Positions 1-64,000 of a stretch of DNA of 64,000 nt are shown one piece after another. The translations under genes were made by a program, and so were the position numbers. Below the pieces are notes generated by a model. The model saw nothing but the letters and a program-made list of their open reading frames with translations. It searched no databases and was not told where the DNA came from. Source of the DNA: Mobula birostris (lineage: Eukaryota). The stretch covers positions 3,205,665 through 3,269,664 of the forward strand of contig NC_092384.1 in assembly GCF_030028105.1 (NCBI RefSeq). Reading direction: 5' to 3'. The number at the start of each line of letters is the position of its first letter. The first letter of the stretch is position 1.

Positions 1-2519
1 CGAAATACTAGAGGAAATGACAGAGCCAGGGTAATTGGAACATTTCTCTGGAATTTAGACAGCTTCGCCGTGAAGAAAAGTTTAAAATAGTGTGGGTGAA
101 AATATGAGAATTGCATTATCTCTGATTGGCCATTTGGAAGGCGTAGACGACTGGGTCGAAGGAATTGTTTCTGTGATGTGTAAGGAGGCCTTTTTCTGAC
201 TTTATTAGACACAGATTTTGTTCAAAGCACTGAAAACTAAATGAAACATCTGTTTTGTTGCCCCGTGTCTATACTCCCACACCTGATAAACAACTGCATT
301 TCCGGAAAGGTTTTGGGCATTCTAAGCTGAGTTGTGCCATGCATGCAAATAATGCAGAGATCTTACCCAGCTCCCTCTGCCGAGTCTGTTTTTTCCACTG
401 AGCAAATTCAGTGGTCAATATATATCTTTATGCTCATCAAAACTTCGCATTTCTTGGTGAACAGAACTGTCATACTTCAAATACACCAACACAGTTCACC
501 TATAAAATTTACATTGTAATTCGTTGCGTAAGAATTACAATTACAAACCACTTACCGTTTTACCATTACGTATTAATTTACCCCATGCGCAATGCTGAAG
601 AGAGGCGAACATCTGCTTCTGACTCGTAAACCGTTATTCTCGAATAAAAGATAAGCAACACATTTCATAGTCCCAGTAACCACATCAGAGTTAAGGGAAA
701 TGTAATATATTCGCTGTTTCCGCTAGTAATTAAGTAACCAATTTGCAGACACAATTCATTCAATCTTACCTCTGCTTGTCTTCACTTTTTTCTCCTTTAA
801 CCTGATCGTATTTCTATTCCAGACACCTACAAGCATACCGATTACATTTTACACATCCAAATACAGGAAAGGAAGTTGTGAAGTTACTTTCCTCTAAACC
901 TTTGTGTTGTACAGGAGTATTACGTCACCGGAAACGGGTACGTGATGCGTAGTAAACTAAAGTAAGGGTGAAAATCTTCGAAAACATTTTATTCAGACAA
1001 ACAGGAATTGCTTCGAAGCGGCGGGGGTGCCTCCCAGTTAACGTAATTGTATGTGAAATGAGTCAACAAAAAATAGAATGCTGCGATACATCATGGGTGT
1101 TCAAGCCATCATGAATCAAATTATATTAGACATACTACTGAAGCAGATTTTGGGTTTGTGCAAGGGGAAGAACGCCAGTATCCGGGAAGGAATTTGGTGT
1201 TTCGTTCTTCACTGAACAGATCGAGTATGCATCAAATTTATTAATAAAATAAATCATTGTAACATCGAAAGATTATATGACTATAAACACCTCCTTTTAT
1301 AGCTAAATATCTAACTGTAAGAGTTTATTAACATTACGCTTAGGGTTTATTAACACTGTATAAGATGAGTTCTTCGAAACTAATTTATAGAACTGACAGG
1401 TCTCTCCCATTTTTTTTCAATTTTCTATATTTAAATTTACCAGGTGACTCAGAGCATCTAGCATCTGCATTTCAGTGCTCAAACATAGAGCTTCACGGTG
1501 TGAGCATGAATGTTTTAACGTTCAGATATGCAATCAATTATCGAAGGGGCTAATTGTGACCGATAACTTTTCTTAAACAAAATTTTCTCTAGCCTGACGT
1601 AAATCTGTTTATTATGTTCGACCCTTCACCTGACTTCTCTCTCATTCCAAATTCAGTATCTTCCTCCTTGCGGAAGATGTATTCCTGCCCTCCTTTATAT
1701 TCTTCGACTTACGTTTAACTTATCGTGTTTCATCATATTCTTTCGAATTGTTTTGATCTTACACCATATTATCAGTCTCCTCTAGTCCATCTCTCTCAGT
1801 TGCTCTTTCGATGAACACCAGATATGTATGTATATTTTCCATTGCAATTCAGATATAAGTTCAGGAAAATGACAGGCTCCCTTTATTTCTTCCTGCACAG
1901 ACCAACTCTCGCGTGCACAGTATTCTTTACGTTTACCATATTGAGCAAAATTATACATGGAAACTCGGGAAACTGTAAACCTCCCTGTTTCATGCTGTCT
2001 AACGCTAATGTGTGTTTAATTTTGTACGACAGAAAACAGATCACAGTTACACTAAGCTGAGGTGCTATTCTGATTTTCTTTCACGGTTTATCCGTATTAT
2101 ATATTTGTTTTTATTTTTAATCATGTTCGTCCATAATATGTTCCTACGTGCCAATATTTGAGGGGTTGCAACATGGCAAGAAATCACATAATATATATTG
2201 ATTTTATTAGAGCAGACCCAGGCAAGTACGTTGTTTTGCAGAATTACAGAATGTGAATATCAAGGGAACTAAATATAATGCAAGTCTACCCCATCAACGA
2301 GCTGTTCGTTCGCCAAGGTGCTGAAGGAGCTGGATTTCGTGCAGACCGCGTTGTTGCTGCTAGGGGAAGGCACTGGAGTCACTGTGTGAAGGCAAAGCGA
2401 ACTGTAACTTCGAGTAATTGTGTTGAATGCTTCTCCTCCGATCATAAGACCCAGTTTGACAATAATAATGTAAAATGCTGCAAAGTCCGCTTCCCTGTTT
2501 GTTGGATTGACAGAAGCCG

Positions 2520-3130
2520 GGAGAGTTGAATGGCCTCGGTTATAGCGAGGACAAGGCCTCAAACCACGGGCTTGCCTGTTGCAGTAATCCAGGAGAGGAG
2601 ACGGCGGAAGCGGTGTAGCGCAGCCTCCATGCTGCGTCGGGCGCTGCCCCTCCCGTTTGTGCTGCCCTGCATTATTCGATCAGTAGAATGACAATAGACA
2701 GTAGACAATAGGTGCAGGAGTAGCCCATTTAGCCCTTCGAGCCAGCACACCATTCACGGTGATCAAGGATGATCATCCAAAATCAGTACCCTTTCTATGC
2801 CTTCTCCCCATGTCCCTTCACTCCGCTATCTTTAAGAAGTCTATCTAAGACAAGCTCGGCTGTGTGCGTACATGCTTGTGCGTGTACATTTGTCTGTTGA
2901 GAAATGCATGTTCTTGCGACAGCACACATGCATCATCAGTTTACAGGGCATGTCACTGAGGAACCTGGGCTATGTTATATTTTTAGTGTGAGTATTTATG
3001 TGTGTTATATGTGGCCTGTGCTGTGATTTACTGTTGATATTCTGTCTTGGCCCCGGAGTAATTTTGTTTCGTTTAACTGTACTGGTGGGTTTTTACGTGT
3101 GATTGAATGATAATTAAGCTTGCACTTGAA
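2520..3130 (+). mobile_element. Non-LTR retroelement 3' fragment (family uncertain); homologue at ~32,075-32,495
   Basis: Ends ..gattgaatgataattaagcttgcacttgaa, a short-repeat non-LTR-type tail; interrupted in copy A by a CR1 tail insertion. Confidence 0.45.
2695..2848 (-). mobile_element. CR1 3'-tail insertion specific to copy A
   Basis: (TAGACAA)-type tail + aggtgcaggagtag..; flanked by GACAA at 2690-2694 and 2849-2853; copy B has the empty site gaatgacaagctcgg. Confidence 0.8.
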
Positions 3131-3557
3131 AAGACTAAGATCCATTTTAGTCATAACCGATTGTGTGGGTACATTGCAAATCGGAAAGTAGAGCAGGATT
3201 AAATAAACGGTTGAAAAAAAAACAATCTAAAACTTTCTTTTTGCGAAGAAGAAGTACTTCAGAATGTGTATTGTATACAATACTCTGACACTAAGTATCC
3301 CTTTGAATCCTTTGAAACAACATATCCCTTCCGAATCTGGCCAGGCGAGTGACAGCTGTACTCAGCTGGTGCAGCCGATTAGTTTGAGTCCGTCTTAGAA
3401 ATTTTCTGCAGCATCATTTTCTATAGCTTCCTGAGTTAAAATCTACACAGTTATGTGAGCGCACCACTGCACCGCCCGCTGTAACATACGGAATTTATTT
3501 ATTTGTTTATAGATCTATTTGGTTGCCATTAAAACGGAATTTTCTTCAATTAAACAG

Positions 3558-3775
3558 GAGGACCAGAGGACCATAGAAACTACAGCACAGAAACAGGCCT
3601 TTTGGCCCTTCTTGGCTGTGCCGAATCATTTTCTGCCTAGTCCCACTGACCCGCACACGGACCATATCCCTCCATACACCTCCCATCCAGGTATCTGTCC
3701 AATTTATTCCTAAATGTTAAAAAAAGAACCCGCATTTACCACCTCGTCTGGCAGCTCATTCCATACTATACTATA
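3558..3775 (-). mobile_element. CR1 3'-tail insertion specific to copy A
   Basis: gaggaccagaggaccatagaaactacagcacagaaacaggcc..; copy B reads aaacagtactatatag uninterrupted (~32,921). Confidence 0.8.
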
Positions 3776-4010
3776 TACTATATAGATCACTGGGCATGAG
3801 TGATCTACACCATTATGTATGCCGAGCATGATGTTCCCGTTAGGGTTTGTTTATTGGTCCCTCTCGGTAGCTGTAGAGGCCGATCCAGAATTCACATATT
3901 TTGGTGCAATGTGGTGTGCTGTTTGTGGGGTTGGTGGTTGAGCGTTTGAGTTTTTTGGTTGTTCAGTTTCTCCTTTGGCAGCTGCGATGAGGTGGTGTTA
4001 GCATTTAACA

Positions 4011-4019
4011 CAGACACCT

Positions 4020-4055
<36 letters not shown>
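4011..4055. repeat. (CA)n microsatellite
   Basis: Direct; the homologous position in copy B is the N gap 33,165-33,320. Confidence 0.95.
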
Positions 4056-4057
<2 letters not shown>

Positions 4058-5069
4058 CAAATTAATGACTTCTTTCTTGCCTTTTCAACGCCCTATTCTT
4101 TTTACTCATGAGAATATTCTTTCGAGTCTCCAATCTTGCGTTGTAGTGTAGGACATTTAGTCGCTGAATGTTTTTTAACGATTTGAGGAATAGGTATTTA
4201 GACACAATGACATCAGAGGATGCAGTGACTCCACAGGAGAATTGGTGTTGTGTGTTCTCATATGGCCGAGGGACTGAATGACGTCCTATTTCTGTCCCCT
4301 ATCCTTCTCCTTCTCACAGTAGAGCCATTCTTGCATCAGCTGTCTCAGAATCCAGATGAATAGTTATTTGAAATACTGTCACCTTACAAAATCTTCAGCA
4401 TAATAATAACGTTTTGTGCACAACGTGTGTACGCCGACTACTCTAGTTATTTATAGTAACTGAAATAGATTTTTTCTTCGGAAGTAAGCCCGAAAGTACA
4501 TCTAAAATAAAACAAAAAATTCCAGATGTGTTTTCCTCAGGCTAGGACGAATGTTAAAATATCTGGCTACTGATAATAGTCATCACTGTTGTAGGGTCTG
4601 GCTGCCTGACCACATGTCCAGGTAGAACAAGATTTATTATTTCCTAAATTATTTCTAAATCTATGCAGTGTTTTTGAAAGACTACTGGTTGCAGAACGAG
4701 CTCTATAAATGCACTTCATTTTGGTTCTCTCATGTCTGAATAATTTATTGAAATTTGCTTTACAGTTCAGTAAAATCTAAGCACAGATTTTAAAGTAACA
4801 AGACCAATTTATACAGCATAAAGGTAAATACACTGCATCTGCTTGTTCTTACAGAATGCAAAATAGAAGGCTACAGACCACGTGGTACGAGATGGAAATA
4901 AGGATGGAGAGGTCGGCATAGATGAGTTGGGCCGAATAGCTTGCTTCTGCACTGCACGATTCTAAGTTTCAGTGTAGATAGGGATTGCTGTCTGCCAGTA
5001 TGTGTCATAGAGTCATATCAGAAACAAGAGAAAATTTGCTGATGCTAGAAATCCAAGCAACACACGCGA

Positions 5070-6560
5070 ACTTGTTCTGGAGCATGTTGATATTAAGGGT
5101 GAGGAGGTGTTGGAGTTGTTAAAATACATTAGGATGGATCAGTTCCCGGGACCTGACGGAATATTCCCCAGGCTGCTCCATGAGCAGAAGGAAGATATTG
5201 CTGAGCCTCTGGCTAGGATCTTTATGTCCTCGTTGTCCAGAGGAATGGTACCGGAGGATTGGAGGGAGGCGAATGTTGTCCCCGTGTTCAAAAAAGTTAG
5301 TAGGGATAGTCCGGGAAATTATAGACCAGTGAGCCTTACGTCTGTGGTGGGAAAGCTGTTGGAAATGATACTTAGAGATAGGATCTTTGGCTATTTAGAG
5401 AATCATGGTCTGATTAGGGACAGTCAGTATGGCGTTGTGAAGGGCAGATCGTGTCTAACAAGCTTGATAGAGTTCTTTGAGGAGGTGACCAGACATATAG
5501 ATGACGGTAGTGCTGTGGATGTGATCTATATGGATTTTAGGAAGGCTTCTGACAAGGTTCCACACGGTAGGCTTATTCAGAAAGTCAGAAGGCATGGGAT
5601 CCATGGAAGTTTGGCCAAGTGGATTCCGAATTGGCTTACCAGCAGAAAGGAGAGAGTCGTGGTGGAGGGAGTACATTCAGATTGGAGGGTTGTGGCTAGT
5701 GGTGCCCCACATGGATGTGTTCTGGGCCCTCTACTTTTCGTGATTATTATTAACGACCTGGATGTTGGGGTAGAAGGGTGGTTTGGCAAGTTTGATAATC
5801 GTTTCACTCCCCGAATCATCTCCCTAACCTTAGATACTGTGCCCAAGCAATAACCTATCAAGCTTTGCGTTAGTACACCCAGCGACCTGGCCGCCACAAC
5901 TGTCTGAGGTAACAGATTCTACAAATTATTCATCGTCTGGCCTTAGGCATTTTTTTCCCGCATCTATGGAGTTTTATGTGGACGCCCCTCTATTCTCTTG
6001 TCCAAGACTTCCCCACCATGGGCAACATTCTTTCCACATCTACTCTGTCTACGCCTTTCAATATTCGAAATGTTTGAATGAGCTCCAGGCAATCCTTCCG
6101 GCTAGTACAGACTCAGAGCCATCAAAAGTACCTCGATTGATAATCATTTCACTCCCCGAATCATCCGTGTGAACCTCCTCTGAGCCCTTTCCAATGCTTC
6201 CTTAGACGAGGGTCCCAGAAGTGTTCATTATACTGAAGGTGAGGCCTTATCAGTGTCTTATAAAGCCTCAGTATCACATCCCTGTTCATGTATTCGAGAC
6301 CTCTTGAAATGAATGTTAACATTGCATTTCCCTCCTCAGCACCGACTCAGCCTGCAAGTTAATATTTAGGTTGTTCTGCACAAGGACTCCCAAGTCCCAG
6401 TACATCTCATATTTTTGGATTTTCTCCCCGTTTGTAAAATAGTCGGTACAATTATTACTTCTACCAAGTGCATGATCATGCTATTTCCAACACTGAATTT
6501 CATTTGCCACTTTCTTGCCCATTCTCCTAATCTGTCTGTCCTTCTGCAGCCTACCTGTTT
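5070..6560. mobile_element. CR1 LINE ORF2 fragments: RT on + (5070-5795) abutting an inverted 3' part on - (5850-6560)
   Basis: ORF 5107-5853: PGPDGI..NYRPVSLTSVVGKLLE..PHGxVLGPLLF..NDLD..GKF; minus part WQMKFSVG..; same arrangement at 34,385-35,530. Confidence 0.9.
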
Positions 6561-6734
6561 CCTCAACACTACCTGTCCCTTTTAGTTTCTAACCCGTTTC
6601 TAAATATTCTCAGTATGAGTAACCTCCGTTTCCGATCCATCCAAACGTCTCACATTTCACCTGTGCTCACGCGTTTGCGATCCGATGACGAGTTAACTGT
6701 TTACAGTTACAAAACGTAGTCTATGCATATTGAA

Positions 6735-8305
6735 AGAACATAAAAACATAGAAACATAGAAACATAGAAGAATAGAAAATAAGCTCAGGAGTGGGCCCTT
6801 CGGCCCTTCGGGCCTGCAACGCCATTCAGTATGATCATGGATGATCATCCAACTCAGCTCCCTGTACCTGCCTTCTCTCCATATCCCCTGATTCCTTTAG
6901 TCACAAGGGCCATATTTAACTCCCCATTAAATATAGCCAATGAACTGGCCTCAACTCTTTCCTGTGGCAGAGAATTCCACAGATTCACCACTCTCTGTGT
7001 GAAGACGTTTTTTTTTCTAATCTCGGTACTAAAAGGCTTCCCCTTTATCCACAAACTGTGACCCCTCATTCTGGACTTCCCCAACATCGGGAACAATCTT
7101 CCTGCCTCAATACTGTCCAATTCCTTTAGGATTTTATACGTTTCAATAAGATCCCCCATCAATCTTCTAAATTCCCACGAATACAAGCCCAGTTCATCCA
7201 GTCTTTCTTCATATGAAAGGCCTGACACCCCAGGAATCAGTCTGGTGAACCTTCTTTGTACTCCCTCTATGGCAAGAATGTGTTTCCTCAGATTAGGGGA
7301 CCAAAGCTGCACATAATACTCTAGGTGTGGTCTCACCAAGGCCTTGTACAACTGCAGTAGTACCTCCCTGCTCCTGTACTCGAATCCTCTTGCTATGAAT
7401 GCCAGCATACAATTCGCCTTTTTCACTGCCTGCTGTACCTGCATGCCCGCTTTCAATGACTGGTGTATAATAACACCCAGGTCTCGTTGCGCGTCCCCTT
7501 TTCCTAATCAGCCACCATTCAGAAAATAATCTGTTTTCCTGCTTTTGCCACCAATGTGGATAACCACACATTTATCCACATTAAATTGCATCTGCCATGA
7601 ATTTGCCCACTCACCTAACCTATCCAGGTCAGCCTGCATCCTCTTAGCATGCTCCTCACAGCTAATACTGACGCCCAGCTTCGTGTCACTGCAAACTTGG
7701 AGATGCTGCATTTAATTCCCTCATCTAAGTCAGTAATATATATTGTAAACAACTGGGGTCCCAGCACTGAGCCTTGCGGTACCCCACTAGTCACTGTCTG
7801 CCATTCTGAAAAGTTCCCGTTTATTCCCACTCTTTGATGCCAACCAATTCTCTGTGCGCATCAATACTATACCCACAATACCTTGTGCTTTAAGTTTGCA
7901 CACTAATCTCCTGTGTGGGAACTTTTCGAAAGCCTTTTGAAAATCCAAATATACCATATCCACTGGTTCTCCCCTATCCACTCTACTAGTTACATCCTCA
8001 AAAATTTCTATGAGATTCGTCAGACATGATTTTCCTTTCGCAAATCCATGCTGACTTTGTCCGATGATTTAACTGCTTTACAAATGTGCTGTTATCACAT
8101 CTTTGATAAGTGACTCTTGCATTTTACCGGTCTATAATTCCCTGGTTTCTCTCTCCCACCTTTTTTGAAAAGCAGGGTTACATTAGCCACCCTCCAGTCA
8201 TCAGGAACTGGTTCAGAATCTAAAGAATTTTGAAAAATTATCACTGATGCATCCACTATTTCTTGGGCTACTTCCTTAAGCACTCTGGGATGCCGACTAT
8301 CAGCT
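6735..8305 (-). mobile_element. CR1 LINE, RT to 3' tail (ATAGAAAC)n
   Basis: ORFs 8095-8283, 7787-7981, 7615-7830, 6854-7456 ([30 protein letters not shown]); tail at 6735-6775. Confidence 0.95.
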
Positions 8306-8561
8306 ATCGAAGCGATGGATACCGAAATCTACTGGAGGATCGTAACTTTGGCAACGTACTGCAACCGATTTCATCCGCTGGATATAAAGGCCACGAGCGG
8401 GGTCAGTCGTTTGGGAACTTCGACTTGAAATAAAGGCTTCACTTTGGTAAATTGACACATATCCTTGTACCACTTAAGTGTACTGCTTGCTTCTTGTGGT
8501 CAAGCAAGGGACATTGTAGTTAAAATGCAATTAGATAATACAAATTCCAGGTGTGGCACGT

Positions 8562-9373
8562 TTACTACTTGGGATTCCGTTCCGAATAAATAACGCCGAC
8601 ACTTTTCATTTTTCTTGGCTGTGAATCAATTGTGTCGTTCTTCCTATGATCAACAATTTCTGCTGTTTTGGTCTCTGCCACGGCGATAGGGGCGTAGGTC
8701 ACGTTCCTATCAGGTGAACTCTGCTTGGTCAGAAAAATCCACATTAGTTGGGATAAATGATTAGTTTCATTTTTTAGTCATTTTGAGTTTCATGTTAAAT
8801 ATAGTCCCGAGAACTTCGCAAAATCACCACTGTCTCAAAAGAGTACCAAGTAACAGTGCTTGTTTCATTCACTGCAAGTATAAATAGTTGAAATTTTCTG
8901 GCCGCTTATCTCTGTTTTCGCTCTACCTTTTTCTGTCACGTAGATGGAATATACTGTATAATTTAATAAAAAGATCAACGGTTTGCACAGTTGAGAAAAT
9001 GGAGAAATAGGATGATAGTCAAGTCATCCATCACCTTACTACATAGCAGAGCAGCTGGATGGACCTAAATGCTCCAAATTCCCATGTTAGTACGCACCTG
9101 CGCGTAGACCGTCCTCTCTTGATTCACGGACCCTGGAACTTTCCGGGATTTGGTAAGATCTAGTGCAGCGTTAGGCACCATCGCCTCGCTTGTAGACTGC
9201 ATAGATCGAAACACAGAAATATACACGTCTTAAAAGGGCAGGCGCCAGAAAAGATCAGTACGCAGAAACATACAATGCCAAATATTAAGCTGTATGGCCT
9301 TCATCAACGCACCTGCACGGACAGTACAAAAGAAAATAACTTACATCGTGTCGACAAAGTTCGTCAGTATGGT
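8562..9373 (-). pseudogene. Gene A cytoplasmic exons (micro-exon, VPNAAL exon, VTYAPI terminal exon)
   Basis: Homologous to 37,535-38,355; TAC to AAC removes the ITIM Tyr; acceptor reads tttttctg at 8731. Confidence 0.8.
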
Positions 9374-9884
9374 CTTTGATATGCCGTAAATTACCTTAAT
9401 TTCCATACTTGCTTGATGTTGGACTTTACAGTCACAAAACTATAATTTCTCGCCAAGAAATAAAAGTAAGTAATAAGTAAATTCAGCTACAGACCATATT
9501 AGTGCTTGCAACCACATACGGTAATTTCAGTTTCCGATTAGTAGCTTCACTTTGTCATAAATGAAAACCCCGTTTCCGGCTACATGTAGCAGTTAAGTCC
9601 GTGAAAAAAAAACGGAACTAGCCTGTCACTTTCTTTTGAGGATACAGTACAGAATAGGGAACTGCTATTCCAGCAGTAGTCTGAAGGTACGACCAGTCCG
9701 CCCCAGGGAAGGACGACAGGTATTTTCGATATTCATGACATTGCACTGGAGTTAAAAACATCCAATAATGGATCACCTATTTTGTTGTTTGCAAGCAGGG
9801 TAGTTAAAAAGTGAGTTCAAAATATCAGCTTAGCATAATAGGATATAATCTCCTATTAATGCTAACAGACAAAATATTTTAGAA

Positions 9885-10130
9885 ACATAAAACATAAAAA
9901 AAAACTACAGTACAATGCAGGCCCTTGGGCCCACAATGCTGTGTCGAACATGTCCCTACCTTAGAATCGGCTAGGCTTTACCCATAGCCCTGTATTTTCT
10001 AAGCTGTATGTAGCCATCTAGTAGTCTCTTAAAAAGAGCGTATCGATTCCGCCTCCACCAACGCCAGCGGCAGCCCATTCCACGCACTCTCTGCCTCTGA
10101 ATAAAAACTTACCCCTGACATCTCCTCATA
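9885..10130 (-). mobile_element. CR1 3' end fragment
   Basis: aaacataaaacataa tail + ctacagtacaatgcaggccc..; homologues at 38,865 and 41,850. Confidence 0.75.
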
Positions 10131-10357
10131 TTGGATGCTAACTAATTTTTGCTGTCTAAAAGACAGACGCTGACTTTCGAGTTTCATTGTTATGCTGTTT
10201 TTAATACTAAAATTGTCTACAAATTAAGCTGATGTTAATTAGAGGAAGTAGCGAGTGTCAACTGTCCTGAGGACATGAATATCCAATCCGCATTTTGATG
10301 ATAATTTTGTAACTTAATAACAAAATACCCACGACAATGAACGTGTATATACATAGG

Positions 10358-10363
10358 CACACA

Positions 10364-10412
<49 letters not shown>

Positions 10413-10430
10413 ACACACACACACACACAC
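10358..10430. repeat. (CA)n microsatellite
   Basis: Direct; homologue at 42,164-42,226. Confidence 0.95.
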
Positions 10431-11323
10431 ATTATGTTATTATATTTTACATACAATTCAATCGGTTTTGGATACATACCCTGAATTGATCGGATGTTTC
10501 TTCCTCCTTTTGCGTGCCTGGAAGTTAAATAAGATAAAACGTTTAGCATATTGTTATCAAAGACAGAGGTTTCACATCGAGTTACTGGACATTACTAAAC
10601 ATTGCGAAAGAATTGCCTCCTTTCCAGTGTTGTTTTATTTTATTAGAATGACTGTTCTGATGTTGACGGATTTTAATGTTGGTTTTTGCCTTTGGGGCTT
10701 ACAATGCCGGCATGGAAAGAGAATTCGTCTGCAAAGTTTGCGAGAGCGCCAGAGTCTCCCCGAATGCCAGAGTTCAGCATTAATGAATTCTGCGTCCCCA
10801 AAAATGCGCTGTGCGTACTAAGTGAATGAGAGAATCCCTAATATTTTAAATTAGAGAATAATTTCTGACGTTGAATTACTGCTTCTAGTTCTTTTAGACG
10901 AAGAATTATTTTTAACCAATTCAAACTAAATTCATCAGGACTTGGTGGTCATTAACGCAAAATCTTAGTTAATGATAGAAGGTGAACATGCTGAGGTCTC
11001 AAAGGCAATCATCTCCTCACTAAGGGGAAAATAAATCAAACAGAGAAACAACGTTATAGTAATAAATGTTGTCGATGATTTCACATGTGGAGATGGTGGG
11101 GCGGATGGAAAGTTGACCACATCATAGATAATAACGGAAAGGGTGAAATACGCTTACGTAGAAAGTATCTTTCTGGATTTTAAAAGAAAGGGCACTGCTG
11201 CCTACAGAGTAAATGTAAAAGCTCAGTTGGTGACAGTTTGGAGCCTTTAGCAGAATGATCATCCCAACTTTGAGAGAGAATGCCAACGAAAACGTAACTG
11301 CACAGAGTGAGCAGTGACAGTGA

Positions 11324-11432
11324 GTACAACTGGACCAACATAACTACTCATAGTGCCGAGTGACGGTCAGTACAACTGGGACCAACATAACGACTCATAG
11401 TGCCGAGGAAAGGTCAGTACAACTGGGACCAA
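11324..11432. repeat. 47-bp minisatellite, ~2.3 units
   Basis: Unit gtacaactgggaccaacataactactcatagtgccgagtgacggtca. Confidence 0.9.
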
Positions 11433-12364
11433 TGATGTTAGTAGTTAGACTCGGAATCAAACAGAGAACTCTAAATTTGAATGTGACACAGATTTGAGAC
11501 AGATCCTCAGTACTGAGAACACTACAGGGGGTTATCAGAATCTTGATAAACTGATCTAACTTGCGCTATAGTGGATTTCAACAGAAGGGACAAGAAGATC
11601 CTTCATTACTTGCAACGTGCGAATCCTATGGTAGAAGCATATAGGGGTCTCGGTGAATAAACGCACGACAATCTTACACTACTTCTTTGGTGGGCAAGAC
11701 CGTAAAACCCAGACAATCAAAACTCAGGTTTAGAGAGCCAAGGCTGAACAAGAGGGACATTATGCTAAACCTGACTGCATCTCACTCAGAGTGACCAGCA
11801 GAGCGGCCTGTCTAGAAACATCGGGCACAAACACGTTTTTTTTTTTTTGTTTTTGAAACTAATTGCAGTATTCGTACTAAAATGTAAGGATATCGATTAC
11901 AGATCGAGACTCCTTTCTCATGACAAGGACGAGGAATGGCATAATAAATGTCATAAACTTTTACGAAATTATTAGGTAATTCGATATAGAAAGATTGAAT
12001 ATGAGACCATAAGACCATAAGACAAAGGAGCAGAAGTAGGCTCTTCGGCCCATCGAGACTGCTCTGCCATTCAATTATGGGCAGATCCAGTTCTTTCAGT
12101 CATCCCCATTCCCCTCCCTTCTCCCCATACCCTTTGATGCCCACACTAATCAAGAAACTTTCGATCTCTGCCTTCATGTACCCAAAGAATTGGCCTACAC
12201 AGCCGCTCGTGGTAGGAAATTCCACAGATTTATCACCCTCTGACTAAAGTAATTTCTCCGCATCCCTGTTGTTAATGGACGTCCTTCAATCCTGAAGTCG
12301 TGCCCTCTTGTCCTGGACTCCTCTACCATGGGAAATAACTTTGTCATATCTAAGCTGTTTAGGC

Positions 12365-13301
12365 TGTGAGGAGATCCTGGAGTACTCCTGTTAACTGTGA
12401 TTNNNNNNNNNNNNNNNNNNNNNNNNNNNNNNNNNNNNNNNNNNNNNNNNNNNNNNNNNNNNNNNNNNNNNNNNNNNNNNNNNNNNNNNNNNNNNNNNNN
12501 NNNNNNNNNNNNNNNNNNNNNNNNNNNNNNNNNNNNNNNNNNNNNNNNNNNNAGTTGCCATGGTGACCGGGGGCTGGTTGTTGATGTTACTTTCAAGGAC
12601 TTGTTGCCTGCTTGCATTTCTTTGCAGGCAAAGGGAGGAGGGACTCTTTAAATGACAGGTGATGCTCAGCTCAGATGAATAAATAGGAGGACAGATGATA
12701 AAGACCTCAGACACATGATCTGGACACTGATTGAGCATTTGTTGTGCCCGCAGGAAAAGTGGGTTTTGGAGGATCGATCAGGCGGATCGATCCAAACTGC
12801 TATTCCAGTGAAGGAGAAGAGGTTGAGTGGTGGGGAGTTGTCTATGTGTCCACCCTTGCCGGGGTGATAGCTCCACCACAGAAAAACCAGTCCCCCTGGT
12901 TAAAGTCAAAGTCGGTGACTTGTGAAGGATTTCGTAGGTCGACAAGAGATCGACGGGAACAGCTCACCTGAAGACTCAACTTTCTCTCTCTCTCTCTCTA
13001 TTTCTCTCTCCATCCCTATTCAACTACATACCACGAACCGAATTGAACTGAACTTTACTCAACATCGTAAGACTGTATATTTTTACCCCTAGACTTAAAG
13101 AAGCTTGTTTTTTCATGCATATATATATATATTCCACACTTACTTTTATATATAATCATTGCTAACCTGTTTAATTTATCTACATTTATATTACTGTATG
13201 GCGTAGTTACTAATAAATATTAGTAGTTTATAGCAAAACTGGACTCCAAAGTGGTTTCTATTTCTGCTGGTTTCTTTATCCCCGTCACGGGCTACGTGAC
13301 A
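12365..13301 (+). mobile_element. Solo LTR (Gypsy-type), copy A only
   Basis: TG..CA termini (tgtgagg..gtgaca), 4-bp target duplication AGGC/AGAC, poly(A) signal aataaa near the 3' end; empty site at ~44,197 in copy B. Contains an N gap. Confidence 0.75.
12403..12552. other. Assembly gap (150 N)
   Basis: Run of N inside the solo LTR. Confidence 1.
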
Positions 13302-15009
13302 AGACCTTTTAACATTCGGAATGTTACTAAGAGGATCCCGCGCCGCCACCCTTTCTCCTGAACGCCAGGGAATACGGCCTAAGAGCTGCCAGACATTCCT
13401 CATACTGTAACCCTTTCATTCCTGGAATCATTCTCGTAAATCCTCTCTGAACCTTCTACAATTTCTGTGTATCCAATCTAAAATAAGGAGCCCAAAACTG
13501 CACACAACACTCTAAGTGTGGTTTCACGAGCGCCTTAGAGCCTCAACATCAGATCCCTGCTCTTACGTTCTATGCCTCCAGAAATGAATGCCAACATTGC
13601 ATTTGCCTTCTTACCACCGACTCAATCTGGAGGTTAACCTTTAGAGTGTCTTGCACAAAGACTCCCAAATCCCTTTGCATCTCTGCATTTTGAATTCTCT
13701 CCCATCTAAATAATAGTCTGGCCGTTTATTTATTCCAACAAAGAGCATGACCATACACTTTCCAACATTGTATTTCATTTGCCACTTCTTTGCCCATTCC
13801 CCTAAGCTATCAAACTCTCTTTGCAGGCTCTCTGTTTCCTCAACACTACCTGTTCCTCCACCGATCTTTGTATCATCCACAAATTTAGCAACATATCCAT
13901 TATCACCCAGTCCACATCATTGGCATATATCATTAAAAGCAACGGTCCCAACACCGACCTATGTGGAACTTCACTGGTAACCGGCAGCAAGCCAGAAATG
14001 GATCCCTTTACTCCCACTCTGTTTTCTGCCGCCAGCCAATGCTTCACCCATGGGATCTTATTCTGCTTAGCAGCCTCATTGTCGGCACCTTGTCAAAGGC
14101 CTTCTGAAAATCCAAGTACCCCACATCTATTTCATCTCATTCGTCTACCCTGCTTGTATTTTCCTCAAAAAAAATTGCAGTAGGTTAGTCAGGTAGAATT
14201 TTCCTTTCAGAAAACCATGCTGGCTTTGGCCTATCTTGTCATGTGCCTCCTGGTACTCCGGAATATCACCCCTAACAATCGATTCCAACAACTTCCCAAC
14301 CACTAATGTCAGGCTAATCGGTCTATAGTTTCCATTCTGCTGCTTCGCATCCTTATTAAATAGCGTATTAACATTTGCAAATTTCCAGTCATCCGCTACA
14401 ATGCCAGAATCTATTGATTCTTGATAGATCATTGTTAATACCTCTGCAATATCTCCAACTACTTCCTTCAGAACCGGAGGGTGCATTCCATCAGGTTCAG
14501 GAGATTTATCCACACTCATACCCTTAAGCTTCCTGAGCATATTCTCAGTTGTAATTTTCACTGCACAAGCTTAAATAACCTGATACTCTTGTATGTCCAA
14601 TATACTGCAGATGTCTCCAATGTGAAGAATGATGCAAAATACGCATTCAATTCCTCTGCCATATCTGTGCCTATCATTACAATATCTCCAGCGTCATTTC
14701 CTATTGTCCTATATCTACACTCAACTCTCTTTTACCCTTTATATACTTACCTCGCTGTAGCCCGAATGATCCAAAGCCCTACCACTCTGCCTCAAATCAC
14801 TGCTTTGATGACCGCTCCGCTAGGCAGTGTCTCCCTTTTATGCCTGAAACTTCCCTGCTCCCCAAGTCAGGATTGGTTCTCCGGTTGTAACCGAGTTCCC
14901 TCGAGGCTTCCCCCTTTCAAACTTCGCTCCGGGACCTGTGCGACGCCTCCTCTCCCGGAGCTCTCCAATTCACGATTGGTGCGCCGGTTATAGAACAATA
15001 CAGCACTAC

Positions 15010-16540
15010 ACTGGCTCTTCGGCACATTCCCTTTGTGCCAACACTGTGCACTATTCCAGCATATTCCCCCACATAATTCTCTGTTATTGCTTCGTACATG
15101 TGCCTATTTCAAAGTCTCTCTCTTCAATACCTCTAATAATTTGCGTCTACCACCAACCCTAGCAGCGCTTTCTACGCACTTCCCATTCTCATTTTTATAA
15201 GAATTGTTACCTTCCTGGCATCTCATCTATTCTTTCTTCCAGTGGCCTTAAAATTTTGCCCCGTAGTGTTAGCCATTTCAGCCCTGGAAAGTAAGTCTCC
15301 GGCTGTCCACTCTGTATATGCCTCTTATCATTTTGTAAATATTTATCACATAACCTCCCACGCTCCTTCGTTCCAAAAGAGGAACTTCCTAACTCGCTAA
15401 ACGTGCCCTCATCAGCCATGCTCTGTAATCCAGGCAACATTTTGGTAAATCTGCTGCACCTTATTTAAAGCTACCACATGCTTTCAATAATGAAGAGACC
15501 CGAAGTAAACAGAATGTTCACAGTGTGGTCTAATCAGAGTTTTATCGTGCTGCAGTATTACCTCGCGGCAATTTAATTCCGTCCCCCAAATATTGAAAGT
15601 TATTACTTTTTTACCCACTCAATCGCCAGGCACTGCAAATTTGAGAGATCAATGAACATCGACCCAAGATACCTCTGTTCGGTGGAGGATGAAAGGTGAC
15701 ATGATAGAGGTGTATAAGGTGATGAGGGGCATTAATCGTGTGGATAGTCAGAAGCTTTTTTCCCAGGGCTGAAAGGCTAACACGATGGGCCATAGTTTGA
15801 ATGTGCTTGGAATAGGTATCGAGGGGCTGCCACGTATAAGTTTTTCACACAGACAGTCGTAGGTGCGTGGAATGCTCTGCTGGCGGCTTGTGGAGGCGGA
15901 TACGATAGGGACTTTCATCAGTCTATTAGATACGTACATGGAGCTTAGAAAAATAGAGGACGATGCGCTAGGGAAATTTTGGGCAATCCCTAAGTTAGGT
16001 TACATGGTCGGCACAACATTGTGGGCCGAAGTGTCTGTAATGTGCTGTAAATTTATATGTTCTCCGTTCCAAGTCTACTCTGTTATTGCTCCCTTGTAAT
16101 CTGCCTTCAGGTTTAGCCGTCGACAGTGAACTACTTCACACTTTTCCATGTTGTAGTTCATTTGTCGTTTCAGAGCCCAGCTCTGCATCCTATCAATGTC
16201 CCTTTCAAACATCCGGCAAACTTCTACACGATCCACACCACCACCAATGTCCGTGTCATCTGCAAGATTACGAAACAACTCTCCCAATTGCTCATTCAGC
16301 CATTTATAAAATTCCCAAAGAAGAGGGACTCCAGAACAGATAGCAGTAGAACACGGCTGGTTGCCGTCCTGCAGGCAGAACACACTCTGCCTGCTACCGC
16401 TCCTTGCCTTCTATCAGCAAGTCAATTCTGAACCGACTTTCCCTCTATCCCATGCCTCTTTATTTTCTGAATGTGCCTGGCATGGGAAAGTTTGCCAAAT
16501 GCCTGATTAAAATCCAAAAACACCACACCCACGGGCTAGC
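15010..16540. mobile_element. Cluster of CR1 3'/RT fragments in both orientations; homologous cluster at 48,800-50,340
   Basis: ORFs 15207-15440, 16075-16383 (LADDTDIGGGV) and a plus-strand 3' end at 15,640-16,070. Confidence 0.85.
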
Positions 16541-17191
16541 AATCCCACCCAGTAAGGTAATGCTGCTGAAAAGTCAACAGCAGCTCTGAAGACCTTATCC
16601 CTGCGGGAGAAAAGATCTTCGCCCAGAAGTGGAATGAAGTTGTGTGGTGAGCACAAAAGCACAAGGGCCACCAACCTTCTATCAGCCCAGGATAGAGAGA
16701 GTGGTTACAAACAGAAGGATAACGTACCGAGTATTTTAAAATCCCTGGTCCCCATTACGCTTTGTGCATACAAGTTAATTGGGATATCAGTGCTTCCCAA
16801 AAAGTGCAGACAGAGCTTGTGGGCCGGATGAATGGGATAAGTTTGGTTGGTTGACAATGCCATTGTGAGAAGCCGAACATGAACGGATTATTGGACATGG
16901 GCGAGCTGCTGTCGACGGTCAATGCCCGGTAGGTGTGGAGGGATTAAGACGATGAGGAAGAAGAAAACCCCAAAGGAAGTTGAAAAAGAACTGTGCCAAA
17001 ATCGTATTGAGCGTATGGATTCACGACGATTTACGCTAGAGGAGCATAAATCATGGACCGCGCCGGCGTGCCGTATGTACGATGTGATCAGTTGTAACCT
17101 ACTGGAATGCTTAAGGAATGGATAAAACTTCTCTCTCACTCTTTCTTTACCCACCTTCCCCTGCATGTTCAGCTAATTCAGATTTTTTCCC

Positions 17192-17302
17192 CTTTATTTT
17201 TCCTTGTAATACATCGTTTGACAATGAGAACGACCAGCAATATAGATAACAAACCGCTCAATGCACATATGGAAGTCATGACATCATTAATAATACTAGC
17301 TC
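17192..17302 (-). pseudogene. Gene A TM exon, donor lost
   Basis: ASIINDVMTSICALSGLLSILLVVLIVKRCITRKNK followed by gggaaa instead of gtaaga; read-through ends GEKI*. Confidence 0.85.
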
Positions 17303-18780
17303 CTGGAAAATTGAAATATATTAGATACAAATGAAAACTATAGGCCGTTCAAGCTAATAAATCTCCTCGTCTTTGAAACCGACATAACATCTGAAATTTA
17401 GGCACTGGTTCAATTTCCTGTAAAGTAAAAACGTAGTAGACAGATAGACATTAGATTTCGTAAATTCAATTCGAAAAAAAAGTATATATATAAAATCGGT
17501 CTCTCTAATTGATTAATAATACTTAAAAACGTTTGTCAAAACATACATTGCTTTCAGGTGTCACTTTATGAGACTGCTACTTTCAGCGAGCTATAAGGCT
17601 CTTCATCCTCTCGGGAAGTTCGTACTTAAATTCGCATAGTTTTGTGCCTTGTTGAATGGAACTTGCAACATTTTTGCACCCTGCTGGTATGCAGTACGCC
17701 ATGCCAGATGCAGGGAATGAAGAGTTGTGTTTCGGCTTGTGTTGGACACTTGCCTGTGTATGCTTTCAACGCCCTGTTCTGATTCACTTGACAATCAAAG
17801 CGGAACGGTAAGGCGACACTTGTTAGCAGACTACTGGTAACAGCATTTCTCTGGAAGTGAGCTACTCTTCGGCATTGTGATGGGGAAGCGGAAACAATGG
17901 TGGCATTGTTGCAACGAAGTTTATTTAATTAAAAACAGAACAGGAGGAAAGGAGACTGGAGGTAAACTGGACAGATGAATTGAGTCACGATAATTGTAAT
18001 TTGATCCACACAATTTTTTAGATGAAAACGTATAAAGAAGTACTTATAAAGTATCTGGAGAACATCCTTTCATTATTACCAGAAAGATTGTGGATATTTT
18101 GCCTTCATAGAGGGAGAGGATACAAATAGAAGGATAACGTACCCAGTATTTCAAAATCACTGGCTGCCATTAAGCTCTGTGCACACAGGTTAGTTGGGTT
18201 ATTAGTACTTCCAACTACAACCAGAAAAAAAAAATCAGAGAAAGAATTTGGGGGCGGATGGATGGGATGTTTTGTCGGTATACGACAAGGCTGAACATGA
18301 CGGAATATTGGAGGAAATTTACTTGGCAATTAAGGACGATCTGCTTCCTGTGGACAATAAACATCACGAGAGTTGCTCTTTTTAGCGTCTTGTGGCACCT
18401 TTAGCATCTGTCTGTTCTCATCCTAACACGGATGGAAAGCACGGGGTTCCGTCTGGATTCCAGCCTGGGATCATCTCCTCGAGGTCCGGAGCTGATGCCA
18501 CCATATCACCAGCCGTCAACACCAGTGTGTCTTAGATTTAATATATTATACAAATCGGAGAAATCGTGAGGATAAGTCTCTCAAGACACGAAACGCATTG
18601 CATCTTATGCTGGAGGAAACAGCTTCTATACAAATTATAAAAAGCTAATTTTGTATCTATTTAATAAGCACCTATTAGCGGCCACAGGGAAATCTAGCGA
18701 AAACGATTAAATGCGGAGATCGTTTAAAACTGGTTTATAGTTACCCGACTTTTTATGATAGTTGAGATCCATAGTCTCAC

Positions 18781-19082
18781 CTGTGCTGTTGTTGTAACGA
18801 AGTAAGTGGCTAGAGCAGAAACCCGGAGGGTGACGTGAGATACCAGACAAGTGCAGACCGTCCCGGTTGGCACAACCTGTGTCACTGACAATCTGCTGGA
18901 AGTTTCATATAGCCCATCCGAAGTGGAGTTGGTAACGGTCGAACCGGTTGTAATTTTGGTGCCGTCTTTATACCAGGTGAAACTGATATCGGTTGGGTAA
19001 AAGGGAGATGTAGTGCACAGAAGAGCCAAGGCTTCCGATTTCTATGGATCTCCGGAGTAAATTTTCAATGGAGCTGGAGGAA
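18781..19082 (-). pseudogene. Gene A C1-set exon with stop and frameshift
   Basis: [49 protein letters not shown]; 302 nt versus 303 nt in gene B. Confidence 0.92.
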
Positions 19083-19508
19083 CTAAGAAATAGTGGAATA
19101 GTTGCATGAATGGTTGTTACTGTTAGCTGTATATTTTCGGCAATATCAGCGTTCGATGCTATTAACATTAAAGCCAAAAAATTAAGATTACAGCGGCAGG
19201 AATTTCAGTGGCAATGGAGGAAAATATTTTTGGATAACTAACGGAGCAAATCGTCGATCATATGGGATCAGTGGCGGCTGTACTTTAAATTTCCGCAAAT
19301 CAAAGAGCTCCAGAATTTAACGTTGAAATGAATGATTATGTACAAATACATTAGCCATATTGTAATTAACGTCGTTGAATACTCATGTTTTATATAGTCA
19401 TCGCGTGCCACTACGATTAATACTGTTATTCTATTTAAGAGGGATTGTAGAAAAGACAAATTCTCAGTCGCAATGTCGCATCAACTGAATCGCTTCTAAT
19501 GCACCTAC

Positions 19509-19829
19509 CCAACACAACTAAAGTCGACCCGGTTCCGTTGCCAATCATTGTGCCCCGATGGGCGATGGTACAATAATAGACTCACGCTTCTTGTGGACGC
19601 ACGTTGACTATCTGCAGGAAGCCGTTGAACTCAGTAGTGAACCCGGTCAATTTTCTAGCGTCATGGTCTGGGTTGATGTAATTATTTTCACCCTTTTTCC
19701 ATCAATATATGTCAACGCGGGGACCCTCCGGCAAAGAGGAAGGGGAACAGTCAAAGAAAAAATTTTCACCCTTGATGGTGTAGGCGATTTTAGGGAGTTG
19801 TGTTACTTTGGCATAATATTCAACTGACC
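19509..19829 (-). pseudogene. Gene A V-set exon with two in-frame stops
   Basis: ..[51 protein letters not shown]; same 321-nt length as gene B. Confidence 0.92.
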
Positions 19830-21145
19830 CTAAGTTAAAGAAAGTCAATTCCGAATCAGTAGGAGACATTGTAAACAGTGTATACAATTGTAAATACGAA
19901 CAAGGACAAACACAAAGAGATATTCAATAACTGTTTCATTATGAAGAATGGGAAAGCCATTTACCCGTAAAATATATCATCCAAAGAAGCAGACAGTAAG
20001 ATCCCACTCTGGCCAACATTCTGGTACAAGTGATCACAGGGAGCGCGCAGTCGCGAACTGTTTCCCTGGGTTGAGCTGTCACAGGGTGTGCTGCGTCAGT
20101 CTTTCCGTGACGGTAGTGCGACTTCTGACCAATATGTGGCTAAGTTTACTTTCATTTGTGCTTATGCAAACAGCAGCGCCATTATCATCGAAACCGATTA
20201 TGTTTTTTAGATTTTAATGTTAATAACCTGCGGTGTGCAATTTCATTGGCTGAACTAACTCCCTGTTGCCCGCAATCTCACTGCACTGTCTCCTCACTCA
20301 TTCCCGCGTGTCCACTCACGTTGTTACAGAACTTTGCACCCCCACCACGCACTCCTTTAACATCTACTTAACCTACCCTTCTCCGACTCACTGCTCCACG
20401 TCTGTTTCCTCGCGAAACTTCCACCCTTGCTGCCCTTGCATCCGACAATAAAACGAACTATGGCGAAGGCACCAAAACCGTAATAGTTTTTGGCAGCTTC
20501 TATGCGCTTTGTACATAATCCTCCTAATTTCTCCGATAGGATGACAACATTTCTCGGAGGCAAAATAAGTTGTTGATTTCACAGAGTCCTCGGTTTGTGC
20601 TAAGTCTCTTTGTAGGAGGATTGCGTTACTTCATGTGAAATTTATTCCAATGACGTGAAAGCATTTCAGATGATACGGTTGAGAGACATTAAGCCATAGT
20701 ATCGCAGAGAAACAGCAGAATCATCACCATCGTCCTTAAATCAGTGAGTGACGCGCAATTCACCAAACGTTTGTCTGGAGACTGATTTGTGTTTAAAAGG
20801 GAACAGGTAGAAATTATTTTACGAATTTTGTGTAATTTCCCCTAAACCACTAATCATTTAATGATAATCAGAGACTTTGATTAGTTCTTCCTCCTTTTTT
20901 TCTGCTTTTCTGCTTTCTGCAATGCTGAAAATCTTCCTGTATTCCACGCACCTTATCAAATTACTTGGTAACATTCAGCAAAACAACCCTATCGGCTTTG
21001 ATGAGGCAGGGTGGAACAGAGAACTTGATCTGTTATCTGGATGGCAATACTCTCGGATGCTTTGAGATGATTTAATAAATAATTGGGAACACACATATTG
21101 CAGGTTTTGTTTTAAACGGAGGCAGTGTTCAATTTAAGAGAGAAA

Positions 21146-21168
21146 CACACACACACACACACACACAC
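21146..21168. repeat. (CA)n microsatellite
   Basis: Direct. Confidence 0.9.
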
Positions 21169-21439
21169 GCAAATATTTGCCAAATTCCCCAAATGAAGGA
21201 TGTCAGATGCACAGGCAGGGGTTAATGTAGTAATGGGTCGAGGACGTAAGTGGAAGGTAATTCTATCCTGTACCGATTGAAGAACTTAAACGTCAGAGTA
21301 AGTCTCACCGAATCCTATTCCATGGAGATCAGTCTCCGGAGTCTGTTGGTCTCGGCATTTTGGTGAGCGGGACACAATTTTCAGTGCTTGAACGGTTGAT
21401 CAATTTCTTTTGAAGAAATAATATTTGTTTCAGTTCGCA

Positions 21440-21745
21440 TGGGATACAGGGAAGCATCTATCGCATGGAGACATAGCTAATTTGATTCGTGATTGGCTCG
21501 ATGGTTGGACGCAGAACGTGACGGTTGAAGGTGGTCTCGGACCGGAAGCTTATGATTAGAGGCGTTACCACAAGGGTTGGTGCAGCATCTTTTGCTGTTC
21601 ATTGTTTATATAAACTATTTGCATGTGAACGCATGAGGAGTGGCGAAATGGTTTCAGATCATATTAAAATAGGTGGCATCGTAAACTACGACGAAGGCAA
21701 TGAGCAACTGTAGGAAAATGTCGGTCAGTTAGGTCAGTGGGCCCA
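21440..21745 (+). mobile_element. Old degenerate CR1 RT fragment
   Basis: Degenerate HGIQG..WI..WL..VT-GV-QG..IYIN..KIGGIV pattern with stops and frameshifts. Confidence 0.7.
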
Positions 21746-22194
21746 ATGTTATCAAGTGCTTTCAGATTCCGTCTGGTTAGCCTCCATCTTGATTGCATGA
21801 ACAGCGATGTTGCCAACGTCCAGGATGCTTTCTCTTCCCACTCTCTCTTCTTCGTTTTCCCAATCTTGGGGTGGGGGGAATTTTGAACAAAAATTAAATA
21901 TTACCATTCCAATTCCACGCATATGCATTGTTTTCTAACTGAGCTTTGTTGAGTGCTTTGGTAAAAATAATTAAATTCATAGCCAAAAAGTTGAAATTCA
22001 GTGTCCTCATCTGAGTCAAAACGCGTTTTTATCCGGCTACGGCGAAAAACCTGAATTTGATTCCTTCTGCAATAAACTACATTGAATTGAATGCAATAGT
22101 CTGGAATTATTTCGACCGTACATAAAGGCACCATTTAACACACGGGTCAATAACTTTTGTTTGATTGGCTTTGACGTGAAGCAGTAAGAAACCA

Positions 22195-23125
22195 TAACTT
22201 TGGAAACATAGAAACATAGAAAATAGGTGCAGGAGTAGGCTATTCGGCCCTTCGAACCTGCATCGCCATTCAGTATGATCATGGCTGATCATCCAACTCA
22301 GAACCCTGCACCTGCCTTCTCTCCATACCCCCTGACCCTGTATGCCACTAGGCTAAATATCAACTCCCTCTTAAATATAGCCAATGAACCGGCCTCAACT
22401 GTTTCCTGTGGCAGAGAATTCCACAGATTCACCACGCTCTGTGTGAAGAAGTTATTCCTCATCTCGTTCCTAAAAGGCTTCCCCTTTATCCTTAATCTGT
22501 GACCCGTCGTTCTGCACTTCCCCAGCATCGGGAACAATCTTCCTGCATCTAGTCTGTCCAATACCTTTAGGATTTCATACGTTTCAATAAGATTCCCCAC
22601 TCAATCTTCTAAATTCCAACGAATATAAGCCTAGCCGATCCAGTCTTTCCTCATATGAAAGTCCTGGCATCCCAGGAATCAATCTGGTGAACCTTCTTTG
22701 TACTCCCTCTATGGCAAGAATGTCTTTCCTCAAATTAGGGGACCAAAACTGCACACAATACTCCAGGTGTGGTCTCACCAAGACCTTGTTCAACTGCAGT
22801 AGTACCTCCCTGCTCCTGTACTCGAATCCTCTTGCTATAAATGCCAGCATACCATTCGCCTTTTTCACTGCCTGCTGTACCTGCATGCCCACTTTCAATG
22901 ACTGGTGTATAACGACACCCAGGTCTCGTTGCACCTCCCCTTTTTCTAATCGGCCACCATTCAGATAAAAATCTGTTTTCCTGTTTTTACTACCAAACCG
23001 GATAACCTTACATTTATCCACATTAAATTTTCATCTACCATGAATTTGCCCACTCACCCAACCTATCCAAGTCACCCTGCATCCTCCTCACAGCTAACAC
23101 TGCCGCCCAGCTTCGTGTCATCCAT
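22195..23125 (-). mobile_element. CR1 LINE 3' portion with (AAACATAG)n tail
   Basis: ORFs 22584-23021 (LVRPHLEYCVQFWSP) and 22298-22600. Confidence 0.95.
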
Positions 23126-23424
23126 TTTGTGTTGAAAAAAAACTGCAAAGTTTAAAATTATAGTTTGATTCATTCCATTCAACCTTAGATTAATAAATTG
23201 ACCTTCTCAAGGCTTTAAAAGACAGAAAAACAATGTAAAATAAATGATATAATATGATGTCCTTCTTACACTTTATTGTTTCAAAAGGTGGCAATGTGTA
23301 TAATTACGAAAGAAATAATCACTTCCATCGACATTTATGTCATAAATGTCCGATTTTAAATGGATGTTCTTTACAATATGAATAATTGGCCTGTTGTAGC
23401 ATTGTAGATATGGGACGTTGTAAC

Positions 23425-23588
23425 CTGTTCTTTTAGTTTTGGACAGCCGGTGGGGGCTTTCGAGACGTGGGTGTTGAGAAAAGAGACCCAGGAATGCCAG
23501 GGTTATCAAAGAGGATCGGCCAGTCCAAGTCGAACGAGAAGAAAGACGGTGACGTTACCATGGATCCGATCTTTTACAACGCGGGTAC
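23425..23588 (-). pseudogene. Candidate frameshifted TM exon of an activating-type receptor (Arg in TM)
   Basis: cag|GTRVVKDRIHGNVTVFLLVRLGLA [+1 nt] LITLAFLGLFSQHPRLESPHRLSKTKRT G|gttaca; 164 nt, one short of a phase 1-1 exon. Splice sites are weak. Confidence 0.35.
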
Positions 23589-25099
23589 CTGTTTGGTGCC
23601 TATATTACTATGTCGAACACATATAGTTTGAAACTGCGTGACTTGCGCTTTTTACTTTCTTAAGGACGATGGTGAGGGGAAGGAAGGCGCAGCACCGGCC
23701 TATAAGTATGATTGGGAACATCCAGCCTTAACTTCACAATGTTTGCTGAAGGGCAGTTTCCTACAGCTCAGTTTCTGGAGGGCTGACAGTCAAAAACGGT
23801 TTTACAACCATCAGTTCCCAACCTGGCTGAATCAATTTATGTGTTTATCACTTATTATGTTTATCTGATAACCGATGCTCGACTGCGGCAGGATTCTACA
23901 TTGAGTATACAGCAAGGCGCCAGAGAAAACTGATATTTCTCAGACAGTTAATTGCCATAACACAATGCTCAATAACGATATATTCCTATGATTGAGCATT
24001 TATTAGAAGCAAAGGCATTCGCAAGTGTACCACAATTGAGTGACTACCAGAGCTTTCGCCAAAATCCTAGGTTCTTCATCTGGTTCCGTGATGGTGGTGA
24101 AGCGATTTCTCCGTCGATTTGAATAGCTTTACGTATATCCACTGCAATTTTCGTTGGGAAAGTAATTGGGCTGACACATGCAGGGAGGGATCTATCTCCC
24201 GTAGGTTTCACGTTCTTAGATATATCGGCATTTGCCGTTGTGAATCAGAAGATGGAGGGTAGGTATGAAAGCTCCCCAGCAGTTGCCGGAAACCTAGATT
24301 GGTCTTCAAGGGATATAGAGCGAAGCAGCGTTAGTGTTAGGTATACCTCTGAGGGAAAGAATAGAGTGGAGGTGGATTATTGAAACATGCCAGCTGTAAA
24401 GCCATCGTAACCTTGCACGATATTTATCAAGCTTGAGCGCGTGTATACAGAAAACGTATAAGTAGTTTTCGTTCGAACCTACGTTGGAGACCCATAGTCC
24501 AACAATAATACAACAAATGAATTGCTGTTCCCAAGGACTTCATATGGCTGCAGCCACTAGCATACCTGGCCTGGTATGGAATAAATTTGGGGAGTACTCT
24601 CTGTGTGTGTGTAAGAGCAGGAGAGAGAGGGAGAAGTGGGGGTGGGGTTTGGCAGAGAGATAGCGAGAGAAGGTGTTAACGTTTCAAAACGTGCAGGAAG
24701 TATGCTGACGCTGAAACGTTAATAATAAAATGGAAATAAAAATCCCCATGCAAATGCATTCAAGAGACATGGTAATTTCAATTAACATCCATCACTCTCG
24801 TTTTGAGGGCATTCTACCACATCGCATGTATGTCTGTGAGTGGGAGAGAGAACCTGAATTAAATATATCGTGCATAGAGAACAAAATATAATGCCTGACA
24901 AGTCTATTCTTGTAGTTAATGTTCTTATTCCCCACAAATTAAGAACCATATTAAAGGCTTGGTCGGATAGAAAACAGGGAAAATTGCTCCATTCTAAAGT
25001 GTGTGGGGGGGGGGGGCGTGGTGTGGAGGTTGAGGTGGTGTGTGTGTGGATGAGGAGCCAGGGTTTTTGCTACATTTTGGCACTAGCGACTGATATATG

Positions 25100-27775
25100 A
25101 AAAGGAGGAAGTCTTGAAGAGAGAATTTAGGGAGTTCGGTGGAACGCTGAAAAGGAGTACCTCCAGGGTAGTAATCTCTGGATAGCTGCCTGTACCACGC
25201 TCCAGTAAGAGTAAGAAATGGCAGATAAATTCATGGCTGGGGAACTGGTGCCAAGGGCAGGATTAAAGACTATTGGATGCTCGGGATGTCTTCTGGGGTA
25301 GTTTTGACCTGTATATACCTCGCGGGCAGGTTTGTACGAAATGTTGGAGAGGGTATAATCTGATGCGGCAGTGGGGATGGGAAACAGTGATAGAGCAGTT
25401 ACAGCAAGGCGGGGTGTAGTGAGATTGTCAGGAGGGACAGGGATATGTGAGGGTAAAGTTGCAGGTAGTGGAATAAGTTGCAGTGCAACAGGGGGACGAC
25501 ATTTAAAAAGCCGACGAATCCAGAACTGATGCTGTTATACTTAAATACACACAGTATACACAATAAGATAGATAACCATGTCGGACAGTTGCAGATTGGG
25601 GTGTATGACGTTGTTGGCATCGCTGAGTCATGACTGAAAGAGGATTATAGTTGGAAACTTAGCATCCACAGCACATATTGTATCGAAAGGACAGGGAGGT
25701 AGGCAAAAGATTTTGCTTAAATCTATTGGTAAAAAAAAACTTTGAAAGAGGTGACATAAGATTGGAAGATGTAGAATTATTGTGGTTAGAGTTGAGGAAT
25801 TGCGAGGATAAAAGGATACAGATTGGTGCTATATACAGGACTTCGAACAGTAGCAAGGATGTGGCGTCTAAATTATACGTGGCGGGGCGGGGGCGGAGAA
25901 TAGAAAAATGCACCTCAAAAGGAAAAGTCATCGGGGATAGAAATATACAGGTAGATTGAGAAAATCAGATTGGGCTGCCAAGACACGGAATCTGCAGAAT
26001 GCCCTTGAGATAACGTGCTAGAGCAGCTTGCAGTGGAGTCCACTGGTGCTGAGTATTAAACTGGGCTTGATTCGTGAGCTTGTGGTAAAGGAACCCTTCG
26101 TCAGCAGCGATTTTAACATGATTAAAATTCATCCAGCAATTTGAGAGAGAGAAGTTAAAGTCAGTCTTACAGCACAGTAAATGGAATTGGAGAACATTGA
26201 TAGAGGAGTTGGCCAAAGTTGACTGGAAGGAGACATGAGCAGGATAACCACAGACAGGAATGGTTGAGCTTCTCGGAGTAATTCGGGCGGCGCAGGTATA
26301 TAGTAACGAGAAACAAAAAATATTATAAAGGGAGAGAGACATAACCGTCCCTGAAAAGGGAAGCCAGTGCCAGCATGAGAGCTAAAGAGAGGAGGTATAA
26401 TAGAGCACATAAATAAGAAGCTGGAAGATCGGAAGCTGTTAAAAAACCAATAGAAGGCAACGGAAATGTCATAAGGAGCACAAAGATGTAATATTGAGGT
26501 ATGCTAGCTAATAACATCAAATAAGATGCCATAAGCTCTGTTTTCCAGCATTATAAACAGTAAAAGAGAGGCGAGAATAGAGATCAGATAACTGAGTAAA
26601 TGAAGCTGGACAGGTAGTAATGGGGGAGAAGGACACGAGGAAGAACTGAGTCAGTATTTTTCACCAATATTCACTCTACAGGACACCAGCATTATTGCGG
26701 ATATTTGAGAGTATTTAGGGGTACTTGGCTGAACATAATTAAGAAAGATCCAAAGTTAGCATGGTTTCGTTAAGGGAAAATCTTGCTTGCCAAATCTGTT
26801 GGAATTCTTGAGGGAATAAGAAGCAAGATGGACAAAGAAGAATCGGTGGATATTGTGTACTTAGACTTTCAAAAGGCCTTCGTCAAGGTATCCTGGATGA
26901 AATTTCTTAGCAAGTTAAGCAGCCTTACTATTGCAACAAAAGTACTAGCATGGATAGAACATTGGCTAATTATTTGTTTTTGATTGGCTGCTGGTGACTA
27001 GTGGTGTTCCGCAGGTTTCTGTAGGAACTGTCTCTTTTTACGTTTGATGTCAATGATTTGAATGCCGGAATTTATGGCTTTCTGGCCAAGTTTGTGGTTG
27101 ATAGGAGGATAGCTCGAGGGGCTGCTAGTGTTGCAGAAGTAGAGAAGGTGTAGAAGAACTTAGTTAGACCAGGAGAATGAGCAAAACAGTGGCAGATGGA
27201 ATACAGTGTCGGCAAGTGTACGGTTATACACGTTGATAGAAGGAACAAAACCGTAGACATTTTTCTAGATCAGAAGAAAATTCAAAACTCTTAGCTGCAA
27301 AGGGACTTGAACGTGCCCGAGCAGGATTTGCTAAAGATTAAATTGCAGTTTGAGTAGGTCGTGATAAAGTTAATTGGTATATTGGCATTCATTACAAGAA
27401 GACTAGGATACAAAAACAAGTATTTAATGCTGAGGCGAGATAAGGCATTGCTGAGGTCTCAGTCGAAAGAATGTGAGCAGTTTTGGGCGCTTTATCTGAG
27501 AAAGGATGAGCTGGCATTGACTAGGATCAGCGGGCACAACCTCAGAATAAAGAGTCATTCGTTTGAAAGGGAGATAAAGAGAAATCTGCTGAGATAGTTG
27601 GTGGTAAGTATGAGAATTTCGTTGCTACAGGTGGCTTGAAGGCATATTTAAAGCGGGAGTTGATAAATTCTTGATTAAACAAGGCGTGAAAGGTTACAGC
27701 AAAAAGACAGAGGAATGAGATTGAGAGCAAATTGTATCAGTCATGCTAAAAGGTGGAAGACACGATGGGCCTGAT
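25100..27775 (+). mobile_element. Degenerate CR1 LINE spanning ORF1 end, endonuclease and RT
   Basis: ORF1 esterase-like segment at 25,105; EN (IVGIAESWL..YRKDR); RT ([14 protein letters not shown]); 3' end near 27,770. Confidence 0.85.
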
Positions 27776-27899
27776 ACTTTCGATATGAGGGGGAATGCAG
27801 ATAGCACGAGGACGCAAAGAGAATGCAGGCTATTTTACTGACTTTTATGAATAACGCTGCCTGTACATTTTGTGAACTCTTGTCATGTGGGATTAGCTA

Positions 27900-29180
27900 A
27901 GTGAGCGAGTGAGGCATCCGTTGGTCTTGCTAGAGTAATGATGTTGTTTCCCATGTAGAAAGCTCCCACCCTTCTCCACGAAACTCAAACGAACGGCAGA
28001 GACCGATACAGTTTGGAACCAGCAGCGTCGCAGGAGTTGTGACGCAACGTTGAACTCAGCGCATTACTGCTTTAAGGAATCCAGTTCCCGATATTTCCCT
28101 CGGAGTTTACTCCGGACAGCTTCCCCATAATTGAATAAAGCCCCAAGGCAGCAGATTCTTGAGATCAGAGATTTCCTTCTCCTGCATGAGCTGTCAAACG
28201 CGGCTGACGAGCCAGCCCCATTTGCCCGAAGGGACTGTTTTTACGGCGTCAGTTGCCAACCTATGCACCTTCTCCTATCTGTAGAACCGGTTCCACATGG
28301 CTCAGCAGCTAAGCAACACGTGAAGGCCAGAAGTTGGACTTGGTTGTCAGAGGCTAACTGACTAACAATGGAATAACCCTTTGAACTAGCACAACTCCCC
28401 TTCTTGAACGAAATAAAAAAGCCAGGTATGTACTACTTGTTCATAGACCTGCATTGAAGTTATAGTCACTGGAATTGCACCATTTCGTCCAATTTACTCT
28501 TTACACATAACTGATACTCCTTACAGAAACATAAAAAGAATTGTCCACGGTATAACTTTTTTTCTCTTTGTTTTAACGGCCTCTCACTTGCTTTTAATAA
28601 AGAACAATTTTATCCGTCGCCGCGGCCGACGTTAGTTTGTTCAACACAATGAATTTACAGGCTTAACGAAACGAAACACCATCACCACGAAGACAGTCTT
28701 CCATTTGGAAGGCGGAAGACCCGTGACGAGATCCATGCAGATGTGTTCCCAAGGTCTGTCTGGAGCAGGTTGAATGTGAAAGGAGTCCCTGAGATTGAGT
28801 GTGGGGCTCCTTATTCCGTGCACATTTACTGTCGGGCTTATCTAGACATTCCAGGCTACCAGCCTTTCCTCTTAATGAACTAAAGGGCACTGGCGATCGG
28901 CTTGTGTGCGGACATTGAGGAATGATAAACCTGAGAAGGCTTGGAACGAACAGACAACCCAGCGGATCATTTTTGGAAATAACCTCTTGCACCTGGAACT
29001 TGCATAACAGAAAGTCGTTTTCCCAACGAATAGGATCTATTACCTTAGCTTCGGGCAAAGTGATAGGCTGCTCCTCTTCGGGTTCGCTGCACTGACGAGT
29101 CAAGGCACTTGATCCTTAACTCTATGACTCCGGTCAAAAGCTCCAAACAATTTGTACCAGTCAACGAAGTGAGACCATCT
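27900..29180 (-). mobile_element. Gypsy LTR retrotransposon pol fragment (RNase H end, integrase)
   Basis: PDRPWEHICMDLVTGLPPS integrase core start; LFVPxxLRxxIxQCxH upstream; PFGQMGWLVS C-terminal motif; purine-rich PPT-like ggagaagggtgggag on minus near 27,965. Confidence 0.85.
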
Positions 29181-32100
29181 GGCCTGACTGGAATTGGGTC
29201 TTTTGGTCTCCTGAATGTAAGAAATGCGTGCACTTATTATCACAAAGTTATTGGCAGGACATCTTTAAGCTTAAGGGGATCCAGAAAAGATGCCCAAGAA
29301 CGTTACCAAGGCTGGAGGGCTTAACGTATCAGGAAAGACTGGATAGTTTGCGATTTCCTTTCCAATGGTATGTCAAGACTGAGAATACACCATATAGAGA
29401 TATGTAAATCACAAGGGAGAAGATAGGTGATTGATCAAACTGTTTCGCAGGGTAGTGAAATCTAAAATTGGAGCAAATTAGAGGAAGGCATAATGAAGTT
29501 TACGTGTTGCATGATTTTCAAACAAATGGTGGTAAATCTATGCAACGAAATTGCAGAGGAAATGATAGAGCCAGGGCAATTGGAGCATTTCTCTGGAATG
29601 TAGACAACTTCACTGTGAAGAAAAGTTTAAAATAGTATGGGTCAAAATATGAGAATTGTATTATCTCTAATTGGCCATTTGGAAGGCGTAGACGACTGGA
29701 TTGAAGGAATTGTTTCTGTGATGTGTAACACAGCCATTTTATGACTTTATTAGACACACATTTTGTTCAAAGCACTGAAAACTAAATGAAACATCTGTTT
29801 GTTGCCCCGTGTCTATGCTTCCACACCTGATAAACTACTGCATTTCCGGAAAGGCTTTGGACATGCTAAGCTGTGTTGTGCCATGCATGTAAGTAATGCA
29901 GAGATCTTACCCAGCTCCCTCTGCCGAGCCTGTTTTTTTTTTTCCCCACTAAGCAAATTCAGTGGTTTATATATATCTTTATGCTCATCACAACTTCACA
30001 TTTCTTGGTGAACAGAACTGTAATACTTCGAATACACCAACACAGTTCAGTTATAAAATTTACATTGCAATTCGCTGCGTAAGAATTATAATTACCAACC
30101 ACTTACGGTATTTCCATATTACGTGGTAATTCACCCAATGCGTGATGATGAAGAAAGGCGAAAATCTGCTTCTTACCCGTAAACGATTATTCTCGAATAA
30201 AAGATAAGCAACACATTTCATGGTAGCAGTAATCACATCAGAGTTAAGGGAAATGTCAGATATTCGCTGCTTCCGCTAGTAATTAAGTAACCAATTTGCA
30301 GATACAATTAATTCAATCTTATCTCTGCTTGTCTTCATTTTTTTTCTCCTTTAATCTGATTTTATTTCTATTCCAGGCACCTACAAGCATACGGATTACA
30401 TTTTACACATCCAAATCCAGGAAAGGAAGTTGCGAGATTACTTCCATCTATAACTTTGTGTTGTACAAGTGTAGAAACGTCACAGGAAACGAGTACCGGA
30501 TAAGTAGTAAACTAAAGTGATGATGGAAATCTTCGAAAACATTTCATTCAGACAAACGGGAATTGCTTCGAAACGGCGGGAGTGCCTCCTAGTTAACGTA
30601 ATTGTATGTGGAATGAGTCAACAAAAAAATAGAATGGTGCGATAGATCATCGGTGTTGAAGTTATCCCGAATCAAATTATATGAGACATATTACTAAAGC
30701 AGATTGTGTGTCTGTGCAAGGAGAAGTGCGCTACTATCCGGGAAGGAATGTGGTGTTCCGCTGTTCACTGAACAGATCGAGTACGTGTCAAATTTATTAA
30801 TAAAATAAATATTTATGACATCGAAAGATTTTATGACTATAAGCAACTGCTTTTATAGCTAAATATCTAACTGTCAGAGTTTATTAACATTACGCTGTTT
30901 ATTAACACAGTATAAGATGAGTTTTTCGAAACTAATATATAGAACTGACAGTTTTCTCCTTTTTTTTTTTTCAAATTTCTATGTTTAAATTTACCAGGTG
31001 ACTCAGAGCATCTAGCGTCTGGATTTCAGTGCTCAAACGGAGAGCTTCACAATGTGAGCAGGAATGTTTTAAAGCTCAGGTATGGAATCAGTTATCGAAG
31101 GAGCTAATTGTGAAAAATAACTTTTCTTAAACAAAATTTTCTCTAGCCTCACGTAAATCTGTTTATTATGTGTGATCCTTCACCTGACTTCTCTCTCATT
31201 CTTAATTCAGTCTCTTCCTCCTTGCGGGAGGTATAATCATGCCCTCCTTTATCTTCTCCGACTTAGGTTTAACTTGTCGAATTTCATCATATTCTTTCGA
31301 CTTGCTTTGACCTTACACCATATCACCAGTCTCCTCTAGTCCATCTCTCTCAGTTGCTCTTTCGATGAACACCAGATATGTATGTATGTTTTCCATTGCA
31401 ATTCAGATATAAGTTCAGGAAAATGACAGGCTCCCTTTATTTCTTCCTTCACAGACCAACACTCGCTTGCACAGTATTCTTTACGTTTACCATATTGAAC
31501 AGAATTATACATTGGGAACGCGGGAAACTGTAAACCTCCTTGTTTCATGCTGTCTAACGCTAATTTGTGTTTAATTTTGTACGACAGAAAACAGATCAGA
31601 GTTACACTAAGCTGAGGTGTTATTCTGATTTTCTTTCACGGTTTATCGGTATTATATGTTTGCTTTTATTTTTAATCATTTTCGTCTATAATATGTTCCT
31701 TTATGCCAATGTTTGAGGCGTTGCAACATGGCAAGAAATCACATAATATATATTGATTTTATTATAGCAGACTCAGGCAAGTACGTTGTTTTGCAGAATT
31801 ACAGAATGTGAATATGAAGGGAACTTAGGATACTGCAAACTACCCCATCAGCGAGCTGCTCGTTCGCCAAGGAGCTGAAGGAGCTGAATTTCGTGCAGTC
31901 CGCGTTGTTGCTTGCTAGAGGAAGGCACTGGAGTCACTGTGTGACGGCAACGCGCACTCTAACTATTAGTAATTGTGTTGAATGCTTCTCCTCGGATCAT
32001 AAGACCCTGTTTGACAATAATAATATAAAATGCTGCAAAGTCCGCTTCCCTGTTTGTTGGATTGACAGAAGCCGGGAGAGTTGAATGGCCTCGGTTACAG

Positions 32101-33164
32101 CGAGAACAAGGCCTCAAACCACGGGCTTGCCTGTTGCAGCAGTACAGAAGAGAGACGGTGGAGGCGGTGTAGCGCAGTCTTCATGGTGGGTCGCGGGTTG
32201 CCCCTCCCGTTTGTGCTGCCATGCAGTAGAATGACAAGCTCGGTTGTGTTGCGTACATGCTTGTGCGTGTACGTTTGTCTGTTGAGAAATGCTTCTTCTT
32301 GCCGACAGCACACATGCATCATCAGTTTACAGGGCATGCTGTCGTATTCTTTAGTGTGAGTATTTATATGTGTTGTATGTGCCCTGTGCTGTGCTTTACT
32401 GTCGATATTGTGTCTTGGCCCCGGAGTAATGCTGTTTCGTTTGGCTGTATTGCTGGGTATTTATGCATGGTTGAATGATAATTAAGCTTGAATTTGAAAG
32501 ACTAATTTCTATTTTAGGCTTAACCTATTGCGTGGGTACATTGCAAATCGGAAAGTAGAGCAGTATTAAATAAACAGTTGAAAAACAAAACAAACAAGCT
32601 AAAACTTTATTTTGGCGAAGAAGTACTTCAGAATGTATATTGTATACATTTCTCTGACACTAAGTATCCCCTTTAAACCTTTGAAACAACACATCCCCAC
32701 CGTATCTGGGCAGGCGAGTGACAGCTGTACTCAGCTGGTGCAGCCGATTAGTTTGAGTCCATCTTAGACATTTTCTGCGGCATCATTTTCTGTAGCTTCC
32801 TGAATTAAACCCTACACAGTTATGTTATCGCACCACTGCACCGCCCGCTGTAAAAGACGGAATTTATTTATTTGTTAATGGATCTATTTGGTTGACATTA
32901 AACGGAATTTTCTTTAATCAAACAGTACTATATAGATCACTGAGCATGAGTGATCTACACTATAATGTATGTGGAGCATGATGTTCCCGTTAGGGTTTGT
33001 TTATCGGTGCTTCTCGGTAGCTGTAGAGGCCGATCCGGAATTCACATATTCTGGTGCAATGTGGGCAAGAGTGAGTGGTGTGTTGTTTGTGGGGTTGGTG
33101 GTTGTTTTTTTTGTTTGGTTATTCCGCTTCTCCTTTGGCAGCTGCGATAAGGTGCTGCTAGCAT

Positions 33165-33320
33165 NNNNNNNNNNNNNNNNNNNNNNNNNNNNNNNNNNNN
33201 NNNNNNNNNNNNNNNNNNNNNNNNNNNNNNNNNNNNNNNNNNNNNNNNNNNNNNNNNNNNNNNNNNNNNNNNNNNNNNNNNNNNNNNNNNNNNNNNNNNN
33301 NNNNNNNNNNNNNNNNNNNN
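33165..33320. other. Assembly gap (156 N)
   Basis: Run of N at the position of a (CA)n tract in copy A. Confidence 1.
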
Positions 33321-34384
33321 GTCTTCTTTCTTGCCTGTAGCATGGACGATGGCCTCAAAATAAGGAGACAGCAATTAAGAACAGAGTTTACACTGAATCC
33401 GTTTACTCATTAAAGTATTCTTAAGAGTCTCCAACCTTGAGATGTAACGGAGGACATTTAAGTCGCTGAATGTTTTTAACAATTTGATGGATGGGTATTT
33501 AGACACAGTGGCATCAGAGGATGCAGTGACTCCACAGGAGAATTGGTATTGTGTGTCTCATATGGACGAAGGCCTGAATGACGTCCTATTTCTGTCCCCT
33601 TTCCTTCTCCTGCTCACAATAGAGCCATTCTTGCATCAGCTGTCTCAGAATCCTGATGAATAGTTACTTGAAATACTATCACCTTACAAAATCTTCACAT
33701 TAATATTAACGTTTTGTGCACAGCTTGTGTACGCCGATTACTCTAGTTATTTATAGAACCTGAAATAGATTTTTCTTCGGAAATAAGTCTAGAAGTCCAT
33801 CTAAAATAAAACAAACAAACAAAAAAAAAATCCAGATGTTTTCTCCCCTGACTAGGACGAATGTTAAATTATCTGGCTACAGATAATAGTAATCACTGTT
33901 TTTAGGGTCTTGCTGCCTGACCACATGTCCAGATAGAGCAAGATTTATTATTTCCTAAATGATTTCTAAATCTATGCCGTGTTTTTGAAAGACTACTGGT
34001 TGCAGAACGAGCTCTATAAATGCACTTCATTTTGGTTCTCTCTTGTCTGAATAATTTATTGAAATTTTTGCTTTACAGTTCAGTAAAATCTAAGCACAGA
34101 TTTTAAAGTAACAAGACCAATTTATACAGCATAAAGGTAAATACACTGCATCAGCTTGTTCTTACAGAATGCAAAATAGAGGGCTAAAGACCACGTGGTG
34201 GGAGATGGAAAAAGTATGGAGAGGTCGGCATACATGAGTTGGGCCGAATAGCTTGTTTCTGCACTGCACGATGCTAAGTTTCAGTGTAGACAGGGAGTGC
34301 CGTCTGCCAGTATGTGTCATAGAGTCATATCACAAACAGGAAAAAAATTGCAGGCGCTAGAAATCCAAACAACTCACACGAAAT

Positions 34385-37285
34385 TGTTCTAGAGCATGTT
34401 GATATTAAGGGAGAGGAGGTGTAGGAGTTGTTAAAATACATTAGGACGGATAAGTCCACGGGGCCTGACGGAATATTCCCCAGGCTGCTCCATGAACCGA
34501 GGGAAGATATTGTTGAGCCTATGGCTAGGATCTTTATGTCCTCGTTGTCCAGAGGAATGTTACCGAAGGACTGGAGGGAGGCGAATGTTGTCCCCTTGTT
34601 CAAAAAAAATTAATATTGATAATACGGGTAATGATAGACTAGTAAGTCTTACTTCTGTGGTGGGCAAGCTGTTGGAAAAAAATTCTTACATATAGGATCT
34701 ATGGGCATCTAGAGAATCATGGTGTGATCAGGGACAGTCAGCTTGGCTTTGTGAAGGGCAGATAGTGTCTAACAAGCCTGATAGAGTTCCTTGAGTAGGT
34801 GACCAGGCATATAGATGAGGGTAGTGCAGTGGATGTGATTTAAATGGATTTTAGTAAGGCATTTGACAAGGTTCCACACGGTAGGCTTATTCAGAAAGTC
34901 AGAAGGCATGGGATCCAGGGAAGTTTGGCCAGGTGGATTCAGAATTGGTTTGCCTGCAGAAGGCACAAGGTCGTGGTGGAGGGAGTACATTCAGATTGGA
35001 GGATTGTGATTAGTGATGTCCCACAAAGATGTGTTCTGGGACCTGTACTTTTCATGATTTTTATTAACGACATGGATGTGGGGTTAGAAGGGTGGTTTGG
35101 CAAGTTTGATAATCGTTTCACTCCCCGAATCATCCTCTGAGCACTCTTCAAACTTCCTTAGACTAGGAGCCCAGAACTGTTCACTATACTGAAGGCGAGG
35201 CCTTATCAGTGCCTTATAAAGCCTCAGCATCACATCCCTGCTCTTGTATTCTAGACCTCTTGAAATGAATGTTAACATTGCATTTGCGTTCTCAGCACCG
35301 ACTCAACCTGCAAGTTAATATTTAGGGTGTTCTGCACAAGGACTCTCAAGTCCCTTTACATCTCAGATTTTTGGATTTTCTCCCGGTTTATAAAATAGTC
35401 TGTACATTTATTTCTTCTACCAAAGTGCATGACCATGCAGTTTCCAACACGAATTTCATTTGCCACTTTCTTGCTCATTGTCCTAATCTGCCTGTCCTTC
35501 TGCAGCCTACCTGTTCCCTCAACACTACCTGTCTCTTTTAGTTTCTAACCCGTTTCTAAATATTCTCAGTATGAGTAACCTCCGTTTCCGATCCATCCAA
35601 ACGTCTTACATTTCACCTGTGCTCACGCGTTTGCGATCCGATGATGAATTAACTGTTTACAGTTACAGAACGTAGTAGATGCATATTGAAATAGCATAAA
35701 AAAATGGAATAATAGAACATAGGTGCAGAGAGTAGGCCATTCGGCCCATTGTGCCCGCAACGCTATTCAGTATGATCATGGCTGATCATCCAACTCAGAA
35801 TCCTGCACCTGCCTTCTTTCCATACCTACTGATCCATTTAGCCAAAAGGGCCATATTTACCTCCCTCTTAAATATAGCCAATGAACTGGCCTCAACAGTT
35901 TCCTGTGGCAGACAATTCCACAGATTCACCACTTTCTGTGTGAAGACATTTTTTTCCTGATCTCCGTCCTAAAAGGCTTCCCCTTTATCAACAAACTGCG
36001 ACCCCTCGTTCTGGACTTCCCAAACATCGGGAACAATCTTCCTGCATCTAGCCTGTCTAATCCCTTCGGGATTTGATACGTTTCCATAAGATTCCCCATC
36101 AATCTTCTAAATTCCAACGAGTATAAGACTAGCCGATCCAGTCTTTCATCAAATGAAAGTCCTGCCATCCCAGGAATCATTCTGGTGAACCTTCTTTGTA
36201 CTCCCTCTATGGCAAGAATGTCTCTCCTAACATTAGTGGACCAAAACTGCACATAGTACTCCAGGTGTGGTCTCACCAAGGCCCTGTACAACTGCAGTAG
36301 TACCTTCCTGCTCCTGTACTCGAATCCTCTTGCTATGAATGACAGCATACCATTCGCCTTTTTCACTGCCTGCTGTACCTGCATATCCACTTTCAATGAC
36401 TGGTGTATAATGACACCCAAGGAATTCTTGCACCTCCACTTTTCCTAATCAGCCACCATTCAGATAATAATCTGTTTTCCTGTTTTTGCCACCAAAGTGG
36501 ATAACCACACATTTATCCACATTAAATTGCATCCGCCATGAATTTGCCCACTCACCTAACCTATCCAGGTCACTCTGCATCCTCTTAGCATCCTCCTCAC
36601 AGCTATCACTGCCGCCCAGCTTCGTGTCATCCGCAAACTTGGAGATGCCACATTTAATTCCTTCGTCTAAGTCATTAATATATATTGTAAACAACTGGGG
36701 TCCCAGCACTGAGCCTTGCGGTACCCCACTAGTCACTGCCTGCCATTCTGAAAAGGTCCCGTTTATTCCCACTCTTTGCTTCCTGTACGCCAACCAATTC
36801 TCCATCCACATCAATACCATGCCCCCAATACCGTGTGCTTTAAGTTTGCACACTAATCTCCTGTGTGGGACCTTGTCAAAAGCCTTTTGAAAATCCAAAT
36901 ATACCACCCTCACTGATTCTCCCCTATCCACTCTACTAGTTACATCCCCAAAAAATTCTATGAGACTTGTCAGACATGAGTTTCCTTTCACAAATCCATG
37001 CTGTCTTTGTCCGACAAGTTAAACGCTTTCCAAATGCTCTGCTATAACATTTTTGATAATTGACTCTAGCATTTTCCCCACGACCGATATTAGGCTAAGT
37101 GGGCTATAATTCCCCGGTGTCTCTCTCCCTCCTTTAAAAAAAAAAGCGGGGTTACATTAGCCACACTCCAGTCCTCAGGAACTAGTCCAGAATCTAAAGA
37201 GTTTTGAATAATTATCACTTAACGCATCCACTATTTCCTGGGCTACTTCTTAATCACTCTGGGATGCAGACCATAACCTATCAAC
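34385..37285. mobile_element. CR1 cluster of copy B (RT + 34,385-35,110; - 35,130-35,530; - 35,700-37,285)
   Basis: ORFs 34844-35140, 35926-36420, 36449-36991 ([19 protein letters not shown]); orthologous to 5,070-8,305. Confidence 0.93.
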
Positions 37286-37534
37286 CGGATGGATACCGAA
37301 ATCTACGGGAGGATCGTAACTTTGGCAAAGTACTGCAACCGATTTCATCCGCTGGATATAAGGCCACGAACAGGGTCATTCGTTTGGGAACGTCGGCTTG
37401 AAATAAGGGGTTCATTTTGGTAAATTGAGACATATCTCTGTACCACTTAGGTGTACTGCTTGTTTCTTGTTGTCAAACAAGCGACATTGCAGTTAAAATT
37501 CAATCAGGTAAAACAGATTCCAGGTTCGGCACGT

Positions 37535-37702
37535 TTAGTACTTGGGATTCCGTTCCGAATAAATAACGTCGACACTTTGCATTTTGCTCGGCTGTGAATC
37601 GACTGTGTCGGTCTCCCTTCGATAAACAATTTCTGCTTTCTTGGTCTCTGCCACGGCGATTGGGGCGTAGGTCACGTTCCTATCAGGCGGCCTCTGCGTG
37701 GT
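37535..37702 (-). CDS. Gene B terminal cytoplasmic exon ([55 protein letters not shown])
   Basis: ggatttttcag| 168 nt to TAA; VTYAPI is an ITIM; additional IVY and VIYSE tyrosines. Confidence 0.75.
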   Translation of the reverse strand, partial: TTQRPPDRNVTYAPIAVAETKKAEIVYRRETDTVDSQPSKMQSVDVIYSERNPKY

Positions 37703-40700
37703 CTGAAAAATCCACATTAGTTGGGATAAGTCATTACTTTCATTTTTTAGTCATACTGAGTTTCATGTTAAATATAGTCCCGAGAACTTCGCAAAATCAC
37801 CACTATCTCAAAAGACTACCAACTAACAGTGCTTGATTCATTACCTGTAAGTATAAATAGTTGAACTTTTCCGGCCGCTTATCTCTATTTTCGCTTTACC
37901 CTTTCTGTCACGTAGATGAAATATACTGTGTACTTTAATGAAAAGATCAACGGTTTGCACAGCAGAGGAAATGCAGAATTATGATGATAGTCAAGTCATC
38001 CATCACCTAACTAAATAGCAGAGCAGCTGGATGGACCGAAGTGCCTATACTTGCTCCAAATTCCTACGTTAATACGTACCTGCGCGTAGACCGTCCTCTC
38101 TTGATTGACGGGCCCTGGAACTTTCCGGGATTTGGTAAGATCTAGTGCAGCGTAAGGCACCATCGCCTCGCTTGTAGACTGCATAGATTGAAGCACAGAA
38201 ATATACACATTTTAAAAGTGCAGGCGCCAGAAACGATCAATACGCACACACGTACAATGCCAATTATGTATCTGTATGGCCTTCATCAACGCACCTGCAC
38301 GGACAGTGCAAAAGAAAATAACATACATCGAGTCGACAAAGCTTCTCAGTGTGATCTTTGAAATGCCGCAAATTACCTTCATTCCCATACCTGCTTGATT
38401 TGCACATCACAGTCACAAAACGACAACTTCTCGCCAAGAAATCAAAGTAAGTAATAAGTAAATTCAGCTGCAGTCCATATTAGTGCTTGCAAACACATAC
38501 GGTAATTTCAGTATCTGATTACTAGCTTCACTTGGTCATAAATTAAAAGGCTATTTTCGGCTACAAGTTGTAATTAATTCCGTGCCAAAAAAAAAAAACA
38601 GAACTAGCCTGTCACTTCCTTTTGAGGATACAGTACAGAATAGGGAACTGCTATTCCAGCAGTAGTCTGAAGGTACGACCAGTCCGCCCCAGGCAAGGAC
38701 GGCAGGTATGATCGATATTGATGACATTGCTCTGGAGTTAAAAGCATCCAGTAATGGATCACCTTTTTGGTTGTTAGCAAGCAAGGTTGTTAAAAAGTGA
38801 GTTTAAAATATCAGCTTAGCAAAGTAGGGTATAATCTCCTATGAATGTTAACAGACAAAATATATTAGAAACATCAAACATAAAAAAACCTACAGTACAA
38901 TACAGGCCCTTCGGCCCACAAAGTTCTGCCGAACTTGTCCTTACCTTAGAACTACAGAGGCTTTACTCCGAACACTCTATTTTTCTAAGCTGCATGTAGC
39001 CATCTAGTAGTCTCTTAAAAGACCCCATCGTTTCCGCCTACACCTCCGCCACCGGCTGCCCATGAAAGGGATTGTGAAATAAAGAGCTGGGAAGTTTATT
39101 GGTGAAAGAAATACTGGCCAGGAGAAGGGGTAATCTAACAGGAGAGGACAGAATGCCATGGAATAAAGACAAGGGGGAGGGGCACCAGAGGAATTGCTGT
39201 GCAGGTAAAGAGATAAGGTAAGAGAGGATATAGGTATGGAGATTGGTGAAGGGCAGAGGTATTGACGGAAGTACGAGAAATCTATGATTTTGTCGTCAGT
39301 TTGGAGACTTCCCAGACGGAATATTAGGTGTTGTTCCTCCTATCTGAATGTGTCCTCATTGTGACTAGAGAAAAAGGCATGGACTGACTTTTTTCCCCTT
39401 CTCCAGGTCTGTATCTCTTTCACCAATCAAATTCCAAGCTCTTTACTCCACGCCCAGCACACCCCTCCCCTGGTGTCATCTATCACCTTGCATTTCTTCC
39501 TCCACTCACCTACCTTCTTACTCTAACTGCTTTTTTTCCCCCTCCCTGAATCTTTTTTCCCCAGTATCGATGAAGTGTCTTGGCCCGAAATGTCGACTGT
39601 TTACTCATTTCCATAGATGAAGCCTGGCCTGAAGAGTTCAATCGCACTTTGTATGTGTTGCTCCTAGAACCACATAGTAGTGCAACTCAGAACAGGCCCT
39701 TTGAGCTATCGTGCCACTCTCACTTTCAGCGTTTCATCTCTATCGATTCGATTTACCAGGACTTGTGTCCAGCACTTCTTTGTCTTTGCGATTCACGTGT
39801 TTGTATTCATGATTTTTAGGTAACACGAGTACCTGCCTGTGGTACTTTATCAGACCATAAGACCATAAGACACACGAGCCGAATTAGGCCATTTGCCCCA
39901 TCAAGTAACCTTCGTCATTCAATCATTGCTGATCCTTCTTTTTCCTCCTCAGCCTTTTTCCCGTAACCTTTGATGCTGTGTGCAAACAATAACCCAGCAA
40001 CCTTTGCCTTAGTACACCCAACAACTTGGCCTCCACAGCTGTCTGCGGTAACACATTCTACAAATTCATCATCGTCCGGCCTAAGGCATTTGTCGGCATC
40101 TCTGGAGTTTTAAGTGGACGCCCCACTATTTTCTTGTCCAAAACTTCCCCACCATGGGAAACATCCTTTCCAACATCTACGCTGTCTAGGCCTTTCAATA
40201 TTCAAAATGTTTCAATGAGATCCCCCTTCATCCTTCTAAATTCCAGCGAGTACAGACCCAGAGACACCAATGTTCCTCGTATGATAATCCTTTCACTACC
40301 CGAATCATCCGTGTGAACCTCCTCTGAGCCCTCTCCGATGCTTCCTTAGACTAGGTGCCCAGAACTGTTCATTATACTGAAGGTGAGGCCTTATCAGTGC
40401 TTTATACAGCCTCAGCATCGCATCCCTGCACTTGCATTCTAGACCTCCTGAAATGATTGTTAACATGGCATTTGCCTCCTCAGCACCGACTCAACCTGCA
40501 AGTTAATATGTAGAGTGTTCTGCACAGGGACTGCCAAGTCCCTTTATATCTCAGATTTCTGGATCCCCCCCCCCCCCCGTTTATAAATAGTCTGTACATT
40601 TATTTCTTCTACCAAAGTGCATGACCATGGAATTTCCAACACTGAATTTCATTTGCCACTTTCTTAACCATTCTCCTAATCTGTCTGTCATTCTGCAGCC

Positions 40701-42163
40701 TATCTGTTTCCACATTAGTTGGGATAAATCATGACTTTCATTTTTTAGTCATATTGAGTTTCATGTTAAATATAGTCCTGAGAACTTCGCAAAATCACCA
40801 CCGTCTCAAAAGACTACCAACTAACAGTGTTTCTTTCATTACCTGCAAGTATAAATAGTTGAACTTTTCTGGCCGCTTATCTCTATTTTCGCTCTACCTT
40901 TTCTGTCACGCAGATGAAATATACTGTATACCTTAATAAAAAGTTCAACGGTTTTCACAGCGGAGGAAATGCACAATTAGGGTGATAGTCAAGTCAACCA
41001 CAACCTTACTAAATAGCAGAGCAGCTGGATGGACCGAAATGCTTATACTTGCTCCAAATTCCCACGTTAATACGTACCTCCGCGTAGACCGTCCTCTGAT
41101 GATTCACGGATCCTGGAACTTTCCGGGATTTGGTAAGATCTAGTGCAGCGTAAGGCACCATTGCCTCGCTTGTAGACTGCATAGACTGAAACACAGAAAT
41201 ATACACATTTTAAAAGTGCAGGCGCCAGAAACTATCAATACGCGCAAACATACAATGCCAATTATGAATCTGTACGGCTTTCATCAACGCATCTGCACGC
41301 AGAGTACAAAAGAAAATAACATACATCGCGTCGACAATGCTCCTCTGTATGATATTTGATATGCCGTGAATTACATTAATTTCCATACTTGCTTTACAGT
41401 CACAAAACGACAACTTCTCGCCAAGAATTAAAAGTAAATAATAAGTAAATTCAGTTAAAGACCATATTAGTGCTTGCAACCACATACGGTAATTTCAGTT
41501 TCTGATCACTAGCTTCACTTAGTCATAAATGCAAAGCCTGTTTCCGGCTACATGTTGCAGTTAAGTCCGTGCAAGAAACCGAACTAGCCTGTCACTTTCC
41601 TTTGAGGATACAGTACAGAATAGTGAACTGCTATTCCAATAGTAGTCTGTAGGTACGACCAGTCCGCCCCTGGCAAGGACGGCAGGTGTGATCGATATTC
41701 ATGACATTTTTCTGGAGTTAAAAGCATCCAGTAATGGATCACCTTTTTGGTTGTTAGCAAGCAAGGTTGTTAAAAAGTGAGTTTAAAATATCAGCTCAGC
41801 AAAGTAGGATATAATCTCCTATTAATATTAACAGACAAAATATATTAGAGACATAACACCTAAAAAAAACTACAGTACAATACAGGCCTTCGGCCCACAA
41901 AGCTGTGCCGAAATGTCCCTACCTTAAAACTACTTAGGTAGTTTTAAGGTAGGGACTACCCAAAACTACCCATAGCCCTCTATTTTAAGGTAGGGACTAC
42001 CCAAAGTTTTAAGGTAGGGACTACCCAAAACTACCCATAGCCCTCTATTTTTCTATGTTTCATGTAGCCGTCCTGTAGTCTCTTAAAAGACCCATTCGTT
42101 TCTGCCTCCAACACCGCAACAGGCAGCCCATGAAGGGGAATACCCACGATAATGAACGTGTAG

Positions 42164-42228
<65 letters not shown>

Positions 42229-45200
42229 GCATTATTTTATATATTTTCTTAGTATTCAATCGGTTTTGGATACATACCATGCATTGATCGGATCTTTCTT
42301 CCTCCTTTTGCGTGCCTGGAAGTTAAATAAGATAAACAAAAAAAAGCATTTTGTCATCAAAGACAGAGGTTTCACATCGAGTTACTGGATATTACTAAAC
42401 ATTGCAATGGAATTGCCTCCTTTCCAGTGTTATTATAAATATTAGAATGACTGTTCTGATGTCGACGGATTTTAATGTTGGTCTTTGCCTTTGGGGCTTA
42501 CAATGCCGGCATGGAAAGAGAATTCGTCTGCAAAGTTTGTGAGAGCGCCAGTGTCTCCCGGAATGCCGGAGTTCAGCATTAATGAATTCCGAGTCACCAA
42601 AAATGCGCTGTGCATACTAAATGAATGAGAGAATCCCTTATATTTTAAATTGGAGGATATTTTCTTACGTTGAGTTACTGCTTCCAGTTCTTTTAGACGA
42701 ACAATTGTTTTTGACCACTTCAAACTAAATTCATCAGAATTTGGTGATCATTAACACAAAACCTTAGTTAATGATAGAAGGAGAACATGTTGAGATCTCA
42801 AAGCCAATCATCTCCTCACTAAGGAGAAAATAAATCAAACAGAGAAATAACGTTGCAAGTGGAGATGGTGGGGTGCATCCACCCTACCTCACAAGTGGAG
42901 ATGGTGGGGTGGATGCAAAGTTGACCACTTCTTAGGTAAAAACGGAAATAATGAAATACGCTTACGTATATTTTTCTGGATTTTCAAAAAAAGTTGAAAT
43001 GCTGCCTACATAGTAAATCAGCTTGTGACAGCTTAGAGCCTTCAGCAGAATCATCAACCCAATTTTGGGAAAGAATGCCGTAGGAAACGTATCTGCACAG
43101 AGTGAGGAGTGACGGTGAGTCAACTGAGACCAACATAACTACTCATATGCCGAGTGACGGTCAGTACAACTGGGACCAACATAACTACTCATAGTGCCGA
43201 GTGACGGTCTGTACAACTGGGACCAACATAACTACTCATATTGCCGAGGAACGGTCAGTACAACTGGGACCAATGATGTAAGTAGTTAGACTCGGAATCA
43301 ATCAGAGAGCTCCAAATTTTTATGTGACACAAATTTGAGAGAGATCCTCAGTATTGAGAACATTACAGGGGGTTATCAGAATCTTGGTAAACTGATTTAA
43401 CATGCTCGATAGTGGATTTCAACAGAAGGGACAAGGAGATCCTTCATTACTTGGAACGTTCGAATCCCATGATAGAACGTATAGGGGTCTAGGTGAATAA
43501 ACGCACGACAATCTTACACTACGTCTTTGGTGGGCAAGACCGTAAAACGCAGACAATCAAAACTCAGGTTTGGAGAGCCAAGGCTGAAAAAGAGGTACAT
43601 TATGCGAAACTTGACAGCATCTCACTCAGAGTGACCAGCAGAGCGGCCTGTCTAGAAACATCGGGCACAAACACGTTTTTTTTTGTTTTTGAAATGAATT
43701 GCAGTAATCGCACTAGAAATGTAAGGACATCGATTACATATCGAGTCTCCTTTCTCATAACAAGGACGAGGGATGGCATAATAAATGTGTTAATCTTTTA
43801 CGAAATTATTAGGTAATTCGATACAGGAAGATTGAACATAAGACCATAAGACTATAAGATAAAGGAGCAGAGGTAGGCTATTCGGCTAATCGAGTCTGCT
43901 CTGCATTGAATTACGGGCTGATCCAATTCTTTCAGTCATCCTCTTTCCCCTCCCTTCTCCCCGTACCCTTTGCTGCACTGGCTAATCAAGAACCTATCTA
44001 TCTCTGCTTTAATGCACAAAAAGAATTGGCCCCAACAGCAGCTCGTGGCAGCAAATTCCACAGATTTATCATCCTCTGACTAAAGTAATTTCTCCACATC
44101 TCTGTTGTTAGTGGCGGTTCTTCAATCCTGAAGTCGTGCCTTCTTGTCCTGGACTTCTCTGCCATGGGAAATAACTTTGTTATATCTAAGCTGTTTAGGC
44201 CTTTTAACATTCGGAATGTTCTAAGAGGTCCCCGCCGACTCCCCCCCCCCCCCCACCCTTTCTCCTGAACGCCTTGCAATACAGCCTAAGAGCTGCCAGA
44301 CATTCCTCATACTGTAACCCTTTCATTCCTGGAATCATTCTCGTAAATCTTCTCTGAACCCTCTGCAATGTCAGTGTATCTTATCTAACATAAGGAGACC
44401 AAATCTGCACACAGTACTCTGTGTGGTTTCACGAGCGCCTTACAGCCTCAACAAAAGATCCCTGCTCTTACGTTCTATGCCTCCAGAAATGAATGCCAAC
44501 ATTGCATTCGCCTTCTTACCACCGACTCAACCTAGAGGTTAACCTTCAGGGTATCCTGCACATGGAATCCCAAGTCCCTTTCCATCTCTGCATTTTGAAT
44601 TCTCTCCCCATCTAAATAATAGTCTGGCCGTTTATTTATTCCAACAAACAGCATGACCATACACTTTCCAACATTGTATTTCATTTGCCACTTCTTTGCC
44701 CATTCCCCTAAGCTTTCTAACTCTCTCTGCAGGCTCTTTGTTTCCTCAACACTACCCGCTCCTCCACCTATCTTTGTATTATGGGCAAATTTAGCTACAC
44801 ATCCATTAATCACCCAGTCCAAATCATTGACATACATCATTTAAAGCAACGGTCCCAACACCGACCCCTGTGGAATTTCACTGGTAACCGCCAGCCAGCC
44901 AGATCCCTTTATTCCCACTCTGCTTTCTGCCGCCAGCCAATGCTCCACACATGTGATCTTATCCTGCTAAGCAGCCTCATGTGCGAAACTTGTCAAAGGC
45001 CTTCTGAAAATCCAAGTACGCCACATCTATTTTATCTCATTTCTCTACCCTGCTTGTAATTTCCTCAAACAATTGCAGTAGGTTAGGCAGTCAGAATTTT
45101 CCTTTAAGAAAACCAAGCAGGCTTTGGCCTATCTTGTCATGTGCCTCCAGGTACTCCGGAACATCATCCCTGACAATCGACTGCCAACAAATTCCCAATC

Positions 45201-48200
45201 ACTAATGTCAGTCTAACAAGTTTCCTTCCTGCTGTTTCCCACCCTTCTGAAACAGCAGGTAAACATTTGCAATTTTCCAGGCAATTCTTGAAAGATCATT
45301 GTTAATGCCTAAGCAATCTCTCCACCTACTTCCCTCAGAACCGGAGGGTGCATTCCATCAGGTTCAGGAGATTTATCAACCCTCAGATCATTAAGATTCC
45401 TGAGCACCTTCTCAGCTGTAATTTTCACTGCACAAGCTTCACTACCCTGACAATCCTAAATGTCCAATATACTGCAGATGTCTTCCACTGTGAAGACTAA
45501 TGTAAAATACGCATTCAGTTCCTCTGCCATCTCTGTGTCTCTCATTACAATATCTCCAGCGTCATTTTCTATTGGTCCTATATCTACACTCAACTCTCTT
45601 TTACCCTTTATATACTTAAAAAAAAGCTTTTAGCATCTTCTTTAATATTAGTCGCCAGCTTTTTTTCATAATTCATCTTTTCCTTCCTGTTGACGTTCTA
45701 AGTTTCCTTCAGCAAGATTTTAAAATCTCCCAATTCTCTGTTTTGCCGTTAGCTTTGACTTCCTTGTATGCTCTCTCTTTTGTTTTTGCTTTGGTTCTGA
45801 CTTCATTTGTCAGCCACGGTAGTTTCTTTCTTCCATTCCAAAATGTCTTCTTATTTGGAATATATCTGTTTCGCATTTTCCACATTTTACACAGAAACTC
45901 CGGCAATTTATGCTCTGCGAACCTTTCTGATAGTGTCCCATTTCAGTCATCTTCGGCCAGTTCCCCTCTCTTGCCACTGCAACTTCCTTTATTCCACTGA
46001 AATACCGACGCATTGGAATTTAGTTTCTCCTCAGATTTCAAGGTGAACTCGAGCATATTGTGATCACTGTTCCCTAAGGGTTCTTTAACCTTTAGTTCCC
46101 TTATCATCTCCATATCATTGCACAGCACCCAATCCAGCACAGCCAATCCCCTAGTGGGCTCAACACAAGCTGTCCTAAAAAGCTGTTCCTTCGACATTCT
46201 GCAATTTTTCTCTCTTGAGGTCCAGTACAGACCTAGCTTTCCCAATCCACTTTCATCTTAAAATCCAAAACTACTATCATGACTTTGCCTTTCCATCACG
46301 CCTTTTCCATGTCCTGCTGTAATTTGTAATCCACATCTCGGCTGCCGATTGGAGACCTGTATACAAGTGTCATTAGGGTCCTTTTACCCTTGTCATTTTT
46401 TAACTCAACGCATAGAGTCTCTACACCTTCTGACCCTATGTCATCCCTTTCTAATGATTTAATATTATTCCTTAATCACAGCGTTCACTCTGCCTACTAA
46501 CCTATCTTTCCTATCTAACCGTATATCCTTGGATGTTCAGCTCCTAATGGCAGCCATCGTTTAGCCAAGTTTCAGAGATGGCCACAACGTCATACTTGCC
46601 AATCTGTATCTGAATTTTAAGACCGTCCATTTTATTTCCTCCGCTGCGTGCATACGAATATAACATTTTCAGTCCAGTACTTGTTGCTTGCTGTTTTAAC
46701 TGCACTATGCATCTCCTGTCCTGTAACTCATCCCACTGGGTGTGATTATGCCTCATCTCCTGCCTGTCCTTTCTATCCTCTCTGTTGAACGCTATCTTTG
46801 ATTTATTTCTATTTTCCCCTTCCTCAGCCCTATCACTCCAGTTCTCATCCTCCTGCCAAATTCGTGTAAATTCTCATGAACACCTCTATTAAATCTCCGT
46901 GTTAGGATATAGGATTCTTTTGGGTTCAGGTGTAATCGGTCCTTTTTTTTTGTACAGTTCGTACCTCCCCCAGTAGGGTCCCCAATGGTCCAGAGTTCCA
47001 AAGCCCTGCCCCCTACACCAGTCTCTCAGCCTCGCATTAATATGCCTGATCATGCTATTCTTGTGCTCGTTAGCACGTGGCACAGGCAGCAATCCTGAGA
47101 TTACCACCCTGGGGGTCCTGCTTTTCAGCTTCCTACCCAACTCCCTGTAATCTTTCTTCAGGACCATCACCCTTTTTCCACCTATGTCATTGGTAACAAT
47201 GTGTACCAAGACTTCTGACTGTTCACCCTTTCCCCTTCAGAATACTCTGCACCCGATCCAAGACATCTCGTACCCTGGGACCTGGGAGGTAACACACCAT
47301 GCATGTAACTCTATCAGGCTGAGTTAACCATCTGTCTGTTCTCCTTACTATGGAATCCTCTAGGACTACCCGATTCCTCCTCTTCTTCTTTCCTGGGCGG
47401 GAGGAGAAGATAGCGGCGCGACGCAGCTCGCAGCAGCCACTCCGGCGCTGATAGCTGTTATCTGTCAAGTAGGGTGCCGTGCACAATCCTGATTTGATGG
47501 AGACAGACGACAGCACGGAGGAACATCTGGTGAAACTTCTGAAATACCTGTTTCGCTGCTGCTGCTACTGTGTGATCCAGAATCTCCAGAGGGGAAGGCC
47601 CTGAGTCCTCGGCTTTGCTTGTTGCTCGGCGTCCGGGGCGGTATTGCAGCGCTCAGCAGAGAATGGTGCTCGTTGCTCGGTGTCGGATGGTTGGTCGGAG
47701 GCTCGAAGTTTTCGGACGGACTCAGAGTACACTTCAGACGGGTGCTTCCAATGCATCGGCAAGTTTCCGGCGCTTGGAGGATCATGGCAGGGAGAGTTTC
47801 TCCCGTCTACCGTCTGCGTGAGATGATGGGGCTATCGGGACCTGAAATTTTTTTTTTCTACCGTGCCCACGGTCTGTTCTCTATCAAATTACGGTATTAC
47901 TTTGCACTGTTGTAACTATATGTTATAATTATGTGGTTTTGCCAGTTTTAGTCTTGGCTTCTCCTGTGTTTCTGTGATATCTTTCTGGAGGAATATTGTA
48001 TCATTTTAACGCATGCATTTCCAAATGACAATAAAGGAAGACTGAGTCTCCTCATAATCTAATCTCATCTAATCTAATCTAATCTAATCCCTTCTGCACC
48101 ACGGAATCACTGTCAGTACTCTAAGACCCGATCACTGTGGTCGTCCTCTGTCAGACCACCCCCTGAACAGCATCCAAAGCGAGATAACGATTACTGAGGG

Positions 48201-51200
48201 GTATGGCCAGAGGGTGCTGTCTAGTCTCGGAGCTCTTCCCATCCCTTCACAGACAGTCACCCTCTTATCTAACTCCTTCAGCCTCCGGGTGACTACCTCC
48301 TTGTAGCCCTTATCTATCTTCTGCTCTCGTTCCCTAATAAGTTGTAGGTCATCAAGCCGCAGCTCCAGATCGCCAACACGGTCTCTCAGGAGCTGCATCT
48401 CGGTGCACGTGTCGCAGATGTGGCCATCTGGGAGACTGGGAGTTTCCCAGGATTCCCACATCTGACACCCAGAGCAAAGTACTGACCCTAGAGACATGGT
48501 CTCTGTTCCTCCAAAAAAAAAAAAAAAAAAAAAAAATGCAAGGGATAAAAAAACGACGTCCGCTTACCTCACTGAAGCCCGAATGATCCAAAGCCCTACC
48601 ACTCTGCCTCAGACCACTGCTTTGATGACCGCTCCGCTAAGCAGTGTCTCCCTTTTATGCCTGAACGTCCCTGCTCCCCAAATCAGGATTGGTTCTCCGG
48701 TTGTAGCCGAGTTCCCGCGAGGCTTTCCCCTTTCAAACTTCGCTCCCGGACCTGTGCGCCGCCTCCTCCCCCGGAGATCTGCAACTCACGATTGGTGCGC
48801 CGGTTATAGAACAATACAGCACTATACTGGCTCTTCGGACATTCCCTTTGTGCCTACACTGTGCACTATTCCAACATATTCTCCCACATAACTTTCTGTC
48901 ATTTCTTCATACATGTGCCTATTTCAAAGTCTCTCTCTTAAATACCTTTATTAATTTGCCTCTACAACCAACCCTGGCAGCGCGTTCTACGCATTCCCAT
49001 TCTCTTTTTTATAAGAATTATTAACTTCCTGACATCTCATCTATGCTTTCTTCCAGTGGCCTTAAAAAAATATACCCCCTTATATTAGCCAGTTCTGCCC
49101 AGGAAAATAAGTCTCCGGCTGTCCACTCTATATAAGCCTCTTATCATTTTGGTAATCTTTATCACATACTCACCCATGCTACTTTGCTCCAAAGAGAAAC
49201 TTCCTAGCTCGCTTAACGTGTCCTCATCAGCTATGCTCTGTAATCCAGGCAACATTTTGGTAAATCTCCCTGGCACATTATCTAATGCTATCCCATGTTT
49301 TCAGTAATGAAGGGACCAGAAGTAAACTGAAAATTGGCAGTGTGGTCTAATCAGAGTTTTATCGTGCTGCAGTATTAGCTCGCGGCTATTGAATTCAGTC
49401 CCCCAATTAATGAAAGTTATTACTTTTTTACCCACTCAATCGCCAGACACTGCAAATTTGAGAGATCCATGAACATTGACCCAAGATACCTCTGTTCGAT
49501 GGAGGATAAGGGGTGACTTGATCGAGGTGTATAAGGTGATGAGGGGCATTAATCGCGTGGATAGTCAGAAGCTATTAATAGAGCTTAAAATCTGACACGA
49601 TGGGGCATATTTTTAATGTGCTTGCAAATAGGTATCGAGGTGCTGTAAGGGATAAGTTTTTCACACAGACCGTCGTAGGTGCGTGGAATGCACTGCTGGC
49701 GGCTTGTGGAGGCGGATACAATAGGGCTTTTTAACAGCCTGTTACATACAAACATGGAGTTTAGAAAAAAAACAGAGGACTATGAGCTAGGGAAATTCGA
49801 GGCAATCACTACGGTAGGTTACATGGTCGGCACAATATTGTAGGCCGAAGGGTCTGTAATGTGCTGTAAATATCTATGTTCTCTGTTCTAAGTCTACTCT
49901 GTTATTGCTCCCTTGTAATCTGCCTTCAAGTTCAGCCGTCGACAGTGAACTACTTCACACTTTTCCGTGTTGTAATTCATTTGTCACTTCAGAGCCCTGC
50001 TCTGCATCCTATCAATGTCCCTTTGAAACATCCGGCAAACTTCTACACGATCCACACCACCACCAATCTCCGTGTGATCTGTAATTTACTAATGAACTCT
50101 CCCACTTCCTCATTCAAGTCATTCATAAAACTCGCAAAGAGGAGGGACTCCAGAACAAATTCCAGTGGAACACGGCTGGTTGCCGTCCTGCAGGCAGAAC
50201 ACACCCTGCCTGCTACTGCTCCCTGCCTTCTATCCCCAAATCAATTCTGAACCATCTTTCCCTCTATCCCATGCCTCTTGATTTTCGGAATGAGCCTAGC
50301 ATGGGAAAGCTTGCCAAATGCCTGACTAAAATCCATATACACCACACCCACTAGCTAGAAATCCCATCCAGTCAGGCAGTGCAGCTGAACATTCAACAGG
50401 AGCTCCGAAGACCTTTTCCCTTCGGGAAGAAAGATCTTCGCCCCAAAGTCGTATGAAGTTATGTGGTGAACACAAAAACACGAGGGCGACCAAACTTCTA
50501 TCAGCCCAGGATAGAGGGAGTAGGTACAAATAGAAGCATAACGTACCGAGTATTTCAAAATCCTTGGCCCCCATTACGCTTTGTGCATACAATTTGGCTG
50601 GGATATTAGTACTTCCCAAAAAAATGCAGCGAAAGTTTGTGGGCCGGATGAATGTGATAAGTTTTGTTGAATGAGAGTGGCAATGCGAGAAGCCGAACAT
50701 GAACGGATTATTGGACATGGGCGAGCTGCTGTCGACGGTCAATGCCCGGTAGGTGTGGAGGGATTAAGACGATGAGGAAGAAGAAAACCCCAAAGGAAGT
50801 TGAAAAAGAACTGTGCCAAAATCGTATTGAGCGTATGGATTCACGACGATTTACGCTAGAGGAGCATAGATCATGGCCCGCGCTGGCGTGCCGAGATGTA
50901 CAATGTAATCAGTTGTAACCTACTGGAATGCTTAAGGAATAGATAAAACTTCTCTCTCACTCTTTCTTTACCCGCCTTCCCCTGCACGTTCAGATAATTC
51001 AGATTCTTACCTTTATTTTTCCTTGCAATGCATCGCTTCGCAATGAGAAAGACCAGCAATATAGACACCAAACCACTCAATACACATATGGAGGTCATGA
51101 CAGCATTGATAGTAGTAGCTCCTGGAAAATTGAAATATATTAGATACAAATGAAAACTGTAGGCCGTTCAAGCTAATAAATCCCCTTGTCTTTGAATCTG

Positions 51201-53829
51201 ACATCACATCTGAAATTTTCCACTGTTTTAATTTCCTGTAAAGTAAAAACGTAGTAGACAGAGATTGGATTTTGTAAAATCAATCCGAAAAAAAAAATAT
51301 ATATATATATAAATCGGTCTCTCTAACTGACTAATGATATTTAAAAAAAACGTTTGTCTAAACATACATTGCTTTCAGGTGTCACTTTATGAAACTGCTA
51401 CTTTCAGCGAGCTATAAGGCTTTTCATCCTCTCGGAAAGTTTGTATTTAAATACGCATAGTTTTGTGCCTTGTTGAATGGAACTTTTAATATGGTTGCAC
51501 TCTTCCGGTATACAGGGAATGAAGAGTTGTGTTTCGGCTTGGGATGGACACTGGCCTGTGTATGCTTTCAACGCCTATGCTGATTCACTTGACAATCAAA
51601 GCGGAACGGTAAAGCGGCACTTGTTAGCAGATTACTGGTAACAGCATTTCTCTGGAAGTGAGCTACTCTTCTGCATTGTGACGGGGAACCAGAAACAATG
51701 GTGGCATTGTTGCAACGAAGTTCATTTAATTAAAAACAGAACAGGAGGAAGGGAGACTGGCGTTAAACTGGACAAGTTATTTGAGTCACGGTAGTTGCAA
51801 TTTGATCCACGCAATTTTTTAGATGAAAAGATATAAAGAAGTACATATAAAGTACATATAAAGTATCTGGAGAACATCTTTTCATTACTATCAGAAAGAT
51901 TGTGGATATTTTGGCTTCATAGAGGGAGAGGATACAAATAGAAGGATAACGTACCCAGTATTTCAAAATCACTGGTTGCCATTAAGCTCTGTGCACGCAA
52001 TTTCGTCGGGTTATCAGTACTTCCAACGCCACACCCCCACAAAAATGCAGAGAAATAATTTGGGGGCGGATGGATGGGCTGTTTTGTTGGTGTACGACAA
52101 GGTTGAACATGCCGGATTATTGGAGGGAATTTACTTGGCAAATAAAGACGATCTGCTTCCTGTGGACAATAAACAGCACCAGATTTGCTCCTTTTCGCGT
52201 CTTGTGGCGCCTTTAGCATCTGTCTGTTCTCAACCTAACACGGATGGAAAGCACAGGGTTCCGGCTGGATTCCAGCCTGGGATCATCGCCTCGAGGTCCG
52301 GAGCTGATGGCACCACATCACCGGCCGGCAACACCAGTGTGTCTTAGATTTAACATATTATACAAATCGGAGAATTCGTGAGGATAATTCTCTCAAAACA
52401 CAAGCTCATTGCATTTTATGCCAGAGAAGGCAGCTTCCATATAAATTGTAAAAAGCTTATTTTGTATGTATTTAATAAGAACCTATTAGCGATCACAGGG
52501 AAGTCCAGCGAAAACGATTAAATGCGGATATCGTTTAAAACTGGTTTATAGATACCCGACTTTTTATGATAGTTGAAATCCATAGTCTCACCTGTGCTGT
52601 TGTTGATAACGATGTAAGTGGCTAGTGCAGAAACCCGGAGGCTGACGTGAGATACCAGACAAGTGTAGGCTGTCCCGGTTGGCACAACCTGTGTCACTGA
52701 CAATCTGCTGGATGCTTCATATAGCCCATCCGAAGTGGAGGTGGTAACAGGTGAACCGGTTGTAATTTTGCTGCCATCTTTATACCAGGTGAGACTGATA
52801 TGCATTGGGTAATAGGGAGATGTAGTGCACAGTAGAGCCAAGGCTTCCGATTTCTCTGGATCTCCGGAGTAAATTTTCAATGGAGCTGGAGGAACTAAGA
52901 AATAGTGGAATAGATAGATGAATGGTTGTTTACGGTTAGCTGTATATTCTCGGCAATATCAGCCTTCGATGTTATTAACATAAAAGGCAAAAAAAAAAGT
53001 AACAACGCCGGGATTTTAAATTGCAATGGAGGAAAATAGTTTTTGATAACTAACGGAGCAAATCGCCGATCATGTGAGATCAGTGGCGGCTGTACTTTAA
53101 TTTTCCGCAACTCAAAGAGCTCCAGAATTTTACGTTGAAATGAATGATTATGTACAAATACATTAGCCAGATTTTAATTAATGTCGTTGAATACTCTTGT
53201 TTTATATAGTCTGCGCGTGCCGCTACTATTAATACTGTTATTCTATTTAAGAGGCATTGTACAAAAGACAATTTCTCAGTCGCAATCGCATCAACGGAAT
53301 CGATTCTAATTCACCTACCCAACACAACTAAAGTTGAACCGGTTCCGTTGCCAATCATTGTGCCCTGATGGGCGATTGTACAATAATAGACTCCCGCATC
53401 TTGTGGAAGCACGTTGACTATCTTCAGGAAGCCGCTGAATTTAGTGCTGAAGCCGGTCAATTCTCTGGTGTCATAGTCTGGTTTGATATAACTATTTTCA
53501 CCCTTTTTCCACCAATATATGTCAACGCGGGGACCCTCCGGCAAGGAGGAAAGGGAACAGTCAAAGGAAATATTTTCACCCTTCAAGATGTTGGCGGTTT
53601 TAGGGAGTTGTGTTACGTTGACAGATGGTTCAACGAACCCTAAATTAAAGAAAGGCAATTCCGAATCAGTAAGAGACATTATAAAGAGTGTATACAATTG
53701 TAAAGACGAACAAGAACAAACATAAAGAGATATTTAATAACTGTTTCATTCTGAAGAATGGGAAAAACATTTACCCGCAAAATATATCATCCAAAGAAGC
53801 AGACAGTGAGGTCCCTCGCTGGCTAACAT
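37535..53829 (-). CDS. Intact SIRP-like non-rearranging VJ-C1 inhibitory Ig-superfamily receptor (gene B), spliced model ~361 aa (397 aa with stalk exon)
   Basis: Exons 53829-53775, 53639-53319, 52894-52592, (52342-52235), 51121-51011, 38355-38327, 38178-38080, 37702-37535. All have AG/GT boundaries, phases 1-1-1-1-1-0-0 chain correctly, 1086 nt without stalk = 361 aa + stop, no internal stops. Joining TM to the distant cytoplasmic exons is inference. Confidence 0.75.
38080..38178 (-). CDS. Gene B cytoplasmic ITIM exon ([33 protein letters not shown])
   Basis: ctatgcag| 99 nt, phase 0-0 |gtacgt; VPYAAL fits ITIM consensus (I/V/L/S)xYxx(L/V/I). Confidence 0.8.
38327..38355 (-). CDS. Gene B candidate cytoplasmic micro-exon ([10 protein letters not shown]), phase 1-0
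   Basis: atttcaaag| 29 nt |gtatgt; donor conserved in all three homologues (gtaagt at 9344, gtatgt at 41324); supplies the phase change needed between TM and ITIM exon. The acceptor position is uncertain. Confidence 0.5.
39065..39665 (+). mobile_element. Interspersed repeat ending in a gatgaag..ggcccgaaa..gtcgac motif (Penelope-like terminal-repeat candidate)
   Basis: Motif at 39,567-39,597; a reverse-complement end fragment of a related repeat occurs near 5,020-5,065. Confidence 0.45.
39850..40709 (-). mobile_element. CR1 3' fragment with (GACCATAA)n tail
   Basis: Tail at 39,852-39,872; LYKALIRP region; its other end abuts the start of the internal duplicate at 40,710. Confidence 0.85.
40710..42138. 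repeat. Internal duplicate of 37,712-39,070 (micro-exon + ITIM exon block, lacking the terminal exon)
   Basis: Starts ccacattagttgggataa at both 37712 and 40710 and stays colinear to the CR1 tail (..gcccatgaa). Confidence 0.9.
41078..41176 (-). CDS. Second, duplicated ITIM exon within gene B ([33 protein letters not shown])
   Basis: Intact cag| and |gtacgt sites, open frame, Tyr motifs intact; lies in the internal duplication 40,710-42,138. Confidence 0.6.
42164..42226. repeat. (CA)n microsatellite
   Basis: Direct. Confidence 0.95.
43117..43272. repeat. 47-bp minisatellite, ~3.3 units
   Basis: Same unit as 11,324-11,432, one more copy. Confidence 0.9.
43843..48800 (-). mobile_element. Near-full-length degenerate CR1 LINE (5' UTR, ORF1 Zn-finger/zipper + esterase, EN, RT, tail)
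   Basis: ORF 48132-48497 ([23 protein letters not shown]), 46889-47209 ([12 protein letters not shown]), EN 45943-46756, RT 44532-44840, tail gaccataagactataag. Confidence 0.93.
47394..48089 (+). mobile_element. Non-autonomous retroelement with (ATCTA)n tail nested in CR1 ORF1
   Basis: GC-rich 5' end ggaggagaagatagcggcgcgacgcagctcgc.., caataaa, then ataatctaatctcatctaatctaatc; splits ORF1 between 47,390 and 48,090. Confidence 0.65.
51011..51121 (-). CDS. Gene B transmembrane exon ([36 protein letters not shown])
   Basis: ttttccag| 111 nt |gtaaga; ~21 uncharged hydrophobic residues followed by basic stop-transfer KRxxxRKNK. Confidence 0.88.
52235..52342 (-). CDS. Gene B candidate stalk or secretory-tail exon ([36 protein letters not shown])
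   Basis: ctaag| 108 nt open in phase 1-1 |gttgag (weak donor); open in the same frame in copy A (18423-18530); read-through gives G-stop in both copies. Confidence 0.45.
52592..52894 (-). CDS. Gene B exon 3: Ig C1-set domain
   Basis: tttcttag| [53 protein letters not shown] |gtgaga; 303 nt, phase 1-1; C1 motifs (F/Y)xPxxIxxxW and YxCxVxH. Confidence 0.92.
53319..53639 (-). CDS. Gene B exon 2: Ig V-set domain with germline J-like G strand
   Basis: ttag| [48 protein letters not shown] |gtaggt. Canonical C-W-C, DxGxYYC and GxGxxLxV; SLPEGP before the Trp resembles SIRP V (SLxPVGP). Confidence 0.93.
53775..53829 (-). CDS. Gene B exon 1: signal peptide [18 protein letters not shown](G)
   Basis: ATG at 53829, hydrophobic core CLLLWMIYF, phase-1 donor G|gtaaat; homologous leader in copy A. 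Confidence 0.85.
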
Positions 53830-54304
53830 TCTGGTACAAGTGATCACAGGGAGCGCGCAGTCGCGAACTGTTTCTCTGGGTTGAGCGGCCACAGGGTGTA
53901 CTGCGTCAGTCTTTCCGTGACGGTAGTGCGGCTTCTGACCCATATATGGTGAAATTTACTTTCATTTGTGCTTCTGCGAGCAGCAGTGTGATTGTCTTCG
54001 AAACCGATTTTGGTTTTAGTCGCTGAATAAAGAGCAATCTATTTCACAAATCAATGTAATCGAGATCAATTTTGAAGACGTGTGGTCTGCAGATACATTA
54101 GGTAAACTAACTCCCCGCTGCATGTAATCTCACTGCGCGCCCCCCACTCACTCATTCCCACGTGTCGACTCACACCGTCACACTGCTCCGGCACTCTTCA
54201 CACACTCTTTCAACATAGACTCAACCTACCCCTGTCCGACTCACTCCTCCCAGCCCGTTTCCTCAGGAACCGTCCCATCTTGCCTCTATCAAAAGTATCC
54301 GACA

Positions 54305-56465
54305 GGAAAGAGAGGAGGGGATTACAATGAGGTCCACCGCCCGAAGATAAAAGGTAGAAGCGGTTCGTGGCTGCGTAATTGAGCTACGACCAGCGGCCAA
54401 TCCGGACATCGAAAGTTTGGTGAGGAGGTGATCCCCATCAGGTCCACCGCCCGAGGATAAAAGGCAGCATAAGAGGTTTGAGCAGCGGCCAGTCGGCTTT
54501 TGGAGTTGATCGATAAGAACAAATTTAAGGAAGACAGGGGCAAGCGCAGCACCCAGCGTTGCAGCGGCGTCATCTGAGTGGATATAGTCAGAATGGTAAT
54601 TTTAAGGTTTTAGCTCTTCCAGGCTTCACTCAGAGAAAGAAAAGCTCAAGTTATTCCCTCTCTTCTTTATAACTGCTTAGCTAGGCAGAGATAACAGGCA
54701 GGATAGTGCAATGTAGGAAGGCAGGAAGGCCTCGAGTATTAAGGAAATCACAAAGATATTTTACAAGAATGCAGAGAGCTGCAGTGAGAAAAGGTCCAAT
54801 CAGATGCGATAGCAGCAACATGTTCATGGAGTTGGAGGAGGTAACAGAGGTACTTAATTAAATTATTTTCTTCAGCATTCACCAGTGAAAATGACCTTCG
54901 CAATTGTGGGGATGTCTTACAGCAGACTGAAACGCTTGAGCATATAGACATCAAGACAGAGGGTGTGCTGGAGCTTTTGAAAACTACTAAGTTAGACACG
55001 TCACTGGGTCCGGACGAAGCATACCCCAGGCTACTGTGGGAAGTGAGGGAGGAGATCTGGCGATGATCATATTCTGTGCGGATCGGTGATAATATCTCCT
55101 CCTTGCTGACGATCAACATTGGCGCATCTCAGGGGTGTGTACTTAGTCCACTGCTCTACTCTCTGTACAGTATACACATGACTGTGTGGCTAGGCATAAC
55201 TGAAACACCACCTATAAATTTGCTGATGATAGAACCATTGTTCGTAGAATCTCAGGTGGTGACGAGAGGGCGTCCAGGAGTGAGATATGGCAACAAGCGG
55301 AGTGGTGCTGCAGCAACAACCTGTGACTCGACGTCAGTAAGATGAAGGAGCAGATTCTGGACTTCAGGAAGGGTAAGATAAGGAACGCATACCAATCCTC
55401 ACAGAGGGATCAGAAGTGGAGAGTGTGAGCATTTTGAAGTTCCTGTGTGTCAAGATCTCTGAGGATCTAACCTGGTTCCAACATAATGATGTAGTTATAA
55501 AGAAGGCAAGACAGCATTAGGAGACTTCATTAGAAGTTCGAAGAGATTTGGCAGGTCAACAAATAGACTCAAAAACTTCTACAGTTGTGCCATGCAGAAC
55601 ATTTTGTCAGGCTGTATCACTATTTGGTATGGGGACAGGGTGGCTGCTGCACAGGACCTAAAGACGTGCAGAGTGCTGTAAATCTAGTCAGATCCATCTT
55701 GGGTACTAGCTACAAATTACACCGGACATCTTCAGGGAGCGGTGTCTCAGAACGACAGAGTCCATTATTAAGGACCTCCAGCACTCAGGGCATGCCCTTT
55801 TCTCACTGTTACCATCAGGTAGGAGGTGCAGAACCCTGACGGAACACACTCAGAGATTCAGATTCTTCACCCTTGCCATCCGATTCCTAAATGGACATTG
55901 AATCTTTGGACACTACCTCACTTTTTTTAATATACAGCATTTCTGTTTTTGCATAATTAAAAAATCTCTTCACCGTACATGAATGGTTTATTTGTTTATT
56001 TATCATTATGTTGTATTTTGCTTATTATTTTTGTTCTCTCACTCTGTTAGATTATGTATTGCATTGAACTGCTGCTAATAAGTTAACAAATGTGACGTCA
56101 CATGCCGGTGATGATAAACCTGATTTTGATTCTGATTCTGATCCTTGCATCATCAATATGGATGGACGAAGTACCGGAGGATTGGAGGGTTGCAAACGTT
56201 GTTCCCTTTTTCACGAAAGGGAGTAGAGATAACCCAGGAGATTATAGAACTGTGAATCTTAATTCAGTAATGAGCAAGTTGTGAAGATCCAGAGAGGCAA
56301 GAGTTATGGGCATTTGGAGAAACATAATCTGATTAGAGATAGTCAGCATGGCTTTGTCAAAGGTAGGTCGTGCCGTACGAGCTTGATTGAATTATTTGAG
56401 GATGTAATAACAATTGATTAAGGTAGATCAATGGATGTAGCGCATATGGATTTTAGTAAGGTATT
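54305..56465 (+). mobile_element. CR1 LINE pieces (repetitive 5' UTR-like region, then RT-proximal ORF2) interrupted by a Rex1 element
   Basis: 25-nt direct repeat at 54,330 and 54,440; PDEAYPRLLWE..(55,015), resuming VPEDWRVANVVP after 56,142. Confidence 0.7.
55066..56141 (+). mobile_element. Rex1/Babar-type LINE, 5'-truncated
   Basis: RIGDNISSLLTINIGASQGCVLSPLLYSLY..KFADD..; (TTCTGA)n tail at 56,120-56,141. Confidence 0.85.
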
Positions 56466-56466
56466 T

Positions 56467-57830
56467 AATAGAAACATTGAAAACCTATAGCACAATACTG
56501 CCCTTCTGCCAAAAAGTTGTGCCGAACATGTCCCCATCTTAGAAATTACTAGGGTTACCCATAGCCCTCTATTTTTCTAAGCTCCATGTACCTATCCAAA
56601 AGTCTCTCAAAAGGCCCTTTCGTATCCGCCTCCACCACCGTTGCCAGCAGCCCATTCCAGGCATTCACTACTCTCTGCGTAAAAAAAAAACTTACCCCTG
56701 ACATCTCCTCAGTAACTACCACCCTGCACCCTAAACCTGCGCCCTCTCGTGGCAGCCATTTTAAACCTTGGAAAAAGCCTCTGACTATCCATACGATCAA
56801 TGCCTCTCATCATCTTATACAACTCTATCAGGTCACCTCTCATCCTTCGTCGCTCCAAGGAGAAAAGGTCGAGTTCACTCAACTTGCTTCCAGAATGCAT
56901 GCTCCCAATCCAAGCAACATCCTTGTAAGTCTTCTCTGCACACCTTCTATGGTTTCCACATCCTTCCTGTAGCGAGGCGACCAGAAATGAGCACAGTACT
57001 CCAAGTGGGGTCTGAACAGGGCCCGTAGAGCTGCAACGTTACCTCTGGCCTCCTAAATTTAATTCCACGATTGATGAAGGCCAACACACCGTACGCGTTC
57101 GTAACTACAGAGTCAACCTGCGCAGTTTTTTTCAGCGTCCTATGGACTCGGACCCCAAGATCCCTCTGATGCTCCACACTGCCAAGTCTTACCAGTAATA
57201 CTGCATTCTGCCGTCATATCTGAACTACCAAAGTGAATCACTTCACACTTATGTAGCTTGAACTCCATTGGCAACTTCTCAGCACAGTTTTGCATTCTAT
57301 CAATGTCCCGCTGTAAACTCTGACGACCCTCAACACTATCCACAACACCTCCAACCTTTGTGTCATCAGCAAACTTACTAACCCACTCCTCTACTTCCTC
57401 ATCCAGGTCATTTATGAAAACCACAAAGAGAAGGGGTCCCAGAACAGATCCCTGAGACACACTACTGGTCACCTACCTCCATGCAGAATACGACCCATCT
57501 ACAACCACCCTTTGCCTTCTGTGTGCAAGCCAATTCTGGATCCACAAAGCAAGGTCCCCTTGGATTCCATGCCTCCTTACTTTCTCAATGAGCCTTGCAT
57601 GGGGTACCTTATCAAATGCCTTGCTGAAATCCATATACACTGCATCTACTGCTCTACATGCACCAATGTGTTTAGTCACATCCTCAAAAAATTCAATCAA
57701 GCTCGTAAGGTACGAGCAGCCTTTGACAAAACCATGTTGACTCTTCTTAATCATATTATGCCTCTCCAAATGTTTATAAATGGTCCTTCTCAAGACCTTT
57801 TCCATCAAATTACCAACCACTGAAGTAAGA
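56467..57830 (-). mobile_element. CR1 LINE RT to 3' tail
   Basis: ORFs 57473-57820 ([13 protein letters not shown]), 57140-57472 (FADDTKVGG), 56555-56900. Confidence 0.93.
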
Positions 57831-58619
57831 CTTTGATTCTGAAGCAGCTGGCAAAAAACGGTGAATTACAATTCCGCAGGAGATTAAACAGACGATGCAG
57901 GACATCGCTGTACCAGATGCTCTGGGGATTGTCCCAGCCCTAAGTATTTTCAAGCACCGTCAATGACTTTTCTTGCATCATTTGGTGAGAGCTAGAGATA
58001 TTCCCTGATGGTTGCACTATTTTCACTTCCAGTTACAATTCTGCAGCAAATTAAAAAGACGATAAACGCATACAGCCTGCTAGGCAGTTTTCAAATGCTG
58101 ACTGCTGAATGAGTGGGAACATTTGTGCTTCGAAAGTACAAGGCAATAATAATGTCAATAAAGTGGATTATACTGTATACTTGTGTAATTCCACATTATT
58201 GAGTCTGCTTATTTGTCCAGCATCAGTATCTTGATTGTCACCACTGACTAGAAGATCATCTGGATCAGGTACCCACATCGATACCTGAATGGTCTTTCAG
58301 CATTGTGTAGCGAATGGCTCAATTATTGACAGCACGTCCCTCCGAACCATTTACAGGGCATGCAGATCGGTTATGATAAAATGCTCCCCAATTGATTGGA
58401 TTATTATAGTTCTAAATGATTAAGTTCATTTAAGATCCAAGTTATCAACCTCATCCAAGTTATCAACCATTTCTTCCTCCCTCCTCCAATGCAGTTTTGG
58501 ACTATGTATAAAATGCACTGCAGTTGTTGGCCCAGGTTACTCTGTCAGAAACACCCAAAAGCTGTGACCTTTGTGACCTCCACCTCTAAGCAACACAAGA
58601 GATCAGAGTAGAAGAGCAC

Positions 58620-61600
58620 TGCTATATGGAAATGTTCATGCAATTCATCCACTACCCTGACTTGGAATATTGCTGGTCGCAATTGTCCCTGATGGCTACA
58701 CCTGTAAAAGGTGCATCCAGCTGCAGCTCCTGACAAACCGAGTACGGGAAATGGAGCTGAAGCTGGATGAACTTTGGATCAATCGTGAGGCAGAGGCAGA
58801 AATAAACAGGAGTTACAGGGAGATAGACACCCCTAAAAATCAGGAGGCAGGTAGCTGGGTGACTGTCATGAGAGGGAAGGGGAATAGACAGAATGAGCAG
58901 AGCACCCCTGTGGCCGTTCCCATCAACAATAAGTATACCGTTTTCGATACCATTGTTGGGGACGACCTGCCAGGGACAAGTTGTAGTAGTCACGTCTCTC
59001 GCCCGAGACTGGACCCTCAGCTCAGAAGGGAAGGAGGGAAACAAGGAGAGCAGTAGTGATAGAGGATTCCATAGTCAGGGCGACAGATAAGAGGATCTGT
59101 GGAAGAGATCGAGAATCTCGGCTAGTCTGTTGCCCCCCTGGTGCCAGGGTCCGCGATATCTCAGATCGAGTTCTCAGTATTCGCAAGAGTGAGGGTGAGC
59201 AGCCAGATGTCGTGCTCCATGTAGGGACCAATGACGTTGATAGGAAGAAGGAGGAGGTCCTGCAAAGAGAATTTAGGGAGTTAGGTGCTAAGGTGAAGGA
59301 CAGGACTTCCAGATTTGCTAGAAATAGGAAGATAATGCAGCTAAATACGTGGTCAAGGAGTTGCAGGAGAGAGGGCTTCATGTTTCTGGACAATTGGACC
59401 TTGTTCCAGGGAAGGTGGGTCCTGTTCCGACGGGGTGGTTCGCATCTGAACTGGAGTGGGACTAACATCCTTGTGGGGAAGTTTGCTGGTGCTGTTCCGG
59501 GGTTTTAAACTAGATCTGCTAGGAAAGAAGAACCAGAGTGTTCGAGCAGATAGTGAGGAGGAGGAGGATAAAGGTCATGCGAGAACTGCAAATATAATGC
59601 ATGGAATAGAGCCAGATGTAACAAATAAAGAGGCTTTAAGAAAAGAGAAACAGAATAAAGGGTGTAAAGCATATTAAGGTAGAAGGGCTAAAATGCGTGT
59701 ATTTCTATGTAAGAAGCATCAGGAACAAATGTGATGAACTGAGAGCTTGGATACATACATGGAATTATGATGTAGTGGCCATTACAGGGACTTGGATTCA
59801 CCAGGACAGGAATGGATTGTCAATATTCCTGCATTTAAGTGTTTTAAAAGGGATGGGGTGCAGGGGTGGCCATGGATACTATTACAGCTACAGAAAGGGT
59901 GGGTAATATAGCAGGAACCTATTTGGAGCCAGTCAGGAACAGGAAGGGAGAAATTACTCTATTGGGAGTATTCCGTAGGCCCCCTGATAGCAGCAGAGAT
60001 ACTGAGGAGCAGATTGGGAGGCATATTTTAGAAAGGTGCGAAAATAACGGGGTTGTTAGCATGGATGACTTTAACTTCCCTAATATTGATTGGCACCTGA
60101 TTAGTTCCAATGGTTTGGACGGGGAAAAGTTTGGTAAGTGTGTCCAGGATGGATTCCTGTCACAGTATGTTGACAGGCCATCTAGGGGGAATGCCATACT
60201 ATATCTAGTATTAGGTAACGAACTAGGTCAGGTCACAGATCTCTCAGTGGGGAGCATCTGGTGGACAGTGACCACCGCTCCCTGGCGTTCAGTATTATCA
60301 TGGAAATGGATAGAATCAGGACAGGAAAATTTTTAATTGGGGAAGGGCAAATTATGAGGCTATATGGCTAGAACTTGCGGGTGTGAATTACGAAGATGAC
60401 ATTTTTTTCAGCTAATTGCACTACGGATATGTGGTCGATGTTTAAGGATCTCTTGCGGGATGTTAGGGATAAATTTGTCCTAGTGAGGAAGATGATGAAC
60501 GGTAAGGTGAAGGAACTATGGGTGACAAGTGAGGTGGAGAATCTAGTCACCTGGAAGAAGGCAGTATACATGAGGCTAAGGAAGCAAAGATCAGATGGGT
60601 CTATTGAGGAATATAGGCTAACAAGAAAGGAGCTTAACAAGTGGCTGAGGAGAGCAAAAAGGGGGCATGAGAAGGCCTTGGTGAGTAGGGTAAAGGAAAA
60701 CCCCAAGGCATTCCTCAATTATGTGAAGAACAAAATGACGACAGGAGTGAAAATAGGACCGATTAGAGATATAGATGGGAAGATGTGCCTGGAGACTGTG
60801 GAAATCAGCGAGGACCTCAATGAACACTTCTCTTTGGTATTCACCAATAAGAGGGAACTTGATGATGGTGAGGACAATATGAGTGAGGTTGATGTTCTGA
60901 AGTATGTTGATATTAAGGGAGAGGAGGTGTTGGAGTTGTTAAAGTACATTAGGACGGATGAGTCCCCGGGGCCTGACGGAATATTCCCCAGGCTGATGCA
61001 CGAGGTGAAGGAAGAGCTTTCCGAGCCTCTGGCTAGGATCATCATGTCCTCGTTGTCTACGGGAATGATACCTGAGGACTGGAGGGAGGCGAATGTTGTT
61101 TTTTTTTGTTCAAAATAGATAGTAGGGATAGTCCGGGTAATTATAGACCAGTTAACCTTACGCCTGTGGTGCGAAAGCTGTTGGAAAAGATTCTTAGAGA
61201 TAGGATCTATGGGCATTTAAGGAATCGTAGTCTGATCAGGGACAGTCAGCATGGCTCTGTGAAGGGCAGATCGTGTCTAACAAGGCTGATAGAGTTCATT
61301 GAGGAGGCGACTACGCATATAGATGAGGGTAGTGGAGTTGATGTGATCTACGTGGATTTTAGTAAGGCATTTGAGAAGTTGCCACATAGTACGCTTATTC
61401 AGAAAGTCAGAAGACATGGGATCTAGGGAAGTTTGGCCAGGGAGATTCAGAATTGGCTTGCCTGCAGATAGCAGAGGGTCATGGTGGTGGGGGTACATTC
61501 GGATTGGAGTGTTGTGACTAATGGTGTCCCACAAGGATTAGTTCTGTGACCTCTACTTTTCGTGATTTTTATAAACGACCTGGATGTGTGGGTAGAAGCG

Positions 61601-62510
61601 TGGATTCGCAAGTTTGCAGACGACACAAAGGTTGGTGGTGTTGTAGATAGTGTCGAGGATTGTCAAAGATTGCAGACTGACATTGATAGGATTCAGAGGT
61701 GGGCTGAGAAGTGGCAGATAGTTTTCAACCCGGAGAAGTGTGAGGTTGTACTCTTTTGAAGGATGAACTCCAAGGGAGAGTACAAAGTAATTGGCAGGAT
61801 ACTTGGCAGTATGGAGGAGCAGAGGAATCTGGGGGTACATGTCCACAGATCCTTGAATATAGCCTCACAGGTAGATGGGGTAGTTAAGAAAGCTTATGGT
61901 GTGTTAGCTTTCATATGTCGAGGGATAGAGTTTAAGAGTCGCGATGTAATGATGCAGCTCTATAAACCTCTGGTTAGGTCATACTTAGAGTACTTTGTCC
62001 AGTTTGGTCGCCTCACTACAGGAAGGATGTGGAAGCATTGGAAAAGGTACAGAAGACATTTACTAGGATGTTGCCTGGTTTAGAGAGCATGCATTATGAT
62101 CAGAGATTAAGGGAGCTAAGGCTTTACTCTCTGGACGGAAGGAAAATGAAAGGAGACATGGTAGAGGTATACAAGATATTCAGAGGAATGGACAGAGTGG
62201 ATAGCCAGCGGTTCTTCCCCAGGGCACCACTGCTCAGTGCAAGAGGATATAGCTTTAAGGTAAGGGGTGGGAAATTCAAGGGGGGGGGGTATTAGAGGAA
62301 GGTTTTTTTTACTCAGAGAGTGGTTGGTTTTATGGAATGCACTGTCTGTGTCAGTGGTGGAGGCAGATACACTAGTGAAGTTTAAGAGACTACTGGACAG
62401 GTATATGGAGGAATTTAAGCTGGGATTTATATGGGAGGCAAGGCTTAAGGGTCGGCACAACATTGTAGGCCGAAGGGCCTGTACTGTGCTGTACTGTTCT
62501 ATGTTCTATG
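58620..62510 (+). mobile_element. Near-full-length degenerate CR1 LINE (ORF1 + ORF2 + tail)
   Basis: 58670-59056 (CKRCIQLQLLTNRVREMELKL), 59056-59508 (HVGTNDV esterase-like), EN 59697-60336, RT 61106-61759, tail gttctatgttctatgt. Confidence 0.93.
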
Positions 62511-63354
62511 TCCATCGTCACTGGTTTCAACTTCTGTAAAACTCTTCTGAACAGCACTGCGAAAGTTCCTTCACTAGAAGGACTTCCACCACACAAGGTT
62601 TAGCAACAAAATCTGTGGGCCTTGGTAATTCCCAGAAATTATCATTGGGTTATGAATATAATACTCATTCAGGCTTATCACTGATACATGTGAAATATGT
62701 TATTTTGCAGCAGCATTGCAGTGCAAGCCATATGAACTTTGCAAAAGTTTACAAAAATAAGTAAAATGGAGCAATAGTCCAACACAAGACAATGTTCATG
62801 AATTCATGGACCATTCAGAAATTTGATGGCAGATGGGAGATGGTATTCTTACAACTCTGAATGCGGGTTCTTTAGCTCTAGCACTTCCTCACTGATAGTG
62901 GTAAAGTGAAAGGGGCTTGTCTCTGATGGTGAGATTCGTAATGATTGATGCTCCGTTCTTGAGACATTGCCTGTGGAAGAAATCTTCGATGGCCGCGAGA
63001 GGTTTGTAGGGCAAAGATGTGCCCGTGTTTGATACTCACTGATATTCAGTATAAACATTAGGTTTATAAACATTAGGTTTCAGACCTCATTCATGTATTT
63101 ATTCCAACTTGGACAACCTGACTAAAATATATGAAGTATTTGTTAAAATTAAACTGTGTGCAGATGAAAGAGGAGAAAATCCACTTCTGGAAACATATTT
63201 GGCTCGTCTCTGCAGATGCCTTTCATGACAGTTCCTTTATTTTAGCTACGTGTTACTGCGTCACCAACAGTATTACGTGAATCGCAAGATTAAATGGGAA
63301 TTCGCTGATTATGGTATGATTTTAATTCAGTACGCAACTCAACAGAAAATGAAG

Positions 63355-64000
63355 TGTAACGCCCTGGTTAAGAATATGTTTTATTATGTTTCTACTGCTA
63401 TGCAGTGAGGTATTTTTGTATTTTGCAAACGCCATGTATTCTGTTAGTTAAATTTCATAGACTAGTGTTTTGGCCTTGGTTGAGATAAGGAGCCATTTGC
63501 TCAGCTCATGAATGTTCTGTTAGCCAATCGGGTGTTTGATAATGTGCTGTAACATTCTGTCCAGTGGGATGACGTGGAACATTCGAGAGAGTTGGGCGGA
63601 ATCAGGTTTCTGTTAACAGGGGTTGGAAGACGAAGGTGGTTCAGAGTGGAGCAACGGTAGATGCTCGCAGAATCCCACCCGAAAGAGAGACCCCGATGTA
63701 TGAAGGGCTTCGTGCGGATGAATGTTTCCAAGTAGGGAGTGCCCATAGTCCTGAGTAAGCCAGTTCTTTCTAAGTGGTCTTCGAAGGAAGTTCGAACTGT
63801 GGGTGGTGTCTTTCATGCAGAGCGTGTATTCAGCGAGTGACTAATCCAAGCGAAGCAACCGACTAGTTCAGAAATGAGCTCCAACATTTATGTGCACGTT
63901 TAGACTGGTTTAAATGTACTGGGCCCTTTTCCTTTTTCCCTTATTTATTGTTTGGTAAAGCTGAAGTATGTGTATGTATACTTTCAGTTTTAATCTTATA
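63355..64000 (+). mobile_element. Probable LTR, running off the window
   Basis: Starts TGTAACGCCC, non-coding, CCAAT-containing; the 3' CA terminus and TSD are not visible. Confidence 0.5.

Follow-up and report, generated by a model that had tools for sequence, protein, structure and literature searches.

The minus-strand interval 53829 to 37535 of the window (the whole 64,000-nucleotide stretch of Mobula birostris DNA analyzed here) is a real, transcribed membrane-receptor gene. We consider it likely that this gene is intact and belongs to a multigene family of type I receptors that have a non-rearranging VJ-C1 ectodomain and turned up here in cartilaginous fish only. Its eight exons encode a 397-amino-acid (aa) product with a split leader, a V-set domain with a J-like G strand, a C1-set domain, an uncharged transmembrane (TM) segment, and a long tyrosine-rich tail, the motifs of which point to an inhibitory function. 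An earlier note on this DNA had proposed an eight-exon leader-V-C1-(stalk)-TM-tail receptor. Its leader, V(J), C1, TM, one ITIM exon, and last exon are at the positions given there; its stalk, micro-exon, and TM-to-tail splice are contradicted by RNA contigs.

Exon structure and transcript evidence

The corrected model is a 397-codon open frame with all 14 splice sites intact, and its exons are all on the minus strand. Exon 1 (53775 to 53829; 55 nt, ending in phase 1, donor GTAAAT) carries the ATG and the split leader and is joined in RNA at 53774/53638 (runs X1 and X2). Exon 2 (53319 to 53639; 321 nt) holds the V-set domain and a germline-joined J-like G strand, NGTGSTLVV, and has RNA joints on both sides. 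Exon 3 (52592 to 52894; 303 nt) encodes the C1-set domain and is bounded by RNA joints 52894/53319 and 51120/52591. Exon 4 (51011 to 51121), which is covered by RNA, contains a short connecting peptide, the best hydrophobic window, corresponding to the uncharged TM segment, and a basic stop-transfer stretch (KRCIARKNK). Phase 1 and AG/GT sites are common to the leader, V, C1, and TM exons. No stalk exon exists, as an RNA contig carrying the joint 52591/51120 has C1 spliced straight to TM, and tblastn detected no further C1 exon within the gene.

Beyond the TM exon lies exon 5 (42278 to 42315; 38 nt, phase 1 to 0, AG/GTATGT sites), which was absent from the earlier model. It is followed by an upstream ITIM exon, exon 6 (41078 to 41176; 99 nt, phase 0 to 0; VPYAAL ... 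TVYAE), with its AG/GTACGT sites and open frame intact, and by a downstream one, exon 7 (38080 to 38178; 99 nt, phase 0 to 0; VPYAAL ... TVYAQ). The coding part of the last exon, exon 8 (37535 to 37702; phase 0), contains the VTYAPI ITIM, three further tyrosines, and the stop. The 3' untranslated region reaches at least ~37179, and no AATAAA or ATTAAA polyadenylation signal was found down to 36800.

RNA contigs display the joints leader to V, V to C1, C1 to TM, and ITIM exon to last exon. A 939-nt contig from a related species links leader, V, C1, TM, exon 5, and the ITIM exon. P0162 is an NCBI model of 397 aa from Mobula hypostoma that bears the name "tapasin-related protein-like." All nine V-exon differences listed for the contig give the residues of P0162, so that it represents the transcript of P0162 or one almost identical to it. 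In the X1 and X2 contigs, the 30 letters after the TM exon match exon 5 with one mismatch; the same 30 letters match copy B, a tandem paralogue described below, exactly at 10516 to 10487. The exon 5 peptide is also present in P0162, P0015, and P0001. Further downstream, X5 record 24, which is 100% identical to the window, joins 38080 to 37702; exon 7 is also covered by X1 and X2 contigs, and the last exon is matched by X3 records 17 and 19 and X5 record 24 with 0 to 1 differences.

RNA depth from the window's own species was low and its contigs were fragmentary, with none seen on the TM exon or exon 5. Exon 6 is very probably included in the transcript. In X5, contig 24 extends 55 letters past 38178, and bin 41048 to 41231 has a depth of 1.40, equal to 4.68 × 55/184, as if those 55 letters fell in exon 6. 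It is on this depth arithmetic and the congener's model P0162, rather than on a displayed joint row, that we consider the exon, and the joint 42278 to 41176 in M. birostris, very probable.

The earlier model instead carried the TM exon across 12.6 kb from 51011 to a 29-nt micro-exon (38327 to 38355, minus strand), yielding a 361-aa product with one ITIM exon. Although the frame closes and AG and GTATGT sites are present, this splice is extremely improbable. RNA depth was zero in four runs across bin 38288 to 38471, the only contigs leaving the TM donor continue to 42315 (exon 5), and the micro-exon acceptor has a weak pyrimidine tract. P0162 lacks the micro-exon and, like other family members, carries GTxKEEExSD, which differs from the micro-exon peptide. 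On present evidence the micro-exon is not an exon, and the 7-to-8-exon model whose frame closes at 361 aa is rejected on the RNA contigs. The actual intron from TM to exon 5 (intron 4; 42316 to 51010, minus strand) measures 8,695 bp (8.7 kb). It does contain degraded LINE reverse-transcriptase (RT) and endonuclease-like open reading frame (ORF) pieces on the same strand. Pfam matches to these fragments were weak or absent, with no significant RT match; the pieces are taken as LINE because they (e.g., the ORF at 44532 to 44840) resemble a clearer RT ORF nearby at 36449 to 36991.

The two ITIM exons lie in the arms of an internal tandem duplication of ~1.4 kb (downstream arm, 37711 to 39071; upstream arm, 40709 to 42139) with a period of ~3 kb and ~90% identity (1208 of 1341 aligned positions in a local alignment). 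Judging from this alignment, the exons are the product of that duplication, and the intact duplicate at 41176 to 41078 had been missed in the earlier model.

Domains and tyrosine-rich tail

Both Ig-type domains exceeded their Pfam thresholds (V-set, 32.8 bits with a cut-off of 26; C1-set, 48.1 bits with a gathering cut-off of 21). The hallmarks of C1 domains are 13 residues from the B-strand Cys to the C-strand Trp, (F/Y)(F/Y/H)P at the BC loop, and xVxH after the F-strand Cys (PMC2785349); in the translation, Cys and Trp are likewise separated by 13 residues, and both YYP and C-L-V-S-H occur. In an AF2 model, the orthologous ectodomain was predicted with a pLDDT of 86.6 as two beta-sandwiches, and a helix at residues 228 to 262 of the 88%-identical P0162 matches the TM exon.

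The V exon runs through the J-like strand straight into a GT donor, so that V and J are contiguous within one exon, and no recombination signal sequence (RSS) heptamer (CACAGTG or CACTGTG) or nonamer was found at 53250 to 53700. Because V and J are contiguous and no RSS adjoins them, the gene does not have the arrangement of a rearranging Ig or TCR gene, i.e., a V with an RSS and a separate J. The FGxG Phe/Trp position is occupied by Asn, which forms part of an NGT sequon in the J-like strand. Together with the uncharged TM and the ITIM tail, these features bear out the description of a non-rearranging VJ-C1 type I receptor.

The TM segment carries no charged residue, and the tail is richer than the five tyrosines and two ITIMs first counted. 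It contains eight tyrosines, of which three (Y285, Y318, and Y354) fit the ITIM consensus scored here, [ILVS]xYxx[ILV], and a second tyrosine follows each of these sites by 15 to 22 residues. Each ITIM exon is a two-tyrosine unit, VPYAAL and then TVYAx 22 residues on, and the tail has three consensus sites because the internal duplication doubled this exon. The hallmarks of an inhibitory receptor, an uncharged TM and ITIM-type tyrosine pairs, are thus present at the level of motifs only. SIRP-alpha and other ITIM receptors act by docking of SHP-1/SHP-2. By the motifs, the product might act in the same way: the V domain would bind a ligand, Src-family kinases would phosphorylate the ITIM tyrosines, and the tandem SH2 domains of SHP-1/SHP-2 would bind the paired tyrosines and dampen the activation of the receptor-bearing leukocyte.

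The chondrichthyan family and an adjoining pseudogene

The product aligns with P0162 over residues 1 to 396 without a gap at 87.9% identity (91% in each of V and C1), and both ITIM exons are present in P0162, which by this alignment is the M. hypostoma orthologue or closest relative. Gene spans of 15.3 kb for P0015 and 19.5 kb for P0162 were recorded. Within the library searched, 204 proteins matched the C1 exon at E ≤ 1e-10. More than 45 full-length-type relatives came from skates, rays, sharks, and a chimaera; besides P0162, the predicted proteins include ones from Amblyraja, Leucoraja, Hemitrygon, Heterodontus, Heptranchias, Scyliorhinus, Mustelus, Chiloscyllium, Hemiscyllium, and Callorhinchus. 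All of the full-length-type relatives were chondrichthyan and the nearest was from Mobula, which agrees with the cartilaginous-fish host proposed earlier. Alignments gave the family signatures YWWKxGE, GNGTGSxLxV, VPPTPLKI, YTCLVSHxSL, and ERTVYAQ, present in the gene along with the leader-V-C1-TM-tail order. A bird "titin-like" protein, P0199, was rejected as a relative and is of the I-set titin type instead. The non-chondrichthyan sequences considered, namely auto-named C1 arrays from lungfish and frog, light-chain-like arrays from teleosts, and an MHC II beta, scored 40 to 55 bits per domain, as any C1 would, and provided no curated anchors.

Members of the family differ in their numbers of C1 domains and of ITIM exons, each of which may be one or two, and some have a charged or truncated TM segment or tail (e.g., P0003 and P0011). 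From the members with charged or truncated TM segments or tails, the family probably works as paired inhibitory and activating receptors with fast turnover by duplication and decay. A quick six-frame look at 23400 to 23620 did not reveal a relic activating TM exon. No experimental study or description of any family member was found in the literature searched. The gene had been thought hidden and likely mis-split by annotation; its M. hypostoma relative already has a full annotation that shows precisely the corrected architecture, and predictions of the family are widespread in public records.

Copy B (8568 to 20019, minus strand), a tandem paralogue with the same exon order, is a pseudogene. 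Its V carries two in-frame stops and its C1 a third, the TM donor is GG instead of GT, the last-exon acceptor is TG instead of AG, and an ITIM tyrosine is replaced by Asn. A rival reading is that the gene itself, although transcribed, is losing its function and is on the way to becoming a young unitary pseudogene within a birth-and-death cluster. Relative to the congener's transcript, it shows 25 nonsynonymous and 5 synonymous changes (9:0 in the V exon), most of them derived on this gene copy (at 14 of 19 sites, copy B agrees with the congener); its tandem neighbor is already dead, and the shallow, fragmentary own-species RNA noted above would also fit. We regard such decay as very unlikely, however, because neither the 397-codon frame nor any of the 14 splice sites is damaged, no structural Ig residue or ITIM has been lost, and spliced transcripts exist. 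High nonsynonymous-to-synonymous ratios are also common in V domains of immune receptors under diversifying selection, and on its own the 9:0 ratio in V falls short of significance (binomial P of ~0.075). The 25:5 ratio fits diversifying selection and, equally, relaxed constraint.

As an intact and transcribed family member, the gene adds little beyond a corrected gene model, and it is no new kind of molecule. The locus nevertheless illustrates birth-and-death evolution, with a live gene adjoining a dead tandem copy, and exon duplication that is predicted to have added an ITIM docking unit. It also illustrates how a single coherent family can be masked by SIRP-like, lambda-like, and tapasin-like automatic names.

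Comparison with SIRPs, antigen receptors, and UrIg

The likeness to SIRP-alpha suggested in the earlier note is borne out as resemblance only. On modeled structure, SIRP-alpha appears to be narrowly the closest reviewed protein, ranking first among Swiss-Prot entries in Foldseek for both the whole chain (E of 4.8e-17) and the ectodomain (E of 4.2e-14, 29% identity). Like the gene, SIRP-alpha (PTPNS1; PDB 2WNG; PMC2785349) has a V-set domain with a germline J-like strand in the same exon, followed by one or more C1-set domains, an uncharged TM, and a paired-tyrosine tail with ITIMs, and both SIRPs and the shark-and-ray family include paired activating relatives. In contrast, SIRPs have two membrane-proximal C1-set domains (V-C1-C1), whereas the gene has a single C1 exon (V-C1); ectodomain identity to SIRP-alpha is only 21 to 29%; and only the shark-and-ray family has an Asn-glycosylation sequon in its J-like strand. 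Because the defining V-C1-C1 ectodomain is absent, the gene does not fit the definition of the SIRP family.

It is accordingly very unlikely that the gene is a genuine orthologue of SIRP-alpha, the CD47-binding "don't eat me" receptor, in a compact form with a single C1. Several observations would suit such an orthologue besides the Foldseek rank: the family profile gives SIRP-alpha d3 by itself 48.5 bits, with the VPPT hinge included, an HV(S/T)LQ motif is common to SIRP-alpha d2 and the family, and the tail unit xxYAxL ... xxYAx is similar to the paired tyrosines of SIRP-alpha. However, an ITIM with a second tyrosine ~20 residues away is widespread among inhibitory receptors, and the lead of SIRP-alpha in Foldseek is less than 2 orders of E-value, with PD-L1, Skint, TCR-beta, Ig-lambda, and butyrophilins within that small margin of ~2 orders. 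Most relatives are named SIRP-alpha-like by NCBI, but these automatic names carry no weight because the same family is also named Ig-lambda-like, tapasin-related-like, and NCR3LG1-like, as well as SIRP-beta-like.

Ig light chains score higher than SIRP-alpha by family profile. Only per-stretch profile scores were used for this family test, and whole-chain PDB rankings were set aside because multi-domain chains sum scores. The best single-stretch scores were those of human lambda and mouse kappa V-C units (68.7 and 66.6 bits), compared to 61.6 bits for SIRP-alpha d1-d2. Fab light chains also stood near the top of the structural matches in PDB (VIA-align Z of 13.5 to 14.4), level with PD-L1 (14.4). 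Ig light and TCR chains share with the gene the V(J)-C1 order, the split leader, and phase-1 exons; unlike them, the gene lacks an RSS and a separate J, encodes a TM and signaling tail of its own, and carries Asn for the FGxG Phe/Trp.

A more novel reading is that the family is not a SIRP offshoot but a separate lineage, so far undescribed and in this analysis confined to cartilaginous fish, of paired receptors with a non-rearranging VJ-C1 unit. Its V-C unit would be sister to those of Ig light chains and TCRs, it would evolve under strong diversifying selection (9:0 in the V exon), and ITIM-exon duplication would expand its signaling. We consider this combination unlikely. If true, the family would join UrIg/UrIg2 and SIRP as a living candidate for the pre-RAG antigen-receptor ancestor and its signaling. 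Non-rearranging V(J)-C1 genes of cartilaginous fish bear on the origin of Ig and TCR (PMC2785349, PMC12227049), and the family adds many such genes with a predicted inhibitory tail.

UrIg and UrIg2 (PMC12227049; PDB 9DMX) resemble the gene in having a non-rearranging VJ exon, a split leader, and C1-type domains and in coming from elasmobranchs. UrIg2 was the top PDB match for the C1 exon by summed score, with only 28 to 51 bits per domain. Its VJ is followed by nine or more C domains with no ITIM tail (PMC12227049), whereas the gene has one C1 and an ITIM tail, an architecture different from that of UrIg/UrIg2, and the role of UrIg2 presumably differs as well. The chicken PRARP genes, as characterized where PMC10751288 cites work from 2019, are non-rearranging VJ-type IgSF members discussed as a relic of an antigen-receptor precursor. 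The predicted chondrichthyan VJ-C1-ITIM proteins have exon and domain orders identical to those of the gene, which differs from them in being a separate locus or species version; it is an ordinary new member of this known, predicted, and unstudied shark-and-ray family.

Gene structure and splicing

The minus-strand gene at 53829-37535 encodes a VJ-C1 membrane receptor with an ITIM tail in eight exons (1,194 nt, 397 aa; introns of 135, 424, 1,470, 8,695, 1,101, 2,899, and 377 bp). The leader exon (53829-53775; canonical donor) is followed by V (53639-53319), C1 (52894-52592), and transmembrane (TM) (51121-51011) exons, the last three with AG/GT sites and all four in phase 1. Exon 5 (42315-42278; 38 nt, good acceptor, GTATGT donor) encodes [13 protein letters not shown] and shifts phase 1 to phase 0. 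Two ITIM exons (41176-41078, with an open frame between intact splice sites, and 38178-38080, 99 nt, phase 0, with AG/GT sites) precede the last exon (37702-37535; phase 0, AG acceptor). A first reading of the sequence had placed six of these exons (leader, V, C1, TM, one ITIM, and last) at or near these positions, but its stalk exon and micro-exon were not retained. The corrected product has an uncharged TM and, in its tail, eight tyrosines and three matches to the ITIM consensus (two VPYAAL and one VTYAPI), where that reading counted five tyrosines and two ITIMs.

Splicing was read from two sets of public RNA runs, from organism A and organism B. A 939-nt organism A contig (~95.6% identity to the window) spans leader, V, C1, and TM, with C1 spliced straight to TM; there is therefore no stalk exon. 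Past the TM donor, its next 30 letters fit 42314-42285 with one mismatch and 10516-10487, in a tandem paralogue, exactly, and the contig then runs on past exon 5 into an ITIM exon. The proposed 51011-to-38355 junction is thus replaced by one to 42315-42278. RNA depth was zero in the bin of the proposed micro-exon (38355-38327) in all four runs, which, together with the course of the contig, makes it very unlikely to be the exon after TM. In each gene copy, exon 5 is followed ~45 bp downstream by a long (TG)n microsatellite (42156-42233 and about 10350-10440).

Organism B contigs are 100% identical to the window; one of them (X5 record 24) joins 37702|38080 and carries 55 more letters beyond 38178. 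Depth in bin 41048-41231 was 1.40, which equals 4.68 × 55/184 and so places the extra letters on the ITIM exon 41176-41078. We infer from this depth, rather than from a joint row, that the organism B transcript includes that exon. Two different organism A contigs, with unequal mismatch counts, fall on the 38-kb ITIM exon, and one begins GCAG, matching how an ITIM exon ends but not how exon 5 does; organism A RNA is also compatible with two ITIM exons. Depth reached hundreds to tens of thousands over repeats at 37000-37367, 38840-40863, and 41784-42151.

Protein searches returned no match identical to the product. The Mobula hypostoma model P0162 (NCBI, 397 aa, named "tapasin-related protein-like") aligns without gaps to residues 1 to 396 at 87.9% identity, taking in exon 5 and both ITIM exons. 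At each of the nine V-exon differences listed for the organism A contig relative to the window, the contig encodes the P0162 residue; it therefore represents the P0162 transcript or one almost identical to it, and the P0162 model is RNA-supported.

ITIM exon duplication and the tandem paralogue

The second ITIM exon (41176-41078) is owed to an internal tandem duplication of ~1.4 kb (37711-39071 versus 40709-42139; 90% identity, period ~3 kb) that doubled a phase-0 exon. The last exon starts only 9 bp past a breakpoint of this duplication. A pair of ITIM exons is likewise present in P0162, so the duplication is probably older than the split between the species; it adds one predicted docking unit to the tail. 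The analysis shows how the gene is built and spliced and which types of domain and which motifs it encodes; established ITIM biology would supply the signaling: the V domain would bind a ligand, Src-family kinases would phosphorylate Y285, Y318, and Y354, and SHP-1/SHP-2 would be recruited via their tandem SH2 domains onto tyrosine pairs 15 to 22 residues apart, leading to inhibition.

The paralogue (20019-8568, minus strand) is a tandem copy with the same exon order, its own exon 5 (10517-10480), and a single ITIM exon. It is dead, with three in-frame stops (two in V and one in C1), a lost TM donor (GG for GT), a lost last-exon acceptor (TG for AG), and an ITIM Tyr changed to Asn. The M. birostris model P0015 (209 aa, "uncharacterized protein") is a partial model of a paralogue that begins mid-C1 and lacks leader and V, a case of automatic annotation truncating a family member. 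No further Ig exon of this kind was found elsewhere in the window, and a quick six-frame translation of 23400-23620 gave no convincing hydrophobic stretch for a relic activating-type TM exon. Degraded remnants of LINE reverse-transcriptase sequence occur both in intron 4 and in the intergenic DNA. Open reading frame fragments with FADDTKLGG-type motifs lie on the gene's own (minus) strand just downstream of the gene (36449-36991 and 35926-36420), between the two copies (22298-23021), and inside intron 4 (44532-44840).

Coding differences from the M. hypostoma transcript lie in V (53319-53639), C1 (52592-52894), and the last exon (37535-37702); 25 of the 30 listed are nonsynonymous and 5 synonymous, with a ratio of 9:0 in the V exon (for which, taken alone, a binomial test gives a P of about 0.075). 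The pseudogene keeps the congener's letter at 14 of 19 sites, which indicates that the intact copy carries the derived state for most changes. This excess would fit diversifying selection on a ligand-binding receptor and, equally, relaxed constraint.

Domains and the cartilaginous-fish family

Pfam identified the V exon as V-set (32.8 bits; cutoff, 26) and the C1 exon as C1-set (48.1 bits; cutoff, 21). The latter carries all three hallmarks stated for SIRP-alpha d2/d3, namely, B-strand Cys-Trp spacing, a BC-loop motif, and a motif after the F-strand Cys (PMC2785349), here as 13 residues from Cys to Trp, YYP, and C-L-V-S-H. A J-like strand inside the V exon runs on to the splice donor, and a search at that exon found no recombination signal heptamer or nonamer, which bears out the germline, non-rearranging J-like strand described earlier. 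When the family motif N-G-T-G-S-x-L-x-V is aligned to lambda J, an Asn in an NGT sequon falls at the Phe/Trp position of the Ig/TCR J (FGxG). This Asn (53340-53350; N97 of alignment A2) is nearly invariant in the family. A glycan there might block light/heavy-chain-type V-V pairing.

A search with the C1 exon matched 204 library proteins at E ≤ 1e-10. Single-C1 matches of 200 to 490 aa came from Amblyraja, Leucoraja, Hemitrygon, Mobula, Heterodontus, Heptranchias, Scyliorhinus, Mustelus, Chiloscyllium, Hemiscyllium, Carcharodon, and Callorhinchus. Word-filtered searches gave no strong match outside Chondrichthyes, which does not by itself prove absence. The relatives share ectodomain motifs (YWWKxGE, GNGTGSxLxV, VPPTPLKI, and YTCLVSHxSL) and tail units (xxYAxL(D/N)L ... 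ERTVYAQ, in many followed by LTYAAL ... TEYAQL), and automatic annotation has given them assorted names (SIRP-alpha-like, SIRP-beta-1-like, Ig lambda-1-like, tapasin-related-like, NCR3LG1-like, and CD276 homolog). The gene is a further member of a family that is already known from public predictions but unstudied. Two close members, P0003 (Hemitrygon akajei) and P0011 (Leucoraja erinacea), show either a Lys-containing TM and a short tail or truncation of the tail; these predicted sequences suggest that the inhibitory forms have activating or decoy partners, i.e., a paired-receptor family.

Resemblance to SIRP-alpha and UrIg2

The earlier note took the gene for a SIRP-alpha-like receptor, a reading supported in part; its underlying observation was confirmed in part. 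In Foldseek queries against reviewed proteins, SIRP-alpha ranked first both for the whole P0162 chain (E = 4.8e-17) and, as the rat protein, for the ectodomain alone (E = 4.2e-14; 29% identity); however, Skint, PD-L1, TCR-beta, Ig-lambda, and butyrophilins followed the ectodomain match within ~2 orders of E value. SIRP-alpha d3 alone scored 48.5 bits against the family profile, with the VPPT hinge included, and the HV(S/T)LQ motif is common to the family and SIRP-alpha d2. Among V-C units, however, human lambda (68.7 bits) and mouse kappa (66.6 bits) outscored SIRP-alpha d1-d2 (61.6 bits), and the leading matches to solved structures were Fab light chains and PD-L1. The gene also lacks the SIRP-defining V-C1-C1 ectodomain. 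On this mixed evidence, we describe the gene as one that would work like, and most resembles, SIRP-alpha rather than as a demonstrated SIRP family member. By summed PDB score, the highest match to the C1 exon was UrIg2, a recently described non-rearranging shark VJ-C gene; UrIg2, however, carries at least nine C domains and lacks an ITIM tail (PMC12227049), whereas the gene described here has one C1 domain and an ITIM tail.

What the first reader, a model, noticed from the sequence alone, without database searches (positions are those of the whole stretch)
37712..42138. Internal duplication gives gene B two intact, phase-symmetric ITIM exons
Seen: 37,712-39,070 is repeated at 40,710-42,138. 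The duplicate stops just short of the terminal-exon acceptor, so it adds a second micro-exon region and a second 99-nt phase 0-0 ITIM exon (41078-41176) but no second terminal exon. The homologous micro-exon acceptor is mutated (aaag to aaat), but an in-phase cag gives a 20-nt alternative (41325-41344). Copy A has only one block. Inference: alternative splicing could yield tails with one or two VPYAAL modules, i.e. exon duplication tuning inhibitory strength.
Basis: partly seen in the sequence, partly recalled or inferred. Interest (0 to 1): 0.7.

Follow-up and report, generated by a model that had tools for sequence, protein, structure and literature searches.

The report
Manta immune-brake gene with doubled ITIM exon
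A manta-ray gene for an inhibitory immune receptor carries an old internal duplication, and its RNA joins both copies of a 99-base exon in series, so the tail holds three "off-switch" (ITIM) motifs, not two; this is a tidy but unsurprising example of exon duplication.

Summary
The repeat is real: 37711-39071 and 40709-42139 are about 90% identical. A transposon-rich spacer of 1.6 kb separates them. It is not an assembly artefact. The copies differ by 10%, have different flanks, and show equal depth in a DNA run. One RNA contig reads through both ITIM exons.

The second 99-nt exon (41078-41176) is intact and used. RNA-type contigs from two samples carry the junction 41078→38178, and then 38080→37702.

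The real 38-nt micro-exon is 42315-42278. It lies upstream of the duplicated block and is not duplicated.

With it, gene B has eight exons and encodes 397 aa: leader, V, C1, TM, micro-exon, two 33-aa VPYAAL modules and a terminal exon. A Mobula hypostoma RefSeq model also has 397 aa, is 88% identical, and has the same two modules. The shark, skate and chimaera relatives I read have at most one module.

Only the two-module form was seen. Alternative one- or two-module splicing is untested. Copy A is a one-block pseudogene. Earlier notes of this scan cover this receptor family on neighbouring DNA.

The parts
53775..53829 (-). Leader exon of gene B ([18 protein letters not shown] + first base of the Gly codon)
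   Evidence: tblastn of P0013; donor G|gtaaat; the assembled CDS is open.
53319..53639 (-). V-type (VJ-like, ...[11 protein letters not shown]) Ig exon, phase 1-1
   Evidence: Pfam V-set/Ig_3; matches P0013; splice sites.
52592..52894 (-). C1-set Ig exon, phase 1-1
   Evidence: Pfam C1-set, E 1.4e-12; 88.7% identical to P0013.
51011..51121 (-). Transmembrane exon (no charged residue in the helix; ends ...KRCIARKNK + G), phase 1-1
   Evidence: Sequence; tblastn; splice sites.
42278..42315 (-). True 38-nt cytoplasmic micro-exon (G|[12 protein letters not shown]), single copy, upstream of the duplicated block
   Evidence: 12 of 12 residues identical to the linker of P0001. Strong acceptor ttatcttatttaacttccag and donor gtatgt. 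Copy A has the equivalent exon at 10518-10480, identical to the P0013 linker. Not covered by RNA here, because my laid stretch ended at 42300.
41078..41176 (-). Upstream (duplicate) 99-nt ITIM exon: [33 protein letters not shown]
   Evidence: RNA contigs X22 record 10 and X5 record 25 join 41078 to 38178 with no mismatches; splice sites are intact.
38080..38178 (-). Downstream 99-nt ITIM exon: [33 protein letters not shown]
   Evidence: RNA contigs X22 record 10 and X5 records 24 and 25.
37535..37702 (-). Terminal coding exon (VTYAPI ITIM, IVYRRE, VIYSER, stop TAA at 37537-37535); the 3' UTR continues below 37300
   Evidence: RNA contigs join 38080 to 37702 and cover 37300-37702; sequence.
37711..39071 (-). 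Downstream copy of the duplicated block; it keeps the ancestral 3' context (the terminal exon)
40709..42139 (-). Upstream copy of the duplicated block; it keeps the ancestral 5' context ((GT)n plus flank shared with copy A)
   Evidence: It contains a 65-bp local tandem insertion at 41940-42051 (family D8).
39072..40708 (.). Spacer between the two copies. It holds a 5'-truncated LINE fragment (about 39848-40708, coding strand minus) that starts exactly at the breakpoint. It also holds a 378-bp element with 60-bp inverted ends (39074-39451).
   Evidence: blastn against other LINE copies in the window at 84-86%; word depth of 10^4-10^5 in the DNA run (table 2).
38327..38355 (-).
   Evidence: Pyrimidine fraction 0.50; 5 of 29 bases differ between the copies; no homologue carries its peptide.

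Best explanation
Gene B is an intact manta-ray (Mobula birostris) gene of eight exons on the minus strand. It encodes a type I membrane receptor of 397 aa: leader, V, C1, TM and an ITIM tail. It belongs to the shark-and-ray family that databases call SIRP-alpha-like.

An old tandem duplication of about 1.4 kb of intron plus exon copied the 99-nt, phase 0-0 tyrosine-motif exon. It did not copy the micro-exon upstream or the terminal exon downstream. LINE-derived DNA now fills the junction between the copies.

Both exon copies are spliced in series (micro-exon, exon at 41176-41078, exon at 38178-38080, terminal exon). The tail therefore carries two 33-aa modules, each with a VPYAAL ITIM and a TVYA tyrosine 22 residues later, followed by VTYAPI. 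That makes three canonical ITIMs where a one-module tail has two.

Shown here: the duplication, the intact splice sites, the junctions 41078->38178 and 38080->37702 in RNA contigs, and a two-module model in a sister species.

Inferred: the junctions 51011->42315 and 42278->41176 (by homology); that the two-module form is the main one; and that the extra tyrosine pair adds a docking unit for tandem-SH2 phosphatases (SHP-1/SHP-2) and so strengthens inhibition.
For: - Repeat: (89.8% identity). The upstream copy shares its 5' flank with copy A, and the downstream copy shares its 3' flank with copy A.
- RNA (table 8): X22 record 10 (294 nt) lies on 37563-37702, 38080-38178 and 41078-41132. X5 record 25 lies on 38114-38178 and 41078-41141. 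X5 record 24 lies on 37483-37702 and 38080-38142. None has a mismatch over the two ITIM exons (record 24 has one, at the 3'-UTR SNP 37516). In the unique, non-repeat parts these runs cover exons only, which marks them as RNA.
- The junction cannot be a graph artefact. One 31-mer spans a base specific to the upstream exon, 3 nt before the joint, and a base specific to the downstream exon, 15 nt after it.
- DNA run X1: unique pieces of both copies and of the spacer all have depth of about 40-60.
- The assembled CDS is 1194 nt, open, and gives 397 aa. It aligns without gaps to P0013, at 87.7% identity. P0013 has the linker GTQKEEETSDQFR followed by two STSEAMV[S/P]YAAL...TVYAQ modules.
- Motif scan: VPYAAL twice plus VTYAPI.
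- One module at most in Heptranchias, Heterodontus, Amblyraja and Callorhinchus.
Against: - The exon is no more conserved than the surrounding intron: 7 of 99 versus 130 of 1242 differences, p = 0.39. dN/dS is about 0.45 from 7 changes. Sequence alone shows no selection on the second copy.
- The runs are RNA only by the tool's guess and by their exon-only coverage. Both come from one study.
- Contigs drop minor isoforms, so one-module forms may exist.
- The 5' 35 nt of the upstream exon (41142-41176) and the micro-exon were not covered. Nothing was laid above 42142 in the RNA runs, and my stretch ended at 42300.
- No phosphorylation or SHP binding data exist.
- Whether P0013 is the true orthologue is not settled. 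Its micro-exon peptide equals copy A's, not gene B's.
Confidence: 0.75

Rival explanations
1. Regulated cassette use. Either 99-nt exon can be skipped, so cells make tails with one or two VPYAAL modules and set the inhibitory dose by splicing.
For: - Both exons are symmetric (phase 0-0, 99 nt), so skipping either keeps the frame.
- A Heterodontus paralogue model (P0009) goes from the micro-exon straight to the terminal exon with no module.
- The manta paralogue P0001 has one module.
- Contigs cannot exclude minor forms.
Against: - Only the two-module junction was seen, in both expressing samples.
- X22 record 10 runs unbranched through all three exons.
- In X5 the contig with the 41078->38178 joint (depth 10.7) is about as deep as the contig joining the downstream and terminal exons (12.7). 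This is a weak measure.
- The splice sites of the two exons are nearly identical and good.
Confidence: 0.2
2. The upstream copy is a decaying pseudo-exon that is included by accident and adds nothing useful: neutral exonisation on its way to loss.
For: The exon is not significantly more conserved than the intron, and dN/dS is about 0.45 from very few sites. Copy A shows that this family decays readily.
Against: - About 5% divergence per copy has left the frame, both tyrosines and both splice sites intact.
- Both tyrosines are also kept in both modules of the M. hypostoma protein.
- The pseudogene copy A, by contrast, lost the ITIM tyrosine (VPNAAL).
- The exon is included in mRNA in two samples.
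Confidence: 0.1
3. Assembly artefact: two haplotypes of one block placed in tandem.
For: None beyond the general risk in repeat-rich regions. A possible heterozygous site at 38112 shows that the individual is polymorphic here.
Against: - The copies diverge by 10% and by many indels.
- The copies have different flanks, each matching one side of copy A.
- Unique pieces of both copies and of the spacer have equal depth of about 40-60 in DNA run X1.
- One RNA contig contains both exons in cis, each with its own diagnostic bases.
- The independent assembly of M. hypostoma has a two-module gene model.
Confidence: 0.02

Closest known systems
SIRP-alpha (PTPNS1/SHPS-1), mammalian inhibitory receptor with V-C1-C1 ectodomain (structure: PMC2785349)
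   Same: - Non-rearranging V domain with a J-like GxGTxL motif, followed by a C1-set domain.
- Type I membrane protein whose tail tyrosines come in pairs about 22-26 residues apart.
- NCBI names the shark homologues 'tyrosine-protein phosphatase non-receptor type substrate 1-like'.
- The SIRP-alpha V and C1 domains are among the PDB hits.
   Different: - Gene B has one C1 domain, not two.
- PDB similarity to SIRP-alpha (E 1e-5 to 1e-8) is no better than to antibody, MHC or other Ig domains.
- The tail motifs are VPYAAL/TVYAQ/VTYAPI rather than ITYADL/TEYASI.
- The ligand is unknown.
- The second tyrosine pair arose by a recent exon duplication that is still visible in the DNA.
Mobula hypostoma RefSeq model 'tapasin-related protein-like' (P0013, 397 aa)
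   Same: Same length, 87.7% identity with no gaps, and the same order: leader, V, C1, TM, 13-aa linker, two 33-aa modules, terminal exon.
   Different: It is an automatic model with a misleading name, and I found no description of it. Its linker peptide equals that of manta copy A. Its locus DNA could not be fetched, so shared breakpoints are unproven.
PECAM-1 (CD31) cytoplasmic cassette exons (exon 14 tyrosine; PMC2132561)
   Same: The tail is built from short exons, and a tyrosine-motif exon behaves as a removable cassette that changes signalling.
   Different: In PECAM-1 alternative splicing is demonstrated and the exons are not recent duplicates. Here the duplication is demonstrated and alternative splicing is not.
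Tandem exon duplication in general, and multi-ITIM receptors such as LILRB (PMC7944505)
   Same: An in-frame duplicated exon adds a repeat of a signalling motif. The number of ITIMs varies between family members.
   Different: Here the event can be dated relative to a neighbouring paralogue. Its breakpoints and its LINE-filled junction are still readable.

Membership tests
ITIM-bearing inhibitory Ig-superfamily receptor | Type I membrane protein with Ig ectodomain, signal peptide and an uncharged TM helix | tested here: met
   Pfam V-set/Ig_3 and C1-set. Leader [42 protein letters not shown] has no charged residue.
ITIM-bearing inhibitory Ig-superfamily receptor | Cytoplasmic (S/I/V/L)xYxx(I/V/L) motif(s) | tested here: met
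   VPYAAL at tail positions 29 and 62, and VTYAPI at 98.
ITIM-bearing inhibitory Ig-superfamily receptor | Tyrosine phosphorylation and recruitment of SHP-1, SHP-2 or SHIP | not testable with these tools
   No biochemical data; inferred from the motif and the 22-residue spacing of the tyrosine pairs.
SIRP family (SIRP-alpha type) | V-C1-C1 ectodomain | tested here: not met
   Gene B and P0013 have V plus a single C1. The skate P0014 has V-C1-C1.
SIRP family (SIRP-alpha type) | Specific sequence kinship to SIRP-alpha over other Ig proteins | tested here: inconclusive
   SIRP-alpha chains hit at E 2.8e-8 (C1) and 6e-6 (V), below antibody and other Ig hits. NCBI's 'SIRP-alpha-like' names are automatic.
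SIRP family (SIRP-alpha type) | CD47 binding | not testable with these tools
   Not addressed.
Tandem exon duplication giving an in-frame repeat | Two adjacent homologous exons in one gene, each a multiple of 3 nt, with the same phase and intact splice sites | tested here: met
   99 nt each, phase 0-0, 93% identical, cag|...|gtacgt.
Tandem exon duplication giving an in-frame repeat | Both copies present in one mature transcript | tested here: met
   X22 record 10 and X5 record 25.
Alternatively spliced cassette exon | Transcripts both with and without the exon | tested here: inconclusive
   Only inclusion was seen. Contigs cannot show absence of minor forms, and the micro-exon junctions were not covered.

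The most novel reading that the evidence does not exclude
The two symmetric ITIM exons are used as a regulated cassette pair. Different cell types or activation states would then make one-module or two-module tails. A recent exon duplication would have given this ray a splice-controlled dial for inhibitory signal strength, perhaps repeated in paralogues of the same cluster.
Probability: 0.2. Interest if true: 0.5.

Novelty: new variant of a known kind. Interest (0 to 1): 0.35.

Why it matters
This is a clean, datable case of how the inhibitory capacity of an immune receptor can grow. One tandem duplication copied a phase-symmetric exon that encodes a tyrosine pair. Both copies are spliced into the message.

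It also corrects the gene model of what appears to be an unannotated manta gene: no protein of the window turned up in the length range searched. The micro-exon sits outside the duplicated block.

It supplies a natural one-module versus two-module series (P0001 versus gene B or P0013). That series could be used to test how ITIM number affects SHP recruitment.

It does not change current understanding of inhibitory receptors, and a database model in a sister species already shows the same tail.

Tried and rejected
The acceptors are poor, the two copies are not conserved there, and no homologue has the peptide. Homologues show [12 protein letters not shown](M/R), encoded at 42315-42278.
2. **Haplotig artefact: rejected**.
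3. **My read laying stretch (37300-42300) was chosen before I found the true micro-exon and cuts it.** The junctions 51011->42315, 42278->41176 and 42278->38178 therefore went untested.
4. **Search for RNA-derived protein fragments of the tail** with a tail profile: only P0001 and an unrelated chimaera protein were found.
5. **Profile search for gene B's own annotated protein**: nothing from this window appeared among proteins of 0.55-1.75 times the 335-aa query, so gene B looks unannotated there. This says nothing about fragments outside that range.
6. **Locus DNA of P0013 (M. hypostoma) and P0001:** Shared breakpoints could not be checked.
8. **Conservation test of exon versus intron:** not significant.
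9. **Literature**: no paper on this shark-and-ray family or on ITIM-exon duplication in it.
10. **N runs** at 12403-12552 and 33165-33320 were left untouched.
Full report
**1. The observation**

The repeat finder finds direct repeats between 37711-39071 and 40709-42139, in four collinear pieces of 81-93% identity offset by 2980-3068 bases. A three-way alignment with the paralogous tail of copy A gives these identities:
- downstream versus upstream copy: 89.8% (1204 of 1341 aligned bases, 111 gap columns);
- downstream copy versus A: 88.8%;
- upstream copy versus A: 88.3%.

The internal duplication is therefore almost as old as the split between genes A and B.

The unique 1.17 kb of the block occurs exactly three times in the window. 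Its first 190 bases or so are the 3' end of a common repeat.

Homology stops at ...ctaatgtgg, 9 nt before the terminal exon.

**2. It is not an artefact**

- The upstream copy is preceded by a (GT)n tract and a flank that align with copy A's upstream flank. The downstream copy is followed by the terminal exon, as in A. This is the layout of a true tandem duplication.
- In DNA run X1, unique pieces of both copies and of the spacer have similar depth: 45.1 at 37806-38039, 43.7 at 40669-40863, 39.8 at 40881-41032, 59.5 at 41308-41421, and 41-52 in the spacer (table 8). Two haplotypes placed in tandem would not be expected to match the single-copy spacer in depth.
- X1 may be the individual that was assembled, so this checks copy number but is not an independent genome.

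**3. The spacer (39072-40708)**

- On the minus strand, a 5'-truncated LINE fragment starts exactly at the breakpoint (40708) and runs to about 39848. It is 84-86% identical to other LINE copies in the window.
- Further on lies a 378-bp element with 60-bp inverted ends (39074-39133 and 39392-39451), which abuts the downstream copy.
- Word depths of 10^4-10^5 confirm that the spacer is repetitive DNA (table 2).
- Whether the LINE took part in the duplication or inserted later cannot be decided here.

**4. The gene**

tblastn with two database proteins found through the terminal exon places every exon of gene B on the minus strand:

| Exon | Coordinates |
|---|---|
| Leader | 53829-53775 |
| V | 53639-53319 |
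| C1 | 52894-52592 |
| TM | 51121-51011 |
| Micro-exon | 42315-42278 |
| ITIM exon, upstream copy | 41176-41078 |
| ITIM exon, downstream copy | 38178-38080 |
| Terminal | 37702-37535 |

- All have AG/GT boundaries and pyrimidine fractions of 0.60-0.80.
- The phases fit: 1-1 for the Ig and TM exons, and 0-0 for the ITIM exons.
- The joined CDS is 1194 nt with one stop, at its end, and gives 397 aa.
- Pfam calls V-set/Ig_3 and C1-set for the two Ig exons.

**5. The micro-exon**

Neither is supported:
- The acceptor contexts are purine-rich (pyrimidine fraction 0.50).
- The two copies differ at 5 of 29 bases there.
- No homologue contains the peptide.

The manta paralogue P0001 instead reads ...[34 protein letters not shown]. 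Twelve of those residues are encoded, letter for letter, at 42316-42281, behind a strong acceptor and before gtatgt. Copy A has the same exon at 10518-10480.

This exon lies upstream of the (GT)n tract and so outside the duplicated block. The duplication added one exon, not a micro-exon plus an exon.

**6. RNA**

Two runs of the same species, from different samples of one study, hold 36% and 22% of the words of 37420-38200. When laid, they cover the unique sequence only at exons. That is what marks them as RNA, since the tool only guesses the library type.

| Run and record | Length | Lies on | Mismatches |
|---|---|---|---|
| X22 record 10 | 294 nt | 37563-37702 + 38080-38178 + 41078-41132 | 0 |
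| X5 record 25 | 129 nt | 38114-38178 + 41078-41141 | 0 |
| X5 record 24 | 283 nt | 37483-37702 + 38080-38142 | 1 (SNP at 37516) |

- The junction 41078->38178 is a forward splice.
- The two exons differ 3 nt before the joint (GCGGAG versus GCGCAG) and 15 nt after it (GGCG versus GGCA). A single 31-mer therefore spans both diagnostic bases, and a de Bruijn graph cannot invent the joint.
- Run X27 shows no coverage of the gene.
- Nothing was laid on 41142-41176 or on the micro-exon. What is spliced to 41176 is therefore inferred from homologues.

**7. Relatives**

- P0013 is a RefSeq model of Mobula hypostoma named 'tapasin-related protein-like'. It has 397 aa and reads ...[103 protein letters not shown]....
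- Gene B aligns to P0013 without gaps, at 87.7% identity. An independent assembly and annotation thus shows the same two-module tail.
- The most economical reading is that the duplication predates the split of the two Mobula species.
- One module is found in Heptranchias (P0006), Heterodontus (P0012, P0007), Amblyraja (P0014) and Callorhinchus (P0015). The Heterodontus paralogue P0009 has none.
- The module itself (xPYAxL ... RTVYAQ) is therefore shared by sharks, rays and a chimaera, while its doubling was seen only in Mobula among the relatives read.

**8. What it probably does**

- The tail has VPYAAL at positions 29 and 62 and VTYAPI at 98, counted from KRCIARKNK. Its tyrosines are at 31, 53, 64, 86, 100, 115, 136 and 143.
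- Each module is a tyrosine pair 22 residues apart. From established knowledge of SIRP-alpha, PECAM-1 and PD-1, pairs spaced about 20-30 residues apart engage the tandem SH2 domains of SHP-1 and SHP-2.
- By that reasoning the duplication adds one more bidentate docking unit. This step is inference and nothing here tests it.

**9. Selection**

- The exon copies differ at 7 of 99 bases, against 130 of 1242 in the rest of the block (p = 0.39). dS is 0.12 and dN 0.054. This is no evidence either way.
- Softer evidence: all four module copies in the two species keep the frame and both tyrosines. Copy A has lost the ITIM tyrosine (VPNAAL). It also carries in-frame stops in its V exon (two) and C1 exon (one).

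**10. Alternative splicing**

- Only the two-module form was seen.
- In X5 the contig carrying the 41078->38178 joint has depth 10.7, against 12.7 for the contig joining the downstream and terminal exons. X22 has one unbranched contig across all three exons. This hints that double inclusion dominates.
- Contig depth is a poor measure, and contigs drop rare variants.

**11. Comparison and novelty**

- The receptor belongs to a shark-and-ray family that databases predict under SIRP-alpha-like and other automatic names. Earlier notes of this scan met the same family on neighbouring DNA.
- It works like a SIRP-alpha-type inhibitory receptor. It fails the V-C1-C1 criterion, and its similarity to SIRP-alpha is no stronger than to other Ig proteins.
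- Tails built from short exons with removable tyrosine exons are known from PECAM-1 (PMC2132561).
- I found no paper on this family or on this duplication.
- I rate it a new variant of a known kind: well supported, of modest interest.

Noticed in passing
window 8568-20019 (minus strand), copy A: Copy A looks like a pseudogene. It has in-frame stops in the V exon (VDIY*WKK and PQEA*VYYC) and in the C1 exon (SGDP*KSE). Its single ITIM exon reads VPNAAL (Tyr to Asn; the exon is 9196-9098). The original terminal-exon acceptor is mutated (ttcag to ttctg), with a possible new one 9 nt downstream.
   Followed up: partly
window 38112: DNA run X1 shows G>A at about half depth (117 of 218). On the coding strand this changes CCC to TCC (Pro to Ser) in the downstream module, the residue that the upstream module has. 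It may be an allele or a trace of gene conversion. The RNA contigs carry the reference base.
   Followed up: no
window 39074-39133 and 39392-39451: A 60-bp inverted repeat (83% identity) bounds a 378-bp element that directly abuts the downstream copy of the block. It looks like a miniature transposon. Depth in the read runs is very high.
   Followed up: no
window 42150-42230 and 10340-10440: A (GT)n microsatellite sits at the same intron position, just after the micro-exon, in both gene B and copy A. It has therefore persisted since the gene duplication.
   Followed up: no
window 43148-43288: Three tandem copies of a 47-nt unit lie in the long intron (family D5).
   Followed up: no
window 37179-37512 (approx.): RNA contigs continue from the stop codon to below 37300, towards a LINE reverse-transcriptase fragment (36452-37018, Pfam RVT_1). 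The 3' UTR is at least about 240 nt long and may end in transposon sequence. No AATAAA is apparent near the stop.
   Followed up: no
P0009 versus P0012 (Heterodontus francisci): Two horn-shark paralogue models differ by the presence or absence of the tyrosine-pair module between the micro-exon and the terminal exon. This fits a dispensable cassette in this family.
   Followed up: no
P0010 (Hemitrygon akajei) and P0019 (Leucoraja erinacea): Family members with the same V-C1 ectodomain have short tails without ITIMs. P0010 has an Arg near the start of its TM segment, which suggests paired activating counterparts.
   Followed up: no
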